Virus record (IMG/VR): IMGVR_UViG_3300034104_003795 | Coordinates: 62,001-126,000 of that record | Direction: 5' to 3' (one strand) | Length of the DNA stretch: 64,000 nt | Shown: piece after piece, positions 1 to 64,000 of the stretch | Layout of the letters: each line of letters begins with the position of its first letter | Numbering within the stretch: position 1 is the stretch's first letter | Translations under genes and position numbers: made by a program | Notes under the pieces: model-generated | What the model was told of the DNA's origin: nothing | Seen by the model: the letters and a program-made list of their open reading frames with translations, nothing else | Databases searched by the model: none

Positions 1-209
1 TATTCAATGCTAAATACAACATGCGGCGGAACAAGATAGTTTGTACCTTTGTTTTCAAATTTAGCTAATACAACTGCTCCCCAATTACCGTTTGATGAAC
101 CTACTTTATCCAAAGTATTTACACTCTCAACTTTATATACAGCTTCATTTGCATGGGCTATTGGAAAATTAAACTCACTTCCTTTTATTTTTTCTATACC
201 TACTATCAT
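1..209 (-). CDS. hypothetical protein, partial (runs off left edge)
   Basis: Open frame MIVGIEKIKGSEFNFPIAH... from ATG at 209 to the window edge, overlapping the stop of the next gene. Confidence 0.55.
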   Translation of the reverse strand, partial: MIVGIEKIKGSEFNFPIAHANEAVYKVESVNTLDKVGSSNGNWGAVVLAKFENKGTNYLVPPHVVFSIE

Positions 210-547
210 AATAATTTATTTATTAGGGTTACTACATAAGTTTTAAAGTAATCCTTTTTTCTAAAATGAACTTTACTAACATAATCTTCTATTAATGCCG
301 GCGTAGATTCACCTTTTTTATAAACACAAACCTTATTCATTTTGTTTATATTATCCGCGAATATACCTACTGAATATTTCACATTTGAAACAGGAGCAAC
401 TACTCTTTTTATATCAAAGTATTCAATCAGTTCCGGCTCACTACTTGTACGAATAATATTATTAGGGGCTATCACAAACACATCACCATTCTTAGCAAAG
501 AGTTCGGAACGATATAATTTTTCAAAATTTTCTATTTTCTTAACCAT
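206..547 (-). CDS. hypothetical protein
   Basis: 113 aa ORF tiling with neighbours. Confidence 0.7.
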   Translation of the reverse strand: MVKKIENFEKLYRSELFAKNGDVFVIAPNNIIRTSSEPELIEYFDIKRVVAPVSNVKYSVGIFADNINKMNKVCVYKKGESTPALIEDYVSKVHFRKKDYFKTYVVTLINKLL

Positions 548-548
548 G

Positions 549-812
549 CTAATTATGTTTCATACCTTTACAAACACCATATCCCTGCCTTTGTGATAAC
601 TTATACAATCTATTTGCATCTTCCATCGGCATTATCTGAATTTCATTACCAGTTTTGTGGTTAGCTATTGCTACCCCACCAACTCTTTGTGTTGTACTAC
701 AATTCACACAACTTCTATAACCATACTTTGTGAATCGTAAAAGTGGCATATCATTACCACATTTAACACAACTAGTCATTTCTAATTTGTTTACATTTAC
801 TTTCATATTCAT
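549..812 (-). CDS. small Zn-ribbon protein
   Basis: CVKC...CVNC motif pair. Confidence 0.65.
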   Translation of the reverse strand: MNMKVNVNKLEMTSCVKCGNDMPLLRFTKYGYRSCVNCSTTQRVGGVAIANHKTGNEIQIMPMEDANRLYKLSQRQGYGVCKGMKHN

Positions 813-824
813 ATCTTATAATTT

Positions 825-1295
825 TTATACCATTGGAAAACCAGCAGCTGAATTTGTTGTTGAGTTTTTCCAAGATGGATTAGCTGCAAGAGCATCAATT
901 GATGAACCCATAGGGGCTTTTATTGTTGGGGCCCAACCTTTTGAATGGGTACTAAAATGTTTACTGAATTGTGATGCTAAACCTCTACCTCTAATTTGTT
1001 GTGTAGGTTGTCCGATACTATCCCAAGCACTTTCCCACTTAACAGGTAAGATACCATCCCTAACAGTAATTTCACAAATCGCTGTAGGTTTGAAATTAAC
1101 AATATCTTTTCTATCTACTTTACGGAAAATGTTTTGGCGATTTTCTCTATCAACTTCTATAAAAGTAATTGAACGAGCTTTTACACTACATACTTTTAAT
1201 TCTTTTGTTCCGGTTTTACCATTAAGGGAAACGTGAACTTTACATACCAATCCCTTAATAAAGGAATCCGGCAACTGAATAGGTAATTGTTTCAT
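825..1295 (-). CDS. hypothetical protein
   Basis: 156 aa ORF directly downstream of promoter 1319-1350. Confidence 0.7.
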   Translation of the reverse strand: MKQLPIQLPDSFIKGLVCKVHVSLNGKTGTKELKVCSVKARSITFIEVDRENRQNIFRKVDRKDIVNFKPTAICEITVRDGILPVKWESAWDSIGQPTQQIRGRGLASQFSKHFSTHSKGWAPTIKAPMGSSIDALAANPSWKNSTTNSAAGFPMV

Positions 1296-1318
1296 ATCTT
1301 TAAATTTTTAATACAACG

Positions 1319-1350
1319 TAAAGATACGAAAAAAGCCTGAAACGGCCAAA
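1319..1350 (-). promoter_or_regulatory. Bacteroidota sigma-A type promoter
   Basis: TTTG-N20-TATCTTTA on minus strand. Confidence 0.75.
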
Positions 1351-1481
1351 TTTATTTTGAAGTTTTTTTGGGGAATTAGGGTAATTTAAGGTGATAAAAC
1401 GTACAGAAACACCCCAAATTTCCCCTAAAATACACAAGTAAGGTGAATATACCACCCACCATATTAGGCCAGTTTATATGT

Positions 1482-1533
1482 ATAACTCATTGAGAACCAA
1501 TAAGTTATAAGTCATTGATTATCAATCAGTTAT
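1482..1533. repeat. two copies of ~25 bp palindromic repeat (TAACTCATTGAWWATCAATGAGTTA family)
   Basis: ataactcattgagaaccaataagttat and aagtcattgattatcaatcagttat. Confidence 0.75.
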
Positions 1534-2481
1534 GATGGCATGTATTTTTTGATTCAGGTCTATAAATTTATTAGTTATATCCTGACAAATACCATTGTTA
1601 TAATTTTCGGAATTTTGAATAGGAATTATTTTTGATAAAAATCCAGAAGGTCTCAAATAATCAACTTTATCACGTATTCTAAAATTTTCCTGATACATAG
1701 TTTGTCCGTTTACTTCTTTATTATAATCGGAAACTCTACCTTGATTATGCGTTCTTACAAAACACAAAATCTTTTTTATTGAATTATGTCCCAATCCTAA
1801 ATAATCTAAACTTCCCAAAAATTCAAGATCATCAACAAAAAAAGATGTTAGATTTATTTTATCTTTAACTCTTTTTACCGAAGAAGTTCTCATTGAATAT
1901 GAATGATAAATTGATAATTGATTTGCTTTTGCCGCATGAATTATTGAAGTATAATGTTGCGGGGTTTCAAAGTAATTATCTATAAATTGCCACGGATTTG
2001 TCCACGGACTATTGTTTGGAATAGTATAACCTGCCCACATAGCTCTTGTTTTTTCGTGCTCAAATGGATTTTTGGTTTCAACTAATGATGTTAGTTTATT
2101 ATCATTAAAAAATATAGATGAACCATATGTAAAATCTAATTCACTATTAGTAGTATAAACATCTACTAAAAATTTCAAAGAATCATTTAATAGAATATCA
2201 TCATCATCTAATCTAATCATTATTTCTCCCAATGAAAGTTCTGGTGATAGAATCCAGCTATTTTGAAATAAATCATAACTAGATTTAGTACTCATATACA
2301 AAACTCTCTTATCAGAATTTCTTTGCTTAAACCATTTATAAATTGAAAAATTAATATCAGATGCAGAATCATCAAACATTAATACTTCCCAATCAGTATG
2401 TGATTGTAATTCAATTGACGCCAATGCCTCTTTTAAAAACTCTGGTCTATTGCATGTTCGTACTACTACGGTTACTTTCAT
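1522..2481 (-). CDS. glycosyltransferase family 2 protein
   Basis: VTVVVRTCNRPEFLKEALASI, FDDS and RLDDDD (DxD) motifs. Confidence 0.85.
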   Translation of the reverse strand: MKVTVVVRTCNRPEFLKEALASIELQSHTDWEVLMFDDSASDINFSIYKWFKQRNSDKRVLYMSTKSSYDLFQNSWILSPELSLGEIMIRLDDDDILLNDSLKFLVDVYTTNSELDFTYGSSIFFNDNKLTSLVETKNPFEHEKTRAMWAGYTIPNNSPWTNPWQFIDNYFETPQHYTSIIHAAKANQLSIYHSYSMRTSSVKRVKDKINLTSFFVDDLEFLGSLDYLGLGHNSIKKILCFVRTHNQGRVSDYNKEVNGQTMYQENFRIRDKVDYLRPSGFLSKIIPIQNSENYNNGICQDITNKFIDLNQKIHAIITD

Positions 2482-2482
2482 A

Positions 2483-2788
2483 TTAAATATTTACATTAGC
2501 TTTCCAAAACTGCCACCATTTTTTCTTTGGCGGTGGTACACATTGTGAGAACGGATTATCTCCAAATGAAACCGTATCCAAGTATTTAGCACTCATCATA
2601 TTCAAGAATACCTCTTGATATTTTTCAGGAATATTATCAAAGTCAGCTTCAATTTTTACATCTAAACTAATAGCACCATCACCAATTGTAGTTAATTTTA
2701 AGTTATTGTGAATAGTTACTACTTTGGCGGCTTTTACATTTATATTAGCACCACCACCTAAATATAATTCACGTTCTTTCTTTGTCAT
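2483..2788 (-). CDS. hypothetical protein
   Basis: 101 aa ORF, 1 nt gaps to neighbours. Confidence 0.7.
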   Translation of the reverse strand: MTKKERELYLGGGANINVKAAKVVTIHNNLKLTTIGDGAISLDVKIEADFDNIPEKYQEVFLNMMSAKYLDTVSFGDNPFSQCVPPPKKKWWQFWKANVNI

Positions 2789-2789
2789 A

Positions 2790-3194
2790 TTAATCTATTT
2801 TTATAACTCTAGTAACACGTCCGGTTACCATTTTCATTTTCTTTTGTGAAGCCGGTGGTTCACCTATGCCGTTAGCCATCCAGCTTTTTATTTCCATCTC
2901 ACCCAAATAATCGGATACGTTTGGAATATATTTTTTACCAAAATCTTCTAATATATGCCACTCACATATATCTTTTACCGAAACTAATTTACCATCTGAA
3001 TTATGGATATACTCGCCAAAAATTGGTATCATAACTTCGAAGATAAAAAACATATTATGTGTCAATGCACGATGTCTATTATCGGAAAAGTATTTTTTAC
3101 TACTATCCATTTTGTTATGAAGTGGTAAGTAATCTTCTACCTTGCCACCCCATAACTTAACGGATGATTGAGAATGTTTTAAGGGATTTGCCAC
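2790..3194 (-). CDS. conserved phage protein (DUF6915-like)
   Basis: MANPLKHSQSSVKLWGG..DYLPLHNKMD..HRALTH..HILEDFG pattern. Confidence 0.7.
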   Translation of the reverse strand: MANPLKHSQSSVKLWGGKVEDYLPLHNKMDSSKKYFSDNRHRALTHNMFFIFEVMIPIFGEYIHNSDGKLVSVKDICEWHILEDFGKKYIPNVSDYLGEMEIKSWMANGIGEPPASQKKMKMVTGRVTRVIKID

Positions 3195-3200
3195 TTTAAA

Positions 3201-3581
3201 TTAGTTTTGAGTTTCTACAATATCGTCATCTTCATCTTCTTCCAACTCACCATAGTAATCATCGGATACAGTTGTTTCACAAGTCAACTCACCATCTTCA
3301 TAACGAATACGGCCTGTTGTACCGGCATTATTGAAATTATACACCACACCGGTTGCATCAATAATTTCAAATAAGAAATCAATATCATCGCCTTCACTCA
3401 TATCCCAATCACCTTTTACCTCTGACCACTTTCCGTCTTTATAATCGGATACGTGAATTGAATGAAATGAATCAAAGTTATCACCACCACCACAAAACTC
3501 AATTTCAACTTCCGAAGTTTCTGAATTGAAATCAGGATAATACTCTTTAATTTTAGCTAAAAATTGTTTTTTAAGTCCCAT
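3201..3581 (-). CDS. acidic hypothetical protein (DUF6878-like)
   Basis: EIEFCGGGDNF and FNNAGTTGRI pattern; usual neighbour of DUF6915 genes. Confidence 0.55.
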   Translation of the reverse strand: MGLKKQFLAKIKEYYPDFNSETSEVEIEFCGGGDNFDSFHSIHVSDYKDGKWSEVKGDWDMSEGDDIDFLFEIIDATGVVYNFNNAGTTGRIRYEDGELTCETTVSDDYYGELEEDEDDDIVETQN

Positions 3582-3598
3582 AACATTTGTTTTTGTTT

Positions 3599-4036
3599 TT
3601 ATAAATTGTTTTCTTCTATTTTATTTTCTACTCTTATTCTTATACAGGTTTGAGGTAACTTACAACTCATTAAATAATTGTTTACATACCCCATTATATT
3701 AGCTGAACCAATTGGGTTAGCCGAATGTACATAGATTTGTGGTAAAGGTATATTTTTAGTCATACTTTCAGCCACCAACCATTTAGCACAATCATATCCA
3801 GTTTTTTCATTTACTATATTATCGTAATTCAATTTGTAATTTGGAAGTGCATTGTTATAAAATTCATCTGTAGCTTGTTCACCTAAATCGTGGTCTAATG
3901 AAATCACTTCATAATTTTCTAAACCATTCAATCTAATATGTGCTACAAAGTCATCATAACTTCTGACAATTGTCCAATCTTCTGCAATTGGAGTTCTAAT
4001 ATCATCCAAATACAATCTTATTTTTTGTTTTTTCAT
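3599..4036 (-). CDS. cyclic-phosphate-processing receiver domain protein
   Basis: LYLDDIR, SLDHDLG, KTGYDCAKWL, HSANPIG motifs. Confidence 0.8.
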   Translation of the reverse strand: MKKQKIRLYLDDIRTPIAEDWTIVRSYDDFVAHIRLNGLENYEVISLDHDLGEQATDEFYNNALPNYKLNYDNIVNEKTGYDCAKWLVAESMTKNIPLPQIYVHSANPIGSANIMGYVNNYLMSCKLPQTCIRIRVENKIEENNL

Positions 4037-4040
4037 AACT

Positions 4041-4802
4041 CTACATTAAAAATTCAATCTCACCAGTTTCAAAATTATAATTGAAGCTAATCGGATTATT
4101 TTCAGCCTCATATCTTAAATTGCAACTACATCCATTAAAAGTATGCAAATCATGCCACTTAGTCAATCCCATAGTTTTCCAACCATATGCCTCATGTATA
4201 TGTCCCGCAAAATGTAAGTGTGGTTGCACTTCTCTTAATCGGTGATATAAATCTGAACATCCTACATTTTGATTCGTATTAGATGCCCTATCATTGTATC
4301 CGTATATTGGAGTATGTGTAATAACAATATCGGTATCCATTGGTATTTCATTCCAACATTGTGTTATATCATGCCCCCTATCTTTATTAAATGCCCACCC
4401 ATATCCAAAAGACGGTGAATGTGGTGAACCCCAAATGTTAATACCTTCTAACTTAATAGAACTATTCTCTAAATAATAAACGTTATCGGGTAAATTATCT
4501 AATAACTCAATTAACCAATCGGGTTTACCTTCACTACCCGGCGTATCAAATACCCTTCTCTCAAAGTATGCAGATTTTTCTTCGTACATTCGTTCACTTT
4601 GAAATGTAAGGTCGTGGTTACCAGCTATAAACACTTTGTGTGTATAATCCTGCTTATCAAACCATTCAATAAACTTTTCCACTTCGTGCTTTCTACCAAT
4701 AGACGTGAAATCGCCTGAATGGATTAATAGTTGTCCACCAGGCAATTTACCATTAAGTTGATTATGCTTATTGTGTGTATCCGAAATGTGCGTAATTCTC
4801 AT
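4041..4802 (-). CDS. calcineurin-like metallophosphoesterase (MPPED/239FB-like)
   Basis: DTH, GD, GNHD, THTP and GHIH motifs. Confidence 0.9.
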   Translation of the reverse strand: MRITHISDTHNKHNQLNGKLPGGQLLIHSGDFTSIGRKHEVEKFIEWFDKQDYTHKVFIAGNHDLTFQSERMYEEKSAYFERRVFDTPGSEGKPDWLIELLDNLPDNVYYLENSSIKLEGINIWGSPHSPSFGYGWAFNKDRGHDITQCWNEIPMDTDIVITHTPIYGYNDRASNTNQNVGCSDLYHRLREVQPHLHFAGHIHEAYGWKTMGLTKWHDLHTFNGCSCNLRYEAENNPISFNYNFETGEIEFLM

Positions 4803-4818
4803 AACATATTAGTTGTAA

Positions 4819-4849
4819 CAAAGATACGAAATTAATTTTAATTTTCAAA
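4819..4849 (-). promoter_or_regulatory. Bacteroidota sigma-A type promoter
   Basis: TTTG-N19-TATCTTTG. Confidence 0.7.
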
Positions 4850-4969
4850 ATCTTTTATTTTATCGGGCCATTTATCCCTCATATATTGTACATATCGGTC
4901 TTGTTGCATTCCGTTATAGAACATCCAAGCAAAGTAGTAATCAAACCACCATTCTAATTTTCGTAACAT
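4838..4969 (-). CDS. small hypothetical protein (43 aa)
   Basis: MLRKLEWWFDYYFAW...; below ORF-track cut-off; fills the gap between genes. Confidence 0.5.
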   Translation of the reverse strand: MLRKLEWWFDYYFAWMFYNGMQQDRYVQYMRDKWPDKIKDFEN

Positions 4970-4978
4970 TTTTTCTAA

Positions 4979-5242
4979 TTAAAAGTAAATAGTTGCTTCA
5001 TTGTTTTCATTAATAGAAACTTCAACCGTATGCTTTAACACATTAAGTATGTACAAAATTTCAGGTTGGTCTAAAACTGCATCAACTAATGAAACTTGTC
5101 TTATATTAGCTCCTTCATTTTCGCTTACATACTTAATTTCAGAAAATTGAACACACTTTAAGTTTTCAGTAATTTGAAGAACTGCGTGTTCTGGTTGTCC
5201 TGCCAAGCCGATATTTACTATTCTTGCTGTTTGTTTTTCCAT
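4979..5242 (-). CDS. hypothetical protein
   Basis: 87 aa ORF. Confidence 0.7.
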   Translation of the reverse strand: MEKQTARIVNIGLAGQPEHAVLQITENLKCVQFSEIKYVSENEGANIRQVSLVDAVLDQPEILYILNVLKHTVEVSINENNEATIYF

Positions 5243-5264
5243 AGTTTTTATTTTTATATAAGTA

Positions 5265-5678
5265 TTAATTTAAACAAATATTTTTAAGGATATCTTCACC
5301 ATCCTTAATTCTTTTTACTTTCTCATTTAGTTTATCAACCAATACTCTAGCTTCTTTTACACTTTCCATTAATTGTGCACGATAGTTTTCAACACCCTTC
5401 TTTTCCTCAATTTCTAAACAAAATCTATCAATAGAATTGTTGATAAGATTTGCAAGTGGTTCATCATCACCATCTATAAAACTAACTTCCATCATATTGA
5501 GTAAAGATGCACACATAGCAGATTTGATACTTCCACTAACACCTTTTTCACTATCCAATACATTACATAATAGAATAATCAAAGCAAATCTTTGCTCGTT
5601 TATTCTCATATTTTTTTCACCTGCGGTTAATTTCTTTTTTCTCATTTTAAAAGTTTTGTGAGCTGAATTAAATACCAT
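5265..5678 (-). CDS. hypothetical protein
   Basis: ORF; true start probably MRKKKL. Confidence 0.65.
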   Translation of the reverse strand: MVFNSAHKTFKMRKKKLTAGEKNMRINEQRFALIILLCNVLDSEKGVSGSIKSAMCASLLNMMEVSFIDGDDEPLANLINNSIDRFCLEIEEKKGVENYRAQLMESVKEARVLVDKLNEKVKRIKDGEDILKNICLN

Positions 5679-5833
5679 TTTGGTACTTCAAATTGAGCTC
5701 TAATAAATAGTACTAATTGAAATGATGTCTTATATCTAAGCTCATCATCCGTTTCTTCCATTTTCCTATTAACATGTCTAACAATAGGAAAGCTTAGAAG
5801 AATCCATACTAATAAAATTGTTAATCCATCCAT
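5642..5833 (-). CDS. small membrane protein
   Basis: Hydrophobic N-terminal helix. Confidence 0.6.
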   Translation of the reverse strand: MDGLTILLVWILLSFPIVRHVNRKMEETDDELRYKTSFQLVLFIRAQFEVPKWYLIQLTKLLK

Positions 5834-5835
5834 AC

Positions 5836-6555
5836 CTATAAATATCTACTGAATACCTTTCGGTACTCTTTATTCAATTGTTTACAAAGTTTTTTACTCA
5901 CACCCTTACTAAATTTAGCGTAGTCCCATCCCCAACTTAAATATGCTTGAATCTCATCATCAATCACACTTTCAGTATATCCCATATCCAATAAATTTTG
6001 ACGGAATTTCGTATAATCTTTCAAAGGAATTGTTTGAGTAATTTCATTCATTAACTCCTTATACTCTTTGTTAGTGTAATACAAACCATGTGCAACTTCG
6101 TGCTGAAATGTATCACCTTCCATATCCTTAGCTCCGATAATATAAGCGTTCCAGTTACGAGTATTCTTTTTATTGAACATCTTTAATTCAATAGTACCTA
6201 CAATATCGCTCATCGTTTCATCCCATTTACTTTTCCAAGTATCAGGCATTGAACGAACACCATTGTAACTATTTTTTGGGTTTCGGTTTTCTTTACCTTC
6301 ATAACATTCCCATGCAGTTTTCAATGGAATATTAAACCCACCCCAATCAAACGCGTAAGTAAAAGCACCTTTCTTTGTACGGCTATACCATTCAATATAA
6401 TCCCAAATGTTAAAGTGCTTACCTCTAAAATCAGGGTTAGGTGATTCATAAAACTCTTGAACTCTACAAAAGGTCATAGCTCTATCATAGGCATCTTCAA
6501 TAGTTACAGCGAATACTCTATCTCTAACTTCGGTTATTTTATAATCTATTTTCAT
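5836..6555 (-). CDS. hypothetical protein with HExxH motif
   Basis: FQHEVAHGLYY zincin-like motif. Confidence 0.65.
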   Translation of the reverse strand: MKIDYKITEVRDRVFAVTIEDAYDRAMTFCRVQEFYESPNPDFRGKHFNIWDYIEWYSRTKKGAFTYAFDWGGFNIPLKTAWECYEGKENRNPKNSYNGVRSMPDTWKSKWDETMSDIVGTIELKMFNKKNTRNWNAYIIGAKDMEGDTFQHEVAHGLYYTNKEYKELMNEITQTIPLKDYTKFRQNLLDMGYTESVIDDEIQAYLSWGWDYAKFSKGVSKKLCKQLNKEYRKVFSRYL

Positions 6556-6556
6556 A

Positions 6557-6751
6557 CTATCTATTTTTTGTTGGTGTCCTAATACTCGTCACCTGAGCTT
6601 TACTTACCGTCAATAAATTATCACTATTAAGTACCTTTCCACATTCAATACATTTAAACTTCGCGGTAGGTAGTTCTTTATCCCAAACCAATTCTTTTGT
6701 TAGTGCTCCACATTTACATTGATAAGTGTGATTCTTTAATGTACTTTTCAT
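6557..6751 (-). CDS. small Zn-ribbon protein
   Basis: CKCG...CIEC. Confidence 0.6.
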   Translation of the reverse strand: MKSTLKNHTYQCKCGALTKELVWDKELPTAKFKCIECGKVLNSDNLLTVSKAQVTSIRTPTKNR

Positions 6752-6762
6752 TTTCTAAAAGT

Positions 6763-6927
6763 TTACAATTCTTCAATGATTCCTAATATCTCAGCCAATC
6801 CAAATGTGATTGCTGAATTACCAAATTGTTGATTGAATAGGAAATAACATGCTCCTAATCTTAATACACTTTTAAACAGTGAAATGTAAAAGTGACTTTT
6901 TGCATTACTTGCTTTTGGCTGTGCCAT
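6763..6927 (-). CDS. small membrane protein (54 aa)
   Basis: MAQPKASNAKSHFYISLFKSVLR...AEILGIIEEL; fills the gap between genes. Confidence 0.55.
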   Translation of the reverse strand: MAQPKASNAKSHFYISLFKSVLRLGACYFLFNQQFGNSAITFGLAEILGIIEEL

Positions 6928-6937
6928 AATTTTATTT

Positions 6938-7174
6938 TTAACTAATTACAAAATCGTATAAATCTCTTACTGAATAAATTCCATCTCTACTACTCATTGT
7001 ATCAATGTCCGAAAGTCTTTCAACATTACAACCTTCGTTAATCTCATCATAGGTACAATTGATATTACAACTACCTTCTACACAATACCAACGTTTGCCG
7101 CTGTTTGTTTCATATACAAAAATAGTACCTCTATTTCGGGTACCATAAAATCCATTTACTTCATATAAATTCAT
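6938..7174 (-). CDS. hypothetical protein
   Basis: 78 aa ORF. Confidence 0.7.
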   Translation of the reverse strand: MNLYEVNGFYGTRNRGTIFVYETNSGKRWYCVEGSCNINCTYDEINEGCNVERLSDIDTMSSRDGIYSVRDLYDFVIS

Positions 7175-7336
7175 AACTTTATTTTTTATTTTACAAATAT
7201 TTCACATTGACCGTTAAGAGCTAAATTCTTACGAACATACTCTAAATTAGCTTTGGTAGGTTTAAGGTCAGATTTAGTCCATTTACCTTCCCAATTTTTA
7301 TACCATATACTTTTCATATCTTATATTTTATTTTAA

Positions 7337-7696
7337 TTAAATTCCTTGCTCTCTACGAAGGTCATATTCTTCCTTCTCAATTTCGTTATACTCAACTACT
7401 TTTAAGTAAGGTTTGAAATCGGTCATATAGTAACCATTAAGGTTAGCCAAACTAATCATCGTATCAATAAATGATTTACGAACATAGGTCATATCAGATG
7501 AACCAAATCCCTGGTCACTCGGCCAATCTTGGTAATCTTCGGCTACATCATTAAGTGCTTCATACACCGCATCGGCGTAAGTTATAATTCTTTTAGAATA
7601 TCTTCCCTCAACCGGGAAAGTGTTTCTAACTACATCGAACCCTTCTACCAAAGAAGCGGTTGCTAATACTGAATTCAAATTGAAAGGTAAACTCAT
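7337..7696 (-). CDS. hypothetical protein
   Basis: 119 aa ORF with AAACCCCTT leader motif. Confidence 0.7.
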   Translation of the reverse strand: MSLPFNLNSVLATASLVEGFDVVRNTFPVEGRYSKRIITYADAVYEALNDVAEDYQDWPSDQGFGSSDMTYVRKSFIDTMISLANLNGYYMTDFKPYLKVVEYNEIEKEEYDLRREQGI

Positions 7697-7711
7697 AATA
7701 AGGGGTTTTAA

Positions 7712-7939
7712 TTATTTGTTATTGAATAAATTAGAAATTTGTGTTGGGGTATATCCACATTTGAACACATCATTCAAAGTACATACTGTATCGTACTTCA
7801 AATTTAACCAACTATCCGAATCACACAAATCATCAATACAATTTTGAATAGCGATTGGATACTTTTGAAGTTCGGCAAGAAGAACATTAATGTTATCAAC
7901 ATTCATTCGGTTGATAATTGGATTTTGAGAATTCATCAT
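7712..7939 (-). CDS. hypothetical protein
   Basis: First gene after promoter 7962-7993. Confidence 0.7.
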   Translation of the reverse strand: MMNSQNPIINRMNVDNINVLLAELQKYPIAIQNCIDDLCDSDSWLNLKYDTVCTLNDVFKCGYTPTQISNLFNNK

Positions 7940-7961
7940 AATTTTAAATTTTATTACATAG

Positions 7962-7993
7962 TAAAACTACAAAATTACATTGAGACCACCAAA
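7962..7993 (-). promoter_or_regulatory. Bacteroidota sigma-A type promoter
   Basis: TTTG-N20-TAGTTTTA. Confidence 0.7.
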
Positions 7994-8020
7994 TTTTTAG
8001 GGTAAAATCTTTAAAAAAAG

Positions 8021-8091
8021 TTCATTGAAAATCAATGACTTATGGGTAATAAAATCAAATATTCGTAACTCATTGATAATCAACGGATTAC
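8021..8091. repeat. two palindromic repeat copies
   Basis: ttcattgaaaatcaatgacttat and gtaactcattgataatcaacggattac. Confidence 0.75.
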
Positions 8092-8191
8092 ATATTAAAG
8101 GGTTTCTAGGTAATTTTAGGGGTTATTTTCCAATAAAGGATGTCTAACCCTACCAACACCAAGAAACCCTTCAGGATTCGTTAAAAATAGG

Positions 8192-8569
8192 TTATTCTAC
8201 ACCATTTTTGGTATTCCAAACATCGTTCAATTTACCCATTATCATACTGGTTAAAACAGGCCCTGCTAACCCATCCAACACATATAAAATATCGTTATCT
8301 GTGTACTTTAACTTTATACTATCGTTTATGTCATCAATTTCAGATTGAGCATAAAATTCGTTTTCCAATTCAGTTTGTTCCTGAATTAATTGTCCAACCA
8401 CCTCATCGGGTAATTGTTCACTTTGTTGTTTATAATTTTCCATATATTCTACATATTCAAATGCCGAAATTTCAAATCGTTCATCCATTTCTTCCGGCGT
8501 TAAGTTATTGAGTAACGTTTCTTTTAGTTTTCCCATATTAAATATTTTCTTCCCTATAAATTCTTTCAA
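8192..8569 (-). CDS. hypothetical protein
   Basis: Acidic ORF; start probably MGKLKE. Confidence 0.65.
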   Translation of the reverse strand: MKEFIGKKIFNMGKLKETLLNNLTPEEMDERFEISAFEYVEYMENYKQQSEQLPDEVVGQLIQEQTELENEFYAQSEIDDINDSIKLKYTDNDILYVLDGLAGPVLTSMIMGKLNDVWNTKNGVE

Positions 8570-9158
8570 ACTTTTTGGGTAACTTACTATAATCCATTTT
8601 AAAGTTAGCCGGCATTGCTGCCACTAAACGTTTGTTGTTATATGGCTGGTTACCTGGTTTACTCCATTTTCTAGATTGTTTTAACCAATTGTAGAACATC
8701 AAATATGCATTAGCTCTCTTAATGTACTTATCGGTATCAATACTCAATCCCCATTCGTTAATCATTCGTACACTTCTCATCTCATTATCCCTTTCCAAAC
8801 CAATAGCAATTTCAAATGCTTTGTTCAATGTTTGAGGTCTTTTGTACTTACCTTCCAACCACTCATCAATAACAGGTAATGCTCTACCTGCTTTTTTCCA
8901 CAAATGAAATCCATCTTGCCATTGTGTAAGGTGACAATATTCGTGAACCAATATTTCCAATCCATCCGGCTTACCCATTGAAGCTGCCAGTATAGCACCT
9001 TTTTCAGGATCCGCCTCATCAAAGTATCCACTACATCTAATTGTAGGTGATAACTTTACATAAGCCACATCTTTAATGTGGTTCTTTACACCCAAGCGTT
9101 TACACTCATCCTTTACGAACTGAATGAATGCTTTATCATTTTTTGTATAACGTTTCAT
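8538..9158 (-). CDS. putative zincin metallopeptidase
   Basis: LVHEYCHLTQW plus downstream LERDNE. Confidence 0.65.
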   Translation of the reverse strand: MKRYTKNDKAFIQFVKDECKRLGVKNHIKDVAYVKLSPTIRCSGYFDEADPEKGAILAASMGKPDGLEILVHEYCHLTQWQDGFHLWKKAGRALPVIDEWLEGKYKRPQTLNKAFEIAIGLERDNEMRSVRMINEWGLSIDTDKYIKRANAYLMFYNWLKQSRKWSKPGNQPYNNKRLVAAMPANFKMDYSKLPKKFERIYREENI

Positions 9159-9173
9159 ATTAAGGGGTTTTTA

Positions 9174-9205
9174 CAAATATACGAAATTATTTTGAATCTA
9201 CCAAA
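9174..9205 (-). promoter_or_regulatory. Bacteroidota sigma-A type promoter
   Basis: TTTG-N20-TATATTTG. Confidence 0.8.
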
Positions 9206-9206
9206 T

Positions 9207-9626
9207 CTATACTATTTGATTCACAAAAATCGTACTCAATACTTTTATTTTGTTTCTTTTGTTTTGAGCATGATTATATGAATAACCATGTCTTTTTCTG
9301 AATTCAATAATCAACTTATCAGCTTCTACCGAATATCCATACTTTCTTAAAGTTAGAATTGCCCAACTATCAGCTTCAGCTTCATCATTTGGACCTTTAA
9401 TACCCGTATGATTGAATACTATATGCCCAACTTCATGTGCCTCTACTATCTTTTGTGTTGAAGCAGATTGGTCACCATCAATGAATATCAACTTTTGGTC
9501 AGGTGCTACAAACCCATAACCATACTCATTGAATAGTGGTGCGAGTTGTTGATATTGATAATCACCCTTATCAACAACCGCTACAATCACTCCTTTATGA
9601 AATTCACTTTCAAATACTTTTCCCAT
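9207..9626 (-). CDS. putative metallopeptidase (ImmA/IrrE- or M48-like)
   Basis: AHEVGH and EAEADSWA motifs. Confidence 0.65.
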   Translation of the reverse strand: MGKVFESEFHKGVIVAVVDKGDYQYQQLAPLFNEYGYGFVAPDQKLIFIDGDQSASTQKIVEAHEVGHIVFNHTGIKGPNDEAEADSWAILTLRKYGYSVEADKLIIEFRKRHGYSYNHAQNKRNKIKVLSTIFVNQIV

Positions 9627-9629
9627 AAC

Positions 9630-10121
9630 TTACCAAATTTCAAATCCACCACATCCTCTCAAGAACGTAACGAACTCTTTTATTCTACCTAATGATGTAC
9701 TATGTGCCGATTCTACTACCATACCATCTTTAGTTACAACCGAACTAAAAAGGATACTACCATACTCATACTGCTGATTTAATTCGGTTTCCTTTTCAGA
9801 ACCAATAAATTTACCAGTACCGGCTTCGCACCAAGCACCCAATACTATTTGAATACGGTCATCATTATCAACCATATATTCATTGTAAGTGGCACTATTA
9901 GATATAAGTAGTTCAATAGCATCTGCCAACTTATCACATTGCTTTTGTGTTCTCAATCCTTTACCATCGTTTGAACCCCAATAAGAGAAATCAATCTTTA
10001 ACTTTGATTGTTCAGCTGCTAATTGGCAAATGTAATTGATAGGTCTCCAACCCCACCAATTAGCCCTAAAATAATCACCTTCGTTTGTTGTAGGCTTTCT
10101 GCCTGAAATATCAACTCCCAT
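9630..10121 (-). CDS. conserved phage hypothetical protein
   Basis: MGVDISG..YFRANWWGWRPI..FLRGCGGFEIW pattern. Confidence 0.7.
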   Translation of the reverse strand: MGVDISGRKPTTNEGDYFRANWWGWRPINYICQLAAEQSKLKIDFSYWGSNDGKGLRTQKQCDKLADAIELLISNSATYNEYMVDNDDRIQIVLGAWCEAGTGKFIGSEKETELNQQYEYGSILFSSVVTKDGMVVESAHSTSLGRIKEFVTFLRGCGGFEIW

Positions 10122-10140
10122 AACTTATAATTTAATTTGT

Positions 10141-10599
10141 TTACCAACTTGCCCTATATGCGAAATCGTCAGCCGATTCATCACTAAGCGCTTCTTCTAA
10201 AATTTCAATTGTGTTATCAATATCTTGGTAGTAATACTCATCGTATCCAGTACTACCAAAAAAGAAACCGCTTTGTGTAGGTAACAATTGTTCAGCTTTT
10301 CTTTTATCAATCTTTACAATCCTACATATCCCAAGCAATTCTTCTAACTTCTCTCTACTCACATAAGATTCTTGACACTCATCTTTACCATCCTGCACAT
10401 TGTCAACAAACCAATTGTGAATTTGATTAGCTTTTCTCCAATAACCAACTTCCTCAACTACATACTTAACCCTATTAGGTTTAATTGTGGTATCTACATC
10501 ACCACCTTTCTTTACAAGAACTTCTTGCTTAATTTCCGGCTTTACCCATTCACCTTGCCAAATGTAATTCTTTTTGTACAAATACATGTCTAATCCCAT
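10141..10599 (-). CDS. conserved phage protein (MGLDMY/YWRKANQIH family)
   Basis: MGLDMYL, YWRKANQIHNWF, GFFFGST, YRASW. Confidence 0.75.
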   Translation of the reverse strand: MGLDMYLYKKNYIWQGEWVKPEIKQEVLVKKGGDVDTTIKPNRVKYVVEEVGYWRKANQIHNWFVDNVQDGKDECQESYVSREKLEELLGICRIVKIDKRKAEQLLPTQSGFFFGSTGYDEYYYQDIDNTIEILEEALSDESADDFAYRASW

Positions 10600-10637
10600 A
10601 ACTTTAATTTTTATTTTTGTTTATTAATAATTTATTT

Positions 10638-11084
10638 TTATGATTCATAATCTTCTTCATCATCCCACATATCATTATTCTCATCTTCATCATCATCACC
10701 ATAAAAGAATCCCTGCTCATCACAACTATCAGGTCCACTCATTTGATAAACCCAACCATCAGCTTGCTCCACTAAATTAGGATAGTACACACCATCCGTT
10801 CCAACTCCACTGCCATTGTTTTTACCAAATGCTAAACTAATACCCTCTTGTCTCATATCAAAGGTATATTTTTCACCACCCTCATAAACCGATGTTACTC
10901 CATTCATTTCAGCAAGTAATTCATAATAATCCTTACCACCAAATACACCATAACCATCGTAATCATCTTCGGTCCATACATTACCTTTGTTATCCATCAT
11001 TTGTACTCTAAACGTTCTACGAATAGAATATTTGTTAGCGATACTCTTATCGGTATCTTGCGTTTTCCAACTAAAAAATCCCAT
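10638..11084 (-). CDS. conserved phage hypothetical protein
   Basis: MGFFSWKTQD..YDGYGVFGGKDYY pattern. Confidence 0.7.
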   Translation of the reverse strand: MGFFSWKTQDTDKSIANKYSIRRTFRVQMMDNKGNVWTEDDYDGYGVFGGKDYYELLAEMNGVTSVYEGGEKYTFDMRQEGISLAFGKNNGSGVGTDGVYYPNLVEQADGWVYQMSGPDSCDEQGFFYGDDDEDENNDMWDDEEDYES

Positions 11085-11087
11085 AAC

Positions 11088-11429
11088 TTACTTTTTATTT
11101 TTTATTAATATAATATGTTTACAATCTTTACCACGTCCGAAACTATGCGCAGGACAACTACAATTCCAAACACCTTCATCATTTATCACTTTGTAGGTAT
11201 TACCTTTACTACCTGCTACTTCGTATTCCTTACGTTCTTTCTTAACAGGTTTTACTTTATCTTTAACACCATACTCAATTTTATCCCAAAGTTTTTCCAA
11301 CTCATCCCATCTATAACTTCTATCTACTTTTACCCAACCATCACCAGCGGAACTACATATGATATACCATTGTTTACTGAATATACCTTGAAAGGATACC
11401 GGTGGAAAGTGTGAACGAAATCTTCTCAT
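11088..11429 (-). CDS. SWIM zinc-finger protein
   Basis: GSKGNTYKV..WNCSCPAH..CKH. Confidence 0.8.
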   Translation of the reverse strand: MRRFRSHFPPVSFQGIFSKQWYIICSSAGDGWVKVDRSYRWDELEKLWDKIEYGVKDKVKPVKKERKEYEVAGSKGNTYKVINDEGVWNCSCPAHSFGRGKDCKHIILIKNKK

Positions 11430-11433
11430 TGTA

Positions 11434-11649
11434 TTATCTATATAGGGTTACAAAATGTCCGAAGTGTTTATCAAAGGTTGCTACTAAATGTTCATAGTCA
11501 CCTTTCATCATTTCGGCTTGGATAGCTTTACTATCTAATCCCAATTGTTTAGCCAAATTACTAGCTCTACCAATTAACATAAACGCGTTACCATCAGGTC
11601 CCGTCAAATCAATTTCAATTCCTAAACTTTGTTTTTTACTTTTTATCAT
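11434..11649 (-). CDS. conserved phage hypothetical protein
   Basis: IDLTGPDGNAF..M.GDYEHL pattern. Confidence 0.7.
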   Translation of the reverse strand: MIKSKKQSLGIEIDLTGPDGNAFMLIGRASNLAKQLGLDSKAIQAEMMKGDYEHLVATFDKHFGHFVTLYR

Positions 11650-11666
11650 AACTTAATTTTTAACGA

Positions 11667-11879
11667 TTAATAAAAGAAACTATTCCAAGCAATCCAATTC
11701 GGTACTTTGTACTTAACACCAACAAACTCCGGTTTAGGAAACTTATTGTAAGGTGATGGAACTGATTCAAATGTTGAATTCACTTTGTTTACTTTAACCA
11801 ATCTTGCTCTACAAGTTGGTGATTGATTTTGAGAAGTATCTTTCCCAATAACCGATTTTAATTCTTCTATCTTATTCAT
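11667..11879 (-). CDS. hypothetical protein
   Basis: 70 aa ORF with AAGTTATG start context. Confidence 0.6.
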   Translation of the reverse strand: MNKIEELKSVIGKDTSQNQSPTCRARLVKVNKVNSTFESVPSPYNKFPKPEFVGVKYKVPNWIAWNSFFY

Positions 11880-11882
11880 AAC

Positions 11883-12083
11883 TTAATATTTACTAATTTT
11901 CTTTTCGTATTGTTTTGTAATTGTGATTGATTTTAATTCAGGATTACTATTTGCTATTATCATAATAGTCGAATAACTCAATCCTTTAATTATAATCTTA
12001 TCACCTGACTGTGATACTATTTCAATATCATGTGTTGTTTTGTAATTCATATTAGGCAACTTTATGATAAATTGTTTCACCAT
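11883..12083 (-). CDS. hypothetical protein
   Basis: ORF; start probably MNYKTT. Confidence 0.5.
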   Translation of the reverse strand: MVKQFIIKLPNMNYKTTHDIEIVSQSGDKIIIKGLSYSTIMIIANSNPELKSITITKQYEKKISKY

Positions 12084-12582
12084 TAGAGAATCTAGCGGTA
12101 ACTCCTAACTTCATAGAATAATCTTTGAATATATTTTCAGTTACTTCAACTAATTCATTCCTTAACTTCTCAGCTTTTTTCTCAGCCAATAAAGCGTAAG
12201 CTTTGATTTTAGAATTTGATAAAGCTGTATTGTATCCAATACCATTTTCTAATTCACCAATCTCATATTCATCACCATTGATAAAATAATGAGCGTTCCA
12301 ATCCAAATTCACACCTTCATAGTAACCACTACGAATAACAGGTGAAACCCAAACTTCTAAACTGAAATCGTTGTATGAAAACTCTTTTGTTAATGAACCC
12401 AAAACACGTGAAGGAAAACTTCTACATTCGTGCGGGTCACTTTTGTTACCATCGTACCAATCGGCGTGGTTTTTAAATTCATAAGTAAGATTATCTACTA
12501 AATCTTCATAATCCCATTCGTTCTCTAATGAACACGCGAAAATGTGGGTAGCGTTTACATTGTGGAAATTGCTTGTAGCCAT
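12052..12582 (-). CDS. hypothetical protein
   Basis: First gene after promoter 12606-12637. Confidence 0.7.
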   Translation of the reverse strand: MATSNFHNVNATHIFACSLENEWDYEDLVDNLTYEFKNHADWYDGNKSDPHECRSFPSRVLGSLTKEFSYNDFSLEVWVSPVIRSGYYEGVNLDWNAHYFINGDEYEIGELENGIGYNTALSNSKIKAYALLAEKKAEKLRNELVEVTENIFKDYSMKLGVTARFSNGETIYHKVA

Positions 12583-12605
12583 AATTTTTAAGTTTTATTA
12601 CATCG

Positions 12606-12637
12606 TAAAACTACAAAAAAGGCATGAAACTACCAAA
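12606..12637 (-). promoter_or_regulatory. Bacteroidota sigma-A type promoter
   Basis: TTTG-N20-TAGTTTTA. Confidence 0.7.
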
Positions 12638-12667
12638 TATTTTAGGGGTTATTTTTAGGGGTAAAGA

Positions 12668-12758
12668 CGTAACTAATTGATTCTCAATCAAGAATTTTTT
12701 AGGGGGCGTAACTGATTGATTTTCAATGATTTATAACTCATTGATTATCAACGAGTTA
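12668..12758. repeat. three palindromic repeat copies; first 32 bp identical to 16735-16766
   Basis: cgtaactaattgattctcaatcaagaattttt, gtaactgattgattttcaatgatttat, ataactcattgattatcaacgagtta. Confidence 0.8.
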
Positions 12759-12940
12759 GAATCTCTCCTTTTTAACGTCCTTTATTATCTGATGAACTGA
12801 TAATTCCGGGTGCTCCTTTGCATAAGCTATTACTCTTAAAATGAATATAGCAACTTCATCTTTTTTTTCTAATTTCTTAACCAAATTTATTAGGTCATCT
12901 AAATTCTCATAAAACTTACCCATAGGTTATAATTTATTAA

Positions 12941-13267
12941 TTAATCTATCCACTGTGAACGATGTGTTTTATGTCCCCTCACATTTAATTCAGGAACTTT
13001 TGCGGTAATATGTTTAGCCGCTTCTTTTAACTTATCATTACGAACCATCTCACCTTCTCTACCAATTTCTTTTGCTCTTTTTAATTGCTTTGTTGACAGA
13101 TTCCCACCCATAGTTACTGATGCGAACTTCTTAACGTGATACTGGTCCAAAGGTACTGATTGTTCTTTTAGGTATGCCGATTTACTATCCAAATATTCAA
13201 AGAAAGCATCTTCGGATAATTCCTTCATTTGCTCATCGGTTAATTCTTGTTCAGGATTATATTTCAT
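12941..13267 (-). CDS. hypothetical protein
   Basis: 108 aa ORF preceded by ATATTTATA motif. Confidence 0.7.
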   Translation of the reverse strand: MKYNPEQELTDEQMKELSEDAFFEYLDSKSAYLKEQSVPLDQYHVKKFASVTMGGNLSTKQLKRAKEIGREGEMVRNDKLKEAAKHITAKVPELNVRGHKTHRSQWID

Positions 13268-13285
13268 AAGTGTATAAATATTAAG

Positions 13286-13498
13286 TTAATCATTTACTAT
13301 TTCAGCTTCGGATACTTCGTTTACTAAATAGTGGGTATCATCCGGTCCTCTCAATAGTTTTTCTACACAATAGTATTCACATACTTCTTGTGCATTGAAT
13401 TTGTTTGAGAATAAACCTTGCACAAACCAACTATCTGCTTTGAACTTTCTTTTCACTATCCACAAAGAGTTGTTAGCGTTTAAAAATTCTATTTGCAT
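13286..13498 (-). CDS. hypothetical protein
   Basis: 70 aa ORF. Confidence 0.65.
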   Translation of the reverse strand: MQIEFLNANNSLWIVKRKFKADSWFVQGLFSNKFNAQEVCEYYCVEKLLRGPDDTHYLVNEVSEAEIVND

Positions 13499-13857
13499 AC
13501 TTTATACCAATTTAAATCTTCCATTATAAATGCCTGTTTTTCGTATGGGTGATTATTGTATTTGTATCCCATATTATAATAGCGTGTCATCCATCTAGGA
13601 TCCTGTAAATAATGTGTGTATTCGTGCACTATTGTTTTTGCCAAATCACTTTTTGATGTTATATTTTTTGAATAGATTATAATTTCGTTTTCTTCTGGGT
13701 CATACTCACCATGCCATTCGTTATCTATACCTTCCGATTCCGGAGTTTTTTCTATAACTAAATACGGCGTATGTGTATGGTATTTACTTTCACCCAAAAG
13801 TTCAACAGTCCTATCAAAATATAATTCAGCCAATCTCTCCACTTCTTTTTTATTCAT
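13489..13857 (-). CDS. putative zincin metallopeptidase
   Basis: GEYD..TIVHEYTHYLQ..HPYEKQA. Confidence 0.7.
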   Translation of the reverse strand: MNKKEVERLAELYFDRTVELLGESKYHTHTPYLVIEKTPESEGIDNEWHGEYDPEENEIIIYSKNITSKSDLAKTIVHEYTHYLQDPRWMTRYYNMGYKYNNHPYEKQAFIMEDLNWYKVCK

Positions 13858-14164
13858 AATTTTGTATTTTAGCTGATAACAGCTTTTTAAATGTATCCAT
13901 TCTTTTTAGGTCTAATTTAGACATATCAAATATCTCAATTGGATTCCATTGGTTATCTATATAGACACCGCATGCAATACGTTTATCCAACATCGTAATA
14001 ACAATAGTAAATGCTTTATTATCCTGATTACCACCACTAACAGGATTCAGTCTTAATGTATGTGATTGTGGTGCAACTGTCATAGTATCTTTACAAACTT
14101 CATACATTACATTGTTAGTATAAAGATGTTCACCATAAATTTTATTCCAATTTTCTATTAACAT
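13850..14164 (-). CDS. hypothetical protein
   Basis: 104 aa ORF. Confidence 0.65.
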   Translation of the reverse strand: MLIENWNKIYGEHLYTNNVMYEVCKDTMTVAPQSHTLRLNPVSGGNQDNKAFTIVITMLDKRIACGVYIDNQWNPIEIFDMSKLDLKRMDTFKKLLSAKIQNYE

Positions 14165-14330
14165 AATTTATTATTTAATCCATTCATAATATGCATGTTG
14201 GTATGCCTCTACGGGTGTAAAACCTTCACTAATATATCTTTGTGCGTATTCCTCAACTTCTACTCTCAATCCATATGCAGATGCTTCTTCTAATATCAAT
14301 TCAATATCCATTTGTTCATCTATTGTAATA

Positions 14331-14546
14331 CTATTTGTCATTGTTTTCTCTTTTAATAGTTACATTTGATTTGAAAAGAATATTTGCCAAAAAGTTTATA
14401 CCCATAGCTTGATATAATGTAATTTGCGTTACACCAAATATATTAGGCATCAACCAATTCCATAACCACATTGTTGGAAATGCCAAAATGATTGCTGATA
14501 ATAACAGCAATCCTACTACAATTAAAAATGCTTCTAATGCTTTCAT
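14331..14546 (-). CDS. small membrane protein
   Basis: Two hydrophobic segments, WLWNWLMP.IFG..IT..QA.G pattern. Confidence 0.7.
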   Translation of the reverse strand: MKALEAFLIVVGLLLLSAIILAFPTMWLWNWLMPNIFGVTQITLYQAMGINFLANILFKSNVTIKRENNDK

Positions 14547-14547
14547 T

Positions 14548-14817
14548 TTATGATATGTTTGTTGTTAATAATTCATCGGTATCACTATAAAATAATTCAG
14601 CAGTTGATTCGCCACCATTATCACCGGGTTCCATATCGGTTTCAGTACCATATAAACTTTCACTATCTTCATAGGTATTATCAAAATTATCATTTTTGAA
14701 ACACTCAATCATTTTAGTTTTAGCTTCATCCAATGTCTCACATTCAATTGTGTGATGTTCCCTTACCCACATTGTTATTTTCTTATCAATGTAGAAATTA
14801 AATTTTTCGTTACTCAT
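14548..14817 (-). CDS. hypothetical protein
   Basis: 89 aa acidic ORF. Confidence 0.7.
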   Translation of the reverse strand: MSNEKFNFYIDKKITMWVREHHTIECETLDEAKTKMIECFKNDNFDNTYEDSESLYGTETDMEPGDNGGESTAELFYSDTDELLTTNIS

Positions 14818-14835
14818 AATTTTTATTTTTAATTT

Positions 14836-15099
14836 TTAAAACCCACCAACAAAGCAATTAGCTTTACACATTGTTAATAAATAAATGTTGTTTCTACAAT
14901 CGACATCTGCTCTACTCATAGCAAGGTACAAGTTGTTATCAACTACGGCCTGTACAAACCCGCCACCGGCGTAGGAACTCTTATCACGTGTACACATAAT
15001 AGAAACCATAACATCCAAAATATGTTCACTTACATTTGTGAACCCATAATCAATAGCGAATTGAGTAGCTCGCTCTCTACATTGTTCTCTAATATCCAT
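14836..15099 (-). CDS. conserved phage hypothetical protein
   Basis: GGGFVQAVVDNNLYLAMSRAD pattern. Confidence 0.7.
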   Translation of the reverse strand: MDIREQCRERATQFAIDYGFTNVSEHILDVMVSIMCTRDKSSYAGGGFVQAVVDNNLYLAMSRADVDCRNNIYLLTMCKANCFVGGF

Positions 15100-15121
15100 A
15101 ACTTTATTTTTATTGTTTTAA

Positions 15122-15334
15122 TTAATCAATTTCTCCAAACATTCTAATCCATTCCTCGTGTGTAATTCCCGTCATAAGAAACTCTCTATCTTCCATAGAT
15201 AAGTTGGGAACAATATTCTGAATTAATTCAGAAGTATTCCGTCTACTTTCAATTCTAAGCAATTGCTCCGGCGTAACATCAATGTTTAATGTATTTTCTT
15301 TACCGGTCAAACTACTTATTTTTGTAACATTCAT
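15122..15334 (-). CDS. conserved phage hypothetical protein
   Basis: S.LTGKENT..IQNIVPNLS..DREFLMTGIT..EW pattern. Confidence 0.75.
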   Translation of the reverse strand: MNVTKISSLTGKENTLNIDVTPEQLLRIESRRNTSELIQNIVPNLSMEDREFLMTGITHEEWIRMFGEID

Positions 15335-15375
15335 ATCTTTATCGTTTTTATTTATTACTATTTTTATTGTTTTAA

Positions 15376-16107
15376 TTAATCAATTTCAACTACTACCCAA
15401 TTTGATGGATTCGCTACCTTAATGATATATTTAGCATCGGTATATCTTTTACCTTCTTTAGCTATATATCTTTGTGTTTTACGATTCTTATAAGGAGTTC
15501 TCAATGATTGTAAAATGTGTGAGAAACTATTAGAACCGGTAAGTTGTTTGTAGTATGTTTCCAATTCACCATGCGATACTGCACCTTTCCTATCCACATA
15601 ATCTAAAAGAGCTTGTGTAATATATCCACGTTCTCTTATATTTTTTAAGTGGTTATCGTAATCTTTACTAACCGATGATTCATATCTATCTGAATCTTGT
15701 TGCAACGTTGAACGATAATCTTCATCGGCTTCTTCGTTACTTACAAAATGTGAATTCGTATTATCAAACACATTCACATCTAAAAGGTCCTGATAGGTAT
15801 ATTTTTCAATACCACCATTACAGTTGTATATAGTTAAGGTCTTTCCATCCCAATCCCAATCTTCATAATCATCACCATTTTTAAGCCATCTTTGAATAGC
15901 ATCCAATTGTGATTGAGTTGGTTCATCAAACCAATCTGATTCACTAACTTCTTCATCAATAGCTTCTTCGGCTATTTTAGAATTCAATTCACCATATAAT
16001 TTTTCTAACAAAGATTCATTAACTTCTTTATTAACAAAGTTACCATTATGGTAGGTAATACCCAACGAATAAATGAGTTCGTTAATCTCTTTAATACTTA
16101 AATTCAT
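15376..16107 (-). CDS. hypothetical acidic protein
   Basis: Start trimmed to MNLSIKE to avoid overlap with the upstream gene. Confidence 0.65.
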   Translation of the reverse strand: MNLSIKEINELIYSLGITYHNGNFVNKEVNESLLEKLYGELNSKIAEEAIDEEVSESDWFDEPTQSQLDAIQRWLKNGDDYEDWDWDGKTLTIYNCNGGIEKYTYQDLLDVNVFDNTNSHFVSNEEADEDYRSTLQQDSDRYESSVSKDYDNHLKNIRERGYITQALLDYVDRKGAVSHGELETYYKQLTGSNSFSHILQSLRTPYKNRKTQRYIAKEGKRYTDAKYIIKVANPSNWVVVEID

Positions 16108-16111
16108 ATTC

Positions 16112-16390
16112 TTATTTTTTACTTTTATAATATTGAAATAATTCAGCCCAACCACTACAAGCATCCCAATCGTACTTATAGAATGTTTTTGTACCAAATG
16201 ATACTGAACCGATACATTCAGGTCTACCGCCTAACTTTGATTCGTTCATATCCTTTAACTTTAAGAACTTCTTATAACCGGACATCAAATCTTTACCATC
16301 CGAATTTTCCATAAGGTTACATACCAAAGGATACTTTTTAAGGAAAGCTACACAAGCCTTCTCATTAACTTTAAAAACTAGCTTATTCAT
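16112..16390 (-). CDS. hypothetical protein
   Basis: 92 aa ORF. Confidence 0.65.
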   Translation of the reverse strand: MNKLVFKVNEKACVAFLKKYPLVCNLMENSDGKDLMSGYKKFLKLKDMNESKLGGRPECIGSVSFGTKTFYKYDWDACSGWAELFQYYKSKK

Positions 16391-16396
16391 ATTTTA

Positions 16397-16651
16397 TTAT
16401 TTATTATCAATTAAGTAAATTGTACCTTTAACATAAGGACCACCCCATCTTTGATATTCAAATAATTCATTCCATAACCAATCACAATAGTCATCGGTTA
16501 CACCTTTAGTCAAATCTTCATTAAAGAATGTTATTGCTTTAACAAACTTCAATCTTCGTTTAGCTAATTGCGGGTTAATACTTACTTCAATCATAGCATC
16601 GTTCAAATGTGAACCCACTATAATACCTAAATTTGTTTCAAAACTACTCAT
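16397..16651 (-). CDS. hypothetical protein
   Basis: First gene after promoter 16673-16704. Confidence 0.7.
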   Translation of the reverse strand: MSSFETNLGIIVGSHLNDAMIEVSINPQLAKRRLKFVKAITFFNEDLTKGVTDDYCDWLWNELFEYQRWGGPYVKGTIYLIDNK

Positions 16652-16672
16652 ATTTTCAATCTTTATTATACC

Positions 16673-16704
16673 TAAAACTACAAAATAGTTACCAATCTAC
16701 CAAA
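16673..16704 (-). promoter_or_regulatory. Bacteroidota sigma-A type promoter
   Basis: TTTG-N20-TAGTTTTA. Confidence 0.7.
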
Positions 16705-16734
16705 TATTTAAGGGACTATTTTTACCCCTAAAAG

Positions 16735-16830
16735 CGTAACTAATTGATTCTCAATCAAGAATTTTTGGGCAAAAAATAACCCATTGAAAATCAATGAGTT
16801 ATGAATGTGTTGAAAATCAATGAGTTATGA
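16735..16830. repeat. three palindromic repeat copies
   Basis: cgtaactaattgattctcaatcaag, ataacccattgaaaatcaatgagttat, gttgaaaatcaatgagttat. Confidence 0.8.
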
Positions 16831-16831
16831 A

Positions 16832-17158
16832 TTATCCATAATTTTCCCAATAATATTGCCTTACAGCTCCACCCAATTCCATATCATTAGGATATTGTTC
16901 AACTAGGTATTTAGGTATTGAAATAAGTTCTCTACCCGCTGAACTTCCTTTGGTATAACAAATACCACAAAGTTGTCCAACTCCTTCTACATATCCAGTT
17001 CTTATATCAATATGTGTGCTTGTTTTATATTGTGTTTTCTTTCCACAAATTACACAATTATCATATTGAACGTCATCTTTAATTGTAGTAAATGCAGGAT
17101 TAATTCCTGTTACTAAATTATCTTCTCCAATTTGTAATGTTACGTGATGTTCTCCCAT
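16832..17158 (-). CDS. hypothetical Zn-binding protein
   Basis: CVIC..R.GYVEGVGQLC.IC and YPNDMELG..VR patterns. Confidence 0.7.
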   Translation of the reverse strand: MGEHHVTLQIGEDNLVTGINPAFTTIKDDVQYDNCVICGKKTQYKTSTHIDIRTGYVEGVGQLCGICYTKGSSAGRELISIPKYLVEQYPNDMELGGAVRQYYWENYG

Positions 17159-17194
17159 AGTATTAATATTTATTGTTTATATAAATATATAGTT

Positions 17195-17626
17195 CTATTT
17201 TGAATTTTCCAAATCTAAATTGGCAGTGTACCATTCTAATATTTCTTCACCTGCTATTATATCCCTAGTTGCAACTCCATCTGTTGTTATATTAATATTT
17301 TCTTCATTTGGATATGCCGAATTACAATACGATACCGAATGACAAATGAAATTTATCCCTTTAAACAATCTAAATAATTTATAACCACAATCTTCGTTTA
17401 TAAAATACATATCCAAAAGGTCTTGTACCCCTTCTGGTAAATTTTTTAATTTATCTTTGGGAAGCATATACACACCCGTTTCTCCATCCCATTGTGGAAA
17501 TACTTGCTCTCCTTTTTTTATATCTTTAATTGCAAATACACCTATCCCGTGAATTGGTGATGGTGCAATTTTGCTTTTCACATTCATTTCTAAATGGTCT
17601 ATAACCTTTTGTATATTTGTATTCAT
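17195..17626 (-). CDS. SET domain protein (putative lysine methyltransferase)
   Basis: PSPIHGIGVFAIKDIKKGE...ATRDIIAGEEILEWY. Confidence 0.8.
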   Translation of the reverse strand: MNTNIQKVIDHLEMNVKSKIAPSPIHGIGVFAIKDIKKGEQVFPQWDGETGVYMLPKDKLKNLPEGVQDLLDMYFINEDCGYKLFRLFKGINFICHSVSYCNSAYPNEENINITTDGVATRDIIAGEEILEWYTANLDLENSK

Positions 17627-19161
17627 TAACTATAAAATTTTCCTGACATTAAATTCTTTATAAATTGTTCCTGTGTTTGTAATAACTTAGCTCCTTCATC
17701 CGCACGTCTTATAATTTTAGTGTGTAGTTGTTTTGTATAATGTATAAGAGAATATTTTTTTAATGTATTAAATACTGCGGGTTTAGATAGAGTTTCCAAT
17801 CCGTACAATGTCCAACACCAAACACCCCAACCAGATGAACCATTGTAACTGGAAAAATCAAATGTAGAAGGACTTCTATATTTACAAATTTCTATGATAT
17901 TTTTTACAAAATCACTCATTGGTAATTCGTTATTACAAAACTTCCAAAATTCTGAATCATTTCGTTTATTATAGTAATGGATTCGTATTAGGTCTTTATA
18001 CTCATCTACCAGAGTTCCCATAACCTCATTGTATCGTTTTAAATTTTGTTCTAAAAAAAATTCTTTTTTATTTAAAGAAAAGAAATTACTGAATAACGTA
18101 TCAACTTGTAATAACGTTGTATGAATTGACGTAGCTTGAAGTGGTTCTAAAAATGAAGATGATAATCCTATCGCTACAACATTTTTAATCCAAAATTTAT
18201 CTAATCTACCTGGATCAAAACTTAATTTTCTTATCGGTTGTATTTTCCTACCAGTTGTTTTTTCCAATTCTTCAAGCGCCTTATCATCACTTACAAATTT
18301 ATCGCAATATACATAACCACATCCATATCTTTCTTGCGTTGGTATTTGCCACATCCAACCATTCGGCATTGACCAAGCCAAAGTTTCTAATTTAGCTTCT
18401 TCCGGTCCTTTTTCGTATTGATGTATATAAGGTAATGCGGAATTTACGGGAAGTTCATTTGAATAACTTATCCATTTTGCACCCATTTTATTAATTAACT
18501 TCTTATGAAATCCAGTACAATCTATCCAAAAGTCTGCCTCTAACGGAATTAAGTTACCTTCCAATTTTACGCTATCACATTCACCTGTTATTGGATTTAT
18601 ATTAACATCATCAACTTTAGCATCTATGTGTTTTACACCGTTTTCTATACAAACACTTTTAAAATATTCACCAACTTTATGGGCATCAAAGTGATAACCA
18701 TGTATACCCATATTTTCTTTACCGTTAATGTGATAATCCGATATTCCTCTGGACATAAAATGTCCCGCTATGGATGAATCATAAAAATTACCCTGCATAC
18801 AGGAAGCAAGAAATTCACTATCTACGTTATATCCCGCGGTTTCAGACGGTTGTATGGGACTTAAAAATTCAGTACCAACCCCATTCCAATCTTTAAAACG
18901 TATTCCGTATTTTGGCACTGCACGTGACCCTTTAAAAAAGTTAAATTCAGTTTTTTTCAAAGCAGAAAAACGAGTAGCTACCATTTGTTGCATTAACGCA
19001 GTAGTTCCTTCTCCGGCCCCGATAATTGGTATATCGGAACTTTCAATTACAGTAATATCTATTTGCTCTAATCTATCCTGTTTGTATAATTGGTTTTGAT
19101 TTGCAAAGAATGCCGCAGTCAACCAACCCGCTGTTCCCCCACCTACTATAACAATTTTCAT
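17626..19161 (-). CDS. flavin-dependent (tryptophan) halogenase family protein
   Basis: GGGTAG, IGAGEG, K-YGIRF (catalytic Lys position), GYHFDA, IDCTGF, WMWQIP (WxWxIP), EPLQATSI. Confidence 0.88.
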   Translation of the reverse strand: MKIVIVGGGTAGWLTAAFFANQNQLYKQDRLEQIDITVIESSDIPIIGAGEGTTALMQQMVATRFSALKKTEFNFFKGSRAVPKYGIRFKDWNGVGTEFLSPIQPSETAGYNVDSEFLASCMQGNFYDSSIAGHFMSRGISDYHINGKENMGIHGYHFDAHKVGEYFKSVCIENGVKHIDAKVDDVNINPITGECDSVKLEGNLIPLEADFWIDCTGFHKKLINKMGAKWISYSNELPVNSALPYIHQYEKGPEEAKLETLAWSMPNGWMWQIPTQERYGCGYVYCDKFVSDDKALEELEKTTGRKIQPIRKLSFDPGRLDKFWIKNVVAIGLSSSFLEPLQATSIHTTLLQVDTLFSNFFSLNKKEFFLEQNLKRYNEVMGTLVDEYKDLIRIHYYNKRNDSEFWKFCNNELPMSDFVKNIIEICKYRSPSTFDFSSYNGSSGWGVWCWTLYGLETLSKPAVFNTLKKYSLIHYTKQLHTKIIRRADEGAKLLQTQEQFIKNLMSGKFYS

Positions 19162-19166
19162 ATATT

Positions 19167-19376
19167 TTATTTTTTAGTTTCTTCCATATTACCAACATAT
19201 TGATATACATCCCATAATCTTCCTAATGCGTATTCCAATTGAAATTTAAGTTCACTATCAGTTTCCGTTAATGGATGTTCTACACAATGGTCATTTAGGG
19301 TACACATTATAACATGCAATCTGTCCATCAATTCTAAATAGTGTCCATCATTAATTTTTGTTTCATTTTCTGGCAT
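19167..19376 (-). CDS. hypothetical protein
   Basis: INDGHYLELMDR pattern. Confidence 0.65.
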   Translation of the reverse strand: MPENETKINDGHYLELMDRLHVIMCTLNDHCVEHPLTETDSELKFQLEYALGRLWDVYQYVGNMEETKK

Positions 19377-19387
19377 ATATCATTTGT

Positions 19388-20104
19388 TTAAAATTCAGTT
19401 ATACATCCTGTATTTTTGAAATTACTTCTATAATGAACCCGAATACCTCTGTCTTTTTGAGTTGCTATGTATGGTTTAAGTTCATTAATATCAAATATGT
19501 CAAACCATTTTTTCATATAACTATCCCAAGATATAGTGTTACATATATCAAACATTTTTTCAATTGAATAGTTTTCTTTTTGTTGAACATATGCCATACC
19601 AAGACTTGATTCAGGTGTATTATTATTCCTTAAATTGTTAATTAGATTGTCTTTTGTTTTATTAAACATGATTTTCATATTCTCAACAGTACCACATATT
19701 ATATGGTCTCCTATGTGAAATGGATATGGACAATTCAATGGTCTAAAAAACATAGAACTACATAATAGTTTTTCATCTGACTTTAATGAATGGAACATCT
19801 TATCAATATCGGTCCAGTATTCATCACCTCTAACTTTAATAGCATATTTTGTTTCAGTTAAATTCAATCCATTTAAAGTTGATACCAATTGATATTCTAA
19901 GTTTTGCATATGTCCCTGTCCGGCGAATTCAAAATCAACTCCATCTGCTTTTACCACTTTCCAATTTGATGGTATTTCAAATGGTATAGTATAATCATTC
20001 CAAGTTGATATGATAACTTTATGATTTGAATAATTTTCAATCCACATTTTCAATGGCTCATCTTCACATCTTCCTTGTATTATAATTGTTAAATCATTTA
20101 TCAT
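19388..20104 (-). CDS. WavE-like polysaccharide synthesis protein
   Basis: TIIIQG, IISTW, N...Q..STLNGL, YAIKVRGDE, FHIGDH. Confidence 0.7.
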   Translation of the reverse strand: MINDLTIIIQGRCEDEPLKMWIENYSNHKVIISTWNDYTIPFEIPSNWKVVKADGVDFEFAGQGHMQNLEYQLVSTLNGLNLTETKYAIKVRGDEYWTDIDKMFHSLKSDEKLLCSSMFFRPLNCPYPFHIGDHIICGTVENMKIMFNKTKDNLINNLRNNNTPESSLGMAYVQQKENYSIEKMFDICNTISWDSYMKKWFDIFDINELKPYIATQKDRGIRVHYRSNFKNTGCITEF

Positions 20105-20107
20105 ATT

Positions 20108-20833
20108 TTATTTTTTAACCTTTTCATATAAAATTTCCCAATCAATAAAAGATTGCACTTTGTCACCATACTCTTTCATATACCACTCATGCATTTGTTC
20201 TGCATGTGTAATATCTATATTATAATCAACATACATATTTTCTATTGAATCAAACATATGAAAATATTTGTACATCGCATCGGGTTCACCATACGCAAAA
20301 TAATCGCTCCAATGTGTTTCTATTTTATAGAATTCAATGTTACTTTTTGGAACTACGAATTTAGCTTTTTTGAGTTCAATCTGATGGAATAACATGTCAA
20401 ATCTTACTCTCATTATAACATCGTACTGATGTGGATTTTCTATTAAATCCCAAGCACGCTTAACCATCCACCATTGGTCTCTTATTCTTTCAACATAATA
20501 AGTTCCATGATATATTGCTCTTGGATTTACTTTAAACACATCATCATCTCTATCTAAAAATGAAATATTAGGGAATCTATTTTTTTCATAATTTTCCCAA
20601 GATTCAAAGTTATAATTTTTAAGATATGGTTTTAATTTTGATATTAAACTATCTTTATCAACTGGATGATATGCTAAATTAAACTTACCAACACTATTGA
20701 TAGAATGTTGATTGACATCCCAAGTATTAAAATAAACATCTGCATTATATTTTTTAAATAAATGTTCTTCTAAATTAGCAAATACTAATTCAAAATCTCT
20801 ACAATGTCCTGTTAATACAATTGCTACTTTCAT
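20108..20833 (-). CDS. putative glycosyltransferase-like protein
   Basis: KVAIVLTGHCR, DVYFNTW, YDVIMRVRFD, DYFAYG; paralogous to 51277-52092. Confidence 0.6.
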   Translation of the reverse strand: MKVAIVLTGHCRDFELVFANLEEHLFKKYNADVYFNTWDVNQHSINSVGKFNLAYHPVDKDSLISKLKPYLKNYNFESWENYEKNRFPNISFLDRDDDVFKVNPRAIYHGTYYVERIRDQWWMVKRAWDLIENPHQYDVIMRVRFDMLFHQIELKKAKFVVPKSNIEFYKIETHWSDYFAYGEPDAMYKYFHMFDSIENMYVDYNIDITHAEQMHEWYMKEYGDKVQSFIDWEILYEKVKK

Positions 20834-20834
20834 A

Positions 20835-21290
20835 TTATATTTTAACTAAATGGTCAGCCGCATAAGTTGCAATTGGACCTAATGTTTTATATCTAACTTC
20901 ATATCCCATACCTTCTACTAAACCAACCGCTTGTCTAAACACTTCATTTGATTTAAAGCGTGGGTCTGGATTTAAATCAATATCAATCCATTTTGGTTTT
21001 GGAATACCAGCTTCTTTTAAAAATTCCGCAGTTTCAATTGCATACCAAACTTCATTCAATAATCTAACTGAACGAGTAAACTCTCTATCTGCTTTCCATC
21101 TTCTATAAAGTACATGCGCACCTTTTCCGGTAGTGTACAAAGCCACAACAACCGCATATATTGTTTTATCTGCAAAGTTTTGGGAATCGCATCCAATAAG
21201 AATTTCAATTCCATCATTGTTTTCCAAATAATTTTTAACATAAGGGATAAGTTCAAATTCTTCTTTACCATACAATTTTTTGTACTTCAT
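20835..21290 (-). CDS. RNase H-like YkuK (DUF458) family protein
   Basis: IGCDSQ, GKGAHV, RL..EV..AIE, IDLNPD, KSN, ATYAADH. Confidence 0.85.
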   Translation of the reverse strand: MKYKKLYGKEEFELIPYVKNYLENNDGIEILIGCDSQNFADKTIYAVVVALYTTGKGAHVLYRRWKADREFTRSVRLLNEVWYAIETAEFLKEAGIPKPKWIDIDLNPDPRFKSNEVFRQAVGLVEGMGYEVRYKTLGPIATYAADHLVKI

Positions 21291-21295
21291 ATATT

Positions 21296-22108
21296 TTATT
21301 TTTTACCAAAGTGAGATACTATGTGTTTTACTATTAAACTCATTTTATCTGCACTTTCATTTGCTACTCTTTGCACTTCTTCGTGCGTTATTTCTACTAT
21401 CTTACCTGCAACTCCTAAATCAGTAATCAAAGACATTGAGAATACTTTAACCCCCATATGTCTAGCAACTAATACTTCAGGTATAGTTGACATCCCAACT
21501 GCATCTCCACCTATTATACTCATATATCTATACTCTGCTGGCGTTTCATAGTTTGGACCGGATACTGCTATCAATACTCCTTCATGCGTTCTAATATCAA
21601 CTTCACATTGTTTCGCTACTTCAATCATTTCCTTATCATATGCCGCACTAACATCTAAAAAACGAGGTCCCATTGAATCATCATTTGGACCTAACAATGG
21701 ATTATCACCCATTAGATTAATATGGTCATTTACAAACATCACATCACCAATTTCAAAGTTAGGATTCATACCACCCGTTGCGTTGGATGTTATCAATCTT
21801 TCGATACCTAACATTTTCAGTATTCGTATTGGGTATGTAATTTCTTGCATTGTATATCCTTCGTAATAATGATTTCTACCCTGAAGTGCTACTACCGGTA
21901 CTCCATCAAGTGTACCAAATATTAAATTACCACTATGCCCTTCAATCGTTGGTGTGATAAAACCCGGAATATCTTTATATGGTATTGTAGCTGTAATATC
22001 TATATCGTTAGCCACATCACCTAATCCTGAACCCAATACCAATCCTATCTTTGGTCTAGTATATGTAAACTTATTAATGTAATTTAATGTTTCGTTATAT
22101 TGTGCCAT
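21296..22108 (-). CDS. punA: purine nucleoside phosphorylase (trimeric type)
   Basis: LGSGLG, GHSG, QGRNHYYEG, TNATGG, GPNYETPAE, VGMSTIPE. Confidence 0.92.
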   Translation of the reverse strand: MAQYNETLNYINKFTYTRPKIGLVLGSGLGDVANDIDITATIPYKDIPGFITPTIEGHSGNLIFGTLDGVPVVALQGRNHYYEGYTMQEITYPIRILKMLGIERLITSNATGGMNPNFEIGDVMFVNDHINLMGDNPLLGPNDDSMGPRFLDVSAAYDKEMIEVAKQCEVDIRTHEGVLIAVSGPNYETPAEYRYMSIIGGDAVGMSTIPEVLVARHMGVKVFSMSLITDLGVAGKIVEITHEEVQRVANESADKMSLIVKHIVSHFGKK

Positions 22109-22526
22109 TTGTTATTCTTTTTTTAATTTCGGTTGTACTGATTCCTCTGGTGTATGATAGGTAAACTAATACAATATCATTTTCATCCAGCCAATCCTGT
22201 GTGAATTGCATTTGTGTATAATAATCTTTCTTTGCCCAATCATCACCAATTGCTATGATATCAGGTTTAACTTGTAATATTGATGGTTTACTATCTGCAC
22301 CCCCGATGTTAGGAATAACCTCATCAACAAACTTACAAAACTCCAAAGACTTCTTTCGTTCTTCGTAAGTCATAATTGGTGGTTTACCTTTATAGTATTC
22401 AATAAACTCATCTGTGTTTAGTGATACTATTACTTTATCAGCTATTTTAGAACATTGTTTAAGAAAGTTCATGTGGCCATAATGTAATATGTCAAATGTT
22501 CCACCGGTGTATAATATTTTACTCAT
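22095..22526 (-). CDS. cytidylyltransferase (TagD/RfaE-like)
   Basis: YTGGTFDILHYGH (HxGH), IGDDW, Y..GISTT. Confidence 0.88.
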   Translation of the reverse strand: MSKILYTGGTFDILHYGHMNFLKQCSKIADKVIVSLNTDEFIEYYKGKPPIMTYEERKKSLEFCKFVDEVIPNIGGADSKPSILQVKPDIIAIGDDWAKKDYYTQMQFTQDWLDENDIVLVYLSYTRGISTTEIKKRITNGTI

Positions 22527-23214
22527 ATATTCGTTTAAAAGGTATATTTACTCTGTTTAATTCTGCTTCAATTTCTATTACATTATTTGTATGTAATCCA
22601 TCCCCACAATAATCCGTATATTTTCTAGTAGGAAGTTCTAATATAATTGAATTTTCTATTTGTTTTGTTTTATCATATAATTCATGTCCTAATAATATTT
22701 CAATAGATTCATTTCTTTCGAGAATTGGAAATAGATGATTTAATTTTTTAGGATTTATTGCAAGTGTACAAGCATTAACTTCATACGATGGTCTAGTTGC
22801 ATATGCAATTGGAGGCCACGGTGGTGCGGGCCAATCTCCACATGCTAAATCAAATGTATTATCTAAAAGAAATCTAATTGTTTCACCGCTTGTAAAAAAT
22901 GAATCTTCATCTAATATTAGAACTTTATCATATTCTCTAGTTAGAGCCTGTATTTTATTTATACCTTCAGTAAAGTAAAATCCATTTAATGTAGAACCTG
23001 CTGCAGATGTATTTCCAAAATTCCATTTCTTCTTATCAAAATAAATTGATACTCCTAATTCTAAAAACTTTGGTATGTATTGAATGTATTCGCTTATATC
23101 ATTATCATATAAAAAAAGACATCTTATATCAATATTAGGAAAAAGATGTCTCACCGATTGAACCGATAAATAAGTTCTATCAGTTCGTTTATAATCTTTA
23201 AAAAATACTATCAT
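22519..23214 (-). CDS. putative glycosyltransferase-like protein
   Basis: LILDED (DxD) motif; start trimmed to MIVFFKDY so it clears tRNA-Leu. Confidence 0.55.
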   Translation of the reverse strand: MIVFFKDYKRTDRTYLSVQSVRHLFPNIDIRCLFLYDNDISEYIQYIPKFLELGVSIYFDKKKWNFGNTSAAGSTLNGFYFTEGINKIQALTREYDKVLILDEDSFFTSGETIRFLLDNTFDLACGDWPAPPWPPIAYATRPSYEVNACTLAINPKKLNHLFPILERNESIEILLGHELYDKTKQIENSIILELPTRKYTDYCGDGLHTNNVIEIEAELNRVNIPFKRIYE

Positions 23215-23230
23215 ATTATTAAGTTGTTTG

Positions 23231-23311
23231 TGCCCCAAGAGAGATTCGAACTCTCACACCTCTCGATATCAGTTCCTAAAACTGATGTGTCTACCGTTCC
23301 ACCATCAGGGC
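23231..23311 (-). tRNA. tRNA-Leu(TAG)
   Basis: Cloverleaf, anticodon arm tcagt-ttTAGga-actga, long variable arm. Confidence 0.93.
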
Positions 23312-23839
23312 ATATTTTTGTAATGATTTTAAAAATAATTCAATTCCTTTGTTGTGATTAGCTTCCCAATCATCCGGATTACCGCTATCACTTACATATT
23401 TGTATGCAGTAAAATCAAATCCATAAATCTTACATACCTTTGCAATTGAGTATGCTTCCATATCACATATTACAGATGGTGTGGTTTGAAAATGGTCTTG
23501 TGTATAACATATATTATATCCCAATCCATTGAAATCAATATTACCCATCAATATTTCATTATCAAATGGTGTTTTTGTTTTATCTGCAAATGGTCTAGCG
23601 TCCATATCGTTTTGGACAAATGTTTTACACTTAAATAAACTACCAACCATAACGGCATGCCCACCCGCACTTCCGTAGTTTATAACTACTACATCTTTGG
23701 GGTCTAAATCTTTAAGAGTTTCAGTTGCTTTTATAGCCGCATTTACTTTTCCAACACCAGTATAAACAACTTTAACACCTTCCGGTGCTTTTTCCTTTGG
23801 AAACTCATTTTCTAATGCAACAAATAATATAACGTTCAT
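23291..23839 (-). CDS. mtnN: MTA/SAH nucleosidase-like phosphorylase
   Basis: TGVGKVNAA, INYGSAGG, Q.DMD, CDMEAY, KYVSD; last 21 nt run into tRNA-Leu. Confidence 0.8.
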   Translation of the reverse strand: MNVILFVALENEFPKEKAPEGVKVVYTGVGKVNAAIKATETLKDLDPKDVVVINYGSAGGHAVMVGSLFKCKTFVQNDMDARPFADKTKTPFDNEILMGNIDFNGLGYNICYTQDHFQTTPSVICDMEAYSIAKVCKIYGFDFTAYKYVSDSGNPDDWEANHNKGIELFLKSLQKYALMVER

Positions 23840-23850
23840 AACAATAAGTA

Positions 23851-24023
23851 TGCTGTTAGAGTAGGATTCGAACCATACAGGAGGAGATTCAAAAAGTAAC
23901 ATTTAGTGCTTGCAAGCTGGTGGTCAACCCCATATTACTTTTCTATTTCTTTATCCTCGCCCACGAGACGAGTGGGTGTGTTTGCCAGGTTATAACATAG
24001 ATAACCAATTTCACCATCTAACA
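23851..24023 (-). ncRNA. giant tRNA-like RNA (GTC anticodon, D-loop hairpin insertion, ~80 nt branched variable arm)
   Basis: Acceptor TGTTAGA/TCTAACA-G, D arm GTGAAATT..GGCAAACAC, anticodon arm cccac-tcGTCtc-gtggg, T loop GGTTCGAATCC. Confidence 0.75.
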
Positions 24024-24028
24024 ATTTT

Positions 24029-24115
24029 TGCGGAGAAACAGGGATTCGAACCCCAGAACCTGTTACAGTTGCCGGTTTTCAAGACCGGTGCATTCAACCA
24101 CTCTGCCATTTCTCC
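24029..24115 (-). tRNA. tRNA-Ser(TGA)
   Basis: ccggt-ctTGAaa-accgg, long variable arm. Confidence 0.93.
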
Positions 24116-24132
24116 GTTAAGTACTCTAATAA

Positions 24133-24396
24133 TTAGAATACTTTTTCTTCGCTTTTACCGTCTAAACTATTTTCGGTATCGGCATGCTTTCTTCTAGCTT
24201 CTTCTGCTTCTTTATATATTCTAACCCAAGTTAAGAATATATCTACTGGCGCTAATATCCAACACATAATCAATAGAGCCATAGAATCTAATCCAGGTGA
24301 AATACCTAATCCACCAGCCATTACATCTCTATTCCATTTTCGTATTGACATTATAACACAATAGATGAAACACATTACATAATAAGTAATAAACAT
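24133..24396 (-). CDS. small membrane protein
   Basis: Two hydrophobic segments, located between tRNAs. Confidence 0.65.
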   Translation of the reverse strand: MFITYYVMCFIYCVIMSIRKWNRDVMAGGLGISPGLDSMALLIMCWILAPVDIFLTWVRIYKEAEEARRKHADTENSLDGKSEEKVF

Positions 24397-24415
24397 AACA
24401 TTTGTTTTTAATGAG

Positions 24416-24487
24416 TTACCCGAACTGGACTCGAACCAATACGAACAGAATCAAAATCTGTGATGCTAACCATTACATCATCGGGCA
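24416..24487 (-). tRNA. tRNA-Gln(TTG)
   Basis: acaga-ttTTGat-tctgt. Confidence 0.9.
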
Positions 24488-24492
24488 ATAAT

Positions 24493-24565
24493 CTCAAGCA
24501 TTCTACTTCCCGCAGTGCGAAATTGTATCTTACTTAGCCCATCGCTAGCGGTATGGGTACTTGAG
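24493..24565 (-). ncRNA. candidate structured small RNA between tRNA-Gly and tRNA-Gln
   Basis: Closing stem CTCAAGTA/TGCTTGAG with internal CCCAT/ATGGG hairpin. Confidence 0.4.
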
Positions 24566-24623
24566 TTTTAGTAATTGAAAAACATCTATTCTTCTTGCGG
24601 CCTAATACTAACAGGCCCACTTG

Positions 24624-24696
24624 AGCGAGAGACCAGGCTCGAACTGGCCACCTGAAGCTTGGAAGGCTACCGCTCTACCAAATGAGCTACTCTCGC
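24624..24696 (-). tRNA. tRNA-Gly(TCC)
   Basis: Loop ctTCCaa; near-duplicate body of the adjacent Gly(GCC). Confidence 0.9.
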
Positions 24697-24751
24697 TAAA
24701 GAGTGTAGTGGAAGATATCATTCCTGCAGTTACTACACGTTTTATCTGCTT

Positions 24752-24827
24752 TGGAGCGGAAGACCAGGCTCGAACTGGCCACCCTGACCTTGGCAAGGTC
24801 ATGCTCTACCAAATGAGCTACTTCCGC
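24752..24827 (-). tRNA. tRNA-Gly(GCC)
   Basis: tgacc-ttGCCaa-ggtca, encoded CCA. Confidence 0.93.
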
Positions 24828-24884
24828 AATTAATAGGTGAGGCTATTACCATCATTAAGTCTTTAATGCTTTAGACACCTATTG

Positions 24885-24958
24885 TGGACCCACTTGGAAT
24901 CGAACCAAGCACCTAATGATTATGAGTCATTTGCTCTAACCGAATGAGCTATAGGTCC
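24885..24958 (-). tRNA. tRNA-Ile2(CAT, lysidine type)
   Basis: aatga-ctCATaa-tcatt, G1-C72 acceptor resembling ileX; the Ile2 versus Met assignment is inferred. Confidence 0.8.
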
Positions 24959-24962
24959 GATG

Positions 24963-25036
24963 TGGAGAAGAAGGGATTCGAACCCATGACCCCCTGCGTG
25001 CAAGGCAGGTGCTCTAGCCAACTGAGCTACTTCCCC
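24963..25036 (-). tRNA. tRNA-Ala(TGC)
   Basis: cctgc-ctTGCac-gcagg, G3.U70. Confidence 0.93.
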
Positions 25037-25047
25037 ATAAGTGAACG

Positions 25048-25133
25048 TACCGGGGATGGGATTCGAACCCACACGAGCGATTTCTGCTCAAAAGATTTTA
25101 AGTCTTTCATGTCTACCATTCCATCACCCCGGC
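25048..25133 (-). tRNA. tRNA-Leu(TAA)
   Basis: aaaga-ctTAAaa-tcttt, long variable arm. Confidence 0.93.
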
Positions 25134-25158
25134 GGCGATACTATTTTTAATAACTATA

Positions 25159-25190
25159 CAAAGATACGAATAATAATTTAATTATCCAAA
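25159..25190 (-). promoter_or_regulatory. Bacteroidota sigma-A type promoter internal to the tRNA array
   Basis: TTTG-N20-TATCTTTG. Confidence 0.75.
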
Positions 25191-25627
25191 TCCTTTTTTA
25201 TATTATATATTTTAACCCTTCTGATTTTAGTTCCACTCTCATCAGGATTAATTAATATATCAATTTTTTTTCTCCACCTCTTTGCCATCAAATCTCTGAC
25301 AGTATAAACACCATCTAATTTTCCAGCACCCTTCACTCTTACTTTTTGTCCAAACTTATACTTTCGTTTCAGGTCTCTACTAATCGCTATTACCTTTTGT
25401 TTCTTTGGATTAAGACTATCCAACTTATAACCACTTGCGGTAATTAAGGGAGTTGAATCGGTTTGGCCGGCGGATACCGTATATGTTGTAACCGTAACTA
25501 CATCATAAGGTATGTGTTTCTTTTCTATCATTATATCCGCAACTTCTTCCTCACTCATTTCGGAGTCAATCATATTATGTGGAATAAACATAATAACAGT
25601 TAAGAATAAAAGAATAACTTTTCTCAT
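25178..25627 (-). CDS. 3D domain (MltA-B/RlpA-like) cell-wall protein
   Basis: Signal peptide; VTTY..QTDSTP.ITASG, IAISRDL, FGQKV, VRD.M, IDILI. Confidence 0.85.
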   Translation of the reverse strand: MRKVILLFLTVIMFIPHNMIDSEMSEEEVADIMIEKKHIPYDVVTVTTYTVSAGQTDSTPLITASGYKLDSLNPKKQKVIAISRDLKRKYKFGQKVRVKGAGKLDGVYTVRDLMAKRWRKKIDILINPDESGTKIRRVKIYNIKKDLDN

Positions 25628-25645
25628 AACTTATTTTTTATTTAG

Positions 25646-25719
25646 TGATTCGGAAAGGATTCGAACCTTTGACCCCAAACTTAGAAGGTTTGTGCTCTAT
25701 CCAGCTGAGCTACCGAACC
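25646..25719 (-). tRNA. tRNA-Arg(TCT)
   Basis: caaac-ctTCTaa-gtttg. Confidence 0.93.
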
Positions 25720-25722
25720 ATA

Positions 25723-25821
25723 TAGTAAGAGAGATACTACGTCTAATATCTCAATGTTTCTACCGGCCGTCTATGGAATATGCGCACTGACCATAAACTA
25801 AACTTTCGTCTGCTCTTACTA
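25723..25821 (-). ncRNA. candidate multibranch small RNA between tRNA-Asp and tRNA-Arg
   Basis: 9 bp closing stem TAGTAAGAG/CTCTTACTA plus three internal hairpins. Confidence 0.45.
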
Positions 25822-25825
25822 CTTG

Positions 25826-25896
25826 CGGAAAGTACGGGAATCGAACCCGTCACATTGCCGTGACAAGGCAACATTATACCGATTAACTAACTCTCC
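25826..25896 (-). tRNA. tRNA-Asp(GTC)
   Basis: ttgcc-ttGTCac-ggcaa, G73. Confidence 0.9.
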
Positions 25897-25925
25897 AAAT
25901 TACATTATCGTTCTTTAACTAATTT

Positions 25926-26183
25926 TTATTTTTTATTGTTAGTTAATTTTTGTTCTAATTTATCCAATCTCGAATCTAATTGAGAAAAGATGTGATTTTC
26001 TAATTCATCTGCTCTACGATTAAAGTCAGTTTGATTTCTATCAACTTGACGATACAAATCTTCGCCGATGCTTTCTAATTCTTTTTCTATTTTTCTTGCC
26101 TTAACAAGCCCAATAACAGCAACTATCGACACTGCGATAACCACCACTACAGACATTCCTAAAACGAATGATAATATTTCCAT
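25926..26183 (-). CDS. membrane-anchored coiled-coil protein
   Basis: N-terminal TM helix plus ...SQLDSRLDKLE; flanked by 15 bp inverted repeat. Confidence 0.7.
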   Translation of the reverse strand: MEILSFVLGMSVVVVIAVSIVAVIGLVKARKIEKELESIGEDLYRQVDRNQTDFNRRADELENHIFSQLDSRLDKLEQKLTNNKK

Positions 26184-26220
26184 AATTTATTTCTCCTATA
26201 TGTCAAAGAACGATAATGTG

Positions 26221-26293
26221 AGCCCAAGACAAGAATCGAACTTGCGACCTACTGATTACAAATCAGTTGCTCTACCTGCTGAGCTACTCGGGC
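26221..26293 (-). tRNA. tRNA-Thr(TGT)
   Basis: actga-ttTGTaa-tcagt. Confidence 0.93.
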
Positions 26294-26297
26294 GTTT

Positions 26298-26391
26298 AGG
26301 AAAGTAGAAGATGGGTGCGTGGACATCTACTTTTATGATTGGCATTTCTAACCGATTTATGCATACTAATATGCTTATCCCAATCAACCTT
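26298..26391 (-). ncRNA. candidate structured small RNA between tRNA-Glu and tRNA-Thr
   Basis: TGATTGG/CCAATCA, GCATA/TATGC and AAAGTAG/CTACTTT stems. Confidence 0.35.
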
Positions 26392-26393
26392 TG

Positions 26394-26465
26394 TACTCTG
26401 TACGGGATTCGAACCCGTATTACATCCGTGAAAGGGATGTGACCTAACCCTTAGTCGAACAGAGC
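26394..26465 (-). tRNA. tRNA-Glu(TTC)
   Basis: catcc-ctTTCac-ggatg. Confidence 0.93.
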
Positions 26466-26483
26466 GTTAATGTTAATGTTATA

Positions 26484-26515
26484 CAAATATACGAATAATA
26501 TCTGATATAACCAAA
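26484..26515 (-). promoter_or_regulatory. Bacteroidota sigma-A type promoter internal to the tRNA array
   Basis: TTTG-N20-TATATTTG. Confidence 0.75.
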
Positions 26516-26521
26516 TCTATT

Positions 26522-26665
26522 TTAACAATAGGTTTTATATTTTTTTATACCACCTTTCAAACGTCTTATACATATCATACAAGCTCCGTTTTCTCTTATT
26601 ATTTTTCTTATTCGGTATAACTTATTACTTCGTCTATTAATTTCAAACTTATCATTTTTCATAAT
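26522..26665 (-). CDS. small basic hypothetical protein
   Basis: Start trimmed to approximately MKNDKFE to clear tRNA-Ser. Confidence 0.35.
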   Translation of the reverse strand: MMKNDKFEINRRSNKLYRIRKIIRENGACMICIRRLKGGIKKYKTYC

Positions 26666-26678
26666 GTCCAATTTAATG

Positions 26679-26767
26679 CGGAGAATGTTGGATTCGAACC
26701 AACGGTACAACTTTCATCGTACAACGGTTTAGCAAACCGGCCCCATCGTCCACTCGGGCAATTCTCC
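26679..26767 (-). tRNA. tRNA-Ser(GCT)
   Basis: Loop ttGCTaa, long variable arm. Confidence 0.9.
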
Positions 26768-26771
26768 GTTG

Positions 26772-26844
26772 GGGTGTAAGGACGGTATCGAACCGTCTTA
26801 TCTAGCTCCACAAACTAGCGCATCACCTTAATGCTTCAAACACC
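26772..26844 (-). tRNA. tRNA-His(GTG)
   Basis: ctagt-ttGTGga-gctag, G-1/C73. Confidence 0.9.
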
Positions 26845-26847
26845 ATT

Positions 26848-26919
26848 TGGTTGCGGGGCCAGGAATCGAACCTGAATATCTGGCTTATGAGACCAAACGG
26901 ATTACCTAATCTCCCCACA
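26848..26919 (-). tRNA. tRNA-Met(CAT) with shortened D arm
   Basis: TGTGGGG/CCCCGCA-A-CCA, loop ctCATaa, D arm only GATT-AGGT-AATC. Confidence 0.75.
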
Positions 26920-26927
26920 ATATCAAG

Positions 26928-26998
26928 AGGCGAGTACAAGATTCGAACTTGTGTAAAAGCTTTTGCAGAGCTCCATATAACCACTCTAACAACTCGCC
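26928..26998 (-). tRNA. tRNA-Cys(GCA)
   Basis: gagct-ctGCAaa-agctt, U73. Confidence 0.92.
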
Positions 26999-27004
26999 AT
27001 TTTG

Positions 27005-27077
27005 TAGCCCCTAAAGGATTCGAACCCATACTCCGAAGTCCGTAGCTTCGTGTGCTAATCCATTACACCAAAGAGCC
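27005..27077 (-). tRNA. tRNA-Arg(ACG)
   Basis: cgaag-ctACGga-cttcg. Confidence 0.92.
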
Positions 27078-27081
27078 ATAG

Positions 27082-27152
27082 CACCGGTGGAAGGACTCGA
27101 ACCCTCACAAACAGTTTTGGAGACTGGTATGCTACCATTACACTACACCGAT
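27082..27152 (-). tRNA. tRNA-Trp(CCA)
   Basis: Loop ctCCAaa, G73. Confidence 0.9.
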
Positions 27153-27158
27153 ATATTG

Positions 27159-27232
27159 TTGGAATAAAAAGAATCGAACTTTTAACCTTCCGCGTATCAG
27201 ACGGATGCTCTAACCAATTGAGCTATATTCCA
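27159..27232 (-). tRNA. tRNA-Ile(GAT)
   Basis: tccgt-ctGATac-gcgga. Confidence 0.9.
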
Positions 27233-27280
27233 ATTTTGCACTTCCTATTTCCCAATGCTGTGTAGTGCGAACCATATCGG

Positions 27281-27354
27281 TTGGGAATGCAGGATTCGAA
27301 CCTACGGCCTCTAGCTCCCAAAGCTAGCGCGATACCTGACTACGCTAATTCCCA
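27281..27354 (-). tRNA. tRNA-Pro(TGG)
   Basis: ctagc-ttTGGga-gctag. Confidence 0.92.
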
Positions 27355-27429
27355 ATGTGATAAGTTTCCATCCTATCGTATAATGTGTACATCATTATTT
27401 TAACTCAATATTAAGTTCGGAACTTTTTG

Positions 27430-27503
27430 TGACCCCTAATGGATTCGAACCATTGACTCCTATATTAAAAGTATAGTGCTCTAACCAACTGAGCTAAGAG
27501 GTC
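27430..27503 (-). tRNA. tRNA-Lys(TTT)
   Basis: ctata-ctTTTaa-tatag. Confidence 0.93.
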
Positions 27504-27543
27504 TGACTTTTGTCATACTTGTCACTTTCCATAGTATTTGTTT

Positions 27544-27753
27544 TTAATTGTTATCTTCTAATTCTATTTTACAATATTCGTCCAATGATATTTTATCAAA
27601 TGTTATCCATTGTCCATTTCCAAAATCTACTGCGAACTTACCATCTTCTGGTAGATACGCAGTTACTATTCCTTTACTACCCATTTCAATTTTTCCTTTT
27701 GGTGTCACCAACTCTTTTATTAATGTACCAACTCCATGATTAAAATCTGCCAT
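27544..27753 (-). CDS. small SH3/beta-barrel-like hypothetical protein
   Basis: 69 aa ORF between tRNAs. Confidence 0.65.
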   Translation of the reverse strand: MADFNHGVGTLIKELVTPKGKIEMGSKGIVTAYLPEDGKFAVDFGNGQWITFDKISLDEYCKIELEDNN

Positions 27754-27775
27754 AATTGTTTTTTTAATTGTTAAG

Positions 27776-27848
27776 TGGTAATGAGTGGTATCGAACCACT
27801 TCCTAAAGATTTTCAGTCTTTCGCTTCTACCTAGTTAGCTTCATCACC
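27776..27848 (-). tRNA. tRNA-Phe(GAA)
   Basis: aaaga-ctGAAaa-tcttt. Confidence 0.92.
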
Positions 27849-27852
27849 GGTG

Positions 27853-27934
27853 TTGGGGTAGACGGACTCGAACCGCCGAACTCAAATGAGAGCTGATTTA
27901 CAGTCAGCCGCAATTGCCACTATGCGATACCCCA
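27853..27934 (-). tRNA. tRNA-Tyr(GTA)
   Basis: gctga-ctGTAaa-tcagc, long variable arm. Confidence 0.93.
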
Positions 27935-27939
27935 ATGGC

Positions 27940-28033
27940 GTTCCATATAACTCACATTTGATAGCCCTATCGTGCTACTCACTCAATCCTACAACAGCTT
28001 TCAACTGAGAGATTGTAGGAATGTGTATGGAAC
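27940..28033 (-). ncRNA. candidate three-way-junction small RNA between tRNA-Val and tRNA-Tyr
   Basis: GTTCCATA/TATGGAAC, CACATT/AATGTG, CCTACAA/TTGTAGG, CAGTT-GAAA-GCTG. Confidence 0.45.
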
Positions 28034-28039
28034 ATGTTG

Positions 28040-28114
28040 TGGAAGTTACAGGATTCGAACCTATGACCCTCACGGTGTAAACGTGATGCTCTAAACCAAC
28101 TGAGCTAAACTTCC
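28040..28114 (-). tRNA. tRNA-Val(TAC)
   Basis: tcacg-ttTACac-cgtga. Confidence 0.93.
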
Positions 28115-28122
28115 TACTTATC

Positions 28123-28140
28123 CAATATGTCAAAGAACTT
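28123..28140 (-). promoter_or_regulatory. rrn boxA-like antitermination element
   Basis: AAGTTCTTTGACATATTG just after the first tRNA of the array; related copies at 26197-26211, 29536-29547, 30018-30029. Confidence 0.55.
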
Positions 28141-28147
28141 AATCTTG

Positions 28148-28219
28148 CGCTCCCTCTTGGATTCGAACCAAGGACCAACAGATTAACAGTCTGCTGCGCT
28201 ACCGCTGCGCCAAAGGAGC
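28148..28219 (-). tRNA. tRNA-Asn(GTT)
   Basis: gcaga-ctGTTaa-tctgt. Confidence 0.93.
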
Positions 28220-28221
28220 TT

Positions 28222-28262
28222 AAAACGAAAAAACCTCTAACCGATTTTATTCAGTTAGAGGT
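28222..28262 (-). terminator. intrinsic terminator / attenuator directly upstream of tRNA-Asn
   Basis: ACCTCTAACTG-aataaaat-CGGTTAGAGGT followed by TTTTTCGTTTT. Confidence 0.8.
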
Positions 28263-28288
28263 CTTTCTATTTAAGTTAAGTTATGTAA

Positions 28289-28450
28289 TTACCCAACATC
28301 AGTGTCCTCTAACTGCTTCGTACTAATATAATCCACCTTGCCTAAATTTAAGTTTGCCGGATTACTTAACGTACTAAACATACGAATCCCAGCCCACTCA
28401 TTTCTCAATGTAGGTTGCGAACAATTTGTATGTAGTGTTAAAGTTTTCAT
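28289..28450 (-). CDS. putative attenuator leader peptide (53 aa, all 20 amino acids)
   Basis: MKTLTLHTNCSQPTLRNEWAGIRMFSTLSNPANLNLGKVDYISTKQLEDTDVG; codons 46-49 (CAGTTAGAGG) are the exact complement of the terminator 5' arm. Confidence 0.65.
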   Translation of the reverse strand: MKTLTLHTNCSQPTLRNEWAGIRMFSTLSNPANLNLGKVDYISTKQLEDTDVG

Positions 28451-28600
28451 CACTGTTTGTTTATATAAGTATATAATAATTTTATTTTCCGAATCTTTGT
28501 TAGTTTTATCAGGCTTAAATTGGGGAACATATTGATATGCCCCCCTTTTCAAGTTGTAATAAAAATTAAGATATGAAACGAACAACTTTTCAGTTGTTAG

Positions 28601-28646
28601 TAGCTCTCTCTATTGGAATCGAACCAATATGCAACCATTGAGAAAG
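28601..28646 (-). ncRNA. tRNA-like minihelix (acceptor stem plus T arm, no anticodon arm)
   Basis: CTTTCTC/GAGAGAG stem, ATTGG-TTCGATT-CCAAT T arm, 11-nt linker containing TGG. Confidence 0.5.
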
Positions 28647-28659
28647 TAAAAACGCTGAG

Positions 28660-29520
28660 AATATACGTTGGGATAACTAGCTTTAGAAAGATTATTTTGT
28701 TTCCTTTCGTTTCCACATCCTTTTGAGATGTACCAGTCAATGCAGGTTATTATAGATTAACCACTCTTAAAGTTGTAACTTACTCACCTATTACTCCCCT
28801 TATTCAATCCTGCCGAACTGATTAAACCTTGCGGGTCTATAAGCTTTTCGTAGATATCACATTCGCCTTGCGGGCGTTTGTGGCTGGGAACAACTCCCAA
28901 CTATGTATGCACCTTTCGGTCACAACTGATGAACACTTTTGCTTTTATTTATAATTGAATAATCAAATCCGCATTTGATAAAAGTTTTGGTTCGTAGATG
29001 GATTCAGGTAGCGGTTCACCACTAGCTCTGTCCCCTTTTGAAGAACAGAATACTATACTACCCGATGCGTTATCTCAACGCCATACTTCAAGTCATCTTC
29101 ATTAATAGGGATTGGTGTCCCATATTAAAGGATAGTAACGGCACCACCCGTACACAGTCTTATCTTACGTCCTTTCGGATAGCTTGATTGTCAAGACCAC
29201 TTTGGTATTGAATCACGCAATAATAAAAAGGGATTAGCTTTCTATTTCTTACAATAATCCTATGAGTTATTCTTATCGTTCTTCCGAACTCAACTGAACA
29301 ATCTACAATTGCTCAGTCACCCAAACTCTTCTGCTACAGTGTTACCCTCACATACAAAGCCCAAATGATATCTCACTTGCCTACTCAAGCTCATAACCTT
29401 ACAGGGATATGAACCGCAAAATGCTTAACCAAACATTTCACTTTATCCTACTTTCGTAGTTTATTTAATGACCATAGGCGGCCATTTTGTACACTATATA
29501 ACACGAAGTTATTATGTGTA
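28660..29520 (-). ncRNA. large structured ncRNA, GOLLD-like (~860 nt)
   Basis: No minus-strand ORF >=60 aa in the track, higher GC, many GNRA-capped hairpins (CTAC-GAAA-GTAG, TCC-GAAA-GGA, ACC-GAAA-GGT, two GCAA loops), own promoter, next to phage tRNA cluster; family name not confirmed by a covariance search. Confidence 0.7.
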
Positions 29521-29564
29521 AATTATTTCAATAATGTAAAGAACTTTGTTATTTGATAACTTTA

Positions 29565-29596
29565 TAAAGATACGAAATCTTTTTCAAACTACCAAA
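29565..29596 (-). promoter_or_regulatory. Bacteroidota-type promoter (array unit 1; drives the GOLLD-like RNA)
   Basis: TTTGGTAGTTTGAAAAAGATTTCG-TATCTTTA. Confidence 0.8.
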
Positions 29597-29606
29597 TTTA
29601 TTTTTA

Positions 29607-29663
29607 AAGATTCTCAATTTTGTTTTCTGGTCAAACCAATCAACTACTTTATTTTTGAATCTT
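29607..29663 (-). ncRNA. candidate small RNA 1 of the promoter array
   Basis: Starts just after its promoter; ends pair (AAGATTC/GAATCTT). Confidence 0.45.
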
Positions 29664-29665
29664 CA

Positions 29666-29697
29666 TAAAGATACGATAATTTTTTCAAACTACCAAA
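29666..29697 (-). promoter_or_regulatory. Bacteroidota-type promoter (array unit 2)
   Basis: TTTG-N20-TATCTTTA. Confidence 0.8.
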
Positions 29698-29708
29698 TCT
29701 TTTTTTAA

Positions 29709-29791
29709 AAGTTATTAAGGTATCCGGCTTTATTAGGAGCTTGCGCCCCTCACACAATCGGTTTTATTATTGTTGGCTTCAACCTTAACTT
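29709..29791 (-). ncRNA. candidate small RNA 2 of the promoter array
   Basis: Closing stem AAGTTAAGG/CCTTAATAACTT; internal GGGGC-GCAA-GCTCC GNRA hairpin. Confidence 0.55.
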
Positions 29792-29794
29792 TGT

Positions 29795-29826
29795 TAAAGA
29801 TACGAAAGTTTTTTCAAACTACCAAA
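29795..29826 (-). promoter_or_regulatory. Bacteroidota-type promoter (array unit 3)
   Basis: TTTG-N20-TATCTTTA. Confidence 0.8.
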
Positions 29827-29836
29827 TCTTTTTTTA

Positions 29837-29934
29837 AATCTATTATAATGGGGTTGGGTTGTACCCTTTTCAATCTGCTTTCACACCCATCACTCCCAAA
29901 GAGCTGTCAGTATCAGATACCACTATTATAGATT
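29837..29934 (-). ncRNA. candidate small RNA 3 (co-transcribed after tRNA-fMet)
   Basis: Long closing stem AATCTATAATAGTGG/CCATTATAATAGATT. Confidence 0.5.
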
Positions 29935-29937
29935 TTG

Positions 29938-30009
29938 TTGCGAGGGATGGATTCGAACCACCGGCCTCCAGGTTATGAGCCTGGCGAGCTACCACTGCTC
30001 TACCTCACG
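29938..30009 (-). tRNA. tRNA-fMet(CAT), initiator
   Basis: C1:A72 mismatch, ccagg-ctCATaa-cctgg. Confidence 0.9.
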
Positions 30010-30030
30010 ATATTATTTTAAAGAACTTTG

Positions 30031-30062
30031 TAAAGATAGTACATTTTTTTGAAACGGCCAAA
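30031..30062 (-). promoter_or_regulatory. Bacteroidota-type promoter for tRNA-fMet
   Basis: TTTG-N20-TATCTTTA followed by a boxA-like element. Confidence 0.75.
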
Positions 30063-30093
30063 TCTTTTTTTCAAAATGTGGATAACTTTTTTA

Positions 30094-30118
30094 ATTCATT
30101 GATTATCAATGAGTTACG
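30094..30118. repeat. palindromic repeat copy
   Basis: attcattgattatcaatgagttacg. Confidence 0.7.
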
Positions 30119-30142
30119 CACATAAGAATTTATAAGTATATG

Positions 30143-30174
30143 TAAATATACAAAAAATATACGAATCCGCCAAA
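30143..30174 (-). promoter_or_regulatory. Bacteroidota-type promoter
   Basis: TTTG-N20-TATATTTA. Confidence 0.65.
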
Positions 30175-30181
30175 TTTATTT

Positions 30182-30457
30182 TTAAACTAATGCGTTCAGC
30201 TTATTAAGTACCAATTCTCTTACTGAATTAAAAAGTTCTTCCGTATCAGTTTGGAATAATGGCGCCGAACCAACCGGTCTATCACTACCGGATATTTCAG
30301 ACATTGCGTGTTCATATACAGCTCTAAATGCCATTGGGTCTTTTGTATATGCAATAGCAGAGTTATCAACTCTGGATGAATTAGTAATTGAAATTATCGT
30401 TTTTTCTTCATCATCAAAGCAGATATGGCTTTCGCCGGTTACAACATAAGTTTTCAT
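30182..30457 (-). CDS. hypothetical protein
   Basis: 91 aa ORF. Confidence 0.7.
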   Translation of the reverse strand: MKTYVVTGESHICFDDEEKTIISITNSSRVDNSAIAYTKDPMAFRAVYEHAMSEISGSDRPVGSAPLFQTDTEELFNSVRELVLNKLNALV

Positions 30458-30475
30458 AATATATTAATTAATTTT

Positions 30476-31069
30476 TTAACAATAGTATTCTACTGCATAA
30501 GTATATAAAGGTTCACCACTCCATATTGGATTTACTTCTGCATATCTTTGGTATCCAGCTGGGTCACATCCCCAATAGATGATATTTCCGCGAATCGGAC
30601 TATATACTGCTTTATAAGTAGTTTTCCAATAATTACCCCATCCAAAATGATTCCATAAGAAAGTAATTCTATCATCCATTCTAGCAGGAGCCGCAGGACC
30701 ATTAGAACCATCGCCACCATTAGATGCGTCATGCCAAGGGCCTATATTATAAAAATACCATCTCTCACTCCACTCAGCTGCACCATACACATTATATTTG
30801 TAAAGTCTGATACTGCAACTCGCTTGGCTTTCATATTTGAATATGTAAACGTATGGTCTACTTGCACTATGCGTATATCCCCACCAATGAGAAAATGCAT
30901 ATCCACTCTGCCCATTGGCAGTTGGTCTATAACTACTTGCATCATTTATACCACCATAACTACCATTTCTAGCGTCCCATATGGTAAAGTATCCACCTCT
31001 ATTGAATTCGGTATTTATATCGGATGCTGCGATTGTACCGCCTACTATATATCGTAACCTATCTGGCAT
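30476..31069 (-). CDS. putative virion/tail-associated protein
   Basis: GTIAASDINTEFNR..YAFSHWWGYTHS N-terminal motif typical of tail-fibre-associated modules; rich in Gly and aromatic residues. Confidence 0.45.
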   Translation of the reverse strand: MPDRLRYIVGGTIAASDINTEFNRGGYFTIWDARNGSYGGINDASSYRPTANGQSGYAFSHWWGYTHSASRPYVYIFKYESQASCSIRLYKYNVYGAAEWSERWYFYNIGPWHDASNGGDGSNGPAAPARMDDRITFLWNHFGWGNYWKTTYKAVYSPIRGNIIYWGCDPAGYQRYAEVNPIWSGEPLYTYAVEYYC

Positions 31070-31072
31070 ATC

Positions 31073-31798
31073 TTATTTAGATTTTTGCATAATCTTTACC
31101 AATGACATTGCACTCTTTTTAACAGGAGCATCATCTTGATATCTAAGCGCAGATTGTACTTTTATATCTCTACCGGTTTCAGGATTTCTTACAGTTTTAT
31201 TAAGAATATCCTTTGGTAACATTTTGATTAATTTATCATCTCTTTCTGCAGATGATCCTGGTAAATTTTGTAAATTTCTTTGTGTACCTTTTTTTCTTTG
31301 AAATGCGAAAACTTGTTTGGTATTTCTCATTTTTGAATATGCTTGCTGCATTGTACCAGGATGCATATCCCCAACACTTTCTACTCTACCATTTTTATAA
31401 ACCAAAACACCTTTACCTTTGGTATCTTCGCCACCATACAAAACTGAATCCTGTGTGAATTCATTTCCTAATTGGTGAATATCTTTAATTGAAATGTTTG
31501 GAACGAATAAGGAAATTTCGGTTGAATCAACTAATTTATCTTTTGGACAATCAAAATAGTTTACTCTATTATCTTGACACTCTTGCCAATGACCTTCCAT
31601 CTCAAAAAATCCTAATCCTTTAGCTCTTATTTTATCCGCTAATATTTTGTTAGCCGCTTTATTTTCAGCAGGAGTATTTGCATATCTATAAGCAGTTATA
31701 ACTCCCCAACTTTTTACCTTCTTTTTACCTTGAACGTGTTGGAGAACCCTACCCAGTGAGGCTTCAGTTAGTTGTGCTATTTTACATCCTTTTTCCAT
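31073..31798 (-). CDS. conserved phage protein (DUF3293-like) with C-terminal NPETGRDIKVQSAL module
   Basis: E.SLGRV.QH, ITAYR, N...N..L, GHWQE, QDSVL. Confidence 0.6.
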   Translation of the reverse strand: MEKGCKIAQLTEASLGRVLQHVQGKKKVKSWGVITAYRYANTPAENKAANKILADKIRAKGLGFFEMEGHWQECQDNRVNYFDCPKDKLVDSTEISLFVPNISIKDIHQLGNEFTQDSVLYGGEDTKGKGVLVYKNGRVESVGDMHPGTMQQAYSKMRNTKQVFAFQRKKGTQRNLQNLPGSSAERDDKLIKMLPKDILNKTVRNPETGRDIKVQSALRYQDDAPVKKSAMSLVKIMQKSK

Positions 31799-32010
31799 TC
31801 CTTATATATTTCATTAGATAAATATATAGAATCGTGGAAATGAATCTTTTCCTGAACCTTTGCTAGCTTTTCTTTTAAAGAATCAAGTTTGGTTTGTCTA
31901 GCCCATTTTCCCATATTATTTACAGGTGGATAGGCTTCCCAATATGCAAGTTGTTCTTGCAATTCTTTTTCCCTAATCTTTAGCTTTACTATTTTCTCAT
32001 TTATTTCCAT
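31777..32010 (-). CDS. coiled-coil hypothetical protein
   Basis: First gene after promoter 32018-32049. Confidence 0.65.
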   Translation of the reverse strand: MEINEKIVKLKIREKELQEQLAYWEAYPPVNNMGKWARQTKLDSLKEKLAKVQEKIHFHDSIYLSNEIYKEWKKDVK

Positions 32011-32017
32011 ATCTATA

Positions 32018-32049
32018 CAAATATACGAATTTTATTTGATATTACCAAA
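32018..32049 (-). promoter_or_regulatory. Bacteroidota-type promoter
   Basis: TTTG-N20-TATATTTG. Confidence 0.75.
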
Positions 32050-32277
32050 TTTATTTAAACACTTCGTAAACCAGATATAAAGTCCAAAAAATAACCCCGC
32101 AATACAATACAAAACGAAGTTCGCTTTCCATAAACTTCCCGTCAGTAGTATTAGGGAATACTGAACGGCATCGAATCCAAACGGATTGAAGAATAGAGCC
32201 AACATCAATGCCATGTCTTTGTAAAGCATTAAGCGATTGCTTTTGTCCTTTAATTTGTTTATTGTTTTTACTATCAC
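32032..32277 (-). CDS. small membrane protein
   Basis: LALFFNPFGFDA..Y..AGLFFGLY pattern. Confidence 0.6.
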   Translation of the reverse strand: MIVKTINKLKDKSNRLMLYKDMALMLALFFNPFGFDAVQYSLILLTGSLWKANFVLYCIAGLFFGLYIWFTKCLNKFGNIK

Positions 32278-32316
32278 CTTCGTCCATGTGTGGTTTATTT
32301 CGTTTAGGTGTGTAAC

Positions 32317-32961
32317 TTATTTTATTAGGTTGTGTTTAACCAATTGTTTAAATATATATTCCGATACTTTTCTATCAGATGGATAGTGTAATCCACTTAA
32401 TTCTCTTGCTCTCTTTATCTCGTGATAAAAATCATCAAGCTCTTCCGCTAATGCTGGATTCATCTTTCCAAAGTGATAAAGTATAACTAAAAAATCCATT
32501 GTGTGTCCAGATGGATATGCTGCCGAATTTGCATCAGTAGCGGTAATCGGATGTAAATCCAATCTTAACTCTTTAGCTAATTGATAAGGTCTTGGACGAT
32601 TGAATTTATCCTTTAAGTAAAACGTTATAGGGTCTATATCACCAACCCATTTTAGAATTTCTTCTTTACTCACATCTAATCCCAATTTCTTTGCTACAAT
32701 AACAAAAAAATCATAGTGATTTGTTTCTATCAACTTACAAAAACGGATATCATCTTCATCTGCGTTATTAGTTATCTTTGTAAGATATTCTAATTCGTTT
32801 TTTGTTTCATCAGATGAGTTAGCTGGAAATGGATGATTTTCTAATACATCTTTGATAATACCAGTTTCAATAGCAGCCTTTAATATACCGGCTCTATCCT
32901 CTTTAACTTTAGCTTCTTGCTCTCTAGTTGTATTACCATATTTAATATCATCCAAATTCAT
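32317..32961 (-). CDS. PAP2 superfamily phosphatase
   Basis: K..FNRPRP, YPSGH, RELSGLHYPSD. Confidence 0.88.
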   Translation of the reverse strand: MNLDDIKYGNTTREQEAKVKEDRAGILKAAIETGIIKDVLENHPFPANSSDETKNELEYLTKITNNADEDDIRFCKLIETNHYDFFVIVAKKLGLDVSKEEILKWVGDIDPITFYLKDKFNRPRPYQLAKELRLDLHPITATDANSAAYPSGHTMDFLVILYHFGKMNPALAEELDDFYHEIKRARELSGLHYPSDRKVSEYIFKQLVKHNLIK

Positions 32962-33401
32962 TAAACCTGCTTTCTTTTAAATATATCTATTATTTGTTTT
33001 ATCTTACTTTTCTTAAAGTGTCCAGAATCAATCACTTTAAAATTATTCCCGTTTCTGTCAATAAATTGCCAATGAGCTTCGGTTAATCCAAACCAATCGT
33101 CTAAATGATTTAAAACATCTTTTGGTTTAAAATTTGAACAACTATATAAATCAAACTGAAACATCGCTGGGTTTTCATTATCCCAAACGTGAATTGATGC
33201 GTGTGATGTAGCTAATGTAACAGTTCCGGTTATCCCTTCGTTACCCGGTTCATTAACATAAACCGAAGTGGGGCCGGCTACTACTTTCATTCCCACATTT
33301 TGTACTAATTGTGTAAACCAGATGTTTAACACTTTGTCTGTTTTTGGTGGAGTCTTTACATAACCCTTTACCAAAAGATGAAGATGGTTTGGTACGAACA
33401 T
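32961..33401 (-). CDS. speD: S-adenosylmethionine decarboxylase proenzyme
   Basis: G.TG...LATSHASIHVW (self-cleavage at TS/SH), DLYSC. Confidence 0.85.
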   Translation of the reverse strand: MFVPNHLHLLVKGYVKTPPKTDKVLNIWFTQLVQNVGMKVVAGPTSVYVNEPGNEGITGTVTLATSHASIHVWDNENPAMFQFDLYSCSNFKPKDVLNHLDDWFGLTEAHWQFIDRNGNNFKVIDSGHFKKSKIKQIIDIFKRKQV

Positions 33402-33438
33402 TATTTAAACTTTATTTATTTGTGTATATAAATATAAT

Positions 33439-33813
33439 TTAAATATTTTTAGGTTTTCTTCCTCTTTTTTTCTTTGGTTTTGGATTATCTTTCTCATTTT
33501 GCAGTTTAAGTATTTCTGCACATTTTTCATATTCCTCAACTTCAATATAATAATCCATCATTTTCTTTAATGTTAAATCTATATCATCTTTTGATATTAT
33601 AAAATCAACATTAATAGGTGGTTCAAATGTTCGTGGTGTTTTTGGTTTTTGTGCCAATTTAGGAGTAACTTGTAATATAACTCTATCATCTTCATCTGAT
33701 TGAAGAAAATCAAATACGTTAGAGTATATCGAATCCATTATCACTCCCTTATTCGCATCTGCCCATTGTTCTATGGGAGTGCCAAAATCTATGTATATTC
33801 TTTTTGGTGTCAT
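33439..33813 (-). CDS. hypothetical protein with UVR-like helix pair
   Basis: YIEVEEYEKCAEI motif, basic tail. Confidence 0.65.
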   Translation of the reverse strand: MTPKRIYIDFGTPIEQWADANKGVIMDSIYSNVFDFLQSDEDDRVILQVTPKLAQKPKTPRTFEPPINVDFIISKDDIDLTLKKMMDYYIEVEEYEKCAEILKLQNEKDNPKPKKKRGRKPKNI

Positions 33814-34439
33814 ATCTTTGGGAATAATATGTTTTCCATAAAATACTTTGCTTTTTCCTCACCAATTAGTGCTTTCAATGCTGAAAACGTTCTTGGGTTA
33901 GTAGCCTGTATTTGACAATAAATATTTTGTTTCTCTATTACACCTTCAATATTATCGGTTTTCTTTTCCAACCAAAGAAGTGAATTAAGATACCAATCGT
34001 ATTTTTCCACTACCCAATTACAAAAACGAACCAATTCCTCATCGGATTCCGGTTTTAACATAATAAATCTATCGGAAAAAACAGTAGCCCATTCAGGTAT
34101 CTTTTTTCTTTGTTTAAAATCCATACCATCATCAAAAGGATATGTTTTAAGACCAGGACTCAAATCCATATATGCACCCGTTACCATTTTTTCAGTTGAT
34201 ATAACATCAAATCCAAAAATAGGCTCTGGTGAATCTTTATGTGGGAATGTTGTAAAGTGTAGTACTTCTATTTTACCATCACCATATCTTTCCACGTGAG
34301 CCATACGAAATAACTTTGATTCATATCTAAAATTATCCCATCCATAATCTTCGGTTTCTAATGGTTGGCAATTAGGCGCCTTCTCCACCATCTCCTTCAA
34401 CGTCCACGCTAGCTGATTCAGATACTCTTTGTAATTCAT
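33810..34439 (-). CDS. ferredoxin-dependent bilin reductase (PcyA/PcyX/PebS family)
   Basis: RMAHVE, VLHF..FP....PIFGFD, DLSP, R..PEWA.VFS, Q..YC..Q..NPRT. Confidence 0.85.
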   Translation of the reverse strand: MNYKEYLNQLAWTLKEMVEKAPNCQPLETEDYGWDNFRYESKLFRMAHVERYGDGKIEVLHFTTFPHKDSPEPIFGFDVISTEKMVTGAYMDLSPGLKTYPFDDGMDFKQRKKIPEWATVFSDRFIMLKPESDEELVRFCNWVVEKYDWYLNSLLWLEKKTDNIEGVIEKQNIYCQIQATNPRTFSALKALIGEEKAKYFMENILFPKI

Positions 34440-34935
34440 CTAATATAGTTATGTTGTAATCCAATGCTTTGTTTGCTTCATCTGCCCATTCATCTTTTTG
34501 AATTGCTCTAATCGTTCCGGCAATTTCTCTAACATCACCCTCAAACTCATACATCTTACCACTTCCAGGTACATTCTTTTTCATCATCTGCCCACCAAAC
34601 ATAATTGCTAAGTAGTTTAGGTAAACGTGTGGAAGTATTTCTTCTTTACTCAATGTACGAAGGTATTTACGATATTCATTCGTTGCTACCAATGGTGTAA
34701 TTTGAATTTGAGTTTCTCCCATCAATTCTTTAATGTCCTCAAATACCTTACCAGCTCTATCTAAAGCTGGGTGTGGTAATTCATGTACTTCAATTGCATC
34801 AAATATTGCCAATTGCTGACACAAATACAAAATGTATTCTTCGTTTGATAATTCTCCTTTAAACATTCTTTGATTAAATGTCATCTTTTCTGCCAAAGAG
34901 TGCTTTTCAGCTATGGCTTCTTTTAATGGTAACAT
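34372..34935 (-). CDS. heme oxygenase
   Basis: LKE....H..AE (proximal His), Y...L.Q, HVYLNY...FGGQMM distal helix; overlaps the reductase start. Confidence 0.88.
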   Translation of the reverse strand: MLPLKEAIAEKHSLAEKMTFNQRMFKGELSNEEYILYLCQQLAIFDAIEVHELPHPALDRAGKVFEDIKELMGETQIQITPLVATNEYRKYLRTLSKEEILPHVYLNYLAIMFGGQMMKKNVPGSGKMYEFEGDVREIAGTIRAIQKDEWADEANKALDYNITILDELQRVSESASVDVEGDGGEGA

Positions 34936-35014
34936 ATTTTTATAATTTAATTTTTAGATAATACTCTGCCTTGTCATGTCTAAACATAACCTAAATGAAT
35001 TGATTTAGTTGATA

Positions 35015-35215
35015 CTAAAAATCCCCTTCTGTGTGTACAATGTTGTCATCCCAACCATCTCTACCTGCGGTTTTAGTCACATCATCATCTCCCCAGTCCA
35101 AAAAATCTTCTCCTTTGTAATCAGGATGATTCTTTTTCATGTGGTCAATTCCTCTTACCCATGACCAGCTTAGTAACGCTGTTGCGGCAACAACAAAAAT
35201 AATAATTCCCACCAT
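35015..35215 (-). CDS. small membrane-anchored protein
   Basis: TM helix then GID.M...HPDYKGED. Confidence 0.65.
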   Translation of the reverse strand: MVGIIIFVVAATALLSWSWVRGIDHMKKNHPDYKGEDFLDWGDDDVTKTAGRDGWDDNIVHTEGDF

Positions 35216-35251
35216 ATATTGTTTTTGTTTGTTTACCTCTCTATTGGACTT

Positions 35252-35824
35252 CTAGTCCCACCATCCTCTCAAATCACTACCATCGTATTTCTCCCAAGTA
35301 GTAAATTTTTTCCCTTTGAAGATGTCCCATAATTCCTTCCACTCCTTTTCTTCTATAACTCTTGCTCTCTTATATACTTTCCTAGCATGCTTCTTCTCAG
35401 CTGGCGTATCGTTATCTATCAATCTATAATTTCCATCTTCCGTTTTCTCAAACTCAAATTCACTACGATTTATCTTACCCAACTCATCCTCTGCTCTTTG
35501 GATATAATCATCATCCAACTTATGCTTCAATAACTCCAATGCTCTACGCATCTTTATTAACTTTATATTTCGGGTTTCAGCAACTTCTATTCCTTTTTCA
35601 CTCATTCCCTTCTCCATAATACTCAAAGAGCGATACATCATTTCTAAATGGAAACGATAATCCCACCACTGGTGATTGTATAACTCCTTTCTGAATCTCC
35701 ATACATTCTTAAAGAACAATGGAATATCATATCTTATAGCAGACCAAACTTTCCATAGGTTGCTATCATACCATACCAATTTCTCTAAGCTCTCAAAGAA
35801 TGAGTCTTTAAATTCTACTTTCAT
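35252..35824 (-). CDS. conserved phage hypothetical protein
   Basis: WDYRF.LE...GWWD pattern. Confidence 0.7.
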   Translation of the reverse strand: MKVEFKDSFFESLEKLVWYDSNLWKVWSAIRYDIPLFFKNVWRFRKELYNHQWWDYRFHLEMMYRSLSIMEKGMSEKGIEVAETRNIKLIKMRRALELLKHKLDDDYIQRAEDELGKINRSEFEFEKTEDGNYRLIDNDTPAEKKHARKVYKRARVIEEKEWKELWDIFKGKKFTTWEKYDGSDLRGWWD

Positions 35825-35990
35825 AACTTATTTTTTTTCTTAAAGAGGTCTGATAATTTGTTGCCTTCCTTTATAATCTTTCCAGTTTTCTCATCCATCA
35901 TTGGTGCTTTCCACATATGGTAAGCGATGAACAACCCACTAGCTATCATAGAAAGTCCGATAATTTCGATTGCACTCATAATTATTGTTT

Positions 35991-36839
35991 TTATAAATTT
36001 TCAATATACTCTCTTAATACATCCTTTGGTCTCCAATCAAGCCTATTTAATGCATCATCATTCTCTCTACGTGTTTCTTTGTAATTTCCTTTTTGATTAT
36101 CTATATAAAGTTTCTCACATCCAAATTTTTCAATAAAGATATCAGCCACTTCATTAATTGAATAATTAAATCCAGTACCCAATTCCCAAGCATCTTCGTG
36201 TTTTTCATCACTAAATGCAATCTTAATTAAACCATCAACAATATCATCAACATGCGTAAAATCTCTCCTTTGCTCACCATCACCAACTATTGTAATCTGT
36301 TTCCCTTCCGTAATCTGCCCTCTCCATAATCCAATTACAGCAGCCCACTCACCTTCGGTTATTTCCGTTGGGCCATACACATTATAGAAACGAGCTATCT
36401 CAATATTAGTACCAAATACTTTACGATACATTTTACAAATATCTTCACCTAACTTCTTATACATGGCATAAGGTGATTGATATGGGTCATGCCATTGTGA
36501 AGATGAACCCGAATATACTACCTTTACATTCCAGTTTCTAGCCCACTCACAAACCGCTTCCGTTCCAGATGTATTAACTCTGAAAAACTCCGATGGGGTT
36601 TCGAATGATGGTTGAATTCTACTCAATCCCGCTAAATGAAAACATATATCAACTTCTTCTCCGCTGATGTAATCTATTTGTTCAACATTCATTGGTAAGT
36701 ACCGTACTCCTTCTATTTGATTTTCTACTTTACCAGTAGAATAATCATCAATTACAATTACTTTATGTCCTTCGTTGTGAAGTCTTTTTACTAAATTAGT
36801 TCCTACGAAACCAACTCCGCCTGTTACTACTATATTCAT
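35991..36839 (-). CDS. NAD-dependent epimerase/dehydratase
   Basis: TGGVGFVG, HLAG, SSS, YAMYK (YxxxK), RFYNVYGP, RRDFTHV.D. Confidence 0.92.
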   Translation of the reverse strand: MNIVVTGGVGFVGTNLVKRLHNEGHKVIVIDDYSTGKVENQIEGVRYLPMNVEQIDYISGEEVDICFHLAGLSRIQPSFETPSEFFRVNTSGTEAVCEWARNWNVKVVYSGSSSQWHDPYQSPYAMYKKLGEDICKMYRKVFGTNIEIARFYNVYGPTEITEGEWAAVIGLWRGQITEGKQITIVGDGEQRRDFTHVDDIVDGLIKIAFSDEKHEDAWELGTGFNYSINEVADIFIEKFGCEKLYIDNQKGNYKETRRENDDALNRLDWRPKDVLREYIENL

Positions 36840-36840
36840 A

Positions 36841-37131
36841 CTATGCCGTTTTTTCTATTCTTATTGTTATACCCGCTGGCCCAGCGTTTACAAAATATTT
36901 ATTGTACTTATTATCGTTTATCCACCCGTATTTATGAAATCTGAAAATAATTACATCATTACCTTCAAACCAACAATGTATGGCGTTTGTAGCGTAATCA
37001 ATGGATGGTTCTTTTAAAACTCCCATCTTCCAACTATTTACAAATTCCGGTTCCAATTCATCCGGTAGAATGTTTATTATCATTTCCAAAGTATTTGAAT
37101 CAATATTATCGCCACACTCAATCCCAAACAA
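36841..37131 (-). CDS. hypothetical protein
   Basis: 96 aa ORF. Confidence 0.6.
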   Translation of the reverse strand: MFGIECGDNIDSNTLEMIINILPDELEPEFVNSWKMGVLKEPSIDYATNAIHCWFEGNDVIIFRFHKYGWINDNKYNKYFVNAGPAGITIRIEKTA

Positions 37132-37418
37132 ACCAATGTTTTAGTATTTAAATGCTCACCAAACAATTGCCAACTCATTAGGGTAAATATAATAACCCCA
37201 ATACCGTATCCCAAAAGACGAGATGGCCAAATCTCACCATCAAATGCCAATACAAAATGTTGTACCGATTTTAGAAACAACCATCCCGAAGGTATTGATG
37301 CTAAAATAATTATGATTGGATATTTTTCATACCAACCATATTTGATACTACCCTGTAATTGTAAAAAGGTTAATACCTGTGCCACTAATCCATAAAGAAA
37401 CCCTATTAATAAATTCAT
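37080..37418 (-). CDS. small multi-pass membrane protein (DMT/SMR-like)
   Basis: Four hydrophobic helices; start trimmed to MNLLIG after the promoter. Confidence 0.65.
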   Translation of the reverse strand: MNLLIGFLYGLVAQVLTFLQLQGSIKYGWYEKYPIIIILASIPSGWLFLKSVQHFVLAFDGEIWPSRLLGYGIGVIIFTLMSWQLFGEHLNTKTLVCLGLSVAIILIQILWK

Positions 37419-37422
37419 AATG

Positions 37423-37454
37423 TAAAGATACGAAAAATTATTGATATTACCAAA
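37423..37454 (-). promoter_or_regulatory. Bacteroidota-type promoter
   Basis: TTTG-N20-TATCTTTA. Confidence 0.75.
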
Positions 37455-38004
37455 GACTTGCTGAACCAAATGTTATAGTAATACCACTATTTAGTACGTG
37501 ATTCACAATTCCACCTCTCATTCCACTTCTTGCACCAATATTACCATTCATTTCCGATAGGTAGTCCAAAACCTTTCTTATTTCAGGGTCACCCATCATC
37601 ATCATTCCAATTGTTTGTATAAAGATAGATGGGTCTTTAATATGGTCTTTGGTTATTTGCTTACGAGTATGAAATGGTGGTGAAATTGTATCTGGTCTGA
37701 ATGTTTTAATATCAATTTCTTTATCAGCCAAATACATATCAACTCTCATTAGTGGTTCGGTTGTTACTTCCTTATCAATTAACCAAACTGTGTATCTATC
37801 AATCTCAATATCAACTTCGGCATTTTGCATTCTCATAGAGACTCCCATTACATCAAATTCTTGCCCTTCTAACTTATTCCAATTTTGTAATTTAGGTAAC
37901 CCCGTTTTTAATAGACATGAAATATGGTCATATCCTATAAGATAATCTATATCAACATCCAAAGTTGATTGGCCACATTTACTACATACCCATTCTTTTT
38001 TCAT
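37447..38004 (-). CDS. hypothetical protein with N-terminal Zn ribbon
   Basis: CSKC..H.SC. Confidence 0.65.
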   Translation of the reverse strand: MKKEWVCSKCGQSTLDVDIDYLIGYDHISCLLKTGLPKLQNWNKLEGQEFDVMGVSMRMQNAEVDIEIDRYTVWLIDKEVTTEPLMRVDMYLADKEIDIKTFRPDTISPPFHTRKQITKDHIKDPSIFIQTIGMMMMGDPEIRKVLDYLSEMNGNIGARSGMRGGIVNHVLNSGITITFGSASLW

Positions 38005-38006
38005 TA

Positions 38007-38399
38007 TTAATTATATGTTTCAAATCTTAAATCATCTTCATCGGATGGTTTGTTGTGTGGCTTTGGTCTTCCGTTTTCATCTACTGCAACAAATACAATT
38101 TTATCTATTCGGATAATTGTTTGTTTTGTATCTTTGTTTCGTACTTCACAACTTATTGTTACCGATGTTGTACCAAATTGTACTAACTGACAACCTATCT
38201 CAATGATATCACCTGTTTTTGCAGATGCTACAAAGTTGATTTCACTCATTGCCTTTGTAACAATACTACGTTCACCTAATTGACAAATTGTAAATATGGA
38301 TGCTTCTTCATCAATCCACTTCAATACCTGTCCACCAAATAGTGTACCTCTGGCATTTAAATCTTCCGGCTTAATTAATTTTCTCGTTCTGAATATCAT
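38007..38399 (-). CDS. acyl-CoA thioesterase (hotdog fold, YciA-like)
   Basis: DLNARGTLFGG..LKWIDE, F.ASA..GD, V.VD..GRP. Confidence 0.88.
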   Translation of the reverse strand: MIFRTRKLIKPEDLNARGTLFGGQVLKWIDEEASIFTICQLGERSIVTKAMSEINFVASAKTGDIIEIGCQLVQFGTTSVTISCEVRNKDTKQTIIRIDKIVFVAVDENGRPKPHNKPSDEDDLRFETYN

Positions 38400-38635
38400 T
38401 CGTAAATTCTTTTAATATCTATACAATCTTCTTTACCAATATCATCAAATGATTTCCAATTTCCAAACTTCCTATTTGTTCTTGGAAGGGTATGATGTTC
38501 CCTATGTCCACACCATTTACATTCTCTAACAACAACTCGAATAACATCTCTACCATGTGGATGTCCTTTACATTCGTGTTTTTCTTTTCGGTACTCCCAG
38601 TTATGGGCCCCGATGTAGCAAAAAGGGGTAATCAT
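38396..38635 (-). CDS. hypothetical Cys/His-rich protein
   Basis: C..G.H.W and CKWC motifs. Confidence 0.6.
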   Translation of the reverse strand: MITPFCYIGAHNWEYRKEKHECKGHPHGRDVIRVVVRECKWCGHREHHTLPRTNRKFGNWKSFDDIGKEDCIDIKRIYE

Positions 38636-38638
38636 AAT

Positions 38639-39289
38639 TTATTTCTTTTTTATTATTAAAGGAATTATAAATGCTAATAAGGTTAAGATTGAAAATACGG
38701 CATCAATCGCTTCCGTATTCAAATCATGCAACCAATACGATGATACTAACTTCAATCCCAATGCTCCAATTACCCAATATGCTACTCTCTCCAATATTGG
38801 ATTCTTCTCTAATACTTTCACAAACTTTGTTGTTGCAAATCTCATAGCAAGGATACCAATAAACACACCACCACATATCAACCATAAGTTAGGGGTGAAT
38901 GCAACAGCGGCAAATACATTATCAATACTGAATACCAAATCCATCATCTCAATTGCTACGATTGTAGACCATAATGCTGATAAGAATGGTATCTTAATTG
39001 TCATCTTACTACCACCATCCGTTTCAACTTTTGATGATAGGGCGTTATATGCTAAATACATAAGATATAAGCCACCTGCTACTTTTAACCATACCAATTT
39101 GATAAGAACCGATGCAAATAGTAAGGCCAATCCTCTAAAAAGGTAAGCTCCTGCTATACCGTATGTTAGTGCTTTCTTTTGTTGGTCTTTTGGCAGTTCC
39201 TTTACCATCGCAGCCAGTACAGCAGCATTGTCTATGCTGAGTACAATTTCCAAAATCATTATGTTTAGGAAAATCAGTAACTCTGTCAT
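38639..39289 (-). CDS. terC: TerC family membrane protein
   Basis: LEIVLSIDNA, G..GAY.FR, E.MDLVFSIDNVFAA. Confidence 0.9.
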   Translation of the reverse strand: MTELLIFLNIMILEIVLSIDNAAVLAAMVKELPKDQQKKALTYGIAGAYLFRGLALLFASVLIKLVWLKVAGGLYLMYLAYNALSSKVETDGGSKMTIKIPFLSALWSTIVAIEMMDLVFSIDNVFAAVAFTPNLWLICGGVFIGILAMRFATTKFVKVLEKNPILERVAYWVIGALGLKLVSSYWLHDLNTEAIDAVFSILTLLAFIIPLIIKKK

Positions 39290-39479
39290 TGTTTTCTATT
39301 TTTGAATGTTCGTATGGATAACTATCTAATAAATTAACTTTTTCTTCCAACGTAATTATTCGTTCTTTTAACTCGTAGTTTTCATCTACTAAATTAAAAT
39401 AATAAACCATTGTTGAAAAGAAAGCCAATGTAGCTATCACAAGTAGTAAATGTATTTTATATGTCTTAATCCAATTCAT
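39135..39479 (-). CDS. membrane-anchored hypothetical protein
   Basis: N-terminal TM helix; long 3' overlap with terC makes the extent uncertain. Confidence 0.5.
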   Translation of the reverse strand: MNWIKTYKIHLLLVIATLAFFSTMVYYFNLVDENYELKERIITLEEKVNLLDSYPYEHSKIENNDRVTDFPKHNDFGNCTQHRQCCCTGCDGKGTAKRPTKESTNIRYSRSLPF

Positions 39480-39480
39480 A

Positions 39481-40761
39481 TTAATATCTATTAAATCCTA
39501 TTGGTGAATACTTGTCTTCCGATTTGTATTCTGCCTCATCTAAATTATATATTTCAGTTAATGTCATTGGTTTGGTTGCAACATGCTCTTTACCTAAATG
39601 TTTAATTAGATTATTAGCATCATCAATTGGTAAGGCATCGAATTTATGTTCTGCAATCAATCTTCCCTTTCTTAATAGTGCCGAATCAATCTTAGCTTTA
39701 TCCATATTGAATGTTGCCACAATTTGAATTTTTAGAATATCACTTAATATACCATCGGTAATGTTAAGGATGTTTGATACCCCATTAGCTCCACCATTGT
39801 TTCTATCCGTAATTACTCTTTCCGCATCTTCAATGAATAGAATTGAATTACTATTTTGAATTAGGAAAGGTGTCATCTCCGGTGATGTGATGAAATCTGC
39901 CAAGTATGGTGGGATGAATAGAACTCTCTTATCCTTAATCTTACTTGCGATATACTTTAAGTAGTGAGTCTTACCAGTACCCGGTGTTCCATGCAATAGA
40001 ACTAATCCTTTACCATTCTTTTTATTAAGTGTATTGATAATCTTTTCGTGGATTGGTTTAAATGCCTTACCATATCCCAACTCAATATCTAACTTCTGGT
40101 CAGGTAATTCAAACGATGTTGTATCATATCCTCTTGGAGTTTGGATAACCAATGCGATATTATTACTTTCGTGCTTTCGTTTCTTACCTAAACCGATAAT
40201 CTTCTCAACCAATTCGGTATATAATTGAGATTCATCATTTGAAAACACTTGTACATCTACACCAATACTATCTTTGAATGATTTCTTAACTTTGGCCGTC
40301 CACTTACGAATTACATTGGATATATTAATCAATGTAACTGAACCACCTGTTCTTTTTTCCCACACTTCTGTTGCTCCATAATTATTGTGCCCATAGTACT
40401 CTCTGACATAAATTTTATTAAAACCCATATCCTTAACCATAGCAAGAAACGGAGCCTGTTTGATTTGGTATTCATCACTAATTCGGAAATGTTTTGTTAC
40501 AATTCTACCTGTTTGATTTTGAACATAAGTACCGAATGGAAAATCATCCGAATCACTCAAACGATATGGTTGACCGGTTGTTACTTCATTAGTAGCACTA
40601 CCGCCACTACCAACCGCTTCATCGTGAGCATTTCTAATTGCATCAAGAAGTTCTTCTGGAACATCTCCATCTAATTCAAGATTCAATTCATCCAACATAT
40701 CACTCTGCAATTTCTCAATAAGTTTTCTTTCGTTTTCTAAAACTTGCTGTCTTTTACTCAT
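39481..40761 (-). CDS. AAA+ ATPase
   Basis: Walker A GTPGTGKT, Walker B LFIEDAE, LN..DG, D.ALLRKGR. Confidence 0.9.
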   Translation of the reverse strand: MSKRQQVLENERKLIEKLQSDMLDELNLELDGDVPEELLDAIRNAHDEAVGSGGSATNEVTTGQPYRLSDSDDFPFGTYVQNQTGRIVTKHFRISDEYQIKQAPFLAMVKDMGFNKIYVREYYGHNNYGATEVWEKRTGGSVTLINISNVIRKWTAKVKKSFKDSIGVDVQVFSNDESQLYTELVEKIIGLGKKRKHESNNIALVIQTPRGYDTTSFELPDQKLDIELGYGKAFKPIHEKIINTLNKKNGKGLVLLHGTPGTGKTHYLKYIASKIKDKRVLFIPPYLADFITSPEMTPFLIQNSNSILFIEDAERVITDRNNGGANGVSNILNITDGILSDILKIQIVATFNMDKAKIDSALLRKGRLIAEHKFDALPIDDANNLIKHLGKEHVATKPMTLTEIYNLDEAEYKSEDKYSPIGFNRY

Positions 40762-40763
40762 TT

Positions 40764-41303
40764 TTATCGGTTTAATTTATTAATACATTCATCAATTTTA
40801 TCTCTTAATCGTCCACCAATCCCAAAATCACCATCAACCTGCACATGCCTCCACATTGGAATACGAGGTTTCATCCATTTGAACTCTGCACTTAATTTCA
40901 TATCATCAATTGCAATCCAATTACTAATCTTATTATCCTTTGCCCATTTTACAATTTGATGTGCTCTATCAAATTCCAAAGTTGAATTACTCATCTTATT
41001 CCAAATTCCCATTTGTCTGGTACTCATATGGGTTGTGATATCTACAATTGGTGCCGTAATTCCATAGTATTGAAATATACGCTTTAACTGAATAAAACTA
41101 AAATGTTTTTTCCAATCTGAACTCACTACCAAACTTGCATTGGTTTCATTACAAATTTTTTCAAGTGCTTGACAATCTTCTTCAACCCAAGGGTATGGTA
41201 TCGTAAAAGTTTTAGTTGCTTCATTTAGGGTAACTCTGCCATCACCCCACGTTCCCCACGCCAACGGTCCATCTACATCAATGAAAATAATCTTACGTCT
41301 CAT
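40764..41303 (-). CDS. HAD domain protein (Swiss-Army-knife RNA-repair-like)
   Basis: IFIDVDGPL, VVSSDW, WIAIDD, G.G. Confidence 0.8.
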   Translation of the reverse strand: MRRKIIFIDVDGPLAWGTWGDGRVTLNEATKTFTIPYPWVEEDCQALEKICNETNASLVVSSDWKKHFSFIQLKRIFQYYGITAPIVDITTHMSTRQMGIWNKMSNSTLEFDRAHQIVKWAKDNKISNWIAIDDMKLSAEFKWMKPRIPMWRHVQVDGDFGIGGRLRDKIDECINKLNR

Positions 41304-41320
41304 AACTTTTTATTTATATA

Positions 41321-41352
41321 CAAATATACGAAATTTTACCGATTCTACCAAA
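41321..41352 (-). promoter_or_regulatory. Bacteroidota-type promoter
   Basis: TTTG-N20-TATATTTG. Confidence 0.8.
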
Positions 41353-41356
41353 TAAA

Positions 41357-41407
41357 TAACCCATTGATTTTCAATGACTTATAATCAGTTGATTTTCAAT
41401 GGGTTAT
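41357..41407. repeat. two palindromic repeat copies
   Basis: taacccattgattttcaatgacttat and aatcagttgattttcaatgggttat. Confidence 0.8.
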
Positions 41408-41623
41408 GGGTGTTTTTTAATCCCACCAGAACGATTTCGTGGTGGTTTCTTGGATGGCATGCAAGTAGTTAAATATCTTATAGGTTTTTAGGTTTTTCTC
41501 CCAAATAACCCCTTCTTGTAAAGGACTGCCCTACTCTTTTTAGCTATCTTATTATGGATACGTGCCTTCTTTTGTTTTTTAGTTAATCTCATCTTATTAG
41601 GTTTTTTACCCATATAAGTATGA

Positions 41624-41806
41624 TTATTGTTTAGGACTCGTTTTTTTGACCTCTTTTATACCCGCTGCCCATTTTCTTTTTAATCTAAAAAATATGTAAT
41701 TAAAAATTAAGTATGTATTCCAAACAATAGCTACAATTATACCAATAGCAATTATCGGTAACATAATTAGATAGGTCAATAATTTAATCAGTATATTTTT
41801 TATCAT
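41624..41806 (-). CDS. small membrane protein
   Basis: Hydrophobic 60 aa ORF. Confidence 0.45.
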
Positions 41807-42135
41807 AGGGAGAATGATTCACCACATCCACAGGTTCTACTAGCGTTTGGATTTTCCCATTGGAATCCTTTACCATTTAATCCATCTGAATATGTTAATT
41901 GAGTACCATAAAGATATAGTAAACTCTTTCTATCAATTACTACTTTCAATCCACCATCCACCTGAACTACTTCATCGGTTGGTTCTATCTTATCATCAAA
42001 ATCCATTGTGTAAGATAATCCACTACACCCACCACCCTTCACACCAACTCGTAAGTTATGCGTATCAGGTGTTAAACCACCTTCCACCATTAATTCAATT
42101 ACATGCTCTAATGCTTTAGGTTGTAGTGTTACCAT
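41803..42135 (-). CDS. iscA: Fe-S cluster assembly A-type carrier
   Basis: [15 protein letters not shown] and [12 protein letters not shown]. Confidence 0.95.
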
Positions 42136-42137
42136 AA

Positions 42138-42437
42138 TTATTCAGTATTGTGAGACATCCAATCTTCCATCTCTTGACCCAATTTCGGATTCACTTCTTT
42201 TAGGTGCTCAAATGTTAGTTCGTATCTTCCGTTTGTAATGTGTTTAATAAATAATTCATCTTCCAAACTATCTACTACGTGTTGTATAGAATCAATCACA
42301 TATGGTACGGTTGATACCTCTACATGCTCACTTCTTAATTTAGCCAGTTCTTTTTGTTGGAAGTAACATAGTACTAACACAGCTACGGCGCCAGTTCCTA
42401 CAATTGCTTTTTGGTATTTTTGAATAAACTCTTTCAT
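42138..42437 (-). CDS. membrane-anchored hypothetical protein
   Basis: N-terminal TM, DSL.DELF..GRYE. Confidence 0.65.
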
Positions 42438-42447
42438 ATCTCTTATT

Positions 42448-42636
42448 TTATAATGCGTGATGTTTAGGTATTATCGCCCAAGCTATAAAGTAAAACATAA
42501 TAACGGGTACGGGTGCAAATATTAGGGTTAGAAAAACGATTCTCCAAACCGATGGGTCACTATTTGTATAAAGTGCTAACCCACCACATATACCTGCTAT
42601 TTTCTTCTCATAACGGCTTCTAAACAATCTTCTCAT
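42448..42636 (-). CDS. PspC domain protein
   Basis: LFRSR..KKIAGICGGLA.Y...D...R...Y..AW.IIP. Confidence 0.88.
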   Translation of the reverse strand: MRRLFRSRYEKKIAGICGGLALYTNSDPSVWRIVFLTLIFAPVPVIMFYFIAWAIIPKHHAL

Positions 42637-43046
42637 TAGTGTAGTTTTTCTTCAAATTGTAATGGCTCTAAACCATTCTTTGTTCTATAATCGTTAATAG
42701 CAGCTTGAACCGCATCTTGAGCAAGAACCGAACAATGTATCTTAACAGGTGGTAGAGATAATTCCTCAACCAAATCCATATTATCTAACTTTGCCGCCTC
42801 ATCCACACTCTTACCCTTTAACCATTCAGTTGCTAGGGAAGATGCAGCAATTGCCGAACCACATCCAAACGTTTTAAATTTCGCATCGGTTATGATTCCA
42901 TCTTCAATCTCTATTTGGAGTCTCATTACATCACCACATTCAGGTGCTCCAACTAACCCAGTCCCCACTGTTGATTTACTTTTATCCAACGTACCAACAT
43001 TGCGCGGGTTTTGGTAATGGTCTATTACCTTTTCTCCGTATGCCAT
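42636..43046 (-). CDS. iscU: Fe-S cluster scaffold
   Basis: DHY.NPRN.G, GAPECGD, FGCGSA, LPPVKIHC. Confidence 0.95.
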   Translation of the reverse strand: MAYGEKVIDHYQNPRNVGTLDKSKSTVGTGLVGAPECGDVMRLQIEIEDGIITDAKFKTFGCGSAIAASSLATEWLKGKSVDEAAKLDNMDLVEELSLPPVKIHCSVLAQDAVQAAINDYRTKNGLEPLQFEEKLH

Positions 43047-43220
43047 ATTATTGTATTTTTAGTTTCTTAATACCAAGGCCTGTTACCACCTTTGAAATAC
43101 TCATACATCGCTATTCCAAACGTAATTAAGGCTGCTTCAATCTTTAGTAATAATAGTTTCATACCAATAAGTATGAACTATCAAAAATTTTTCCCCTTAC
43201 GACTCATCCTTCGGATTTCG

Positions 43221-43412
43221 TTATTCGAAGATATTCACCGATGCCATCTTTACACCACCCTTACCATTATCAACAAATAGTTGCAATTCACCCGTTTTAG
43301 GATTGAATTTCTTTTGGGTAAGTTTCTTCTTATCTTCGGGCTGAATGGATTGATTAGCCAATGCTTTGTTTAATCTGTCCAACTCCGCTTGTTGTATCGG
43401 GTCTAATTCCAT
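43221..43412 (-). CDS. hypothetical protein
   Basis: 63 aa ORF. Confidence 0.6.
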   Translation of the reverse strand: MELDPIQQAELDRLNKALANQSIQPEDKKKLTQKKFNPKTGELQLFVDNGKGGVKMASVNIFE

Positions 43413-43413
43413 A

Positions 43414-43692
43414 TTATCTCCAAATTGGTTCTATATGAAGGTTCACTTCATACAAGTCTTTATAACCACTTTCCATTGGTTCAATTCCATTGATTTTCCA
43501 TAACATTTTTTCAAATGATAACTTACCGCCTAACGTGTAAGCAGGTCCACCTTCAAAATCAAATAGGGTTACATCACCATTCTTATTTGTTGATTTACGA
43601 ACAAATTGTGATTCACCTAAAACTCTCACTTTGTTTAGATTAATTCTTTCAATACTTCTTTCTTGTCCGAATCTGCTCTTTGTGATTTCCAT
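43414..43692 (-). CDS. hypothetical protein
   Basis: SRFG.ER..DFEGGP pattern. Confidence 0.65.
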   Translation of the reverse strand: MEITKSRFGQERSIERINLNKVRVLGESQFVRKSTNKNGDVTLFDFEGGPAYTLGGKLSFEKMLWKINGIEPMESGYKDLYEVNLHIEPIWR

Positions 43693-43694
43693 AA

Positions 43695-43895
43695 CTAATC
43701 TTTGTTGTTTTTGTTATTAATAATTGTGTTTATTTTTTCTTTATCTTCGTTAGATAATTGTTGAAACCATTCCGGCTCTATATTATCCCAACTTTTTGAT
43801 TCTTCTAATATTGGTAAGCCGTTATCATCACAATTCATAATACCCAACGGTCCAACCCATACATTAATTGAATCTAGTTTTATCAAATTTTTCAT
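43695..43895 (-). CDS. hypothetical protein
   Basis: 66 aa ORF. Confidence 0.6.
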   Translation of the reverse strand: MKNLIKLDSINVWVGPLGIMNCDDNGLPILEESKSWDNIEPEWFQQLSNEDKEKINTIINNKNNKD

Positions 43896-43908
43896 ATTAA
43901 CGTTTCAT

Positions 43909-44400
43909 TTAGAATAAATATTCCAATCCTTTGGTATTCGGTTTTCTCAACTGAATATCCTGTATTGATTGTGGGTTCTTTACTCTGCTATTCTTACGAT
44001 ACCATTCATATAAATCTTCCAACGTTCCCTTCCCCCTACTTCTCTCCATTGCCTTATCCCATAAATCCTTTCCGAATTCCTTTTTTAATTCCATTCTCAA
44101 TTTCCACAATATCATTTCCTCATCTCTGGCAGCTTCCAACTCTAACTTAATAGATTTGATACGTTTCATTCTACTTGCTTCTAATGCAGCCTGTTCTCTA
44201 TTCTTCTCGTCAGTACCACCATAATTTTTATAAGCCTGTTCGTATGCTTTTTGAGAAGTATCTCTCATCTCTTTAGCTTCACCGAACATATACGAATAAT
44301 CAAAATCACCATTTCGTATTTTTAATAACAATGGTGCTTCTGCTTTTAGTGGTTTGTTAGGTCTACCCTTAGTCCACCATCTATAAGGATTATATCCCAT
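43909..44400 (-). CDS. hypothetical protein
   Basis: 163 aa ORF. Confidence 0.7.
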   Translation of the reverse strand: MGYNPYRWWTKGRPNKPLKAEAPLLLKIRNGDFDYSYMFGEAKEMRDTSQKAYEQAYKNYGGTDEKNREQAALEASRMKRIKSIKLELEAARDEEMILWKLRMELKKEFGKDLWDKAMERSRGKGTLEDLYEWYRKNSRVKNPQSIQDIQLRKPNTKGLEYLF

Positions 44401-44403
44401 AAT

Positions 44404-44598
44404 TTATTTATTAATAATAATATAATTTTTAAGAATATGTTGTAACTTACTCATTCCGTTTGTAAGTCCATCCACCTTTTCAATTTCGGAATCATACATA
44501 TCCAATCCTGTTTCAATAATAGATTCGGCTTCAACACAATCAAAGCAATAACCCATTCTTAAATCTTTTTCTCTTTTGCAACATTTACATTGTGCCAT
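44404..44598 (-). CDS. small Zn-binding protein
   Basis: CKCC..LRMGYCFDC. Confidence 0.6.
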   Translation of the reverse strand: MAQCKCCKREKDLRMGYCFDCVEAESIIETGLDMYDSEIEKVDGLTNGMSKLQHILKNYIIINK

Positions 44599-44602
44599 AA
44601 TA

Positions 44603-45019
44603 TTAGTTTACAAGTTCAATTCTGATTGTACCATCTTCATTGAACCATCCTTTTAATTGATATTGTTTATCTGATTCCGATGCTGAACGAAGATACCCTG
44701 CAAAATGTGGTCTATCGTTCATACCCTGCTGATTATACATCTCAAATTCTACATTCATAGTTTTAAGATATGCCGTATCAGGTTGAACACCTATACCCAT
44801 CGGTTTACTATCAATACTCATTTTCTTAAAACCACTCACTTTCATATGTCCGGCAGCTTGTAACTTACCCAAATAGGTTTGTACTTGTGAATCACTCACA
44901 CCATCTTTTTTAGCCTTAACAAGTGCTCGTTCCATTCTCATTTTACGAACTCTCTCCGATGTATATTGTTGTCTTTTAGTTCCTGCAAATCTCATATCAC
45001 TATTGTTGTATAACTTCAT
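44603..45019 (-). CDS. hypothetical protein
   Basis: 138 aa basic ORF. Confidence 0.65.
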   Translation of the reverse strand: MKLYNNSDMRFAGTKRQQYTSERVRKMRMERALVKAKKDGVSDSQVQTYLGKLQAAGHMKVSGFKKMSIDSKPMGIGVQPDTAYLKTMNVEFEMYNQQGMNDRPHFAGYLRSASESDKQYQLKGWFNEDGTIRIELVN

Positions 45020-45020
45020 T

Positions 45021-45302
45021 TTATAGTTCTTGAATTTGTTCCAATATTTTTGTTACATCATCTTCACTCAAATAACCTTCCACATCATTAGTAACTGGTG
45101 TATCATATGCTATGTGCCCATCCTTACCAAACACCGCTAATTCATACAATCCCATATCACCACCGTAGGTATGTGGAGTTTTAACTACACTAGCACCATA
45201 CCCATTATCAAAATAGATACGAGCTTGAACACCACCCAAGTGATTAGGGTGCGGGTTGAATTCCAAATCTTTAAATGTTTTCATCTTAATTAATTTATAC
45301 AA
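45021..45302 (-). CDS. conserved phage protein
   Basis: F.NGYGASVV..YGG..GLYELAV..TP...DV.G.L pattern. Confidence 0.75.
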   Translation of the reverse strand: MYKLIKMKTFKDLEFNPHPNHLGGVQARIYFDNGYGASVVKTPHTYGGDMGLYELAVFGKDGHIAYDTPVTNDVEGYLSEDDVTKILEQIQEL

Positions 45303-45331
45303 ATATACGAAATTATTTCTTATTAACCAAA
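45300..45331 (-). promoter_or_regulatory. Bacteroidota-type promoter
   Basis: TTTG-N20-TATATTTG. Confidence 0.75.
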
Positions 45332-45478
45332 TCTTTTTTATCCCTCTCCATAATGATACGAAGTTGGGACTCTTTGAGTAACTTTACAGGTTCTTTCTTT
45401 TCTTTGGGTTGTTCTTCTGGTATGCGATAATTTTTCACTAACTTATCCATCCAATCTTTTGTTGTATCCTTATTCATA

Positions 45479-45721
45479 TTATCCGATTTTTTTACCTTTT
45501 AATACTTCTTCTCTTAATTGTTGATTTATTTCATCTAAATTAATTTGTCTTCCACTATTAAATTCAAATGATACCCATCCGAATAGAAATCCCAAACTGA
45601 ATTCAATGGTTCTTACTAATACAGGATATCCCTCATCGTTTTTCTTTAAATAACCACTATGTCCAATTTCAAATCCGATGAATGACCTCATCTTGCTAAG
45701 TAAGCTTAAATTTACTTTCAT
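45479..45721 (-). CDS. hypothetical protein
   Basis: 80 aa ORF. Confidence 0.6.
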   Translation of the reverse strand: MKVNLSLLSKMRSFIGFEIGHSGYLKKNDEGYPVLVRTIEFSLGFLFGWVSFEFNSGRQINLDEINQQLREEVLKGKKIG

Positions 45722-45725
45722 ATTA

Positions 45726-46391
45726 TTACTTTAAATTATTCATTTTAATTGCGTTCATAAATTCTTCTCTAATCAAGTTATCACTATCCAAAAATCTTCC
45801 ACTAAATTTGTTTGTAGTCATTAAAGAATCAGGATGTTGAATACCTCTCATACCACAACAAAGGTGATGTCCACTAATTGATACAGCTACACTTTCACAC
45901 TCTAACTTATCAGTTAAGAACTTATGTATTTGTGCAGTTAGTGATTCTTGCATTTGTGGCCTTCTACTAAACCAATCAACAACCCTATTCAACTTACTCA
46001 ATCCAATCACATTCTTTTCAGGAAGATAAGCCACAGCTGCATAACCATAGAACGGTAAGTTGTGGTGTGCGCACATTGAGTTCACTTTGATACCCGTCTG
46101 AATAACAATACCATCATACCCTTCTTCATTTGGGAATGTAGTTATATTCGGTGCTTCAGTCATACTACCTTTTACTAAATCATCTACCCAAGCTTTAGCT
46201 ACCCTCAAAGGAGTTTCTATTGTTTGTGGGTCAGCCTCATAATCAAATCCCAATGATTCTAAAAATAAGCCATAGTATTTAGCGGCATCTCTAATCCTTT
46301 TCTTTTTCTCAAAGGAATCAACTACCTCATTTTCATTTGCCTTCTTTAACATATTCGTATGCTTTAACCGAAAGTAATCCACTGTATTCAC
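45726..46391 (-). CDS. folE: GTP cyclohydrolase I
   Basis: ETP.RVAK, S.CAHH.LPF.G, GLSKL.R, RRPQ.QE, H.CC.MRG. Confidence 0.93.
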   Translation of the reverse strand: MNTVDYFRLKHTNMLKKANENEVVDSFEKKKRIRDAAKYYGLFLESLGFDYEADPQTIETPLRVAKAWVDDLVKGSMTEAPNITTFPNEEGYDGIVIQTGIKVNSMCAHHNLPFYGYAAVAYLPEKNVIGLSKLNRVVDWFSRRPQMQESLTAQIHKFLTDKLECESVAVSISGHHLCCGMRGIQHPDSLMTTNKFSGRFLDSDNLIREEFMNAIKMNNLK

Positions 46392-46488
46392 AATACATTT
46401 CCTCTCTTTCTTTTTCTAATTCTTTTTTAATTTCATCTGAAAAATAAATTCCATTACTTTCCATATCTGCTAATATAATCTTTTCCAT
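46333..46488 (-). CDS. small hypothetical protein
   Basis: MEKIILAD...YCEYSGL.S. Confidence 0.5.
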   Translation of the reverse strand: MEKIILADMESNGIYFSDEIKKELEKEREEMYCEYSGLLSVKAYEYVKEGK

Positions 46489-46509
46489 TTTTTTGGGTTT
46501 GGGATTTAC

Positions 46510-46540
46510 AAAAAATGGTGGATGGCCGAAGCCACCCACC
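46510..46540 (-). terminator. intrinsic terminator
   Basis: GGTGGGTGGC-TTCG-GCCATCCACC followed by ATTTTTT. Confidence 0.85.
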
Positions 46541-46565
46541 TTATGTCTGGATTTAACCCCTTAAA

Positions 46566-47771
46566 TTACCAAACAATCTTCTCACTATCATCTTCGGTTG
46601 GTTCGGTGAATAATGCCTCATCAGCTTTATCATCCTTAATATACTTTTGAACCAACTGCTTCACATACGTTCTTTCACTATCTACACCACCATCGTTAGA
46701 GAAGAATGGGAACATACTAATTTCAGCTGCTTCAAACAAACTGAAACCATCGTATAACAACCCAGCAGTTTCTACACTAGCACGAGTTGAAACACCGGTT
46801 GAAAGTTTACCATCACCTGTCTTTGCAATATCACGAGTGTGAGTAGCAATTTCAGCAACTGCTTTCAAATCTTCTTCATTAACTTGCGGATACATATACT
46901 TTAAGAGATTCAACTCTTGCTCATCATTCAACACATCCATTTCAATTGTAGTGAAACGGTCTAATATCGCTCTATCCAATACTCTAGTTGAAGTATATTC
47001 ACCACCAATGTTAGCGGTAGCGATAAAAGTAACACCATCAGCTACTTTAACAATTGGAGAATCAACAGCCTCATCTAAACGAAGGTAACGTTGTCCCAAA
47101 TCCAATACAGTCATTAGAATATTCCAAGCGTCAGGATGTGCTCTACTCAACTCATCCAATAGGATAACAGCGTTTGGAGTACTAATTGCTTTTACGAAAG
47201 CAGATTCAGCGAAGAATGTACCTTTCTTACTATCAAAGTGTGTGTTACCAATTAGGGTTGCTCTCGCATCTTGCGTTGCACCAAGGTTGAAATAGAAATC
47301 AGGTCTCTTTAAGCCTTTGGTAAGTGCTTTAGCCGCTAATGTCTTACCACAACCAGCCGGTCCTGTCATCATAATATTCTTAGCTCTAACAGCTGAACGA
47401 ATAAGGTATTTCCACTTTAAGTCAGAAATAACCAATCCTTCAGGTTTAAGTTTAACCGATTCGTTATGGATAAAATCGGTAATCTCTTTATGATTATCCA
47501 ACTTCTCTACATTAACTTCGGCGTTACTTTTCAATGGAGCAACCAAGTTATCAAATTCAGTCATATCGGTTAAGCGGTATTGAATCTTACCACCACTACC
47601 AACTACCTTACGAAGTGCTTTACCTGCTTCATAAGCTTTTTTACGAGTAGGAGTACCAATTCCTTGTGTACCTACTATTTTACCAGCAGTATTTGCTAGT
47701 TTGAAATGTGAGCCAATCTTTACAACTTTAAAGATTTGTTTACTCATTTTGTCTACATTAGGCTTTGCCAT
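46566..47771 (-). CDS. MoxR-family AAA+ ATPase (CbbQ/NirQ/CobS-like)
   Basis: GPAGCGKT, ILLDELSR, ATAN.G.EY, LDRA..DRF, STR. Confidence 0.9.
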   Translation of the reverse strand: MAKPNVDKMSKQIFKVVKIGSHFKLANTAGKIVGTQGIGTPTRKKAYEAGKALRKVVGSGGKIQYRLTDMTEFDNLVAPLKSNAEVNVEKLDNHKEITDFIHNESVKLKPEGLVISDLKWKYLIRSAVRAKNIMMTGPAGCGKTLAAKALTKGLKRPDFYFNLGATQDARATLIGNTHFDSKKGTFFAESAFVKAISTPNAVILLDELSRAHPDAWNILMTVLDLGQRYLRLDEAVDSPIVKVADGVTFIATANIGGEYTSTRVLDRAILDRFTTIEMDVLNDEQELNLLKYMYPQVNEEDLKAVAEIATHTRDIAKTGDGKLSTGVSTRASVETAGLLYDGFSLFEAAEISMFPFFSNDGGVDSERTYVKQLVQKYIKDDKADEALFTEPTEDDSEKIVW

Positions 47772-47828
47772 AATTAAGGGGTTTTAATATATAATAATAA
47801 ATGTTTCTTTCTTATCAATCTTACTATG

Positions 47829-47860
47829 TAAAGATACGAAATCTTTTTGAATCTACCAAA
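47829..47860 (-). promoter_or_regulatory. Bacteroidota-type promoter
   Basis: TTTG-N20-TATCTTTA. Confidence 0.8.
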
Positions 47861-47876
47861 TTTATTTTTTGGGGTT

Positions 47877-47942
47877 ATAAGTGGTTGAAAATCAACGAGT
47901 TAGGAGTGATTTTCGTAACTCGTTGATAATCAATCAGTTATG
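47877..47942. repeat. two palindromic repeat copies
   Basis: aagtggttgaaaatcaacgagtta and gtaactcgttgataatcaatcagttat. Confidence 0.75.
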
Positions 47943-50163
47943 AATTTTGTGGTTTGCTCATAAATAATCGGTTCATTGTACGTGCTACCTCATTAACATT
48001 TGTTACGTTAATATAACTAGCAGCAGGTCCATAACACTCTTTGAATGTTCTAGCTGAACCACTACTATTTTCATCCATTTCGTAACTACTATCACTAACG
48101 AAATAACTCAATACTTTGATACCCATACCTTCAATTGATTTCATCATCTTACGAGTATGTTTAGCCGCATTACTACCACTATAACTCATACCCTTTCCAT
48201 GAAAGTAAGGTTCACCATCCGATATGTTTAGGAAGTATGAATCAACTTCACCATTACTACCTACCATTTGTTTCATCACTGCCTCAAAACACAATCCTTC
48301 AGGTGTAGTTCCGTTTGGATGTAAGTAACCAAACAATTGTTTAACCTTCATAAACTTATCAACTCTACTATCGTAAGCCAATACAATGTAAGGTAACTCA
48401 CCGGTTGTTGTACGGAAACTAATCTGAATATTAAGGTTAGGAATCATATCCACTGCCTTAGCCAATGCTACGATGTTAGTCATAGTTTTTCTCCACTTCT
48501 CACCACCCATTGAACCACTAGCATCTACCGAAATATGTAGGTTAGCTTTCTTAAACATATCAATCTCTCTAGTATAGAATACGTGCTCATTACCATAACC
48601 CAACGATGATACCATTCTCTTATCCATCTTACCTACAAGCTGACGGTTAAAGATAGTTTCTCTACTCTCACCTCTAACTTGCATTTTCTTACCCAACAAT
48701 GTGCCGATACGAATACCTTCGGCAACTTCTTTAGAATATTGGTCATACATCGTATCTTCAGTCTTATTATAACGTTTAGATGTAAGTGGGAAGTTTTCTT
48801 GCTCCATTAAGTTACGAGTCATCTTCTTAACCACAACACACTCAATACCTTTGAATGAATTACCATTACCATAATAGTCTTGTGCTACAACTTTCATCTC
48901 TGCACCAGCTTCTTCAATTGATTCCAATTGTTTTGCTTCGGTTGATGATACTTTGGCTTTCTTAATCTTACCACGTAAGAACTCTTTTTGTTTTTCTATC
49001 TTCTTACGAATAATATCAATCTGTCTTTGAGATAAACGTCCTTCCGCCGGCTTACCATTACCTTTACCTTTACCAGGTTTAATAACAATCTTACCCTTCA
49101 CACCTTTACCATCTTCGGCAGGTTCGTTACCATCACCACTCACATCACTATCACCATCATCACCACTACCATTCTCATTATCACCATTCTCACTATCACC
49201 ATCATCGCCACTCATATCAACTTCAATATCATCTTCACCAGCCTCTTGCTCACCTTCACCGGCTTGCCCATTACCGCTACCCTGTCCTTGTCCTTTTTGT
49301 TGTTGTTGTGGAGTAAGTGGTTCGATTGCGTCAATAAGAATAGCGTAAACTTCTAATGCTATTTTAAGTGCATCTTCGGTTGTTTTCAATCTACTAATCT
49401 CATTAAGTTTAATAATCCTAGCAATTTCTGGCATACGTTTCAACGCGTTTGGTTTACTGAACTTTGAATGTAAGTTAATCAAACGGAACATATATGATTC
49501 AAAGTTTTCTTCGGTGAATTCATCCGATTTCATACCCCTATCAATAGCAGGGTCATTGAAGTACTTGTCATACATTGAACGATAGTAATCTCTATAACCG
49601 GGTGCTGATTTGTAGATGAAGTTATCAATCCTTCTATCTTCTACATAGTTCAATATGTCTTTCACAACACCTGCGAAATATGTAACACCCTTTTGATTTG
49701 AAATTTCATCTAAACGTTTGGATTCTTCAATACCAATAATTCTAATGATTACCATTTCCAAATCTCTCAATATGTCAAAGTTGGAAAGTTTAATGTGTGA
49801 ACCTTCGTGAAGTGCCAAACCCACCGCCGGGTCAAACTCCTTTGGTTCAGCGATGTTAGCGGAAATAGTTACTACCTTACCATCGGTATAAGAATCACCT
49901 TTGGTAGAAAACTTAACAGGTATAGATTGACCTGTTACAATAGATACGAAGTTAGCAATCGCTCTACGATGTGCTGCTAACTTATACAAGTTCTTTGTAG
50001 CCAATTCCTTCGTGGAATAAGATGAATATACGGGAGCAGAATAATCCCAATCATCCATCCACCAAGAAGATTTACCATAAGAACTATATGATTTACTTTT
50101 TTTAGATTTGCCACTAACTAGGTGGTCTTTTGTACCTGTCTTAAAATCTGTGTACCAACTCAT
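47938..50163 (-). CDS. VWA domain protein (CobT-like) with N-terminal HExxH domain and acidic Gly/Asp linker
   Basis: ALHEGSH, N..ED.RI, low-complexity D/G/E tract, MIDAS DASGSM, GTTPEG, ISDGEP; start trimmed to MSWYTD. Confidence 0.85.
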   Translation of the reverse strand: MSWYTDFKTGTKDHLVSGKSKKSKSYSSYGKSSWWMDDWDYSAPVYSSYSTKELATKNLYKLAAHRRAIANFVSIVTGQSIPVKFSTKGDSYTDGKVVTISANIAEPKEFDPAVGLALHEGSHIKLSNFDILRDLEMVIIRIIGIEESKRLDEISNQKGVTYFAGVVKDILNYVEDRRIDNFIYKSAPGYRDYYRSMYDKYFNDPAIDRGMKSDEFTEENFESYMFRLINLHSKFSKPNALKRMPEIARIIKLNEISRLKTTEDALKIALEVYAILIDAIEPLTPQQQQKGQGQGSGNGQAGEGEQEAGEDDIEVDMSGDDGDSENGDNENGSGDDGDSDVSGDGNEPAEDGKGVKGKIVIKPGKGKGNGKPAEGRLSQRQIDIIRKKIEKQKEFLRGKIKKAKVSSTEAKQLESIEEAGAEMKVVAQDYYGNGNSFKGIECVVVKKMTRNLMEQENFPLTSKRYNKTEDTMYDQYSKEVAEGIRIGTLLGKKMQVRGESRETIFNRQLVGKMDKRMVSSLGYGNEHVFYTREIDMFKKANLHISVDASGSMGGEKWRKTMTNIVALAKAVDMIPNLNIQISFRTTTGELPYIVLAYDSRVDKFMKVKQLFGYLHPNGTTPEGLCFEAVMKQMVGSNGEVDSYFLNISDGEPYFHGKGMSYSGSNAAKHTRKMMKSIEGMGIKVLSYFVSDSSYEMDENSSGSARTFKECYGPAASYINVTNVNEVARTMNRLFMSKPQNS

Positions 50164-50194
50164 ATAAAGGGGTTTAATTTTGAATGAATATACC

Positions 50195-50226
50195 CAAATA
50201 TACAAAGAAGTTTTCAGACCACCAAA
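50195..50226 (-). promoter_or_regulatory. Bacteroidota-type promoter
   Basis: TTTG-N20-TATATTTG. Confidence 0.75.
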
Positions 50227-50245
50227 TATTTTTTGAAATATTTTT

Positions 50246-50324
50246 TAAGTCATTGGAAATCAATAAGTTATAATACGTTGGAAATCAATGAGTTACATAA
50301 GTCATTGAAAATCAATTAATTACG
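50246..50324. repeat. three palindromic repeat copies
   Basis: aagtcattggaaatcaataagtta, gttggaaatcaatgagttac, aagtcattgaaaatcaattaatta. Confidence 0.8.
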
Positions 50325-51062
50325 CGGGTCCGAATATCCCAGCTCCTTTATTATATCGGATTCCGTTAGAATTTTATTAAGTTCTTCTGGAATATCAACT
50401 TCACCATTCATATTTTGAAACGATTGGTTTATCTGCCAAGTTCTATATGCGTACCTATCGGATTTATAGGTTTCATCGTCTTTTATATTAGCATAATGCT
50501 TGTTAGGCCAATGGATATAATCTTTTGTACGATTTGTAAAAATTTCTTCCGTATAATCCAACTCTAACGTATCCATAAGTTCACGTAACTTTTCAAAATT
50601 ATTTGGAAAGAAATCTTCATATCTAATTGTGTATATATTTGGATAGTTATTATCTCTAGCTTGTCTAAATAATTCAGCAGCAACTTCATATTCCTCCACT
50701 TTAGAATGATATTCGGAATTACCACCATCCACTGTTAAATTATTCATAGGAGTACTCCCTGCCTTAATCATACCCGTATATACATTCCAAGGATTTCTAA
50801 TTACCATAATGATTGTATATTCATAGTACCGAGAATCAGGATGTCTTGTATATGCAATACCACCAGCTCTTATATCAACTGGTAGCATTGGGTATTTTAT
50901 TAAAATGTTTTCTCTATCACCAGAATAATGTATATCTTCTGGTCTTACAAATGGGGTTTCAAAAGGCACTTCGTATAAATTGGAACATTCTCCCAATTTA
51001 GATTTAAGAATAGATGTGCCAGTATGTGGAAAGCCTGTAACTAATATTTTTGTTTTTTTCAA
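50316..51062 (-). CDS. sulfotransferase-like protein
   Basis: VTGFPHTGTS (5'-PSB loop-like), IRNPW.VY.G (3'-PB-like), IRYED. Confidence 0.75.
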   Translation of the reverse strand: MKKTKILVTGFPHTGTSILKSKLGECSNLYEVPFETPFVRPEDIHYSGDRENILIKYPMLPVDIRAGGIAYTRHPDSRYYEYTIIMVIRNPWNVYTGMIKAGSTPMNNLTVDGGNSEYHSKVEEYEVAAELFRQARDNNYPNIYTIRYEDFFPNNFEKLRELMDTLELDYTEEIFTNRTKDYIHWPNKHYANIKDDETYKSDRYAYRTWQINQSFQNMNGEVDIPEELNKILTESDIIKELGYSDPRN

Positions 51063-51073
51063 AATTTTATGTA

Positions 51074-51235
51074 TTAATCAAGTTCTTCATTATCCCATTC
51101 ATCCATTGGAAATGATGACTCAATTTCTTCAAACAAAAATGTTAATTCTTTTCTAGCATCTTCCACTCTACGCCAATCTTCAAATGAAATAGCATCTTCT
51201 AGCATTTCTATTATGTCTTTAATTTTATTTTCCAT
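51074..51235 (-). CDS. small acidic protein (53 aa)
   Basis: MENKIKDIIEMLEDAISFEDW...; below ORF-track cut-off. Confidence 0.5.
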   Translation of the reverse strand: MENKIKDIIEMLEDAISFEDWRRVEDARKELTFLFEEIESSFPMDEWDNEELD

Positions 51236-51276
51236 ATTCATAATACTATATTTTGATTAAATATATCATTGTTGAA

Positions 51277-52092
51277 TTAAACGTTAAAATCATCTTTTAT
51301 AGAACTCTTTTTAAAACTACCATTTGGGTCCGGTAAAAATTCAGTCCTATCACTCCATAGAATTTCTTCTCTAGGTGGTGATATAAATTTGTTATACACT
51401 TCATGTTGAGTTCCTTTGGATATCCTAGTTATAATCATATAATTTGGAAATTCTCTTATTTCCATTTTTATCTTACTAAAATGTACCGATAAAAAATGTT
51501 CGGGTGGAAATGCATAGTGTCCTTGTTTTAAGTATTCCATCATTTGTAAAAATATAAAAGAATAATAATCCATTATTTTTGGCCTACCATACGCAAAACA
51601 ATCATTGATTCCAAAATTATTTGACCAAGTATAAGATTGTACTCTGCCCATTGGTACATTTAAATAATTGTTTAATTGAAGCTCAAAATTTTCATCTAAT
51701 ACAATATCAATACGAGTTCGTATAACAATATCATATTCAATTCCTAATTGTTTTGATAACATATTTGCTCTCCATACTTTATAGTACATAGATAGTTGCC
51801 CAAACGCTTTAGTTGTATTCTGAAAAAGTAAATCTATATTTGTTGGCGATTGTATGTGCATGGATGCGAAATCCTGTGTGGTTTGTTTGAAGATATCATA
51901 ACTTTCTACTTCCAAACGTTTAGGAGTATATACTTTTTCAAATTCTTTTATAGTATCGCCTAATTCAGGATTTTCAATATCCCAAAAAGAAGCATATACA
52001 TCTATATCATACTTCTTAATAAGCTCTGTCCAAAAATTTTTAGTTTCATTTAGGTCTCTCATATGACCTGAAAAACATAACGCTACTCTCAT
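51277..52092 (-). CDS. putative glycosyltransferase-like protein
   Basis: RVALCFSGHMR, YDIVIRTR.D, NDCFAYG, PE..L; paralog of 20108-20833. Confidence 0.6.
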   Translation of the reverse strand: MRVALCFSGHMRDLNETKNFWTELIKKYDIDVYASFWDIENPELGDTIKEFEKVYTPKRLEVESYDIFKQTTQDFASMHIQSPTNIDLLFQNTTKAFGQLSMYYKVWRANMLSKQLGIEYDIVIRTRIDIVLDENFELQLNNYLNVPMGRVQSYTWSNNFGINDCFAYGRPKIMDYYSFIFLQMMEYLKQGHYAFPPEHFLSVHFSKIKMEIREFPNYMIITRISKGTQHEVYNKFISPPREEILWSDRTEFLPDPNGSFKKSSIKDDFNV

Positions 52093-52490
52093 ATTACATT
52101 CGTATTAGTTCTACCATCTTGCCAATAATTCACACCACCATACCAAACAAATATTTCTTCATCCTTTTCAATTCGCCTATTGGAAACAAACTCAAATGTT
52201 TCTTTTTCTAAATTAGAACGCCAATATGCATTTGCACTTTCAGAATGATTATATAAACACCCATATCCCCATGCCAAAACCTGCTTTTGCCATTCCGAAC
52301 CAGCACCTTGTGGCCAGTTAAAACGATAATCATTCATTAAGGGACTCATTTCTCCTTTTTGAATTTTTAAATCATATATAGGGCATTCTTCTATAATTTC
52401 ATTCGCATCTATTATTTCATTTGCGAATATACCATATCCATGTACAGGACTTTTTGAAATATAAATTTTATTTGGTGGATAAATTCTCAT
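52089..52490 (-). CDS. SET domain protein
   Basis: KSPVHGYGIFA, YNHSESANA, R.IEKDEEIFVWYG. Confidence 0.88.
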   Translation of the reverse strand: MRIYPPNKIYISKSPVHGYGIFANEIIDANEIIEECPIYDLKIQKGEMSPLMNDYRFNWPQGAGSEWQKQVLAWGYGCLYNHSESANAYWRSNLEKETFEFVSNRRIEKDEEIFVWYGGVNYWQDGRTNTNVI

Positions 52491-52935
52491 CTTTGTATTT
52501 TTGAATATAATCTGAACATATTCCGCTGCATTTGGAAACGTCATCGTTGTATATTTCAGGCATTACGGCTATACTTTTCTTAATCGGTTGTTTACCAGGA
52601 TAAACCCAAACATAATTAAACGATGTCAAAGTCATTGTATCTTCCTCATGCCAAAACCAATTAATATTGGCCGCCTCATAATCGTTTTCAGTAAGGTATT
52701 CAACAGCCTGCTTATTCTTACAATGTACCCATACTCTAGCACTTCTATCGTCTATCCAATTAAAATCTATTTCGTATTGCGGACCATCATGCCCCAGCCA
52801 CCATTTACCATCTATGTACCAAACATCAACCTCAACATCAAATCCCATTTGAAGTGCATCATCAATATATTCTGGCTTATTTTCAGCTTCTTCTATTTTT
52901 CCGTTTACGTTTCCTCTATGTGATATATAAATCAT
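52468..52935 (-). CDS. PLC-like/glycerophosphodiester phosphodiesterase-like protein
   Basis: ISHRGN, EN.P, GFDVEVDVW, LGHD, HCKN. Confidence 0.75.
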   Translation of the reverse strand: MIYISHRGNVNGKIEEAENKPEYIDDALQMGFDVEVDVWYIDGKWWLGHDGPQYEIDFNWIDDRSARVWVHCKNKQAVEYLTENDYEAANINWFWHEEDTMTLTSFNYVWVYPGKQPIKKSIAVMPEIYNDDVSKCSGICSDYIQKYKDENLSTK

Positions 52936-53705
52936 TTCTCGTCATTTCGTTTATAAGGGTCATCTGCAAATAGTTGTTCTATTCTAGATATACTAAAATT
53001 TCTTTCAGGTATAAATCCACTCGTCCATTCTTTTCTAAATAGATTTGCTTTAATTTTATAAGGATGAAGTAATTCAATATCTAAAATATTAAAATGCTCC
53101 ATCATTATAATTCTACCATCAACTTTCTCAAATCTAAATGGTTCTTTTGCATTTAAATATGATTTAGTAATTCTTTCTTCCGGCGCATGTGTGGTAACCC
53201 ATTTATGAAATTTACCATCCACTTTCCATTTAGAAATATTTACTTTACCAGTATCAAAATTATATTTAGTTTCACCAAACATAACTAACATATTTTCCAA
53301 AGTTCCCGCAACAATATGGTCTGATATGTGGTATTCCGCATATTCCCATGCTCTAAAAAATATAGGTGATGTGTGTATTTTGTGCGGTTCAACTAATATA
53401 GAATTTCTAATATATTGTAAATTGGAGTAATATTCATCTCCTCTTAATTTTATAACATATTTTGTTTCAACCCGTTTTAATGCAGTTAAAGTTGATATTA
53501 GTTGAAGGTTGAGATTTTGTGCACCAAAATCAAAAGGATATGGACTGAGTAATACGGTAAAGTTTTCAGGTAAATTTTTAAAATCTATTTCAGTATCTAC
53601 CCAAGTTGAAAGTATGACAGGACAATCTTTATAATTCTTTATCCAAAATTCATAACATTCAGGTAGTAATCTTCCTTGAATAATAACCGTAACATCTTCC
53701 ATCAC
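52932..53705 (-). CDS. WavE-like polysaccharide synthesis protein
   Basis: TVIIQG, LSTW, N...Q..ST, IKLRGDE, YHISDH; paralog of 19388-20104. Confidence 0.7.
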   Translation of the reverse strand: MMEDVTVIIQGRLLPECYEFWIKNYKDCPVILSTWVDTEIDFKNLPENFTVLLSPYPFDFGAQNLNLQLISTLTALKRVETKYVIKLRGDEYYSNLQYIRNSILVEPHKIHTSPIFFRAWEYAEYHISDHIVAGTLENMLVMFGETKYNFDTGKVNISKWKVDGKFHKWVTTHAPEERITKSYLNAKEPFRFEKVDGRIIMMEHFNILDIELLHPYKIKANLFRKEWTSGFIPERNFSISRIEQLFADDPYKRNDEK

Positions 53706-53722
53706 TATAACTATACATTATA

Positions 53723-54136
53723 TTATTTTCTCCATCCAATTTTTTCTCCAGCTTTTACTCTACGTTCATATTCTTCTTCCGAACCTGGATATCTCCACGC
53801 CCATACTAACCAAAATAACATAAACAATGCTATTCCAATAAGTGCAAATGGTTTGTGTGAAAGTGTGAATAATAGAATAGTGTAACTAACTATCATAGTG
53901 ATAGCCATTATCCATTTTACTTTTGTTGGATAAATACTTTTAGTTTCCCATCTTATTAAGTGTGGTGAAAATGTTGGATGTGTGTGTAGCCAATGATTTA
54001 ATGCCGGTGAGCTTTTAGCAAATGCCCACGCTGCTAGTACCACAAAGGTTGTCATAGGTATACCTGGTACAATAGCTCCTATGTACGCACAACCTACAAA
54101 AAGTAAGCCGAGCGCTCTCCATAACCATTTATTCAT
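53723..54136 (-). CDS. YbaN (DUF454) family membrane protein
   Basis: G...G.IGA.VPG.P.T.F..LA...FAKSSP....WL..HP.F. Confidence 0.85.
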   Translation of the reverse strand: MNKWLWRALGLLFVGCAYIGAIVPGIPMTTFVVLAAWAFAKSSPALNHWLHTHPTFSPHLIRWETKSIYPTKVKWIMAITMIVSYTILLFTLSHKPFALIGIALFMLFWLVWAWRYPGSEEEYERRVKAGEKIGWRK

Positions 54137-54318
54137 AACTCTATATTTTAATCCCAATCTTCCGAAAAACTCTTTTTACCTTTTACCGGTTTAGAATCTT
54201 TCTTCTTTGGTTTTAGTTTCTTAATCTTGCCTTTCTCTTTTATGTATAATTCTTCTTCATCGATTTCATTATACACAAACTTTTTCAGATAAGCCTTTTC
54301 GTTTTTCATAAACCCATT

Positions 54319-54444
54319 TTATCTACCCTGTCCTCTATATTTTTTAGGTGCTTGCGCTTTAGGACCATACGATTTCTTACCATTAGGATTGCTCTTTCTT
54401 TTACCAAAAGATACTTTGTTTGCCGAACCTACTGACTTTGCCAT
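54319..54444 (-). CDS. small basic peptide ending YRGQGR (41 aa)
   Basis: MAKSVGSANKVSFGKRKSNPNGKKSYGPKAQAPKKYRGQGR. Confidence 0.55.
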   Translation of the reverse strand: MAKSVGSANKVSFGKRKSNPNGKKSYGPKAQAPKKYRGQGR

Positions 54445-54480
54445 TTGTTGTTACATTTTTGTTGTAAATTGTAACGTAAC

Positions 54481-55272
54481 CTATTTAAAATGCTTCTTAA
54501 TTAATCTAGCTCCCAATATCCATTTTTTTCCTATTGGGTTTTCAATTGGTTTTCTTAAAAATGCATCCACTTGTTTTTGTACTGATTTAGAAACTGGTTG
54601 ATATTCCGTATTATCTACTATGATAAAATTGTTGTGGAATATTCCCTGAAACTTACCCATATTCTCTTGGCATTTAGACCATACTTCTCTTACCAATGAT
54701 TCAGGTAAACTTCTACTTCTTTCAGCATTTCTTTTAATCGCAACTTCCAACGAAGTGTTTACGAATACCATATAACAATCATATCCAAGCTTTTCAGCTC
54801 TGTCTTTTTTGTTACGGATTTTAAGAATTTCATCTCCTGTTCCGTCGATTATCATTCCCAATCTCCCTGCCTCGTAAAATGCTTGTTGTTTTTGTGTAAC
54901 GGCTTTAGCTTTGTTACGAATTGAATCACCTTCTTCTCCAGCTATATAAGCCCAGAAGTTAGGGTCATTCTTTTCTATATCCGCTAAATCTTTTGGATTA
55001 ATACCATTCTTTTTAAGAGCTTGTTCAAATGCAGTATCCGAACTGATGAGTTTTAACCCACCCGCCGATACGGTTTCAATATCACCCTTACCTACACCAA
55101 AGATTTCCTTTGCAGTATAGGATTTACCACTACCCGGTCCACCAGCCAAAAAGATGCATTTAAGAATACCAGGATCATCAACTCCTTCGGTGATTATTTC
55201 AGCGAATAGTTTGTTTCTGATTTCCTTAATCTCTTTTTGGATAGTAGATAGTTCGGATATAAGGTTCTTCAT
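54481..55272 (-). CDS. zeta-toxin-like P-loop kinase
   Basis: FLAGGPGSGKS, IIDGTG, GY...MVFV.T....A..RN..R.R. Confidence 0.8.
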   Translation of the reverse strand: MKNLISELSTIQKEIKEIRNKLFAEIITEGVDDPGILKCIFLAGGPGSGKSYTAKEIFGVGKGDIETVSAGGLKLISSDTAFEQALKKNGINPKDLADIEKNDPNFWAYIAGEEGDSIRNKAKAVTQKQQAFYEAGRLGMIIDGTGDEILKIRNKKDRAEKLGYDCYMVFVNTSLEVAIKRNAERSRSLPESLVREVWSKCQENMGKFQGIFHNNFIIVDNTEYQPVSKSVQKQVDAFLRKPIENPIGKKWILGARLIKKHFK

Positions 55273-55275
55273 TGA

Positions 55276-55533
55276 TTACTTAATCTTCTTAGCTGCTGGT
55301 TTCTTAGCTGCTGGCTTTTTCTTTTCAACAACAACAGTTTTAGCAACTTTTTTAGCTTTATCAGCTACTTTCTTTACTTTAACTGCAACTTCCTTTACTT
55401 CTTCGATTTTTTCTTCGATAACGTCAGGAATGTTATTGTTGTTCTTATCTTCAATCTTACCAGATTTCATACCAAAGTATGCAAATGTTCCACCGATTGC
55501 TAGAACTGCCACAATAATTAAAAATGTAGTCAT
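55276..55533 (-). CDS. membrane-anchored protein with Lys/Ala-rich tail
   Basis: TM helix, DKNNNNIPD, KKPAAKKPAAKK. Confidence 0.7.
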   Translation of the reverse strand: MTTFLIIVAVLAIGGTFAYFGMKSGKIEDKNNNNIPDVIEEKIEEVKEVAVKVKKVADKAKKVAKTVVVEKKKPAAKKPAAKKIK

Positions 55534-55586
55534 AATTTTTGTTTTAAGGTTTATGTATAAATATATAGTTTTTTTGTAAACAAACG

Positions 55587-55844
55587 TTAATCTTCACCAT
55601 ATAAAGAGTATTTTGTAATAGGTTTTTCTACCTTTACTTCCTCTTTATAGATTACTTCTACCGTCCCTTTACGAGCTGATAGGAAGAATTCGGTTTGTCC
55701 AGTTTGTTGGAAATGATACTCCAACCCATCGGTTAGAGATTCCAAAATTGTAGAAGGAGAATCCACTGGTTGCCATCTGTCACCCGGTGGAACTCTCTTT
55801 AATACAACTTCTTTAATTTCTTCTATTTTAGTTTCAAATGCCAT
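55587..55844 (-). CDS. conserved phage hypothetical protein
   Basis: KRVPPGDRW..LTD.LE pattern. Confidence 0.7.
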   Translation of the reverse strand: MAFETKIEEIKEVVLKRVPPGDRWQPVDSPSTILESLTDGLEYHFQQTGQTEFFLSARKGTVEVIYKEEVKVEKPITKYSLYGED

Positions 55845-56065
55845 TACTTGATAACTTGTAAAATTTTAGATTCTTTTGCAGATGTTACTTCGTAATCCAA
55901 TTGGATACCAGCATCTTCAAATTCTTTAACCACTCTAGCTTCTGCTTCAGTAACTGTCATAGCATCTACTAAATAGTTTTCCTTTACTTTCTTAATTTTT
56001 GTACCACCTTTGCCACCGTCTACTTCGTGTTGTACGGTCACTGTAACTTCAAAATACTTTGCCAT
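55844..56065 (-). CDS. DUF4494-like protein
   Basis: KKVKENYLVDAMTVTEAEARV..ESKI. Confidence 0.75.
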   Translation of the reverse strand: MAKYFEVTVTVQHEVDGGKGGTKIKKVKENYLVDAMTVTEAEARVVKEFEDAGIQLDYEVTSAKESKILQVIK

Positions 56066-56090
56066 AATTTATGTTTTTAATGTTTAATTA

Positions 56091-56122
56091 CAAATATACG
56101 ATATTTTATTGAATCTACCAAA
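56091..56122 (-). promoter_or_regulatory. Bacteroidota-type promoter
   Basis: TTTG-N20-TATATTTG. Confidence 0.8.
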
Positions 56123-56686
56123 TTAATATTCATATTCTTTTTTAGGACCTGATAGGTTTCCGTTAATTAGGAACGAACAATTGAAGCATAACATCCTTAA
56201 ATTATCGTATTTATGGTTCTTTTTATCACCATCTATAAAATCAAGTACCAATGGAACTCTATGGTCAGTAATCCGTCTTTCTTCAAACCCACAATTACAG
56301 CATTTTTCTTCCATATACCCACTAAGCAATAATCTTCTTTTTAATTTCCATACTGGGTATTTTGGGTATTTTCCAGCAATAATATCATCCAACGAATGAT
56401 ACCCATGCACACTTTGAGAACCCTTACGAATTCCTATGCCATGTGGATTTTTCAAATCCTCAAATACTTTATATTCTTTTGCGTATTTTTTATAGGTATT
56501 GTAAGATACCCCTAATAATTTTGCAGCTTCGGCTGCTGAACGTGCTTTCTTTTGTATATCCCTAATTTCAGACTCTAACAATGGTCTTGCACCTAATCCT
56601 CTCTTTGTTCTTCTTTGGGGAGCTAATGATAAATCCTTTGTAGGGTCAAAGTTTGTAAACTCCTTAAATTCTTTTTGTTCTTCCAT
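56123..56686 (-). CDS. HTH plus degenerate HNH/Zn-finger protein
   Basis: AAKLLGVSYNTY HTH; CCNC..LDFIDGD..N....NLRMLCFNC. Confidence 0.7.
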   Translation of the reverse strand: MEEQKEFKEFTNFDPTKDLSLAPQRRTKRGLGARPLLESEIRDIQKKARSAAEAAKLLGVSYNTYKKYAKEYKVFEDLKNPHGIGIRKGSQSVHGYHSLDDIIAGKYPKYPVWKLKRRLLLSGYMEEKCCNCGFEERRITDHRVPLVLDFIDGDKKNHKYDNLRMLCFNCSFLINGNLSGPKKEYEY

Positions 56687-56734
56687 AACAATTTTGATAT
56701 ACTAATTTAATTTCTTTATATAAGTATATCAATT

Positions 56735-56944
56735 TTATTTTTTCAGACCGTATTTTATCCATTTATACCAAATTCTTTCATGGATGTAATACTGAATAGG
56801 TTTGTAAATCAATTCTGCTACCCCAAATGCGGCGCCAATTTTAATTGAACCACTTACCCACCACATTATAATAAACCCAATTAAAGTACTTAAAATACGA
56901 TATGAGATGGTTTTAGCTATGTGTCTCTTTCGCTGTACTATCAT
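56735..56944 (-). CDS. DUF2061 membrane protein
   Basis: RHIAKTISYR..Y..HERIW. Confidence 0.85.
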   Translation of the reverse strand: MIVQRKRHIAKTISYRILSTLIGFIIMWWVSGSIKIGAAFGVAELIYKPIQYYIHERIWYKWIKYGLKK

Positions 56945-57320
56945 TTTTATCTACGTTGTAAACAATTATATCGCCATTTGTATCTATATAGCCTTGTCTA
57001 ATACCTGTACCACTTATAGCTTCAATATCAGTTGGTGGTTGGTGATATATAACTTCATACCCTACACCTCTACCATAGTTTACACTTTCAATATCAGGAA
57101 TAATACTGATTAGGATTCTATCTATGTTTTCTTGAAAGAATGGTTCTTCCATTAAATCCATCATAACTCTATGGGCTGATTTTGGATTTTTCTCATCGGT
57201 TTCAACATCTCTAATTGCTACCCAAACATTTTTACCCTTTGTTAATTGTTGATTAATTAACCACTCATGTCCTTTATGCCATGTCTGCCATCTTCCGATG
57301 AATAATGCATATTTTTTCAT
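56913..57320 (-). CDS. cytidyl/adenylyltransferase-like protein
   Basis: FIGRWQTWHKGH (HxGH), PDIESVNYGR.VGY, ISGT.IR. Confidence 0.8.
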   Translation of the reverse strand: MKKYALFIGRWQTWHKGHEWLINQQLTKGKNVWVAIRDVETDEKNPKSAHRVMMDLMEEPFFQENIDRILISIIPDIESVNYGRGVGYEVIYHQPPTDIEAISGTGIRQGYIDTNGDIIVYNVDKNDSTAKETHS

Positions 57321-57322
57321 AA

Positions 57323-57622
57323 CTACTTATTTGAATTATTTTGTTCTTGTTCTAATTTTTTCGCTCTTTCGTATTGGTATCTAGCTTGAAAATACTCATT
57401 ATCTATACGATTCCATTTTCCAGCTGGACATGCACCATTTACGGGTGAATATATTTTTCCTTTTAAAGCACATCCACATAATCCACAGTGAATTACAGGT
57501 GAAGTTTTTTTATTCTCACACCCATCACATACTTCCATTCTTTTAGCAGCTAAATCAACTTGTTTATCATCTGGGTTAAAAGCAATACCCCACGCTTTAA
57601 ATATTTCAACTATTTTATTCAT
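57323..57622 (-). CDS. Cys-rich hypothetical protein (DUF6171-like)
   Basis: R...CDGC..C..CGC.L..K..CP..KW. Confidence 0.7.
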   Translation of the reverse strand: MNKIVEIFKAWGIAFNPDDKQVDLAAKRMEVCDGCENKKTSPVIHCGLCGCALKGKIYSPVNGACPAGKWNRIDNEYFQARYQYERAKKLEQEQNNSNK

Positions 57623-57623
57623 A

Positions 57624-58094
57624 TTATAACTTATTTGTATCTTTCAAAAAATGTATTAATTTGGTGAAAGATTGTATTGGAGTTTCCGATGTAGTATTCA
57701 TATCAAAAAAATTCACTTCAGGTGCTTCATACTCCTGTACTTTGAATTCTTCTCTACCTCTTTTACGAGTTGTGTGTACATATATTTCAACAATATTCTC
57801 TCCACATTCAGTTTTAAATTCTTCTCTTAATTCCTTGTACGGCGATACCAATGATACAACAACATCACATCCTTTTGCATTTAAGAAAAAAGCAATTAAT
57901 TGTGCGTTCTTTATATTTTGCACTCTACCTGTTTCTGAATAATCTTTGTTAAGTGTCAATTCTCTCAAATCATCACCGTCAATGTGAAATACGTCTTTTC
58001 TCCAATTACGTTTTTCAGTTTGAAGAAATTCTCTAAGTTTTGTAGCCTGAATAGTTTTTCCGGCACCCGGTTGTCCTGTAAACCAATATATCAT
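57624..58094 (-). CDS. cysC: adenylyl-sulfate (APS) kinase-like protein
   Basis: WFTGQPGAGKT, DGD.LR, R..N, SLVSPY, YEAP. Confidence 0.82.
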   Translation of the reverse strand: MIYWFTGQPGAGKTIQATKLREFLQTEKRNWRKDVFHIDGDDLRELTLNKDYSETGRVQNIKNAQLIAFFLNAKGCDVVVSLVSPYKELREEFKTECGENIVEIYVHTTRKRGREEFKVQEYEAPEVNFFDMNTTSETPIQSFTKLIHFLKDTNKL

Positions 58095-58122
58095 AACTTC
58101 CTTTTAGAAATAAGTATATTGA

Positions 58123-58389
58123 TTAAAAATTATTTGATTTTTTTGTCTTTCCGCTTAATGCAGATGATGGCAAAATTCCAGCAGCTATTTTATCCAATAT
58201 AACATCTCTCTGGCTCCTTCTAATAGCTTTTTGCTTTTGTTCCCTTTTTTCAGTTGTAGGTTTTGTGTATTCTTTTCGGTCTCTCAATTCCATAATGTGA
58301 CCGGATTTGATTACCTTTCTTTTGAATTCCTTTAGAGCCTTATTGATATCCTGTTTTGTACAGTCTACTATAACGATTGATACACCCAT
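58123..58389 (-). CDS. rpsU: ribosomal protein bS21
   Basis: INKALKEFKRKVIKSGHIMELRDRKEYTKPTTEKR. Confidence 0.88.
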   Translation of the reverse strand: MGVSIVIVDCTKQDINKALKEFKRKVIKSGHIMELRDRKEYTKPTTEKREQKQKAIRRSQRDVILDKIAAGILPSSALSGKTKKSNNF

Positions 58390-58390
58390 A

Positions 58391-59131
58391 TTATGAATTT
58401 TTTAGTTGTTGTAATGCGTCTTTATACAATAAACTATCTTTACTATGTGAAAGTGCAGAAGCTAATTTTATTTTTTTGTTTGTTGAGGGATTAAGTATAG
58501 TTTTATTTAAGATATTTTTTTTTTCTTCAGGTGATTTTTTAAAAAAATCATGCCAAATTTTAGATGAATATCCGTATTCTTTAATTGGATTTATAGACTC
58601 GTTTGTTTTAATATGTTGTATTTTTTGTTTTACATTTGGATATGCTTTAAGTCTTTTTCTAACCGCTTCTACATTTTTAAGAGAATCATCTACAAAGAAT
58701 ACATCATCGTATCCTTCATCTTTTACTTTTGCTTCTATCCAATCTGCTTTCTTTTCTGGGTTAGCATCACCCAATGCAACTACATACAAATTACGAATTC
58801 CCAAATCTTTGATAAATTTATGAATTGGTTTATATGCAGAACGTGCAGTTAAAATATAAATTGTTCTACCACTATTAGATGCTGACATTCTTTTCAGTAA
58901 TTCAACATATCCTTTGATTAATTTAGGTTGATTTATTTTTTGAAAATCAGAATAATCAAAAACATCACCAGGTTTTTCAGTATAAACCGCATATTCACCG
59001 GGAGTTAGTGTTGATTTTTTTCCGTCTTTATGAGTTACATATATAAAAGAAGTTGTTTTGACAAGTGTATCGTCAAAATCAAATACTCTTAATTTTTTAT
59101 TTTCCATAAATAATGTTCTTGATATTGGCAT
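58391..59131 (-). CDS. HAD-superfamily phosphatase (RNA-repair/PNKP-like)
   Basis: FDFDDTL, ILTARS, K, FVDDS.KN; C-terminal LNPSTNKKIKLASAL module. Confidence 0.75.
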   Translation of the reverse strand: MPISRTLFMENKKLRVFDFDDTLVKTTSFIYVTHKDGKKSTLTPGEYAVYTEKPGDVFDYSDFQKINQPKLIKGYVELLKRMSASNSGRTIYILTARSAYKPIHKFIKDLGIRNLYVVALGDANPEKKADWIEAKVKDEGYDDVFFVDDSLKNVEAVRKRLKAYPNVKQKIQHIKTNESINPIKEYGYSSKIWHDFFKKSPEEKKNILNKTILNPSTNKKIKLASALSHSKDSLLYKDALQQLKNS

Positions 59132-59445
59132 TATCCGTTAAGTTGTCTTTTAGCCTTTGGAAGTGCTTTTTCCAATTTATCGTTTTCTCTAGTTAGATAC
59201 TCAACTTTTACAGTCAATTCTGCAACTTTTGCTGTCATATCTATAATCATCTTACGCATTTCATCTTTCTCCTTTGATGATGCTACTAAAAGGGCTTCTA
59301 ATTTAGAAATTCTATCTCTACAATCGTGTCTGATAAATTCCTCATCTCTTTCTTTTCTGATTGATTTCTTCTCATAGAAACGAAATGCTGCTGCACTACC
59401 CAATACCGTAATGGCCGTAATAAGTACTGAATATATATTTTCCAT
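59131..59445 (-). CDS. membrane-anchored coiled-coil protein
   Basis: TM helix then leucine-heptad coiled coil. Confidence 0.65.
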   Translation of the reverse strand: MENIYSVLITAITVLGSAAAFRFYEKKSIRKERDEEFIRHDCRDRISKLEALLVASSKEKDEMRKMIIDMTAKVAELTVKVEYLTRENDKLEKALPKAKRQLNG

Positions 59446-59446
59446 A

Positions 59447-59776
59447 TTAGATTTCTTTTTGTGGTTCTTCTTCGGTTTGAGGTAACGCTGCTGCAACTCT
59501 TTCATTTCCCTTCTTATCAAAGTATTCTTTTACATACTTCAATTTCTTTTCCACATCAAGTATTTCATGATAGTCCATATCCATAAGGTCATTTAGAATC
59601 ATACCTCTATTTGCATTTTTATTAGCGGATACTACAATTGCCACTTGCTTTTTTGTTGAAGGAGTACCTTTATCATAATATTTCATAATAGCTTTAAGAT
59701 GCATATCATTCTTACCCATCTCCTTTATGAAATTTTCTCTTACGATTTTTCTAATTGTATCTTTAATGTTTGCCAT
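59447..59776 (-). CDS. hypothetical protein (possible internal head protein)
   Basis: N-terminal IRKIVRE..KE leader. Confidence 0.6.
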   Translation of the reverse strand: MANIKDTIRKIVRENFIKEMGKNDMHLKAIMKYYDKGTPSTKKQVAIVVSANKNANRGMILNDLMDMDYHEILDVEKKLKYVKEYFDKKGNERVAAALPQTEEEPQKEI

Positions 59777-59817
59777 TTTTACCTAAAATTATAGATATAA
59801 ATATACTTTTTAAAGAA

Positions 59818-60696
59818 TTACCCTAAATTCAATATCCTTTTTGCAAATACTAACAACTCGTCTCTACCTAGAGCAAACGCCTTATCATAAAACTCTTTCT
59901 TCTTATCAATTCTTACAATCTTGTCTATAAAAGAAGGTTTATTATTAATATAGTCTTCGGTTATGTATATACCATCAAGAAGAACCTGAACTATCTCATG
60001 CCCATATTTACGTGCAACATCAGTACAATTCATAGCGTATGTATCTTCTGGACCATAACCACCAAATGAATCAGGAATTCCTGTGAAATTCCAAAAACTT
60101 CTTGAATATAAAGTATGCATACCACATCCAAATTTTGCAGATGGAACAATTCTAACCGATATATCACTTACATCCTGTGTATATGCATTTTTTACAGCAT
60201 CTTCACTATGTGCATATCCTAATCCTGTATTTAATAAATTTTTATGCACAATTACATCCCAACTATCATCCCACCAACGAGGAATGGATGGTGATACTAT
60301 ATACATATTATTTAACTGATATGATAAATTTAATTGGTGTTTCAATAAATGTTCATGTAAAAGTATATCCGCATCGCAGAATATAAATTGGTCATAATAT
60401 AATTTGATACTTTCTCTTTTTTGTTGAGTAGTTCCCCACAATGAATTATCGGTGATTATTTCATTTATATTTTTTATACCATCAAATAGTGTATTAAATT
60501 TTTCAATAAAATAATCTTGTTTTAATTCACTAGCTTCCCAATCAGTTAATTCTGGATTTAAATTAAGACTAACTTTCATTGTAAAGTTGTCATTTGCATC
60601 TAAATAAGAAAGAGCCTTACGATATTGTACCATAAACCTTTCAAGCATTTCAATTTCATGTGGCATCACATGCATACAAAATAAAGTAGTCTTCAT
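59818..60696 (-). CDS. putative glycosyltransferase
   Basis: FCDAD (DxD), FGGYGPED. Confidence 0.65.
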   Translation of the reverse strand: MKTTLFCMHVMPHEIEMLERFMVQYRKALSYLDANDNFTMKVSLNLNPELTDWEASELKQDYFIEKFNTLFDGIKNINEIITDNSLWGTTQQKRESIKLYYDQFIFCDADILLHEHLLKHQLNLSYQLNNMYIVSPSIPRWWDDSWDVIVHKNLLNTGLGYAHSEDAVKNAYTQDVSDISVRIVPSAKFGCGMHTLYSRSFWNFTGIPDSFGGYGPEDTYAMNCTDVARKYGHEIVQVLLDGIYITEDYINNKPSFIDKIVRIDKKKEFYDKAFALGRDELLVFAKRILNLG

Positions 60697-61856
60697 TAGA
60701 TATTATATTTTATTAGTTCGGTTTCCATATGATAAATTCTATTTACTTTAAATTTGAAAATACCAAACTGATATTCTCCTTTTTCTAATTGATTATCATC
60801 TAAAATTAAACTCAAATCAACTATAAAATTTATTGCTTCTTGTGTAATTTGATTTATATCAAATTCAATTTCAATATCACTTTCAGTTGCGTTATTTATT
60901 TTATCAATCAATGGTACAATACATCCATCTTGTTGTTTTGAGATGAACTCATTTATTTTTTCTTGCGATAAATCTGTTTTGATATTTGAACACCAAGGTT
61001 CTAAAAAATCCAATGCTTCTATTTTTGTGTTTTTTATGTTAAAACATATATCGTATTTATGTGGTATAATCGGATGTTGGTATTCATCGTTTTTAACAAA
61101 ATGTCCCCATTTTCTAATATAGTTTTTAAATGCACTATTTTTCATTTTATGAAATGCTTCATCTTTGGTTACCTGTTCAATTCCATCTTGAAATTGTCCA
61201 CCTCTACATGTCAAATGATATACCAATGCTTCCCACGTTTGAATTATCTCATAACCATTTAAAATAAAACGATTAAATATATCAGAATCTTCGTGATAAG
61301 AATGAAATCTCTCATCATGCATACCAATTGAGGTAATATCTTCTTTATATATTGCCCAAGGTGCAAATATTCCTTTAGTTGTTTTTCCTTCATACACATA
61401 TCTCATCTCATAAACAAACTTATCAAATTCTGCTTTTTTGAAATCTTCTGGATACATACCAAAATCTTCTACAATCTTTTCTAATCCCTTTGGATGTAGT
61501 GGTGGTTCTATACGAGTACCACTAACTACCGAAAGTGGTTTTAGATGTTTTAATATAGCATCATCAAACCACTGCCCCATGTACATATCGGCATGAAACA
61601 TACATACTATTGGTGTAGTTGCTGCTTCAATACATCTATTGTATCCATACGCAATTCCCTTCGGTGTATCGGTATCATTAACCAAATACTTTATACGATT
61701 TTCATCTAACCATTCTTTTGTACCATCGTTATCCGCATCCACATATACTATAATTTCGTTTTGATGTAAACTATTTGCTTTAATAGATTGAATACTATTT
61801 TTAAGATAACGAAGATTGTTTTTAGATGGTATGCAAAATGTAATTTTTCTATTCAT
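60696..61856 (-). CDS. glycosyltransferase family 2 protein
   Basis: ITFCIP, DADNDGT, G....YN, HADM, DERF..EDSD, YH...RG. Confidence 0.85.
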   Translation of the reverse strand: MNRKITFCIPSKNNLRYLKNSIQSIKANSLHQNEIIVYVDADNDGTKEWLDENRIKYLVNDTDTPKGIAYGYNRCIEAATTPIVCMFHADMYMGQWFDDAILKHLKPLSVVSGTRIEPPLHPKGLEKIVEDFGMYPEDFKKAEFDKFVYEMRYVYEGKTTKGIFAPWAIYKEDITSIGMHDERFHSYHEDSDIFNRFILNGYEIIQTWEALVYHLTCRGGQFQDGIEQVTKDEAFHKMKNSAFKNYIRKWGHFVKNDEYQHPIIPHKYDICFNIKNTKIEALDFLEPWCSNIKTDLSQEKINEFISKQQDGCIVPLIDKINNATESDIEIEFDINQITQEAINFIVDLSLILDDNQLEKGEYQFGIFKFKVNRIYHMETELIKYNI

Positions 61857-62548
61857 TATTTATTTTTTAAAAAAAGACAATCACCCCACTCTTTACCAGT
61901 ATCATGATACTCTTTAAGTTCAAATCCATGTGGTTTTAAAAATTCAATCAATTGTTCTCTAGTACAAGAACCTTCAAATCTTATTTTATCCTGTGTTTCT
62001 AACATAATACAATCTAAATGCTTTAATACTTCGGTAGCTCCACTTAAAACAATCAACTCAGCACCTTCAACATCCATATTTAAGAAATTGTAAGTATTTT
62101 TATTTTCAACCAATTTATCTAATGTAATGGTTGGTACTTCAATTTCAGCAATATGTTCATACGGTACCCAAGATGAATCTCTACCCCACTCATTGATTTT
62201 AAAAATAGAATCAGTACCACCATCGTAGTTACTCAAATTAAAAGTAATAACACCATCTTCTTTATCGCTAACTGCGTAGTTATATGCTTTGTATCCTTTT
62301 AGAATTTGGGCTTCACTATCGTTAAAATAAGAATATGTAAGTGGTGAACACCAAGTAACATATCTACCGGTATTTAATGATTCGCTTAAATTGCTGAATC
62401 TAAATGGATTTGCTTCAACGAGTATCACATCTTTTATACCAGCTTTTACATAAGCTAACGTTTCACCGCCTTCATGTGCCCCAACGTGTAGAACACCATT
62501 TATTTTAATATTGTATTTTTCTAACAATTGGTTAAAATCTAACATCAT
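61856..62548 (-). CDS. FkbM family methyltransferase
   Basis: LHVGAHEG, VEANP, ITLD, MDVEGAEL.VL.GA, WGD.LF. Confidence 0.9.
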   Translation of the reverse strand: MMLDFNQLLEKYNIKINGVLHVGAHEGGETLAYVKAGIKDVILVEANPFRFSNLSESLNTGRYVTWCSPLTYSYFNDSEAQILKGYKAYNYAVSDKEDGVITFNLSNYDGGTDSIFKINEWGRDSSWVPYEHIAEIEVPTITLDKLVENKNTYNFLNMDVEGAELIVLSGATEVLKHLDCIMLETQDKIRFEGSCTREQLIEFLKPHGFELKEYHDTGKEWGDCLFLKNK

Positions 62549-62559
62549 AGTTTATAAGT

Positions 62560-63936
62560 TTATTTATTGTAATTTTCTAGGTAATATTTTAAATCTTCAG
62601 GTGTACCTAATCCCCACATTTTTTCAATATTGAATGTTTTTATTTTTTTACCATCACCAATTGCTTCATTGAAAACAGGACAAACATAGAATTCATTATT
62701 TACTCTTATATTTTTATTAATCATTTGTTCTGCATACTTTACATAATCAGAACCTTTAGCCCAATAGTAAACACCAACAGTTGCTATATCTGAAATTGGA
62801 TTCTTCTCTTGTACTTCGGTTACATAACCATACTCATCCACTTTAGCAAATGACCATTTAGGATGAGTTGAATGAAATGAAAGGATACCACCATCAACTT
62901 TTTGTTCAATCATCTTATACATAAACTCATTTGAATCCCACTCTATAAATTGGTCAGAGTTTGCCATCAATAAAGGTGCATCGGAATCAATCAATTCTTT
63001 TGCCAATAGAGTAGTACATGCTGCACCTTCTGTCAATCCATCAACTTCCACAATCTTACAATTAGGCGTAATTAAGTTTAAAAGGGTATCCAAGTTATAC
63101 TTCTCTCTATGTGATTTCTGAACTACATAGATAAATGTAGCATCTATGTTTAGGTTATCAACTACAACCTGAATCATTGGTTTACCTTCCACATCAATTA
63201 GTGGTTTAGGGAACGTATATCCGGCTTGTTGAAATCTAGTTCCTGCACCTGCCATTGGGATAAGTACGTTCATCTTACCACCTTGCCATTTTGGTTTACT
63301 CATAACTTTCTTTTCGTTTAATTTGTTTACTATTTTTTCTAATGTCAAATCATGTGGATTATCTACTCTCAAAACATTTGCTCTACTTCTACTCGCAGCT
63401 AACAAACCGGGTGGTGAATCTTCTACAATTAACGTTTCTTCTGGTAATACACCCATCATACTCATAGCCTTCCAATACATTTCAGGATGTGGTTTAGAGT
63501 TCTTTACATCCTCATTAGAAAGGATTAAATCCATATACTCAATAAGTCCTATCTTTGATAACATAACCAATACAGACCTTCTAATTGAATTTGAAGCACA
63601 TGCTAATTGATAACCTCTATCTCTCAACTCTTTGAATACCGAAACCAATACATGATTAGTTTGTAATTGGGATATTGCCTCAATAGTTAAGTGTTGTTTT
63701 CTATACCAAATTTCATCATAGAAATCGGTATGTAACCCTTTATTTTTAGTAAGCATTTCAAGCTTTTGAGTTGTCTTTAATCCATCGTATATTGATAGAT
63801 GTTCAGCTTCGGTAATTACATAAGAATTACCAGTTAGAATTTCGATTTCTCTCAATGCCTGGTTTAATGTATTGTAGTGTATTTCTTTTGCTTCAACTAG
63901 TACACCATCTAAGTCAAAGATAATTAATTTTGTCAT
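62560..63936 (-). CDS. HAD phosphatase / sugar-phosphate nucleotidyltransferase fusion
   Basis: N-terminal DLDGVL..SNS..KPHP..EDS; C-terminal IPMAGAG.RF..PKPLI, TEGAA.T, NSDQ, LGTPEDL. Confidence 0.88.
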   Translation of the reverse strand: MTKLIIFDLDGVLVEAKEIHYNTLNQALREIEILTGNSYVITEAEHLSIYDGLKTTQKLEMLTKNKGLHTDFYDEIWYRKQHLTIEAISQLQTNHVLVSVFKELRDRGYQLACASNSIRRSVLVMLSKIGLIEYMDLILSNEDVKNSKPHPEMYWKAMSMMGVLPEETLIVEDSPPGLLAASRSRANVLRVDNPHDLTLEKIVNKLNEKKVMSKPKWQGGKMNVLIPMAGAGTRFQQAGYTFPKPLIDVEGKPMIQVVVDNLNIDATFIYVVQKSHREKYNLDTLLNLITPNCKIVEVDGLTEGAACTTLLAKELIDSDAPLLMANSDQFIEWDSNEFMYKMIEQKVDGGILSFHSTHPKWSFAKVDEYGYVTEVQEKNPISDIATVGVYYWAKGSDYVKYAEQMINKNIRVNNEFYVCPVFNEAIGDGKKIKTFNIEKMWGLGTPEDLKYYLENYNK

Positions 63937-64000
63937 ATTACCAAATTCCTCTATCAAACGGGTTTATATTATATTCTTCAAAAATAGGATTTAATTCGGT

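What the first reader, a model, noticed from the sequence alone, without database searches (positions are those of the whole stretch)
28660..29520. ~860 nt GOLLD-like large ncRNA at the head of the RNA island
Seen: a long ORF-free, GC-enriched stretch rich in GNRA hairpins, with its own promoter and boxA-like leader. Established: GOLLD RNAs (~800 nt) occur in phages and prophages next to tRNA clusters, assemble into RNA-only multimeric cages, and have no known function. Inference: this is a GOLLD RNA from a Bacteroidota phage. Its position upstream of a translation-sensing leader and a complete tRNA set suggests a role in RNA protection or translation stress.
Basis: partly seen in the sequence, partly recalled or inferred. 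Interest (0 to 1): 0.65.

Follow-up and report, generated by a model that had tools for sequence, protein, structure and literature searches.

The report
GOLLD giant RNA in lake phage
This stretch is a genuine gene for GOLLD, a known 830-base phage RNA that folds into a hollow RNA-only cage and has no known function; it sits in a 274-kb freshwater phage, is very abundant in lake RNA samples, and is built like a ribosomal-RNA operon.

Summary
Rfam's GOLLD model matches end to end at window 29065..28652 on the MINUS strand (306.8 bits; cut-off 150). The more variable 5' domain extends the conserved RNA to about 29485, giving 834 nt. These are the same borders as env-38, the GOLLD whose 14-mer cage was solved by cryo-EM. 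104 full-length relatives in viral contigs support the fold: 144 of 180 consensus pairs show compensatory changes, and the window keeps 207 of 215 pairs. ROOL does not match.

In four freshwater metatranscriptomes, contigs on 28562..29546 are about 100 to 1000 times deeper than the flanks. They end at 28653, where the model ends.

The flanks add features I did not find described for GOLLD:
- a Bacteroidota-type promoter;
- a boxA-like box (GTTCTTTA), conserved in 50 of 54 lineages;
- a conserved leader hairpin;
- a tRNA-like minihelix directly 3' of GOLLD, where relatives carry a full tRNA, often the initiator tRNA.

I infer rrn-style antitermination, 3'-end formation by RNase P, cage assembly, and a role in translation take-over. 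None of these steps is shown. The host is probably in Bacteroidota. Verdict: a new member of a known kind, in an informative context.

The parts
28652..29485 (-). GOLLD RNA, conserved structured core (834 nt)
   Evidence: Rfam hit. nhmmer finds end-to-end matches to 104 viral homologs. Borders are the same as those of the env-38 construct. The consensus fold has 144 of 180 pairs with compensatory changes, and the window keeps 207 of 215 consensus pairs.
28652..29065 (-). 3' domain, the part covered by Rfam RF02032. It includes the hairpin loops I take for L21a (CGCAA, 28833-28829) and L21b (GGCA, 28814-28811).
   Evidence: model positions 1-416 of 416, 306.8 bits, E 6.9e-87. The loop sequences CCGCAAGG and UCGGCAGG are identical to env-38. 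In the family the first loop switches between GC and CG, as described for L21a.
29066..29485 (-). 5' domain, env-38 type. It includes the P11a-like hairpin with a GAAA loop (29176-29173).
   Evidence: Alignments A1 and A2. A 30-nt motif from this domain has more than 120 exact matches in IMG/VR. The GAAA loop corresponds to L11a of env-38.
28937..29003 (-). Variable A/U-rich linker between the domains, with a small variable hairpin and no embedded tRNA
   Evidence: Unaligned, variable columns of the Rfam alignment and of A2. No tRNA is called here.
29489..29520 (-). Conserved leader hairpin with an AUA/AUA internal loop, just 5' of the core
   Evidence: MFE -7.2 kcal/mol, z -2.1. The inner stem covaries in 14 relatives: 4 of 5 pairs have compensatory changes. 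An RNA contig of a relative runs at least 15 nt into this leader (loose end at 29482).
29534..29544 (-). boxA-like element GTTCTTTACAT in the GOLLD leader
   Evidence: The motif GTTCTTT[AG]A is present upstream of 50 of 54 dereplicated GOLLDs, against a background of 0.086 per kb. Published consensus: GYTCTTTAANA (PMC5725501) and UGCUCUUUAACA / AUGAUCUUUGAAA (PMC13753749).
29560..29617 (-). Promoter-like unit P4 directly upstream of GOLLD (-33 TTTG at 29596-29593; -7 TATCTTTA at 29572-29565)
   Evidence: Reference copy of direct-repeat family D1. The same extended motif recurs across the genome with a perfect TAnnTTTG and is enriched on the sense strand. The start site is inferred, not mapped.
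29661..30195 (-). Four further copies of the 58-nt promoter-like unit (29661-29718, 29790-29847, 30026-30083, 30138-30195)
   Evidence: 62-83% identity to the reference copy.
29937..30009 (-). Initiator-type tRNA-Met(CAT), preceded by the boxA-like GTTCTTTAAAA at 30026-30016
   Evidence: ARAGORN and Rfam. It has a C1:A72 mismatch, an A11-type D stem (GAGC), GG:CC at the base of the anticodon stem, and a CUCAUAA loop. boxA.
28603..28646 (-). tRNA-like minihelix: a 7-bp acceptor-like stem stacked on a 6-bp T-like stem with loop UUCGAUU. It has no D arm and no anticodon arm.
   Evidence: The MFE structure is exactly this fold, -10.9 kcal/mol, z -1.7. In 7 sequences there are 13 pairs, 3 with compensatory changes. 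It aligns to the full tRNA that follows GOLLD in LR756502 and LR745206. ARAGORN and the Rfam tRNA model do not call it.
28228..28267 (-). Strong terminator-like hairpin followed by U6, just before tRNA-Asn
   Evidence: -22.5 kcal/mol, z -7.2; 0 of 200 shuffles fold as well.
23230..28219 (-). Array of 25 tRNAs downstream, with two further boxA-like boxes (GTTCTTTGACATAT at 28138 and 26211)

Best explanation
This is a GOLLD RNA gene of the env-38 type. It lies on the minus strand (about 29485 to 28653) of a 274-kb freshwater jumbo phage that probably infects a member of Bacteroidota.

Shown:
- family membership;
- homology and covariation over the full length;
- a discrete, very abundant RNA in natural lake samples, with its 3' end at the model's end.

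Inferred, with my estimate of how likely each step is:
1. Host RNA polymerase starts at a Bacteroidota-type promoter about 70 nt upstream (0.7).
2. The boxA-like box in the leader loads host NusB/S10. The polymerase then resists Rho and terminators across about 7 kb of untranslated GOLLD plus tRNA genes, as in an rRNA operon, and may also help the RNA fold (0.55).
3. RNase P cuts 5' of the tRNA-like minihelix, and the U-rich tail is trimmed back to the last helix. This frees the GOLLD 3' end (0.5).
4. The RNA self-assembles into a 14-mer cage like env-38, because the 5' cap domain and the loops I take for the two self-kissing loops are conserved (0.75).
5. The cage acts in the phage's take-over of translation, as a multivalent scaffold or sink for a component of the translation apparatus. 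The basis is its tight linkage to the initiator tRNA and to tRNA arrays (0.3).

The confidence given below refers to identity, borders and expression.
For: Identity:
- RF02032 matches positions 1-416 of 416 at 306.8 bits against a gathering score of 150. It is the only copy in the genome.

Full length:
- 104 end-to-end homologs of 768-846 nt, forming 54 clusters at 90% identity.
- 144 of 180 consensus pairs have compensatory changes. The window forms 207 of 215 consensus pairs; the family median is 96%.
- The env-38 construct starts and ends at the same positions and shares long blocks in both domains, including the GAAA loop and both kissing-loop sequences.

Expression:
- Summed contig depth is 187-46,837 in bins 28562-29546. 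It is at most 76 in 29547-30137, about 10 or less in 28365-28561, and 0-15 in the coding flanks, in four RNA runs from four studies.
- Adapter sequence abuts contig ends at 28653 and 28656.

Transcription and processing:
- Promoter.
- boxA: present in 50 of 54 lineages at -19 to -121. Four copies lie in the 7-kb RNA island of this genome. Consensus.
- Minihelix. In 15 of 52 lineages a tRNA starts within 30 nt of the GOLLD end, and 10 more have a T-loop-like element. In the cultured Acinetobacter phage AM24 a tRNA starts 10 nt after GOLLD.

Initiator tRNA link:
- 21 of 54 lineages are flanked by one.
- 21 of the 24 initiator-type tRNAs in these loci are GOLLD neighbours, although this type makes up only 8% of all tRNAs there.
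- In 10 lineages it is the only tRNA in the locus.

Host.
Against: - No start site was mapped, and the 5' end of the RNA is unresolved between 29486 and about 29546.
- The RNA evidence comes from assembled contigs at 90% likeness or more. Depth therefore pools GOLLDs of related phages, and it cannot show strand or exact ends beyond the adapter junctions.
- The GOLLD-proximal box differs from GYTCTTTAANA at 2 of 11 positions (it keeps GTTCTTTA).
- I could not check what boxA looks like in Bacteroidota rRNA leaders.
- Acinetobacter phage GOLLD loci have no such box within 5 kb.
- The minihelix has only modest thermodynamic support (z -1.7), and its covariation rests on 7 sequences.
- About half of the lineages instead have a hairpin plus T-run or nothing recognisable after GOLLD.
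- A weak hairpin plus UUUUU at 28652-28648 could itself terminate transcription.
- Cage assembly and every functional step are unmeasured.
Confidence: 0.85

Rival explanations
1. The RNA is a GOLLD, but its job is to counter host defence. The cage would be a decoy or sink for host nucleases that attack tRNAs or other phage RNAs, or a store that protects the phage tRNAs. It would not act on the translation machinery itself.
For: The context is the same: GOLLD sits inside a complete phage tRNA set. Abundance is very high, as expected of a stoichiometric decoy. Published ideas include encapsulation of tRNAs and 'inhibited storage' of embedded tRNAs.
Against: This GOLLD has no tRNA in its linker. 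The specific linkage is to the initiator tRNA, which is not a known target of anticodon nucleases (my knowledge). In 10 lineages GOLLD travels with that single tRNA only. No defence or anti-defence gene was tied to it here.
Confidence: 0.2
2. The 3' end at 28653 is made by intrinsic or factor-dependent termination at the last GOLLD hairpin and the U-run, not by RNase P. On this view the minihelix is a decaying tRNA pseudogene without function.
For: UUUUUA follows the last helix. Several relatives have clear hairpin plus T-run terminators after GOLLD instead of a tRNA. The tRNA models do not recognise the minihelix.
Against: The last helix is short and weak. The minihelix keeps exactly the acceptor and T arms through compensatory changes in at least four distinct sequence types, while the rest of the tRNA is gone. 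A tRNA or tRNA-like element lies within about 30 nt of the GOLLD end in 25 of 52 lineages.
Confidence: 0.3
3. The GTTCTTTA box is not a Nus-factor site. It would instead be part of the promoter or initial transcribed region, or a processing or protein-binding site specific to these phages.
For: It lies very close to the predicted start, especially before the tRNA-Met. Its extended context (AGTTCTTTAA, then ATTATTGAAA) is conserved beyond the boxA core. It is absent from Acinetobacter phage GOLLD loci.
Against: The core is identical to the boxA core shared by E. coli and B. subtilis. The box recurs twice inside the tRNA array, far from any promoter-like unit; this recalls the second boxA inside rRNA operons. 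boxA is already known upstream of other long untranslated arrays such as CRISPR operons.
Confidence: 0.3
4. It is not GOLLD but ROOL or a new class of large RNA.
For: None found.
Against: GOLLD is matched at twice its threshold. No ROOL hit, and no other large-RNA family, appears at gathering scores over the whole window, nor at E up to 1 in 28150-30300.
Confidence: 0.01

Closest known systems
GOLLD env-38 (marine metagenome; 14-mer D7 nanocage, PDB 9MEE; Kretsch et al., Nature 2025, PMC12286853)
   Same: The 5' and 3' borders and the length match (834 nt here; 833 nt in the solved structure). Both have the two-domain layout with a variable linker. Long identical blocks occur in both domains, including the GAAA loop of P11a and the CCGCAAGG and UCGGCAGG loops. 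Both lie downstream of a tRNA-Met.
   Different: The source differs: a freshwater jumbo phage with a full tRNA set. The linker and several peripheral stems differ in sequence. Assembly has not been measured here. I compared by eye only, because env-38 had no reference that I could align.
Streptococcus agalactiae GOLLD (12-mer, PDB 9L0R) and other Lactobacillales and Mycobacterium GOLLDs
   Same: They share the Rfam 3' domain and the tRNA-array context.
   Different: The S. agalactiae RNA lacks P9, P11a-c and P21b and forms a 12-mer. The window RNA has the P11a-type hairpin and both P21 hairpins, so it groups with env-38. Mycobacterial GOLLDs carry a tRNA in the linker; this one does not.
ROOL RNA
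   Same: It is also a large phage- or prophage-borne RNA near tRNA islands that forms an RNA-only cage.
   Different: Sequence and fold are unrelated, and no Rfam hit was found here.
rRNA operon leaders and boxA-controlled CRISPR arrays (NusB/S10 antitermination complexes)
   Same: They share a boxA core in the leader of a long untranslated transcription unit, co-transcribed tRNAs, a second box further inside the unit, and very high RNA output.
   Different: This is a phage unit, and the product is neither rRNA nor crRNA. The box order (boxA, then hairpin) resembles lambda nut more than rrn. Binding by Nus factors is untested, and the Bacteroidota boxA was not checked.
MALAT1-mascRNA and MEN-beta 3' ends in vertebrates (RNase P cut at a tRNA-like structure); minihelix substrates of bacterial RNase P
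   Same: A long stable non-coding RNA is followed at once by a tRNA-like fold that could direct RNase P to make its 3' end. The comparison itself rests on my own knowledge.
   Different: The system here is bacterial or phage. The element is reduced to the acceptor and T arms. Cleavage has not been shown.

Membership tests
GOLLD RNA (Rfam RF02032) | Score at or above the curated gathering score of the covariance model, over the whole model | tested here: met
   306.8 bits against 150; model positions 1-416 of 416; not truncated; E 6.9e-87. Repeated.
GOLLD RNA (Rfam RF02032) | Two-domain architecture: a less conserved 5' domain, a variable linker, and a conserved 3' domain; total length above about 800 nt | tested here: met
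   5' domain 29485-29066, linker about 29003-28937, 3' domain 29065-28652; 834 nt in all.
GOLLD RNA (Rfam RF02032) | Secondary structure supported by covariation across homologs, with the candidate fitting it | tested here: met
   54 dereplicated sequences give 180 consensus pairs, 144 with compensatory changes. The window forms 207 of 215 pairs of a second consensus.
GOLLD RNA (Rfam RF02032) | Phage or prophage location next to tRNA genes | tested here: met
   The record is a 274-kb virus genome that encodes a large terminase. 26 tRNAs lie on the same strand.
GOLLD RNA (Rfam RF02032) | Expressed as a discrete RNA | tested here: met
   Four metatranscriptomes show sharp depth borders and adapter junctions at 28653 and 28656. 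This is contig-level evidence only.
GOLLD env-38 subtype (14-mer cage) | Presence of the elements that set env-38 apart from the 12-mer S. agalactiae GOLLD (P11a-c, P21b), and of the self-kissing loops L21a and L21b | tested here: inconclusive
   The P11a-like GAAA hairpin and both P21-region hairpins are present, with loop sequences identical to env-38. Assigning these hairpins to the published helix names is my inference. No computed alignment to env-38 was possible.
GOLLD env-38 subtype (14-mer cage) | Homo-oligomeric assembly into a closed cage | not testable with these tools
   This needs mass photometry or cryo-EM of the transcript.
ROOL RNA | Match to the Rfam ROOL model | tested here: not met
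   No hit at gathering scores in the window, nor at E up to 1 in 28150-30300.
boxA / Nus-factor antitermination unit | boxA consensus in the transcribed leader | tested here: inconclusive
   GTTCTTTACAT (29544-29534) matches 9 of 11 positions of GYTCTTTAANA and all of the first eight. GTTCTTTAAAA (30026-30016) matches 11 of 11. The box is conserved in 50 of 54 lineages. Its position in the transcript depends on an unmapped start site, and the host's own boxA is unknown.
boxA / Nus-factor antitermination unit | Binding of NusB-S10, and Rho or terminator read-through that depends on the box | not testable with these tools
A strong terminator-like hairpin (28267-28228) stands before tRNA-Asn with no promoter-like unit after it. 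This fits read-through but does not show it.
tRNA-like RNase P processing signal | Acceptor stem coaxial with a T stem-loop, conserved by covariation, directly 3' of the RNA end | tested here: met
   13 pairs, 3 with compensatory changes, loop UUCGAUU. The RNA contigs end 7 nt upstream of its first base.
tRNA-like RNase P processing signal | Cleavage by RNase P | not testable with these tools
   This needs an in-vitro cleavage assay or an RNase P depletion.

The most novel reading that the evidence does not exclude
In this large freshwater clade, GOLLD units would be phage-borne imitations of rRNA operons. They would have strong host-type promoters, a boxA that recruits the host Nus antitermination and RNA-folding machinery, and RNase P release at a flanking tRNA or a stripped-down tRNA-like minihelix. 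They would also have an obligatory partnership with the initiator tRNA. On this reading the cage works together with the phage initiator tRNA to redirect translation initiation during infection. That would give GOLLD, whose function has been unknown since 2009, a concrete pathway.
Probability: 0.2. Interest if true: 0.8.

Novelty: new member of a known kind. Interest (0 to 1): 0.45.

Why it matters
GOLLD is one of the largest bacterial or phage non-coding RNAs, and its cage structure was solved in 2025. Yet nobody knows what it does or how it is made in cells. This locus adds no new class. It does show that an env-38-type GOLLD is one of the most abundant phage transcripts in several lakes.

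Comparing 54 lineages also gives three handles that can be tested at the bench:
- a boxA-like antitermination signal in the leader;
- a tRNA or tRNA-like minihelix at the 3' end, a candidate RNase P signal;
- a strong linkage to the initiator tRNA.

I did not find these described for GOLLD in the papers I could search. In addition, cultured Acinetobacter phages such as AM24 carry unannotated GOLLD genes and could serve as a genetic system.

Tried and rejected
- ROOL or any other Rfam family for the region: no match.
- Sigma-70-type promoters and simple terminators: 12 promoter-like sites against 9.5 +/- 2.5 expected, so not informative. The only 'terminator' found lies inside a GOLLD stem.
- Fetching env-38 for a computed alignment: its 35-nt signature has no exact match in JGI metagenome contigs. 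The published sequence has no reference, so I compared by eye only and left the computed alignment out.
- Prophage copies that would name a host: the 30-nt 5'-domain motif has no exact match in 185,579 species genomes.
- A bacterial genome handle via a phage sugar epimerase, wanted to inspect Bacteroidota rRNA leaders: no relative found. The host's own boxA therefore stays unchecked, and two paper searches for it gave nothing usable.
- Cultured relatives by terminase (Flavobacterium phage immuto, Microcystis phage Mel-JY01): neither has a GOLLD.
- boxA in Acinetobacter phage GOLLD loci: none within 5 kb, so the box is not universal to GOLLD.
- The minihelix as a true tRNA: not called by ARAGORN or by the Rfam tRNA model at E up to 1.
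- Pfam on the ORFs around and inside the RNA island: mostly nothing.
- A literature link between GOLLD and the initiator tRNA: none found; the three hits were unrelated plant papers.
- The count of structure pairs on the 965-column alignment: not run, because it would have needed a long typed structure string.
- No alternative genetic code was used.
Full report
**What is there.**
A scan of the whole window against Rfam gives one large hit besides 26 tRNAs. It is GOLLD (RF02032) at 29065..28652 on the minus strand, covering model positions 1-416 of 416 at 306.8 bits (gathering score 150, E 6.9e-87). A more permissive scan of 28150-30300 adds nothing else of note and gives no ROOL hit.

The Rfam model covers only the conserved 3' domain. 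Alignment with the GOLLDs of two 630-640-kb uncultured phages (LR756502, LR745206) shows that strong conservation starts at about 29484. nhmmer with 29484..28652 as query finds 104 end-to-end homologs of 768-846 nt among IMG/VR contigs. Those contigs were fetched with a 30-nt motif from the 5' domain that has more than 120 exact matches.

The construct used for the cryo-EM structure of GOLLD env-38 is printed in the supplement of Kretsch et al. (PMC12286853). It begins ATGGCCGC and ends at the TTCTCAGC motif. These are the positions 29485 and 28652 of the window. By eye it shares long blocks with the window RNA in both domains. The gene is therefore 29485..28652/3, 834 nt, minus strand. It is the only GOLLD in a 273,997-bp virus record that CheckV rates complete.

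**Check of the observation.**
- The stretch has no ORF of 80 aa or more on either strand from 28586 to 30181.
- It is 39.0% G+C against 33.3% for the genome.
- Its sense strand carries several GNRA tetraloops on covariation-supported stems.
- The strand was not stated.
- 'Head of the island' is slightly off, since a tRNA-Met lies 452 nt upstream.

**Structure.**
I clustered the 104 homologs at 90% identity into 54 lineages, which are 53-89% identical to the window RNA. RNAalifold on these gives 180 consensus pairs, of which 144 show at least one compensatory double change. They are spread over both domains. With a second consensus (215 pairs) the window RNA forms 207 canonical pairs, or 96%, equal to the family median.

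The window belongs to the subset that has an extra hairpin with a GAAA loop (29176-29173). This matches the env-38 loop L11a, which the authors single out. Two hairpin loops of the 3' domain, CCGCAAGG (loop 28833-28829) and UCGGCAGG (loop 28814-28811), are identical to env-38. In the family the first of them switches between a GC and a CG core. That is what was reported for the self-kissing loop L21a, which joins the two half-shells. The assignment of these hairpins to the published helix names is my inference.

A review notes that P11a-c and P21b distinguish the 14-mer env-38 from the 12-mer S. agalactiae GOLLD. On that basis I expect a 14-mer here, but nothing was measured.

**Expression.**
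The 4-kb stretch around the gene is held near-identically in lake and freshwater DNA metagenomes of more than a dozen studies, and partly in six metatranscriptomes. I laid the contigs of four RNA runs from four studies on 26001-31900 at 90% likeness or more.

| Region | Summed contig depth |
|---|---|
| Five bins, 28562-29546 (GOLLD) | 187 to 46,837 |
| 29547-30137 | at most 76 |
| 28365-28561 | about 10 or less |
| Coding flanks | 0-15 |

Contigs stop at 28653 (X17) and 28656 (X16) and continue there into Illumina adapter sequence. This marks a very frequent fragment end, and it lies at the last base of the Rfam model.

At the other side, contigs of a relative run at least 15 nt past 29482 into a leader that matches locus L106. 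The abundant RNA therefore keeps at least part of the leader, and the 5' end is not resolved.

Caveats:
- These are assemblies, not reads.
- Depth pools related phages.
- The strand is not shown.
- The tool itself warns against ranking genes by depth.

The contrast of two to three orders of magnitude, with borders that coincide with the gene, is still hard to explain by DNA carry-over.

**Upstream flank.**
A 58-nt unit occurs five times between 29560 and 30195. Each copy has TTTG, a spacer of about 20 nt, and TATCTTTA. Elsewhere in the genome the same extended motif ends in a perfect TAnnTTTG. The strict pattern TTTG-N18-21-TAnnTTTG occurs 41 times on the gene-sense strand, 8 times on the other strand, and 5.5 +/- 1.9 times in first-order simulations. 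This is the promoter layout I know from Bacteroides and Flavobacterium (own knowledge). The copy nearest to GOLLD would start transcription near 29558.

Between it and the core lie two elements:
- the box GTTCTTTACAT (29544-29534);
- a hairpin with a symmetric AUA/AUA internal loop (29520-29489; z -2.1).

Both are conserved in relatives. The heptamer GTTCTTT is invariant in the 14 closest leaders, and the inner stem of the hairpin covaries. Across all 54 lineages, 50 have GTTCTTT[AG]A within 150 nt upstream, mostly at -49 to -96. The rate elsewhere in the same loci is 0.086 per kb.

The box has the core of boxA, the RNA site of NusB-S10:
- GYTCTTTAANA for gamma-proteobacteria (PMC5725501);
- UGCUCUUUAACA in E. 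coli and AUGAUCUUUGAAA in B. subtilis (PMC13753749).

In this genome, boxA-like boxes in non-coding sequence on the sense strand lie at four places:
- behind the promoter-like unit before the tRNA-Met (30026, 11 of 11 matches);
- in the GOLLD leader (29544);
- twice inside the tRNA array as GTTCTTTGACATAT (28138, 26211).

That it loads Nus factors is inference. The logic is that about 7 kb of untranslated RNA is a natural Rho target, and that boxA is used for this purpose in rRNA operons and CRISPR arrays. A very stable terminator-like hairpin (28267-28228; -22.5 kcal/mol; z -7.2) stands directly before tRNA-Asn, with no promoter-like unit behind it. This fits a read-through design but does not prove it. 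Acinetobacter phage GOLLDs, which sit inside tRNA arrays without a promoter of their own, have no such box within 5 kb.

**Downstream flank.**
In LR756502 and LR745206 a tRNA begins about 10 nt after GOLLD. The window aligns there with only the ends of a tRNA. The 44 nt at 28646..28603 fold into a 7-bp acceptor-like stem stacked on a 6-bp T-like stem with loop UUCGAUU (MFE structure). In seven sequences of at least four distinct sequence types the acceptor-like stem changes by compensatory substitutions, from CUUUCUC/GAGAGAG to UAUCAU/AUGAUA and UUAUCUA/UAGAUAA. The T arm and a spacer AAUGGUU stay fixed.

Of 52 lineages with enough downstream sequence:
- 15 have a tRNA called within 30 nt of the GOLLD end;
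- 10 more have only a T-loop-like element;
- many of the rest show a hairpin plus T-run (by eye).

In the cultured Acinetobacter phage AM24 the Rfam hit ends at locus position 2640 and tRNA-Asp starts at 2650.

Acceptor-plus-T-arm minihelices are classical RNase P substrates, and vertebrate MALAT1 gets its 3' end this way (own knowledge). I therefore propose that RNase P cuts between 28647 and 28646, and that the UUUUUA tail is trimmed to the observed end at 28653. The rival is termination at the weak last hairpin plus U-run.

**Link to the initiator tRNA.**
The tRNA-Met upstream (30009..29937) has a C1:A72 mismatch, an A11-type D stem, GG:CC at the base of the anticodon stem, and a CUCAUAA loop. 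This is the bacterial initiator pattern (criteria from my knowledge). In the 104 loci, 41 of 50 GOLLD-adjacent tRNA-Met genes have the 1:72 mismatch.

In the dereplicated set:
- 21 of 54 lineages have an initiator-type tRNA within 30 nt downstream (8 lineages) or within 600 nt upstream (13 lineages).
- 21 of the 24 initiator-type tRNAs in these loci are the GOLLD neighbours, although this type makes up only 8% of the 292 tRNAs.
- In 10 lineages it is the only tRNA in the locus.

env-38 is also described as lying downstream of a Met-tRNA. I found no paper that links GOLLD with the initiator tRNA. The library searched is incomplete, and the original 2009 description was not read.

**Host and phage.**
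All but a few ORFs are on the minus strand (241 against 24 ORFs of 100 aa or more). The window holds auxiliary genes: a tryptophan halogenase, glycosyltransferases, a sugar epimerase, AAA ATPases and a SAM-lyase-family protein. The large terminase is closest to Flavobacterium phage vB_FspM_immuto (57.5% aa), then to Microcystis phage Mel-JY01 (55.3%). Neither has a GOLLD. Together with the promoter statistics this makes a host in Bacteroidota likely, but it is not shown.

**How it most likely works.**
- Shown: a GOLLD of the env-38 type, expressed as a discrete and very abundant RNA.
- Inferred: a host-type promoter; boxA-dependent antitermination over GOLLD and the tRNA array; 3' release by RNase P at the minihelix; self-assembly into a 14-mer cage; a role in the take-over of translation, suggested by the partnership with the initiator tRNA and the rrn-like design.

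I put the last step at about 0.3. A decoy or storage role against tRNA-directed host defence is the main rival, at 0.2. The rest is open.

**Novelty and score.**
The finding as written is a new member of a known family in its known context, so it is not novel as a class. The flank features and the abundance data are, as far as I could see, new observations about the family, and they are testable. Interest is 0.45.

Noticed in passing
window 29560-30195: There are five copies of a 58-nt promoter-like unit in 640 bp. Two of them (29661-29718, 29790-29847) are followed by only about 60-80 nt of unique sequence before the next copy. One of these short segments (about 29660-29606, minus strand) is conserved in relatives L023, L018 and L020. 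It may be a small RNA or a regulatory spacer.
   Followed up: partly
window 28603-28646 (minus): A tRNA-like minihelix (acceptor stem plus T arm only) sits where relatives carry a full tRNA. It is conserved with compensatory changes, and the tRNA finders do not call it.
   Followed up: yes
54 GOLLD lineages in loci L001-L123; window 29937-30009: Initiator-type tRNA-Met is the preferred neighbour of this GOLLD clade. 21 of 54 lineages have one next to GOLLD, and 21 of the 24 initiator-type tRNAs in the loci are GOLLD neighbours. In 10 lineages it is the only tRNA nearby.
   Followed up: yes
window 28128-28138 and 26201-26211 (minus): Two further boxA-like boxes with an identical extended sequence (GTTCTTTGACATAT) lie inside the tRNA array, one after tRNA-Asn and one after tRNA-Thr. 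This recalls the internal boxA of rRNA operons.
   Followed up: partly
window 28228-28450 (minus): A 53-codon ORF (28450-28289; no Pfam match for the longer 98-aa frame) is followed by a very stable hairpin plus U6 (28267-28228; -22.5 kcal/mol; z -7.2), right before tRNA-Asn. A weak, sub-threshold NsiR1 hit (23 bits against 39) lies on the hairpin and is likely chance.
   Followed up: partly
L129 (Acinetobacter phage AM24, KY000079.2) 2272-2640; L130 (vB_AciJM_313, PX050566.1) 2261-2644: Cultured Acinetobacter phages carry GOLLD genes (215 and 207 bits) in unannotated gaps of their tRNA arrays. They could serve as a laboratory system for GOLLD genetics.
   Followed up: partly
window 29307-29439: RNA contigs in three runs skip 89 nt (29350-29438), and one skips 131 nt. 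The flanking sides are short (26-34 nt). These are most likely GOLLDs of related phages with a shorter peripheral hairpin, as seen in the family alignment, and not splicing.
   Followed up: no
window 26198-26394: The bin holding tRNA-Thr has a summed depth of 54-340 in the RNA runs, far above the other tRNA bins. Joints in the contigs suggest cross-matching with tRNAs of other organisms.
   Followed up: no
window 31073-31798, 17626-19161, 23291-23902 (all minus): Auxiliary genes lie near the RNA island: a SAM-lyase-family protein just upstream of the island, a tryptophan halogenase, and a phosphorylase-superfamily ORF inside the tRNA array.
   Followed up: no

Follow-up and report, generated by a model that had tools for sequence, protein, structure and literature searches.

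Just ahead of its giant GOLLD RNA and tRNA cluster, a 274-kb lake phage of Bacteroidota carries five tandem copies of its standard Bacteroidota-type promoter motif, each followed by a short non-coding segment, and two of these segments are structured RNAs, conserved in other phages with covarying helices, from families that Rfam does not list. The window analysed is a 64,000-nt stretch (positions 62,001 to 126,000) of the IMG/VR record IMGVR_UViG_3300034104_003795, and everything described here lies on its minus strand. The locus had first drawn attention through a sequence-only reading, which described three direct repeats and a diverged fourth as promoters, each driving its own stem-closed small RNA. 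The repeats and the pairing segment ends it described are indeed present, although there are five promoter copies (P0–P4) rather than four. Its interpretation as a modular array of promoter-driven small RNAs is only partly supported, as laid out below. The features of the locus are collected in Table 1; related loci and other sequence matches are denoted by L-numbers.

Table 1. Features of the locus, in minus-strand order (window coordinates; P0–P4 are promoter copies, helices of sB are named as such)
Position (strand)	Feature	Description	Support
30138..30189 (-)	P0	Diverged promoter copy; -33 TTTG at 30174-30171, -7 TATATTTA at 30150-30143; starts right after the stop codon of the 91-aa ORF 30457-30182	98-100% identical in relative L001
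30094..30115 (-)	Short hairpin between P0 and P1	Arms TCATTGA / TCAATGA	In relative L007 the same block follows the stop codon of a small ORF
30026..30077 (-)	P1	Promoter copy; -33 at 30062-30059, -7 TATCTTTA at 30038-30031	Repeat and profile searches
29937..30009 (-)	tRNA-Met (CAT)	Initiator-like; C1 x A72 mismatch, but only two of the three G-C pairs that bacterial initiators have at the bottom of the anticodon stem, the third being A-U	64.7 bits
29838..29933 (-)	sRNA3	96-nt structured RNA; 14-position closing stem, inner helix AUCUG/CAGAU, internal loop with CUGA and GUGAUGG, 3' hairpin	Homologues in about 20 viral contigs; covariation; no Rfam hit
29790..29841 (-)	P2	Promoter copy; -33 at 29826-29823, -7 at 29802-29795; expected start site at the base of the next RNA's closing stem	Repeat and profile searches
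29713..29790 (-)	sB	78-nt three-way-junction RNA; helix P1 29790-29782 with 29721-29713; helix P2 four pairs (ACAA with UUGU) closing a 12-nt loop in this copy, UAAUAAAACCGA; helix P3 the variable hairpin 29749-29736 (GGGGC-GCAA-GCTCC); the loop's CCG may pair with CGG in the 3' junction	85.8 bits; covariation
29661..29712 (-)	P3	Promoter copy; -33 at 29697-29694, -7 at 29673-29666	Repeat and profile searches
29608..29662 (-)	sA	55-nt unit; closing stem AGAUUC/GAAUCU, small apical hairpin UGGU-UUG-ACCA	Sequence conserved in 6 distinct relatives; no informative covariation
29560..29611 (-)	P4	Promoter copy nearest to GOLLD; -33 at 29596-29593, -7 at 29572-29565	51/52 identical to its counterpart in L007
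29486..29559 (-)	GOLLD leader	Motif AGTTCTTTA (also found after P1); hairpin at 29520-29490 whose helices vary among relatives around a conserved internal loop	Nearly absent from the RNA libraries
28652..29485 (-)	GOLLD RNA	3' domain is the Rfam match 29065-28652; 5' end set by likeness to the published env-38 construct and by RNA coverage	306.8 bits against a cut-off of 150, model positions 1-416 of 416 (RF02032); PMC12286853, supplementary file 1

The promoter motif and its distribution

The 32-nt core of the repeat matched at 29565-29596, 29666-29697 and 29795-29826 with 0-1 mismatch and once more at 47829-47860 with 3 mismatches, whereas shuffled sequence gave 0 matches, and repeat finding added the diverged copies at 30026-30083 and 30138-30195. 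The Bacteroidota housekeeping-sigma promoter consists of a -33 TTTG and a -7 TAnnTTTG separated by 19-21 nt, and its transcripts start a few bases downstream of the -7 box. All five copies fit this consensus, having TTTG, a 20-nt spacer, and then TATCTTTA or TATATTTA; the last base is A rather than G in the array copies, whereas most other genomic copies have TATATTTG. The repeat is not special to this spot. A profile built from it found 34 sites genome-wide at E<0.5, all on the minus, coding strand. Of the 34 sites, 29 are fully intergenic although 83% of that strand is ORF, and about 20 of the 29 sites outside the array lie 5-60 nt before an ATG ORF. The repeats are therefore promoter-like and are used genome-wide in front of genes, as the sequence-only reading had proposed for the array, although initiation at these sites is inferred from sequence alone. 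Also in line with that reading, the last promoter copy precedes GOLLD, and the first strong one precedes the initiator-like tRNA-Met and a small RNA.

The array is constrained, being about 98% identical to relative L001, whereas the adjacent ORF DNA is about 91% identical. It is also old: promoter copies match their positional counterparts in other phages (51/52, 47/52 and 45/52) better than their neighbours (43-45/52), so that recent duplication or concerted evolution of the promoters was rejected. No intrinsic terminator, that is, a G+C-rich hairpin followed by a run of T, was found after any unit; the only terminator-like site in 28400-30400 lies inside GOLLD, and the units are followed by only 3-4 T, which leaves their 3' ends undefined. 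The neighbouring ORFs (91, 197 and 98 aa) have no Pfam or PHROG match.

Structure, conservation and genomic context of the inter-promoter RNAs

The ends of the segments do pair, with 13 of 14 pairs for sRNA3, 8-9 bp for sB and 6-7 bp for sA, but folding energy alone is not significant for two of the three (z -0.9 for sRNA3, -2.1 for sB and -0.6 for sA). Comparative evidence is stronger. For sB, an alignment of 36 sequences gave 92.9% paired cells against 26-42% for slid controls, and all 9 pairs of helix P1 show double changes. In 72 distinct sequences, helix P2 is 100% paired and all 4 pairs covary, with a covariation score of 0.67 against 0.07-0.16 for controls. Blocks that were not part of the search pattern are invariant; about 30 junction and loop nucleotides are near-invariant, while the helices vary freely and helix P3 is optional. 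The pseudoknot between loop and 3' junction is likely, although it rests so far on one compensatory variant (L124:6668-6758). The GNRA tetraloop pointed out by the sequence-only reading is present in this copy but is not conserved, as relatives have UUCG, GCAG, GUAA or long inserts there. For sRNA3, 77% of cells are paired against 35-52% for controls, and the inner helix is 100% paired with 3 covarying pairs. On the other hand, sA is conserved in sequence only, and in L010 it is simply part of the GOLLD leader.

The sB family comprises about 100 model-confirmed copies in viral contigs. Searches against Rfam 15 gave nothing above noise for the three small RNAs at E up to 10 over 29400-30300, and nothing over the motif in 35 related loci at the gathering score. 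BLAST of the locus against GenBank phages found only GOLLD and tRNA pieces, the best in uncultured megaphage records; an sB instance of the RecA type (see below) gave no DNA match, and its RecA is at most 51% identical to that of any cultured phage. A host origin of sB was not supported either, since only two short contigs in Bacteroidetes MAGs carry it and none of 150 other genomes sampled from that phylum do. A second model hit in the phage genome (G000:24343-24437) lies inside a 550-aa ORF and is a false positive. Three G+C-rich pattern matches (L062, L064, L107) were not confirmed by the model, and three chance matches of the sRNA3 18-mer in coding DNA (L162, L165, L177) and one of the sA 19-mer (L048) were dropped. 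No description of these RNAs was found in the papers searched.

Among 118 distinct sB instances, 50 lie between two same-strand ORFs, with an ORF stop within about 80 nt upstream and an ORF start within about 80 nt downstream. The commonest class lies between an SSB-like gene and a RecA/UvsX-like gene, 28-31 nt before the ATG and just before an AGGAG; other downstream genes are a PD-(D/E)XK exonuclease, a DnaB-like helicase, an SPL-type radical-SAM lyase and an endonuclease. In 33 of the 118 instances, sB lies 630-1050 nt upstream of the GOLLD 3' domain, next to tmRNA and tRNA-Met. sRNA3 also occurs in other contexts.

Related loci and transcription

Related phages carry the same cassettes in different combinations. 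They differ by whole promoter-plus-payload units, with unit orders differing in L002, L007, L008, L010 and about 30 further loci, and lake DNA contigs hold joints that skip whole units. This agrees with the modularity suggested by the sequence-only reading. In most relatives, sB has no promoter copy of its own and follows tRNA-Met directly.

One exact RNA-library contig spans tRNA-Met, sRNA3, P2 and the start of sB (29774-29972, 0 differences). Depth over the array is up to 117, while the neighbouring ORF has 0, and 24 metatranscriptome runs hold words of the sRNA3–sB stretch. These data are assembled contigs that pool related strains, under-sample RNAs below 100 nt and resolve no transcription start, 3' end or discrete small transcript, and DNA carry-over cannot be fully excluded. 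GOLLD accumulates 100-1000 times above its flanks in lake metatranscriptomes, with depth reaching 10^3-10^4.8, a sharp drop above about 29508 and adapter-joined contig ends at 28653-28656. Because GOLLD abundance steps up at its own 5' boundary and not at the promoters, the proposal that stacked promoters boost its output is not shown.

Interpretation and comparison with known systems

We read the locus, with moderate confidence, as the head of the phage's stable-RNA locus, built from promoter-plus-RNA cassettes in the order P0–hairpin, P1–tRNA-Met (initiator-like) plus sRNA3, P2–sB, P3–sA and P4–leader–GOLLD, followed by an array of 25 tRNA genes. The analysis establishes that the promoter motif is the one placed before genes throughout the genome, that sRNA3 and sB are conserved RNAs with covarying helices, that the same cassettes occur in different combinations in related phages, and that GOLLD accumulates as a discrete, very abundant RNA. 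The remainder is inference: host RNA polymerase would start at each copy; for P2 and P3 the start would fall at the base of the closing stem, so that the small RNA would be a primary transcript protected by its paired ends; some polymerases would read through into the next cassette, so that downstream units receive transcription from several promoters; and the small RNAs would then act as free, folded molecules. For sB, the invariant junction and loop nucleotides most likely form a binding pocket or surface for a protein or small ligand, rather than an antisense seed, although this binding, too, is inferred.

An alternative that remains possible, though less favoured, is that sB is not a free small RNA but a cis-acting leader or intercistronic element, such as a riboswitch-type aptamer, a self-cleaving or RNase-guiding processing element, or a processive antitermination RNA acting on the transcript that carries it; in this window it would then serve the long untranslated GOLLD–tRNA transcription unit. 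Its frequent position in same-strand gaps ahead of ORFs fits a cis-acting element as well as a free RNA, its anatomy is typical of aptamers and small ribozymes, its conserved fold is supported by covariation, and in the GOLLD loci it always lies upstream of GOLLD and the tRNA array. On the other hand, in this window and in L002, L007, L008, L010, L012, L019, L024, L035 and L011/L031, sB has its own promoter copy whose expected start is at the base of helix P1, and sB is followed at once by another promoter copy, which leaves nothing obvious to regulate. Helix P1 is long (7-15 bp), no terminator follows sB here, and no alternative pairing with the ribosome-binding site was seen in the RecA-type instances. 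Known ribozyme classes in Rfam did not match, and self-cleavage of sB is purely hypothetical.

The other readings are less likely. That the small RNAs are dedicated partners or cargo of the GOLLD nanocage, or anti-defence decoys, as the sequence-only reading had suggested, is unlikely on present evidence. The instances of sB near GOLLD favour it, and the published GOLLD env-38 also lies downstream of a tRNA-Met, its authors proposing that the cage may hold tRNAs or other molecules (10.1101/2024.12.08.627333); however, most sB-family instances, several of them with long flanks, have no GOLLD detected in the stretch examined, which argues against a dedicated GOLLD partner, and no extended complementarity between sB and GOLLD was seen by eye. 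Decoy or anti-defence roles remain purely hypothetical. Plain promoter duplication, with the segments as junk whose end-pairing is chance in AT-rich DNA, is very unlikely. Although the folding energies of sRNA3 and sA and the lack of covariation in sA would fit it, it is contradicted for sRNA3 and sB by their recurrence in tens to about a hundred contigs with compensatory changes, and the array is more conserved than the adjacent coding DNA. A CRISPR-like or reverse-transcriptase-linked array, a repeat-spacer memory or a template array, can be all but dismissed. A CRISPR array has short identical repeats separated by unique, similar-sized spacers of foreign origin that differ between strains, usually beside cas genes. 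The repeat-spacer look, which the sequence-only reading had itself set aside, is superficial, because the repeats are the genome-wide promoter motif and the spacers, of 49-184 nt, are unrelated to one another and conserved across phages rather than variable inserts. Variable ncRNA arrays of structured units with unit gain and loss between close relatives are reported next to UG27 reverse transcriptases in Bacteroidota/Bacillota phages (bioRxiv 10.64898/2026.09.22.753630), but UG27 units are about 150 nt, share one fold and sit beside a reverse transcriptase with two accessory proteins, whereas here the units have different folds and are separated by promoters, and no RVT_1 match was found in the whole 274-kb genome.

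Several known systems offer partial parallels. The phage T4 tRNA gene cluster, with its two small stable RNAs (species 1 and 2, rnaC/rnaD), likewise mixes tRNA genes with extra small stable structured RNAs, expressed from host-type promoters and matured together with the tRNAs. In the present locus each small RNA has its own copy of a near-identical promoter, GOLLD and, in relatives, tmRNA are present, and the RNAs are regarded as different families. In described GOLLD loci (Rfam RF02032; Weinberg 2009; Kretsch 2025, PMC12286853), GOLLD lies next to tRNA genes, and the 5' end of the structurally solved env-38 GOLLD aligns with window 29485; the promoter-led small RNAs between tRNA-Met and GOLLD lie outside the Rfam GOLLD model. 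Stable-RNA operons such as rrn, with P1/P2, also stack strong promoters ahead of untranslated, highly expressed RNAs, but here five copies stand at 101-236 bp spacing with conserved RNA genes rather than plain spacer between them. Finally, sB shares the general anatomy of junction-plus-pseudoknot aptamers of riboswitches, small self-cleaving ribozymes, and the cis-acting antitermination RNAs put of HK022 and EAR, namely a closing helix, near-invariant junction and loop nucleotides, a loop-to-junction pairing, an optional variable stem, and a position ahead of genes in many instances, although in this window it is a stand-alone promoter-led unit for which no expression platform, ligand, cleavage site or polymerase effect is known.

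GOLLD is one of the largest bacterial non-coding RNAs and forms a 14-mer cage. This locus shows that in lake Bacteroidota phages GOLLD is embedded in a conserved, highly transcribed set of further structured RNAs, comprising tmRNA, an initiator-like tRNA and at least two uncatalogued families, which gives concrete candidates for co-expression and interaction. The array also offers a natural set of compact Bacteroidota promoters, predicted to be strong, each paired with a putatively stable RNA scaffold. The sB family is the larger prize, as it combines an almost invariant core and textbook covariation with two very different genomic contexts, and RNA motifs with these properties have often turned out to be riboswitches or ribozymes. 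One tentative hypothesis is that sB is the first-noticed member of a new, widespread class of phage RNA with a biochemical function of its own, such as a riboswitch aptamer, a self-cleaving or processing ribozyme, or an RNA that modifies RNA polymerase or the ribosome, which phages would deploy both ahead of DNA replication and repair genes and at the head of GOLLD/tRNA loci. In this view, sRNA3 would be a second such class, and the promoter-plus-RNA cassette array would be a mobile toolkit of functional RNAs that phages shuffle.

Promoter copies and the units that follow them

The locus lies in a single IMG/VR virus record of 273,997 bp, of which the window is bases 62001-126000, which CheckV rates as 100% complete and which has a G+C content of 33%. 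Nearly all genes of this phage are on the minus strand, 83% of which lies in ATG ORFs of 100 aa or more, and the DNA and RNA runs that hold the locus come from lake, river and other freshwater samples. Every feature of the array likewise reads on the minus strand, and it is this orientation that makes sense of the arrangement. The sequence-only reading had described three direct repeats and a diverged fourth, and this observation holds, although a repeat finder adds two diverged copies to the three close ones, so that there are five, named P0 to P4 in the direction of transcription. The 32-nt core of the repeat matches at the three close copies with 0-1 mismatch and once more outside the array, whereas shuffled sequence gave no matches. 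On the minus strand, each copy shows TTTG, a 20-nt spacer and then TATCTTTA (TATATTTA in P0), preceded by an A-tract, which is the Bacteroidota -33/-7 promoter pattern.

A profile built from the copies finds 34 sites in the genome at E<0.5, all on the minus strand, of which 29 are fully intergenic, and about 20 of the 29 sites outside the array lie 5-60 nt before an ATG ORF. The repeat is therefore the ordinary promoter of the phage, and the array copies, which are its best matches, form a subtype ending in TATCTTTA. The best non-array copy precedes a 401-aa ORF. In addition, two further tandem promoter pairs, 80-165 nt apart, lie outside the window (genome positions 45375/45539 and 162216/162295) and may flank other small RNAs. 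The features of the locus are collected in the following table.

Features of the promoter array and its surroundings, in window coordinates and, for the array, in the order of transcription
Feature	Position	Strand	Remark
Promoter copy P0	30138-30195	minus	Diverged copy
Small hairpin	30112-30096	minus	Follows P0
Promoter copy P1	30026-30083	minus	Diverged copy
Motif AAAGTTCTTTA	30014-30031		Follows P1
tRNA-Met (CAT)	30009-29937	minus	Begins 22 nt after the -7 box of P1
sRNA3	29933-29838	minus	Follows the tRNA
Promoter copy P2 (32-nt core)	29795-29826	minus	
sB	29790-29713	minus	Follows P2
Promoter copy P3 (32-nt core)	29666-29697	minus	
sA	29662-29608	minus	Follows P3
Promoter copy P4 (32-nt core)	29565-29596	minus	Followed by a 75-nt leader and then GOLLD
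Motif AAAGTTCTTTA	29532-29549		Follows P4
Hairpin just 5' of the GOLLD start	29490-29520	minus	
GOLLD 5' end	29485	minus	
GOLLD 3' domain (Rfam match)	29065-28652	minus	306.8 bits against a cut-off of 150
25 tRNA genes	23230-28219	minus	Downstream of GOLLD
Best non-array promoter copy	47824-47875	minus	Core match at 47829-47860

The tRNA-Met has the C1 x A72 mismatch of bacterial initiators but only two of the three diagnostic G-C pairs. Promoter-like copies also occur inside the tRNA array downstream of GOLLD (e.g., at 26530), where gaps of 200-700 nt hold small ORFs, whereas the tmRNA of the phage lies far away, at genome positions 171074-171460. The Rfam match covers the 3' domain of GOLLD only, but the 5' end can be placed because the construct of the solved GOLLD env-38 begins with sequence that aligns there (PMC12286853, supplement), and RNA coverage also collapses just upstream. 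In the hairpin just 5' of this point, the outer and inner helices differ between relatives while an internal loop (ACAUAGU on both sides) is kept, and it could be a processing site that makes the mature GOLLD 5' end. In relatives, the motif AAAGTTCTTTA precedes both tRNA-Met and GOLLD, so it may be a shared leader or processing signal.

Contigs of four freshwater metatranscriptomes give summed depths of about 10^3 to 6x10^4 over 28662-29508, against 0-186 over the leader (29509-29585), 0-117 over the array and 0 over the upstream ORF (30202-30500). GOLLD is thus among the most abundant RNAs that match this window in four lake metatranscriptomes, and its edges are sharp, with a drop of more than 100-fold above about 29508 and with adapter sequence abutting contig ends at 28653 and 28656, which matches the end of the Rfam hit. 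One contig with no differences spans 29774-29972, that is, tRNA-Met, sRNA3, P2 and the start of sB, and if this contig is RNA and not carried-over DNA, read-through across a promoter copy occurs. These are assembled contigs that pool related strains and under-sample small RNAs, and DNA carry-over is not excluded, although the zero depth over the adjacent ORF argues against it. Words of the sRNA3-sB stretch are held by 24 metatranscriptome runs, almost all from separate studies, with shares up to 0.85.

Conserved RNA units between the promoters

sB is a member of a large RNA family that is not catalogued in Rfam. An 18-nt stretch of its core occurs exactly in 43 stretches of viral contigs, and a looser pattern of three short blocks hits more than 119. 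A covariance model confirmed 99 of these, one of which was later shown to be a false positive inside an ORF, and rejected three G+C-rich chance matches. A weak hit of the model (28.9 bits) in the phage genome outside the window (C1:24343-24437) lies inside a 550-aa ORF and is a false positive, a reminder that the three short conserved blocks can occur by chance. The consensus reads, 5' to 3', the 5' strand of a closing helix P1, UGAAGCCA, a 4-bp helix P2 that closes a 12-13-nt loop containing UAAUAAAACCGA, GUG(A), an optional hairpin P3 of 0 to about 45 nt, AAAGCCGGAYA and the 3' strand of helix P1. Conservation of the blocks used as search patterns is by construction, but GUUGAAGCC and AAAGCCGGA were not in the first pattern, and UAAU and GUG were not in the second, and all four are conserved.

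The helices are supported by covariation. In 36 sequences, 92.9% of cells pair, against 26-42% when partners are slid, and all nine pairs of helix P1 show double changes, while in 72 distinct sequences of the wider set, helix P2 is 100% paired with all four pairs covarying and a covariation score of 0.67 against 0.07-0.16 for controls. CCG in the P2 loop can pair with CGG in the 3' junction, and this pairing is invariant except in one diverged intergenic copy (L124:6668-6758, in a contig that also has a canonical copy), which carries the compensatory change CCU and AGG. As this is one event only, the pseudoknot is likely but not proven. The GNRA hairpin pointed out in the sequence-only reading is P3, whose loop is UUCG, GCAG, CCAA, GUAA or a long insert in relatives, and which is absent in some, and the GNRA loop is therefore incidental. 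Lake DNA contigs carry the same three substitutions in the apex of P3 (29740, 29744 and 29745) as the close relative L001, which turn the GCAA loop and its closing pair into a 4-bp stem with a 6-nt loop. No Rfam family matches sB. The motif occurs in only two short contigs of freshwater "uncultured Bacteroidetes" MAGs among 185,579 species genomes, and the model finds nothing in 150 other genomes sampled from that phylum.

The sB family occurs in two contexts. Of 118 distinct instances, which are not independent lineages, 33 lie upstream of GOLLD, where the typical order is tmRNA, tRNA-Met, sB (6-8 nt after the tRNA), one or two promoters with another small unit, GOLLD and then a tRNA array. 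On the other hand, 50 instances lie between two same-strand ORFs, and the commonest class sits between an SSB-like gene and a RecA/UvsX-like gene, followed by an exonuclease, a DnaB-like helicase and a ribonucleotide reductase, with the motif ending 28-31 nt before the ATG. Other downstream genes include a PD-(D/E)XK nuclease, an SPL-type lyase and an endonuclease VII/HNH protein. One and the same sB variant is followed by different genes in the related contigs L076, L080, L086, L091, L092 and L152 (an HNH/endonuclease VII protein, a methylase-like protein, a helicase-like protein and small ORFs), and the site just downstream of the motif is a hotspot of gene turnover. In several loci, including this window, sB has its own promoter, placed so that transcription would start at the base of helix P1, and another promoter follows directly.

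sRNA3 is a second conserved family. An 18-mer from it occurs in 23 contigs, of which 20 are genuine, and it usually lies 8-15 nt after a tRNA or tmRNA 3' end. Overall, 77% of cells pair, against 35-52% for slid controls; the inner helix AUCNG/CNGAU is 100% paired with three covarying pairs, and the long closing stem changes in a compensatory way among subgroups. For one helix, the RNAalifold register is the right one. The internal loop carries CUGA opposite GUGAUGG, which may be kink-turn-like, by inference only. sA is the weakest of the three units. Six distinct relatives carry it almost unchanged, and only the apical hairpin varies (UGGU-UUG-ACCA, UGG-UUCG-CCA, UGGG-UUG-ACCA), so its structure remains putative. 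In the related locus L010, sA is fused to the GOLLD leader with no P4 between, and in most other relatives its slot holds a different promoter-led unit. In most related phages (e.g., L021, L016 and L025, about 100-200 nt after sB) this small unit has the core GGUGAUGAAAGAUACUCGGUAU and a closing stem AAGAUUG/CAAUCUU, while L010 and L039 carry still other units.

Modularity and age of the array

The close relative L001, whose adjacent protein is 89% identical, has the same array at about 98% identity, while the adjacent ORF DNA is about 91% identical. Other related loci differ by units: L002 has tmRNA in place of tRNA-Met and sRNA3, L007 lacks sRNA3 and has a promoter-led 62-aa membrane-protein ORF between sB and sA, and L008 and L010 differ again. 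Lake DNA contigs tile the window's version exactly and also show joints that skip whole units, for example 29830 to 29933 and 29596 to 29795, although such joints can come from relatives. Each promoter is closest to its positional counterpart in other phages (P4 51/52, P3 47/52, P2 45/52), against 43-45/52 between neighbours. The array is therefore old and each copy is maintained, and cassette exchange fits the data, but recent duplication does not.

Interpretation of the locus

The nearest analogue known to us is the T4 tRNA cluster with its two small stable RNAs, together with the tandem promoters of stable-RNA operons. The position of GOLLD next to tRNA-Met has been published, and variable ncRNA arrays exist in Bacteroidota phages, but those are reverse-transcriptase-linked and made of one repeated fold. 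What is new here is the cassette layout and, above all, the two RNA families, which are absent from Rfam 15 and from the papers searched, although that search covered open-access papers only and cannot exclude an earlier description.

The main rival reading, which is possible but only tentatively held, concerns sB alone and takes it for a cis-acting leader, meaning an aptamer, a processing element or an antitermination element. The intercistronic instances of the family fit that view, whereas its stand-alone promoter-led instances fit a free RNA better. The small RNAs had also been proposed as partners or cargo of the large RNA, and a dedicated GOLLD partnership is weakened by the many instances with no GOLLD in the stretch examined, while the decoy and anti-defence roles suggested with it remain conjecture. 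CRISPR-like and reverse-transcriptase-linked readings are excluded. Overall, the interpretation offered in the sequence-only reading, that of a modular array of promoter-driven small-RNA cassettes, is partly supported.

The analysis establishes the identity of the promoters by position and consensus, the reality of two of the RNAs, the modularity of the array and the discrete, abundant accumulation of GOLLD. Initiation at each copy, paired ends acting as protective termini, additive read-through and a trans-acting role are, on the other hand, inferences. With moderate confidence, we read the locus as the head of a stable-RNA region of the phage, built from promoter-plus-RNA cassettes.
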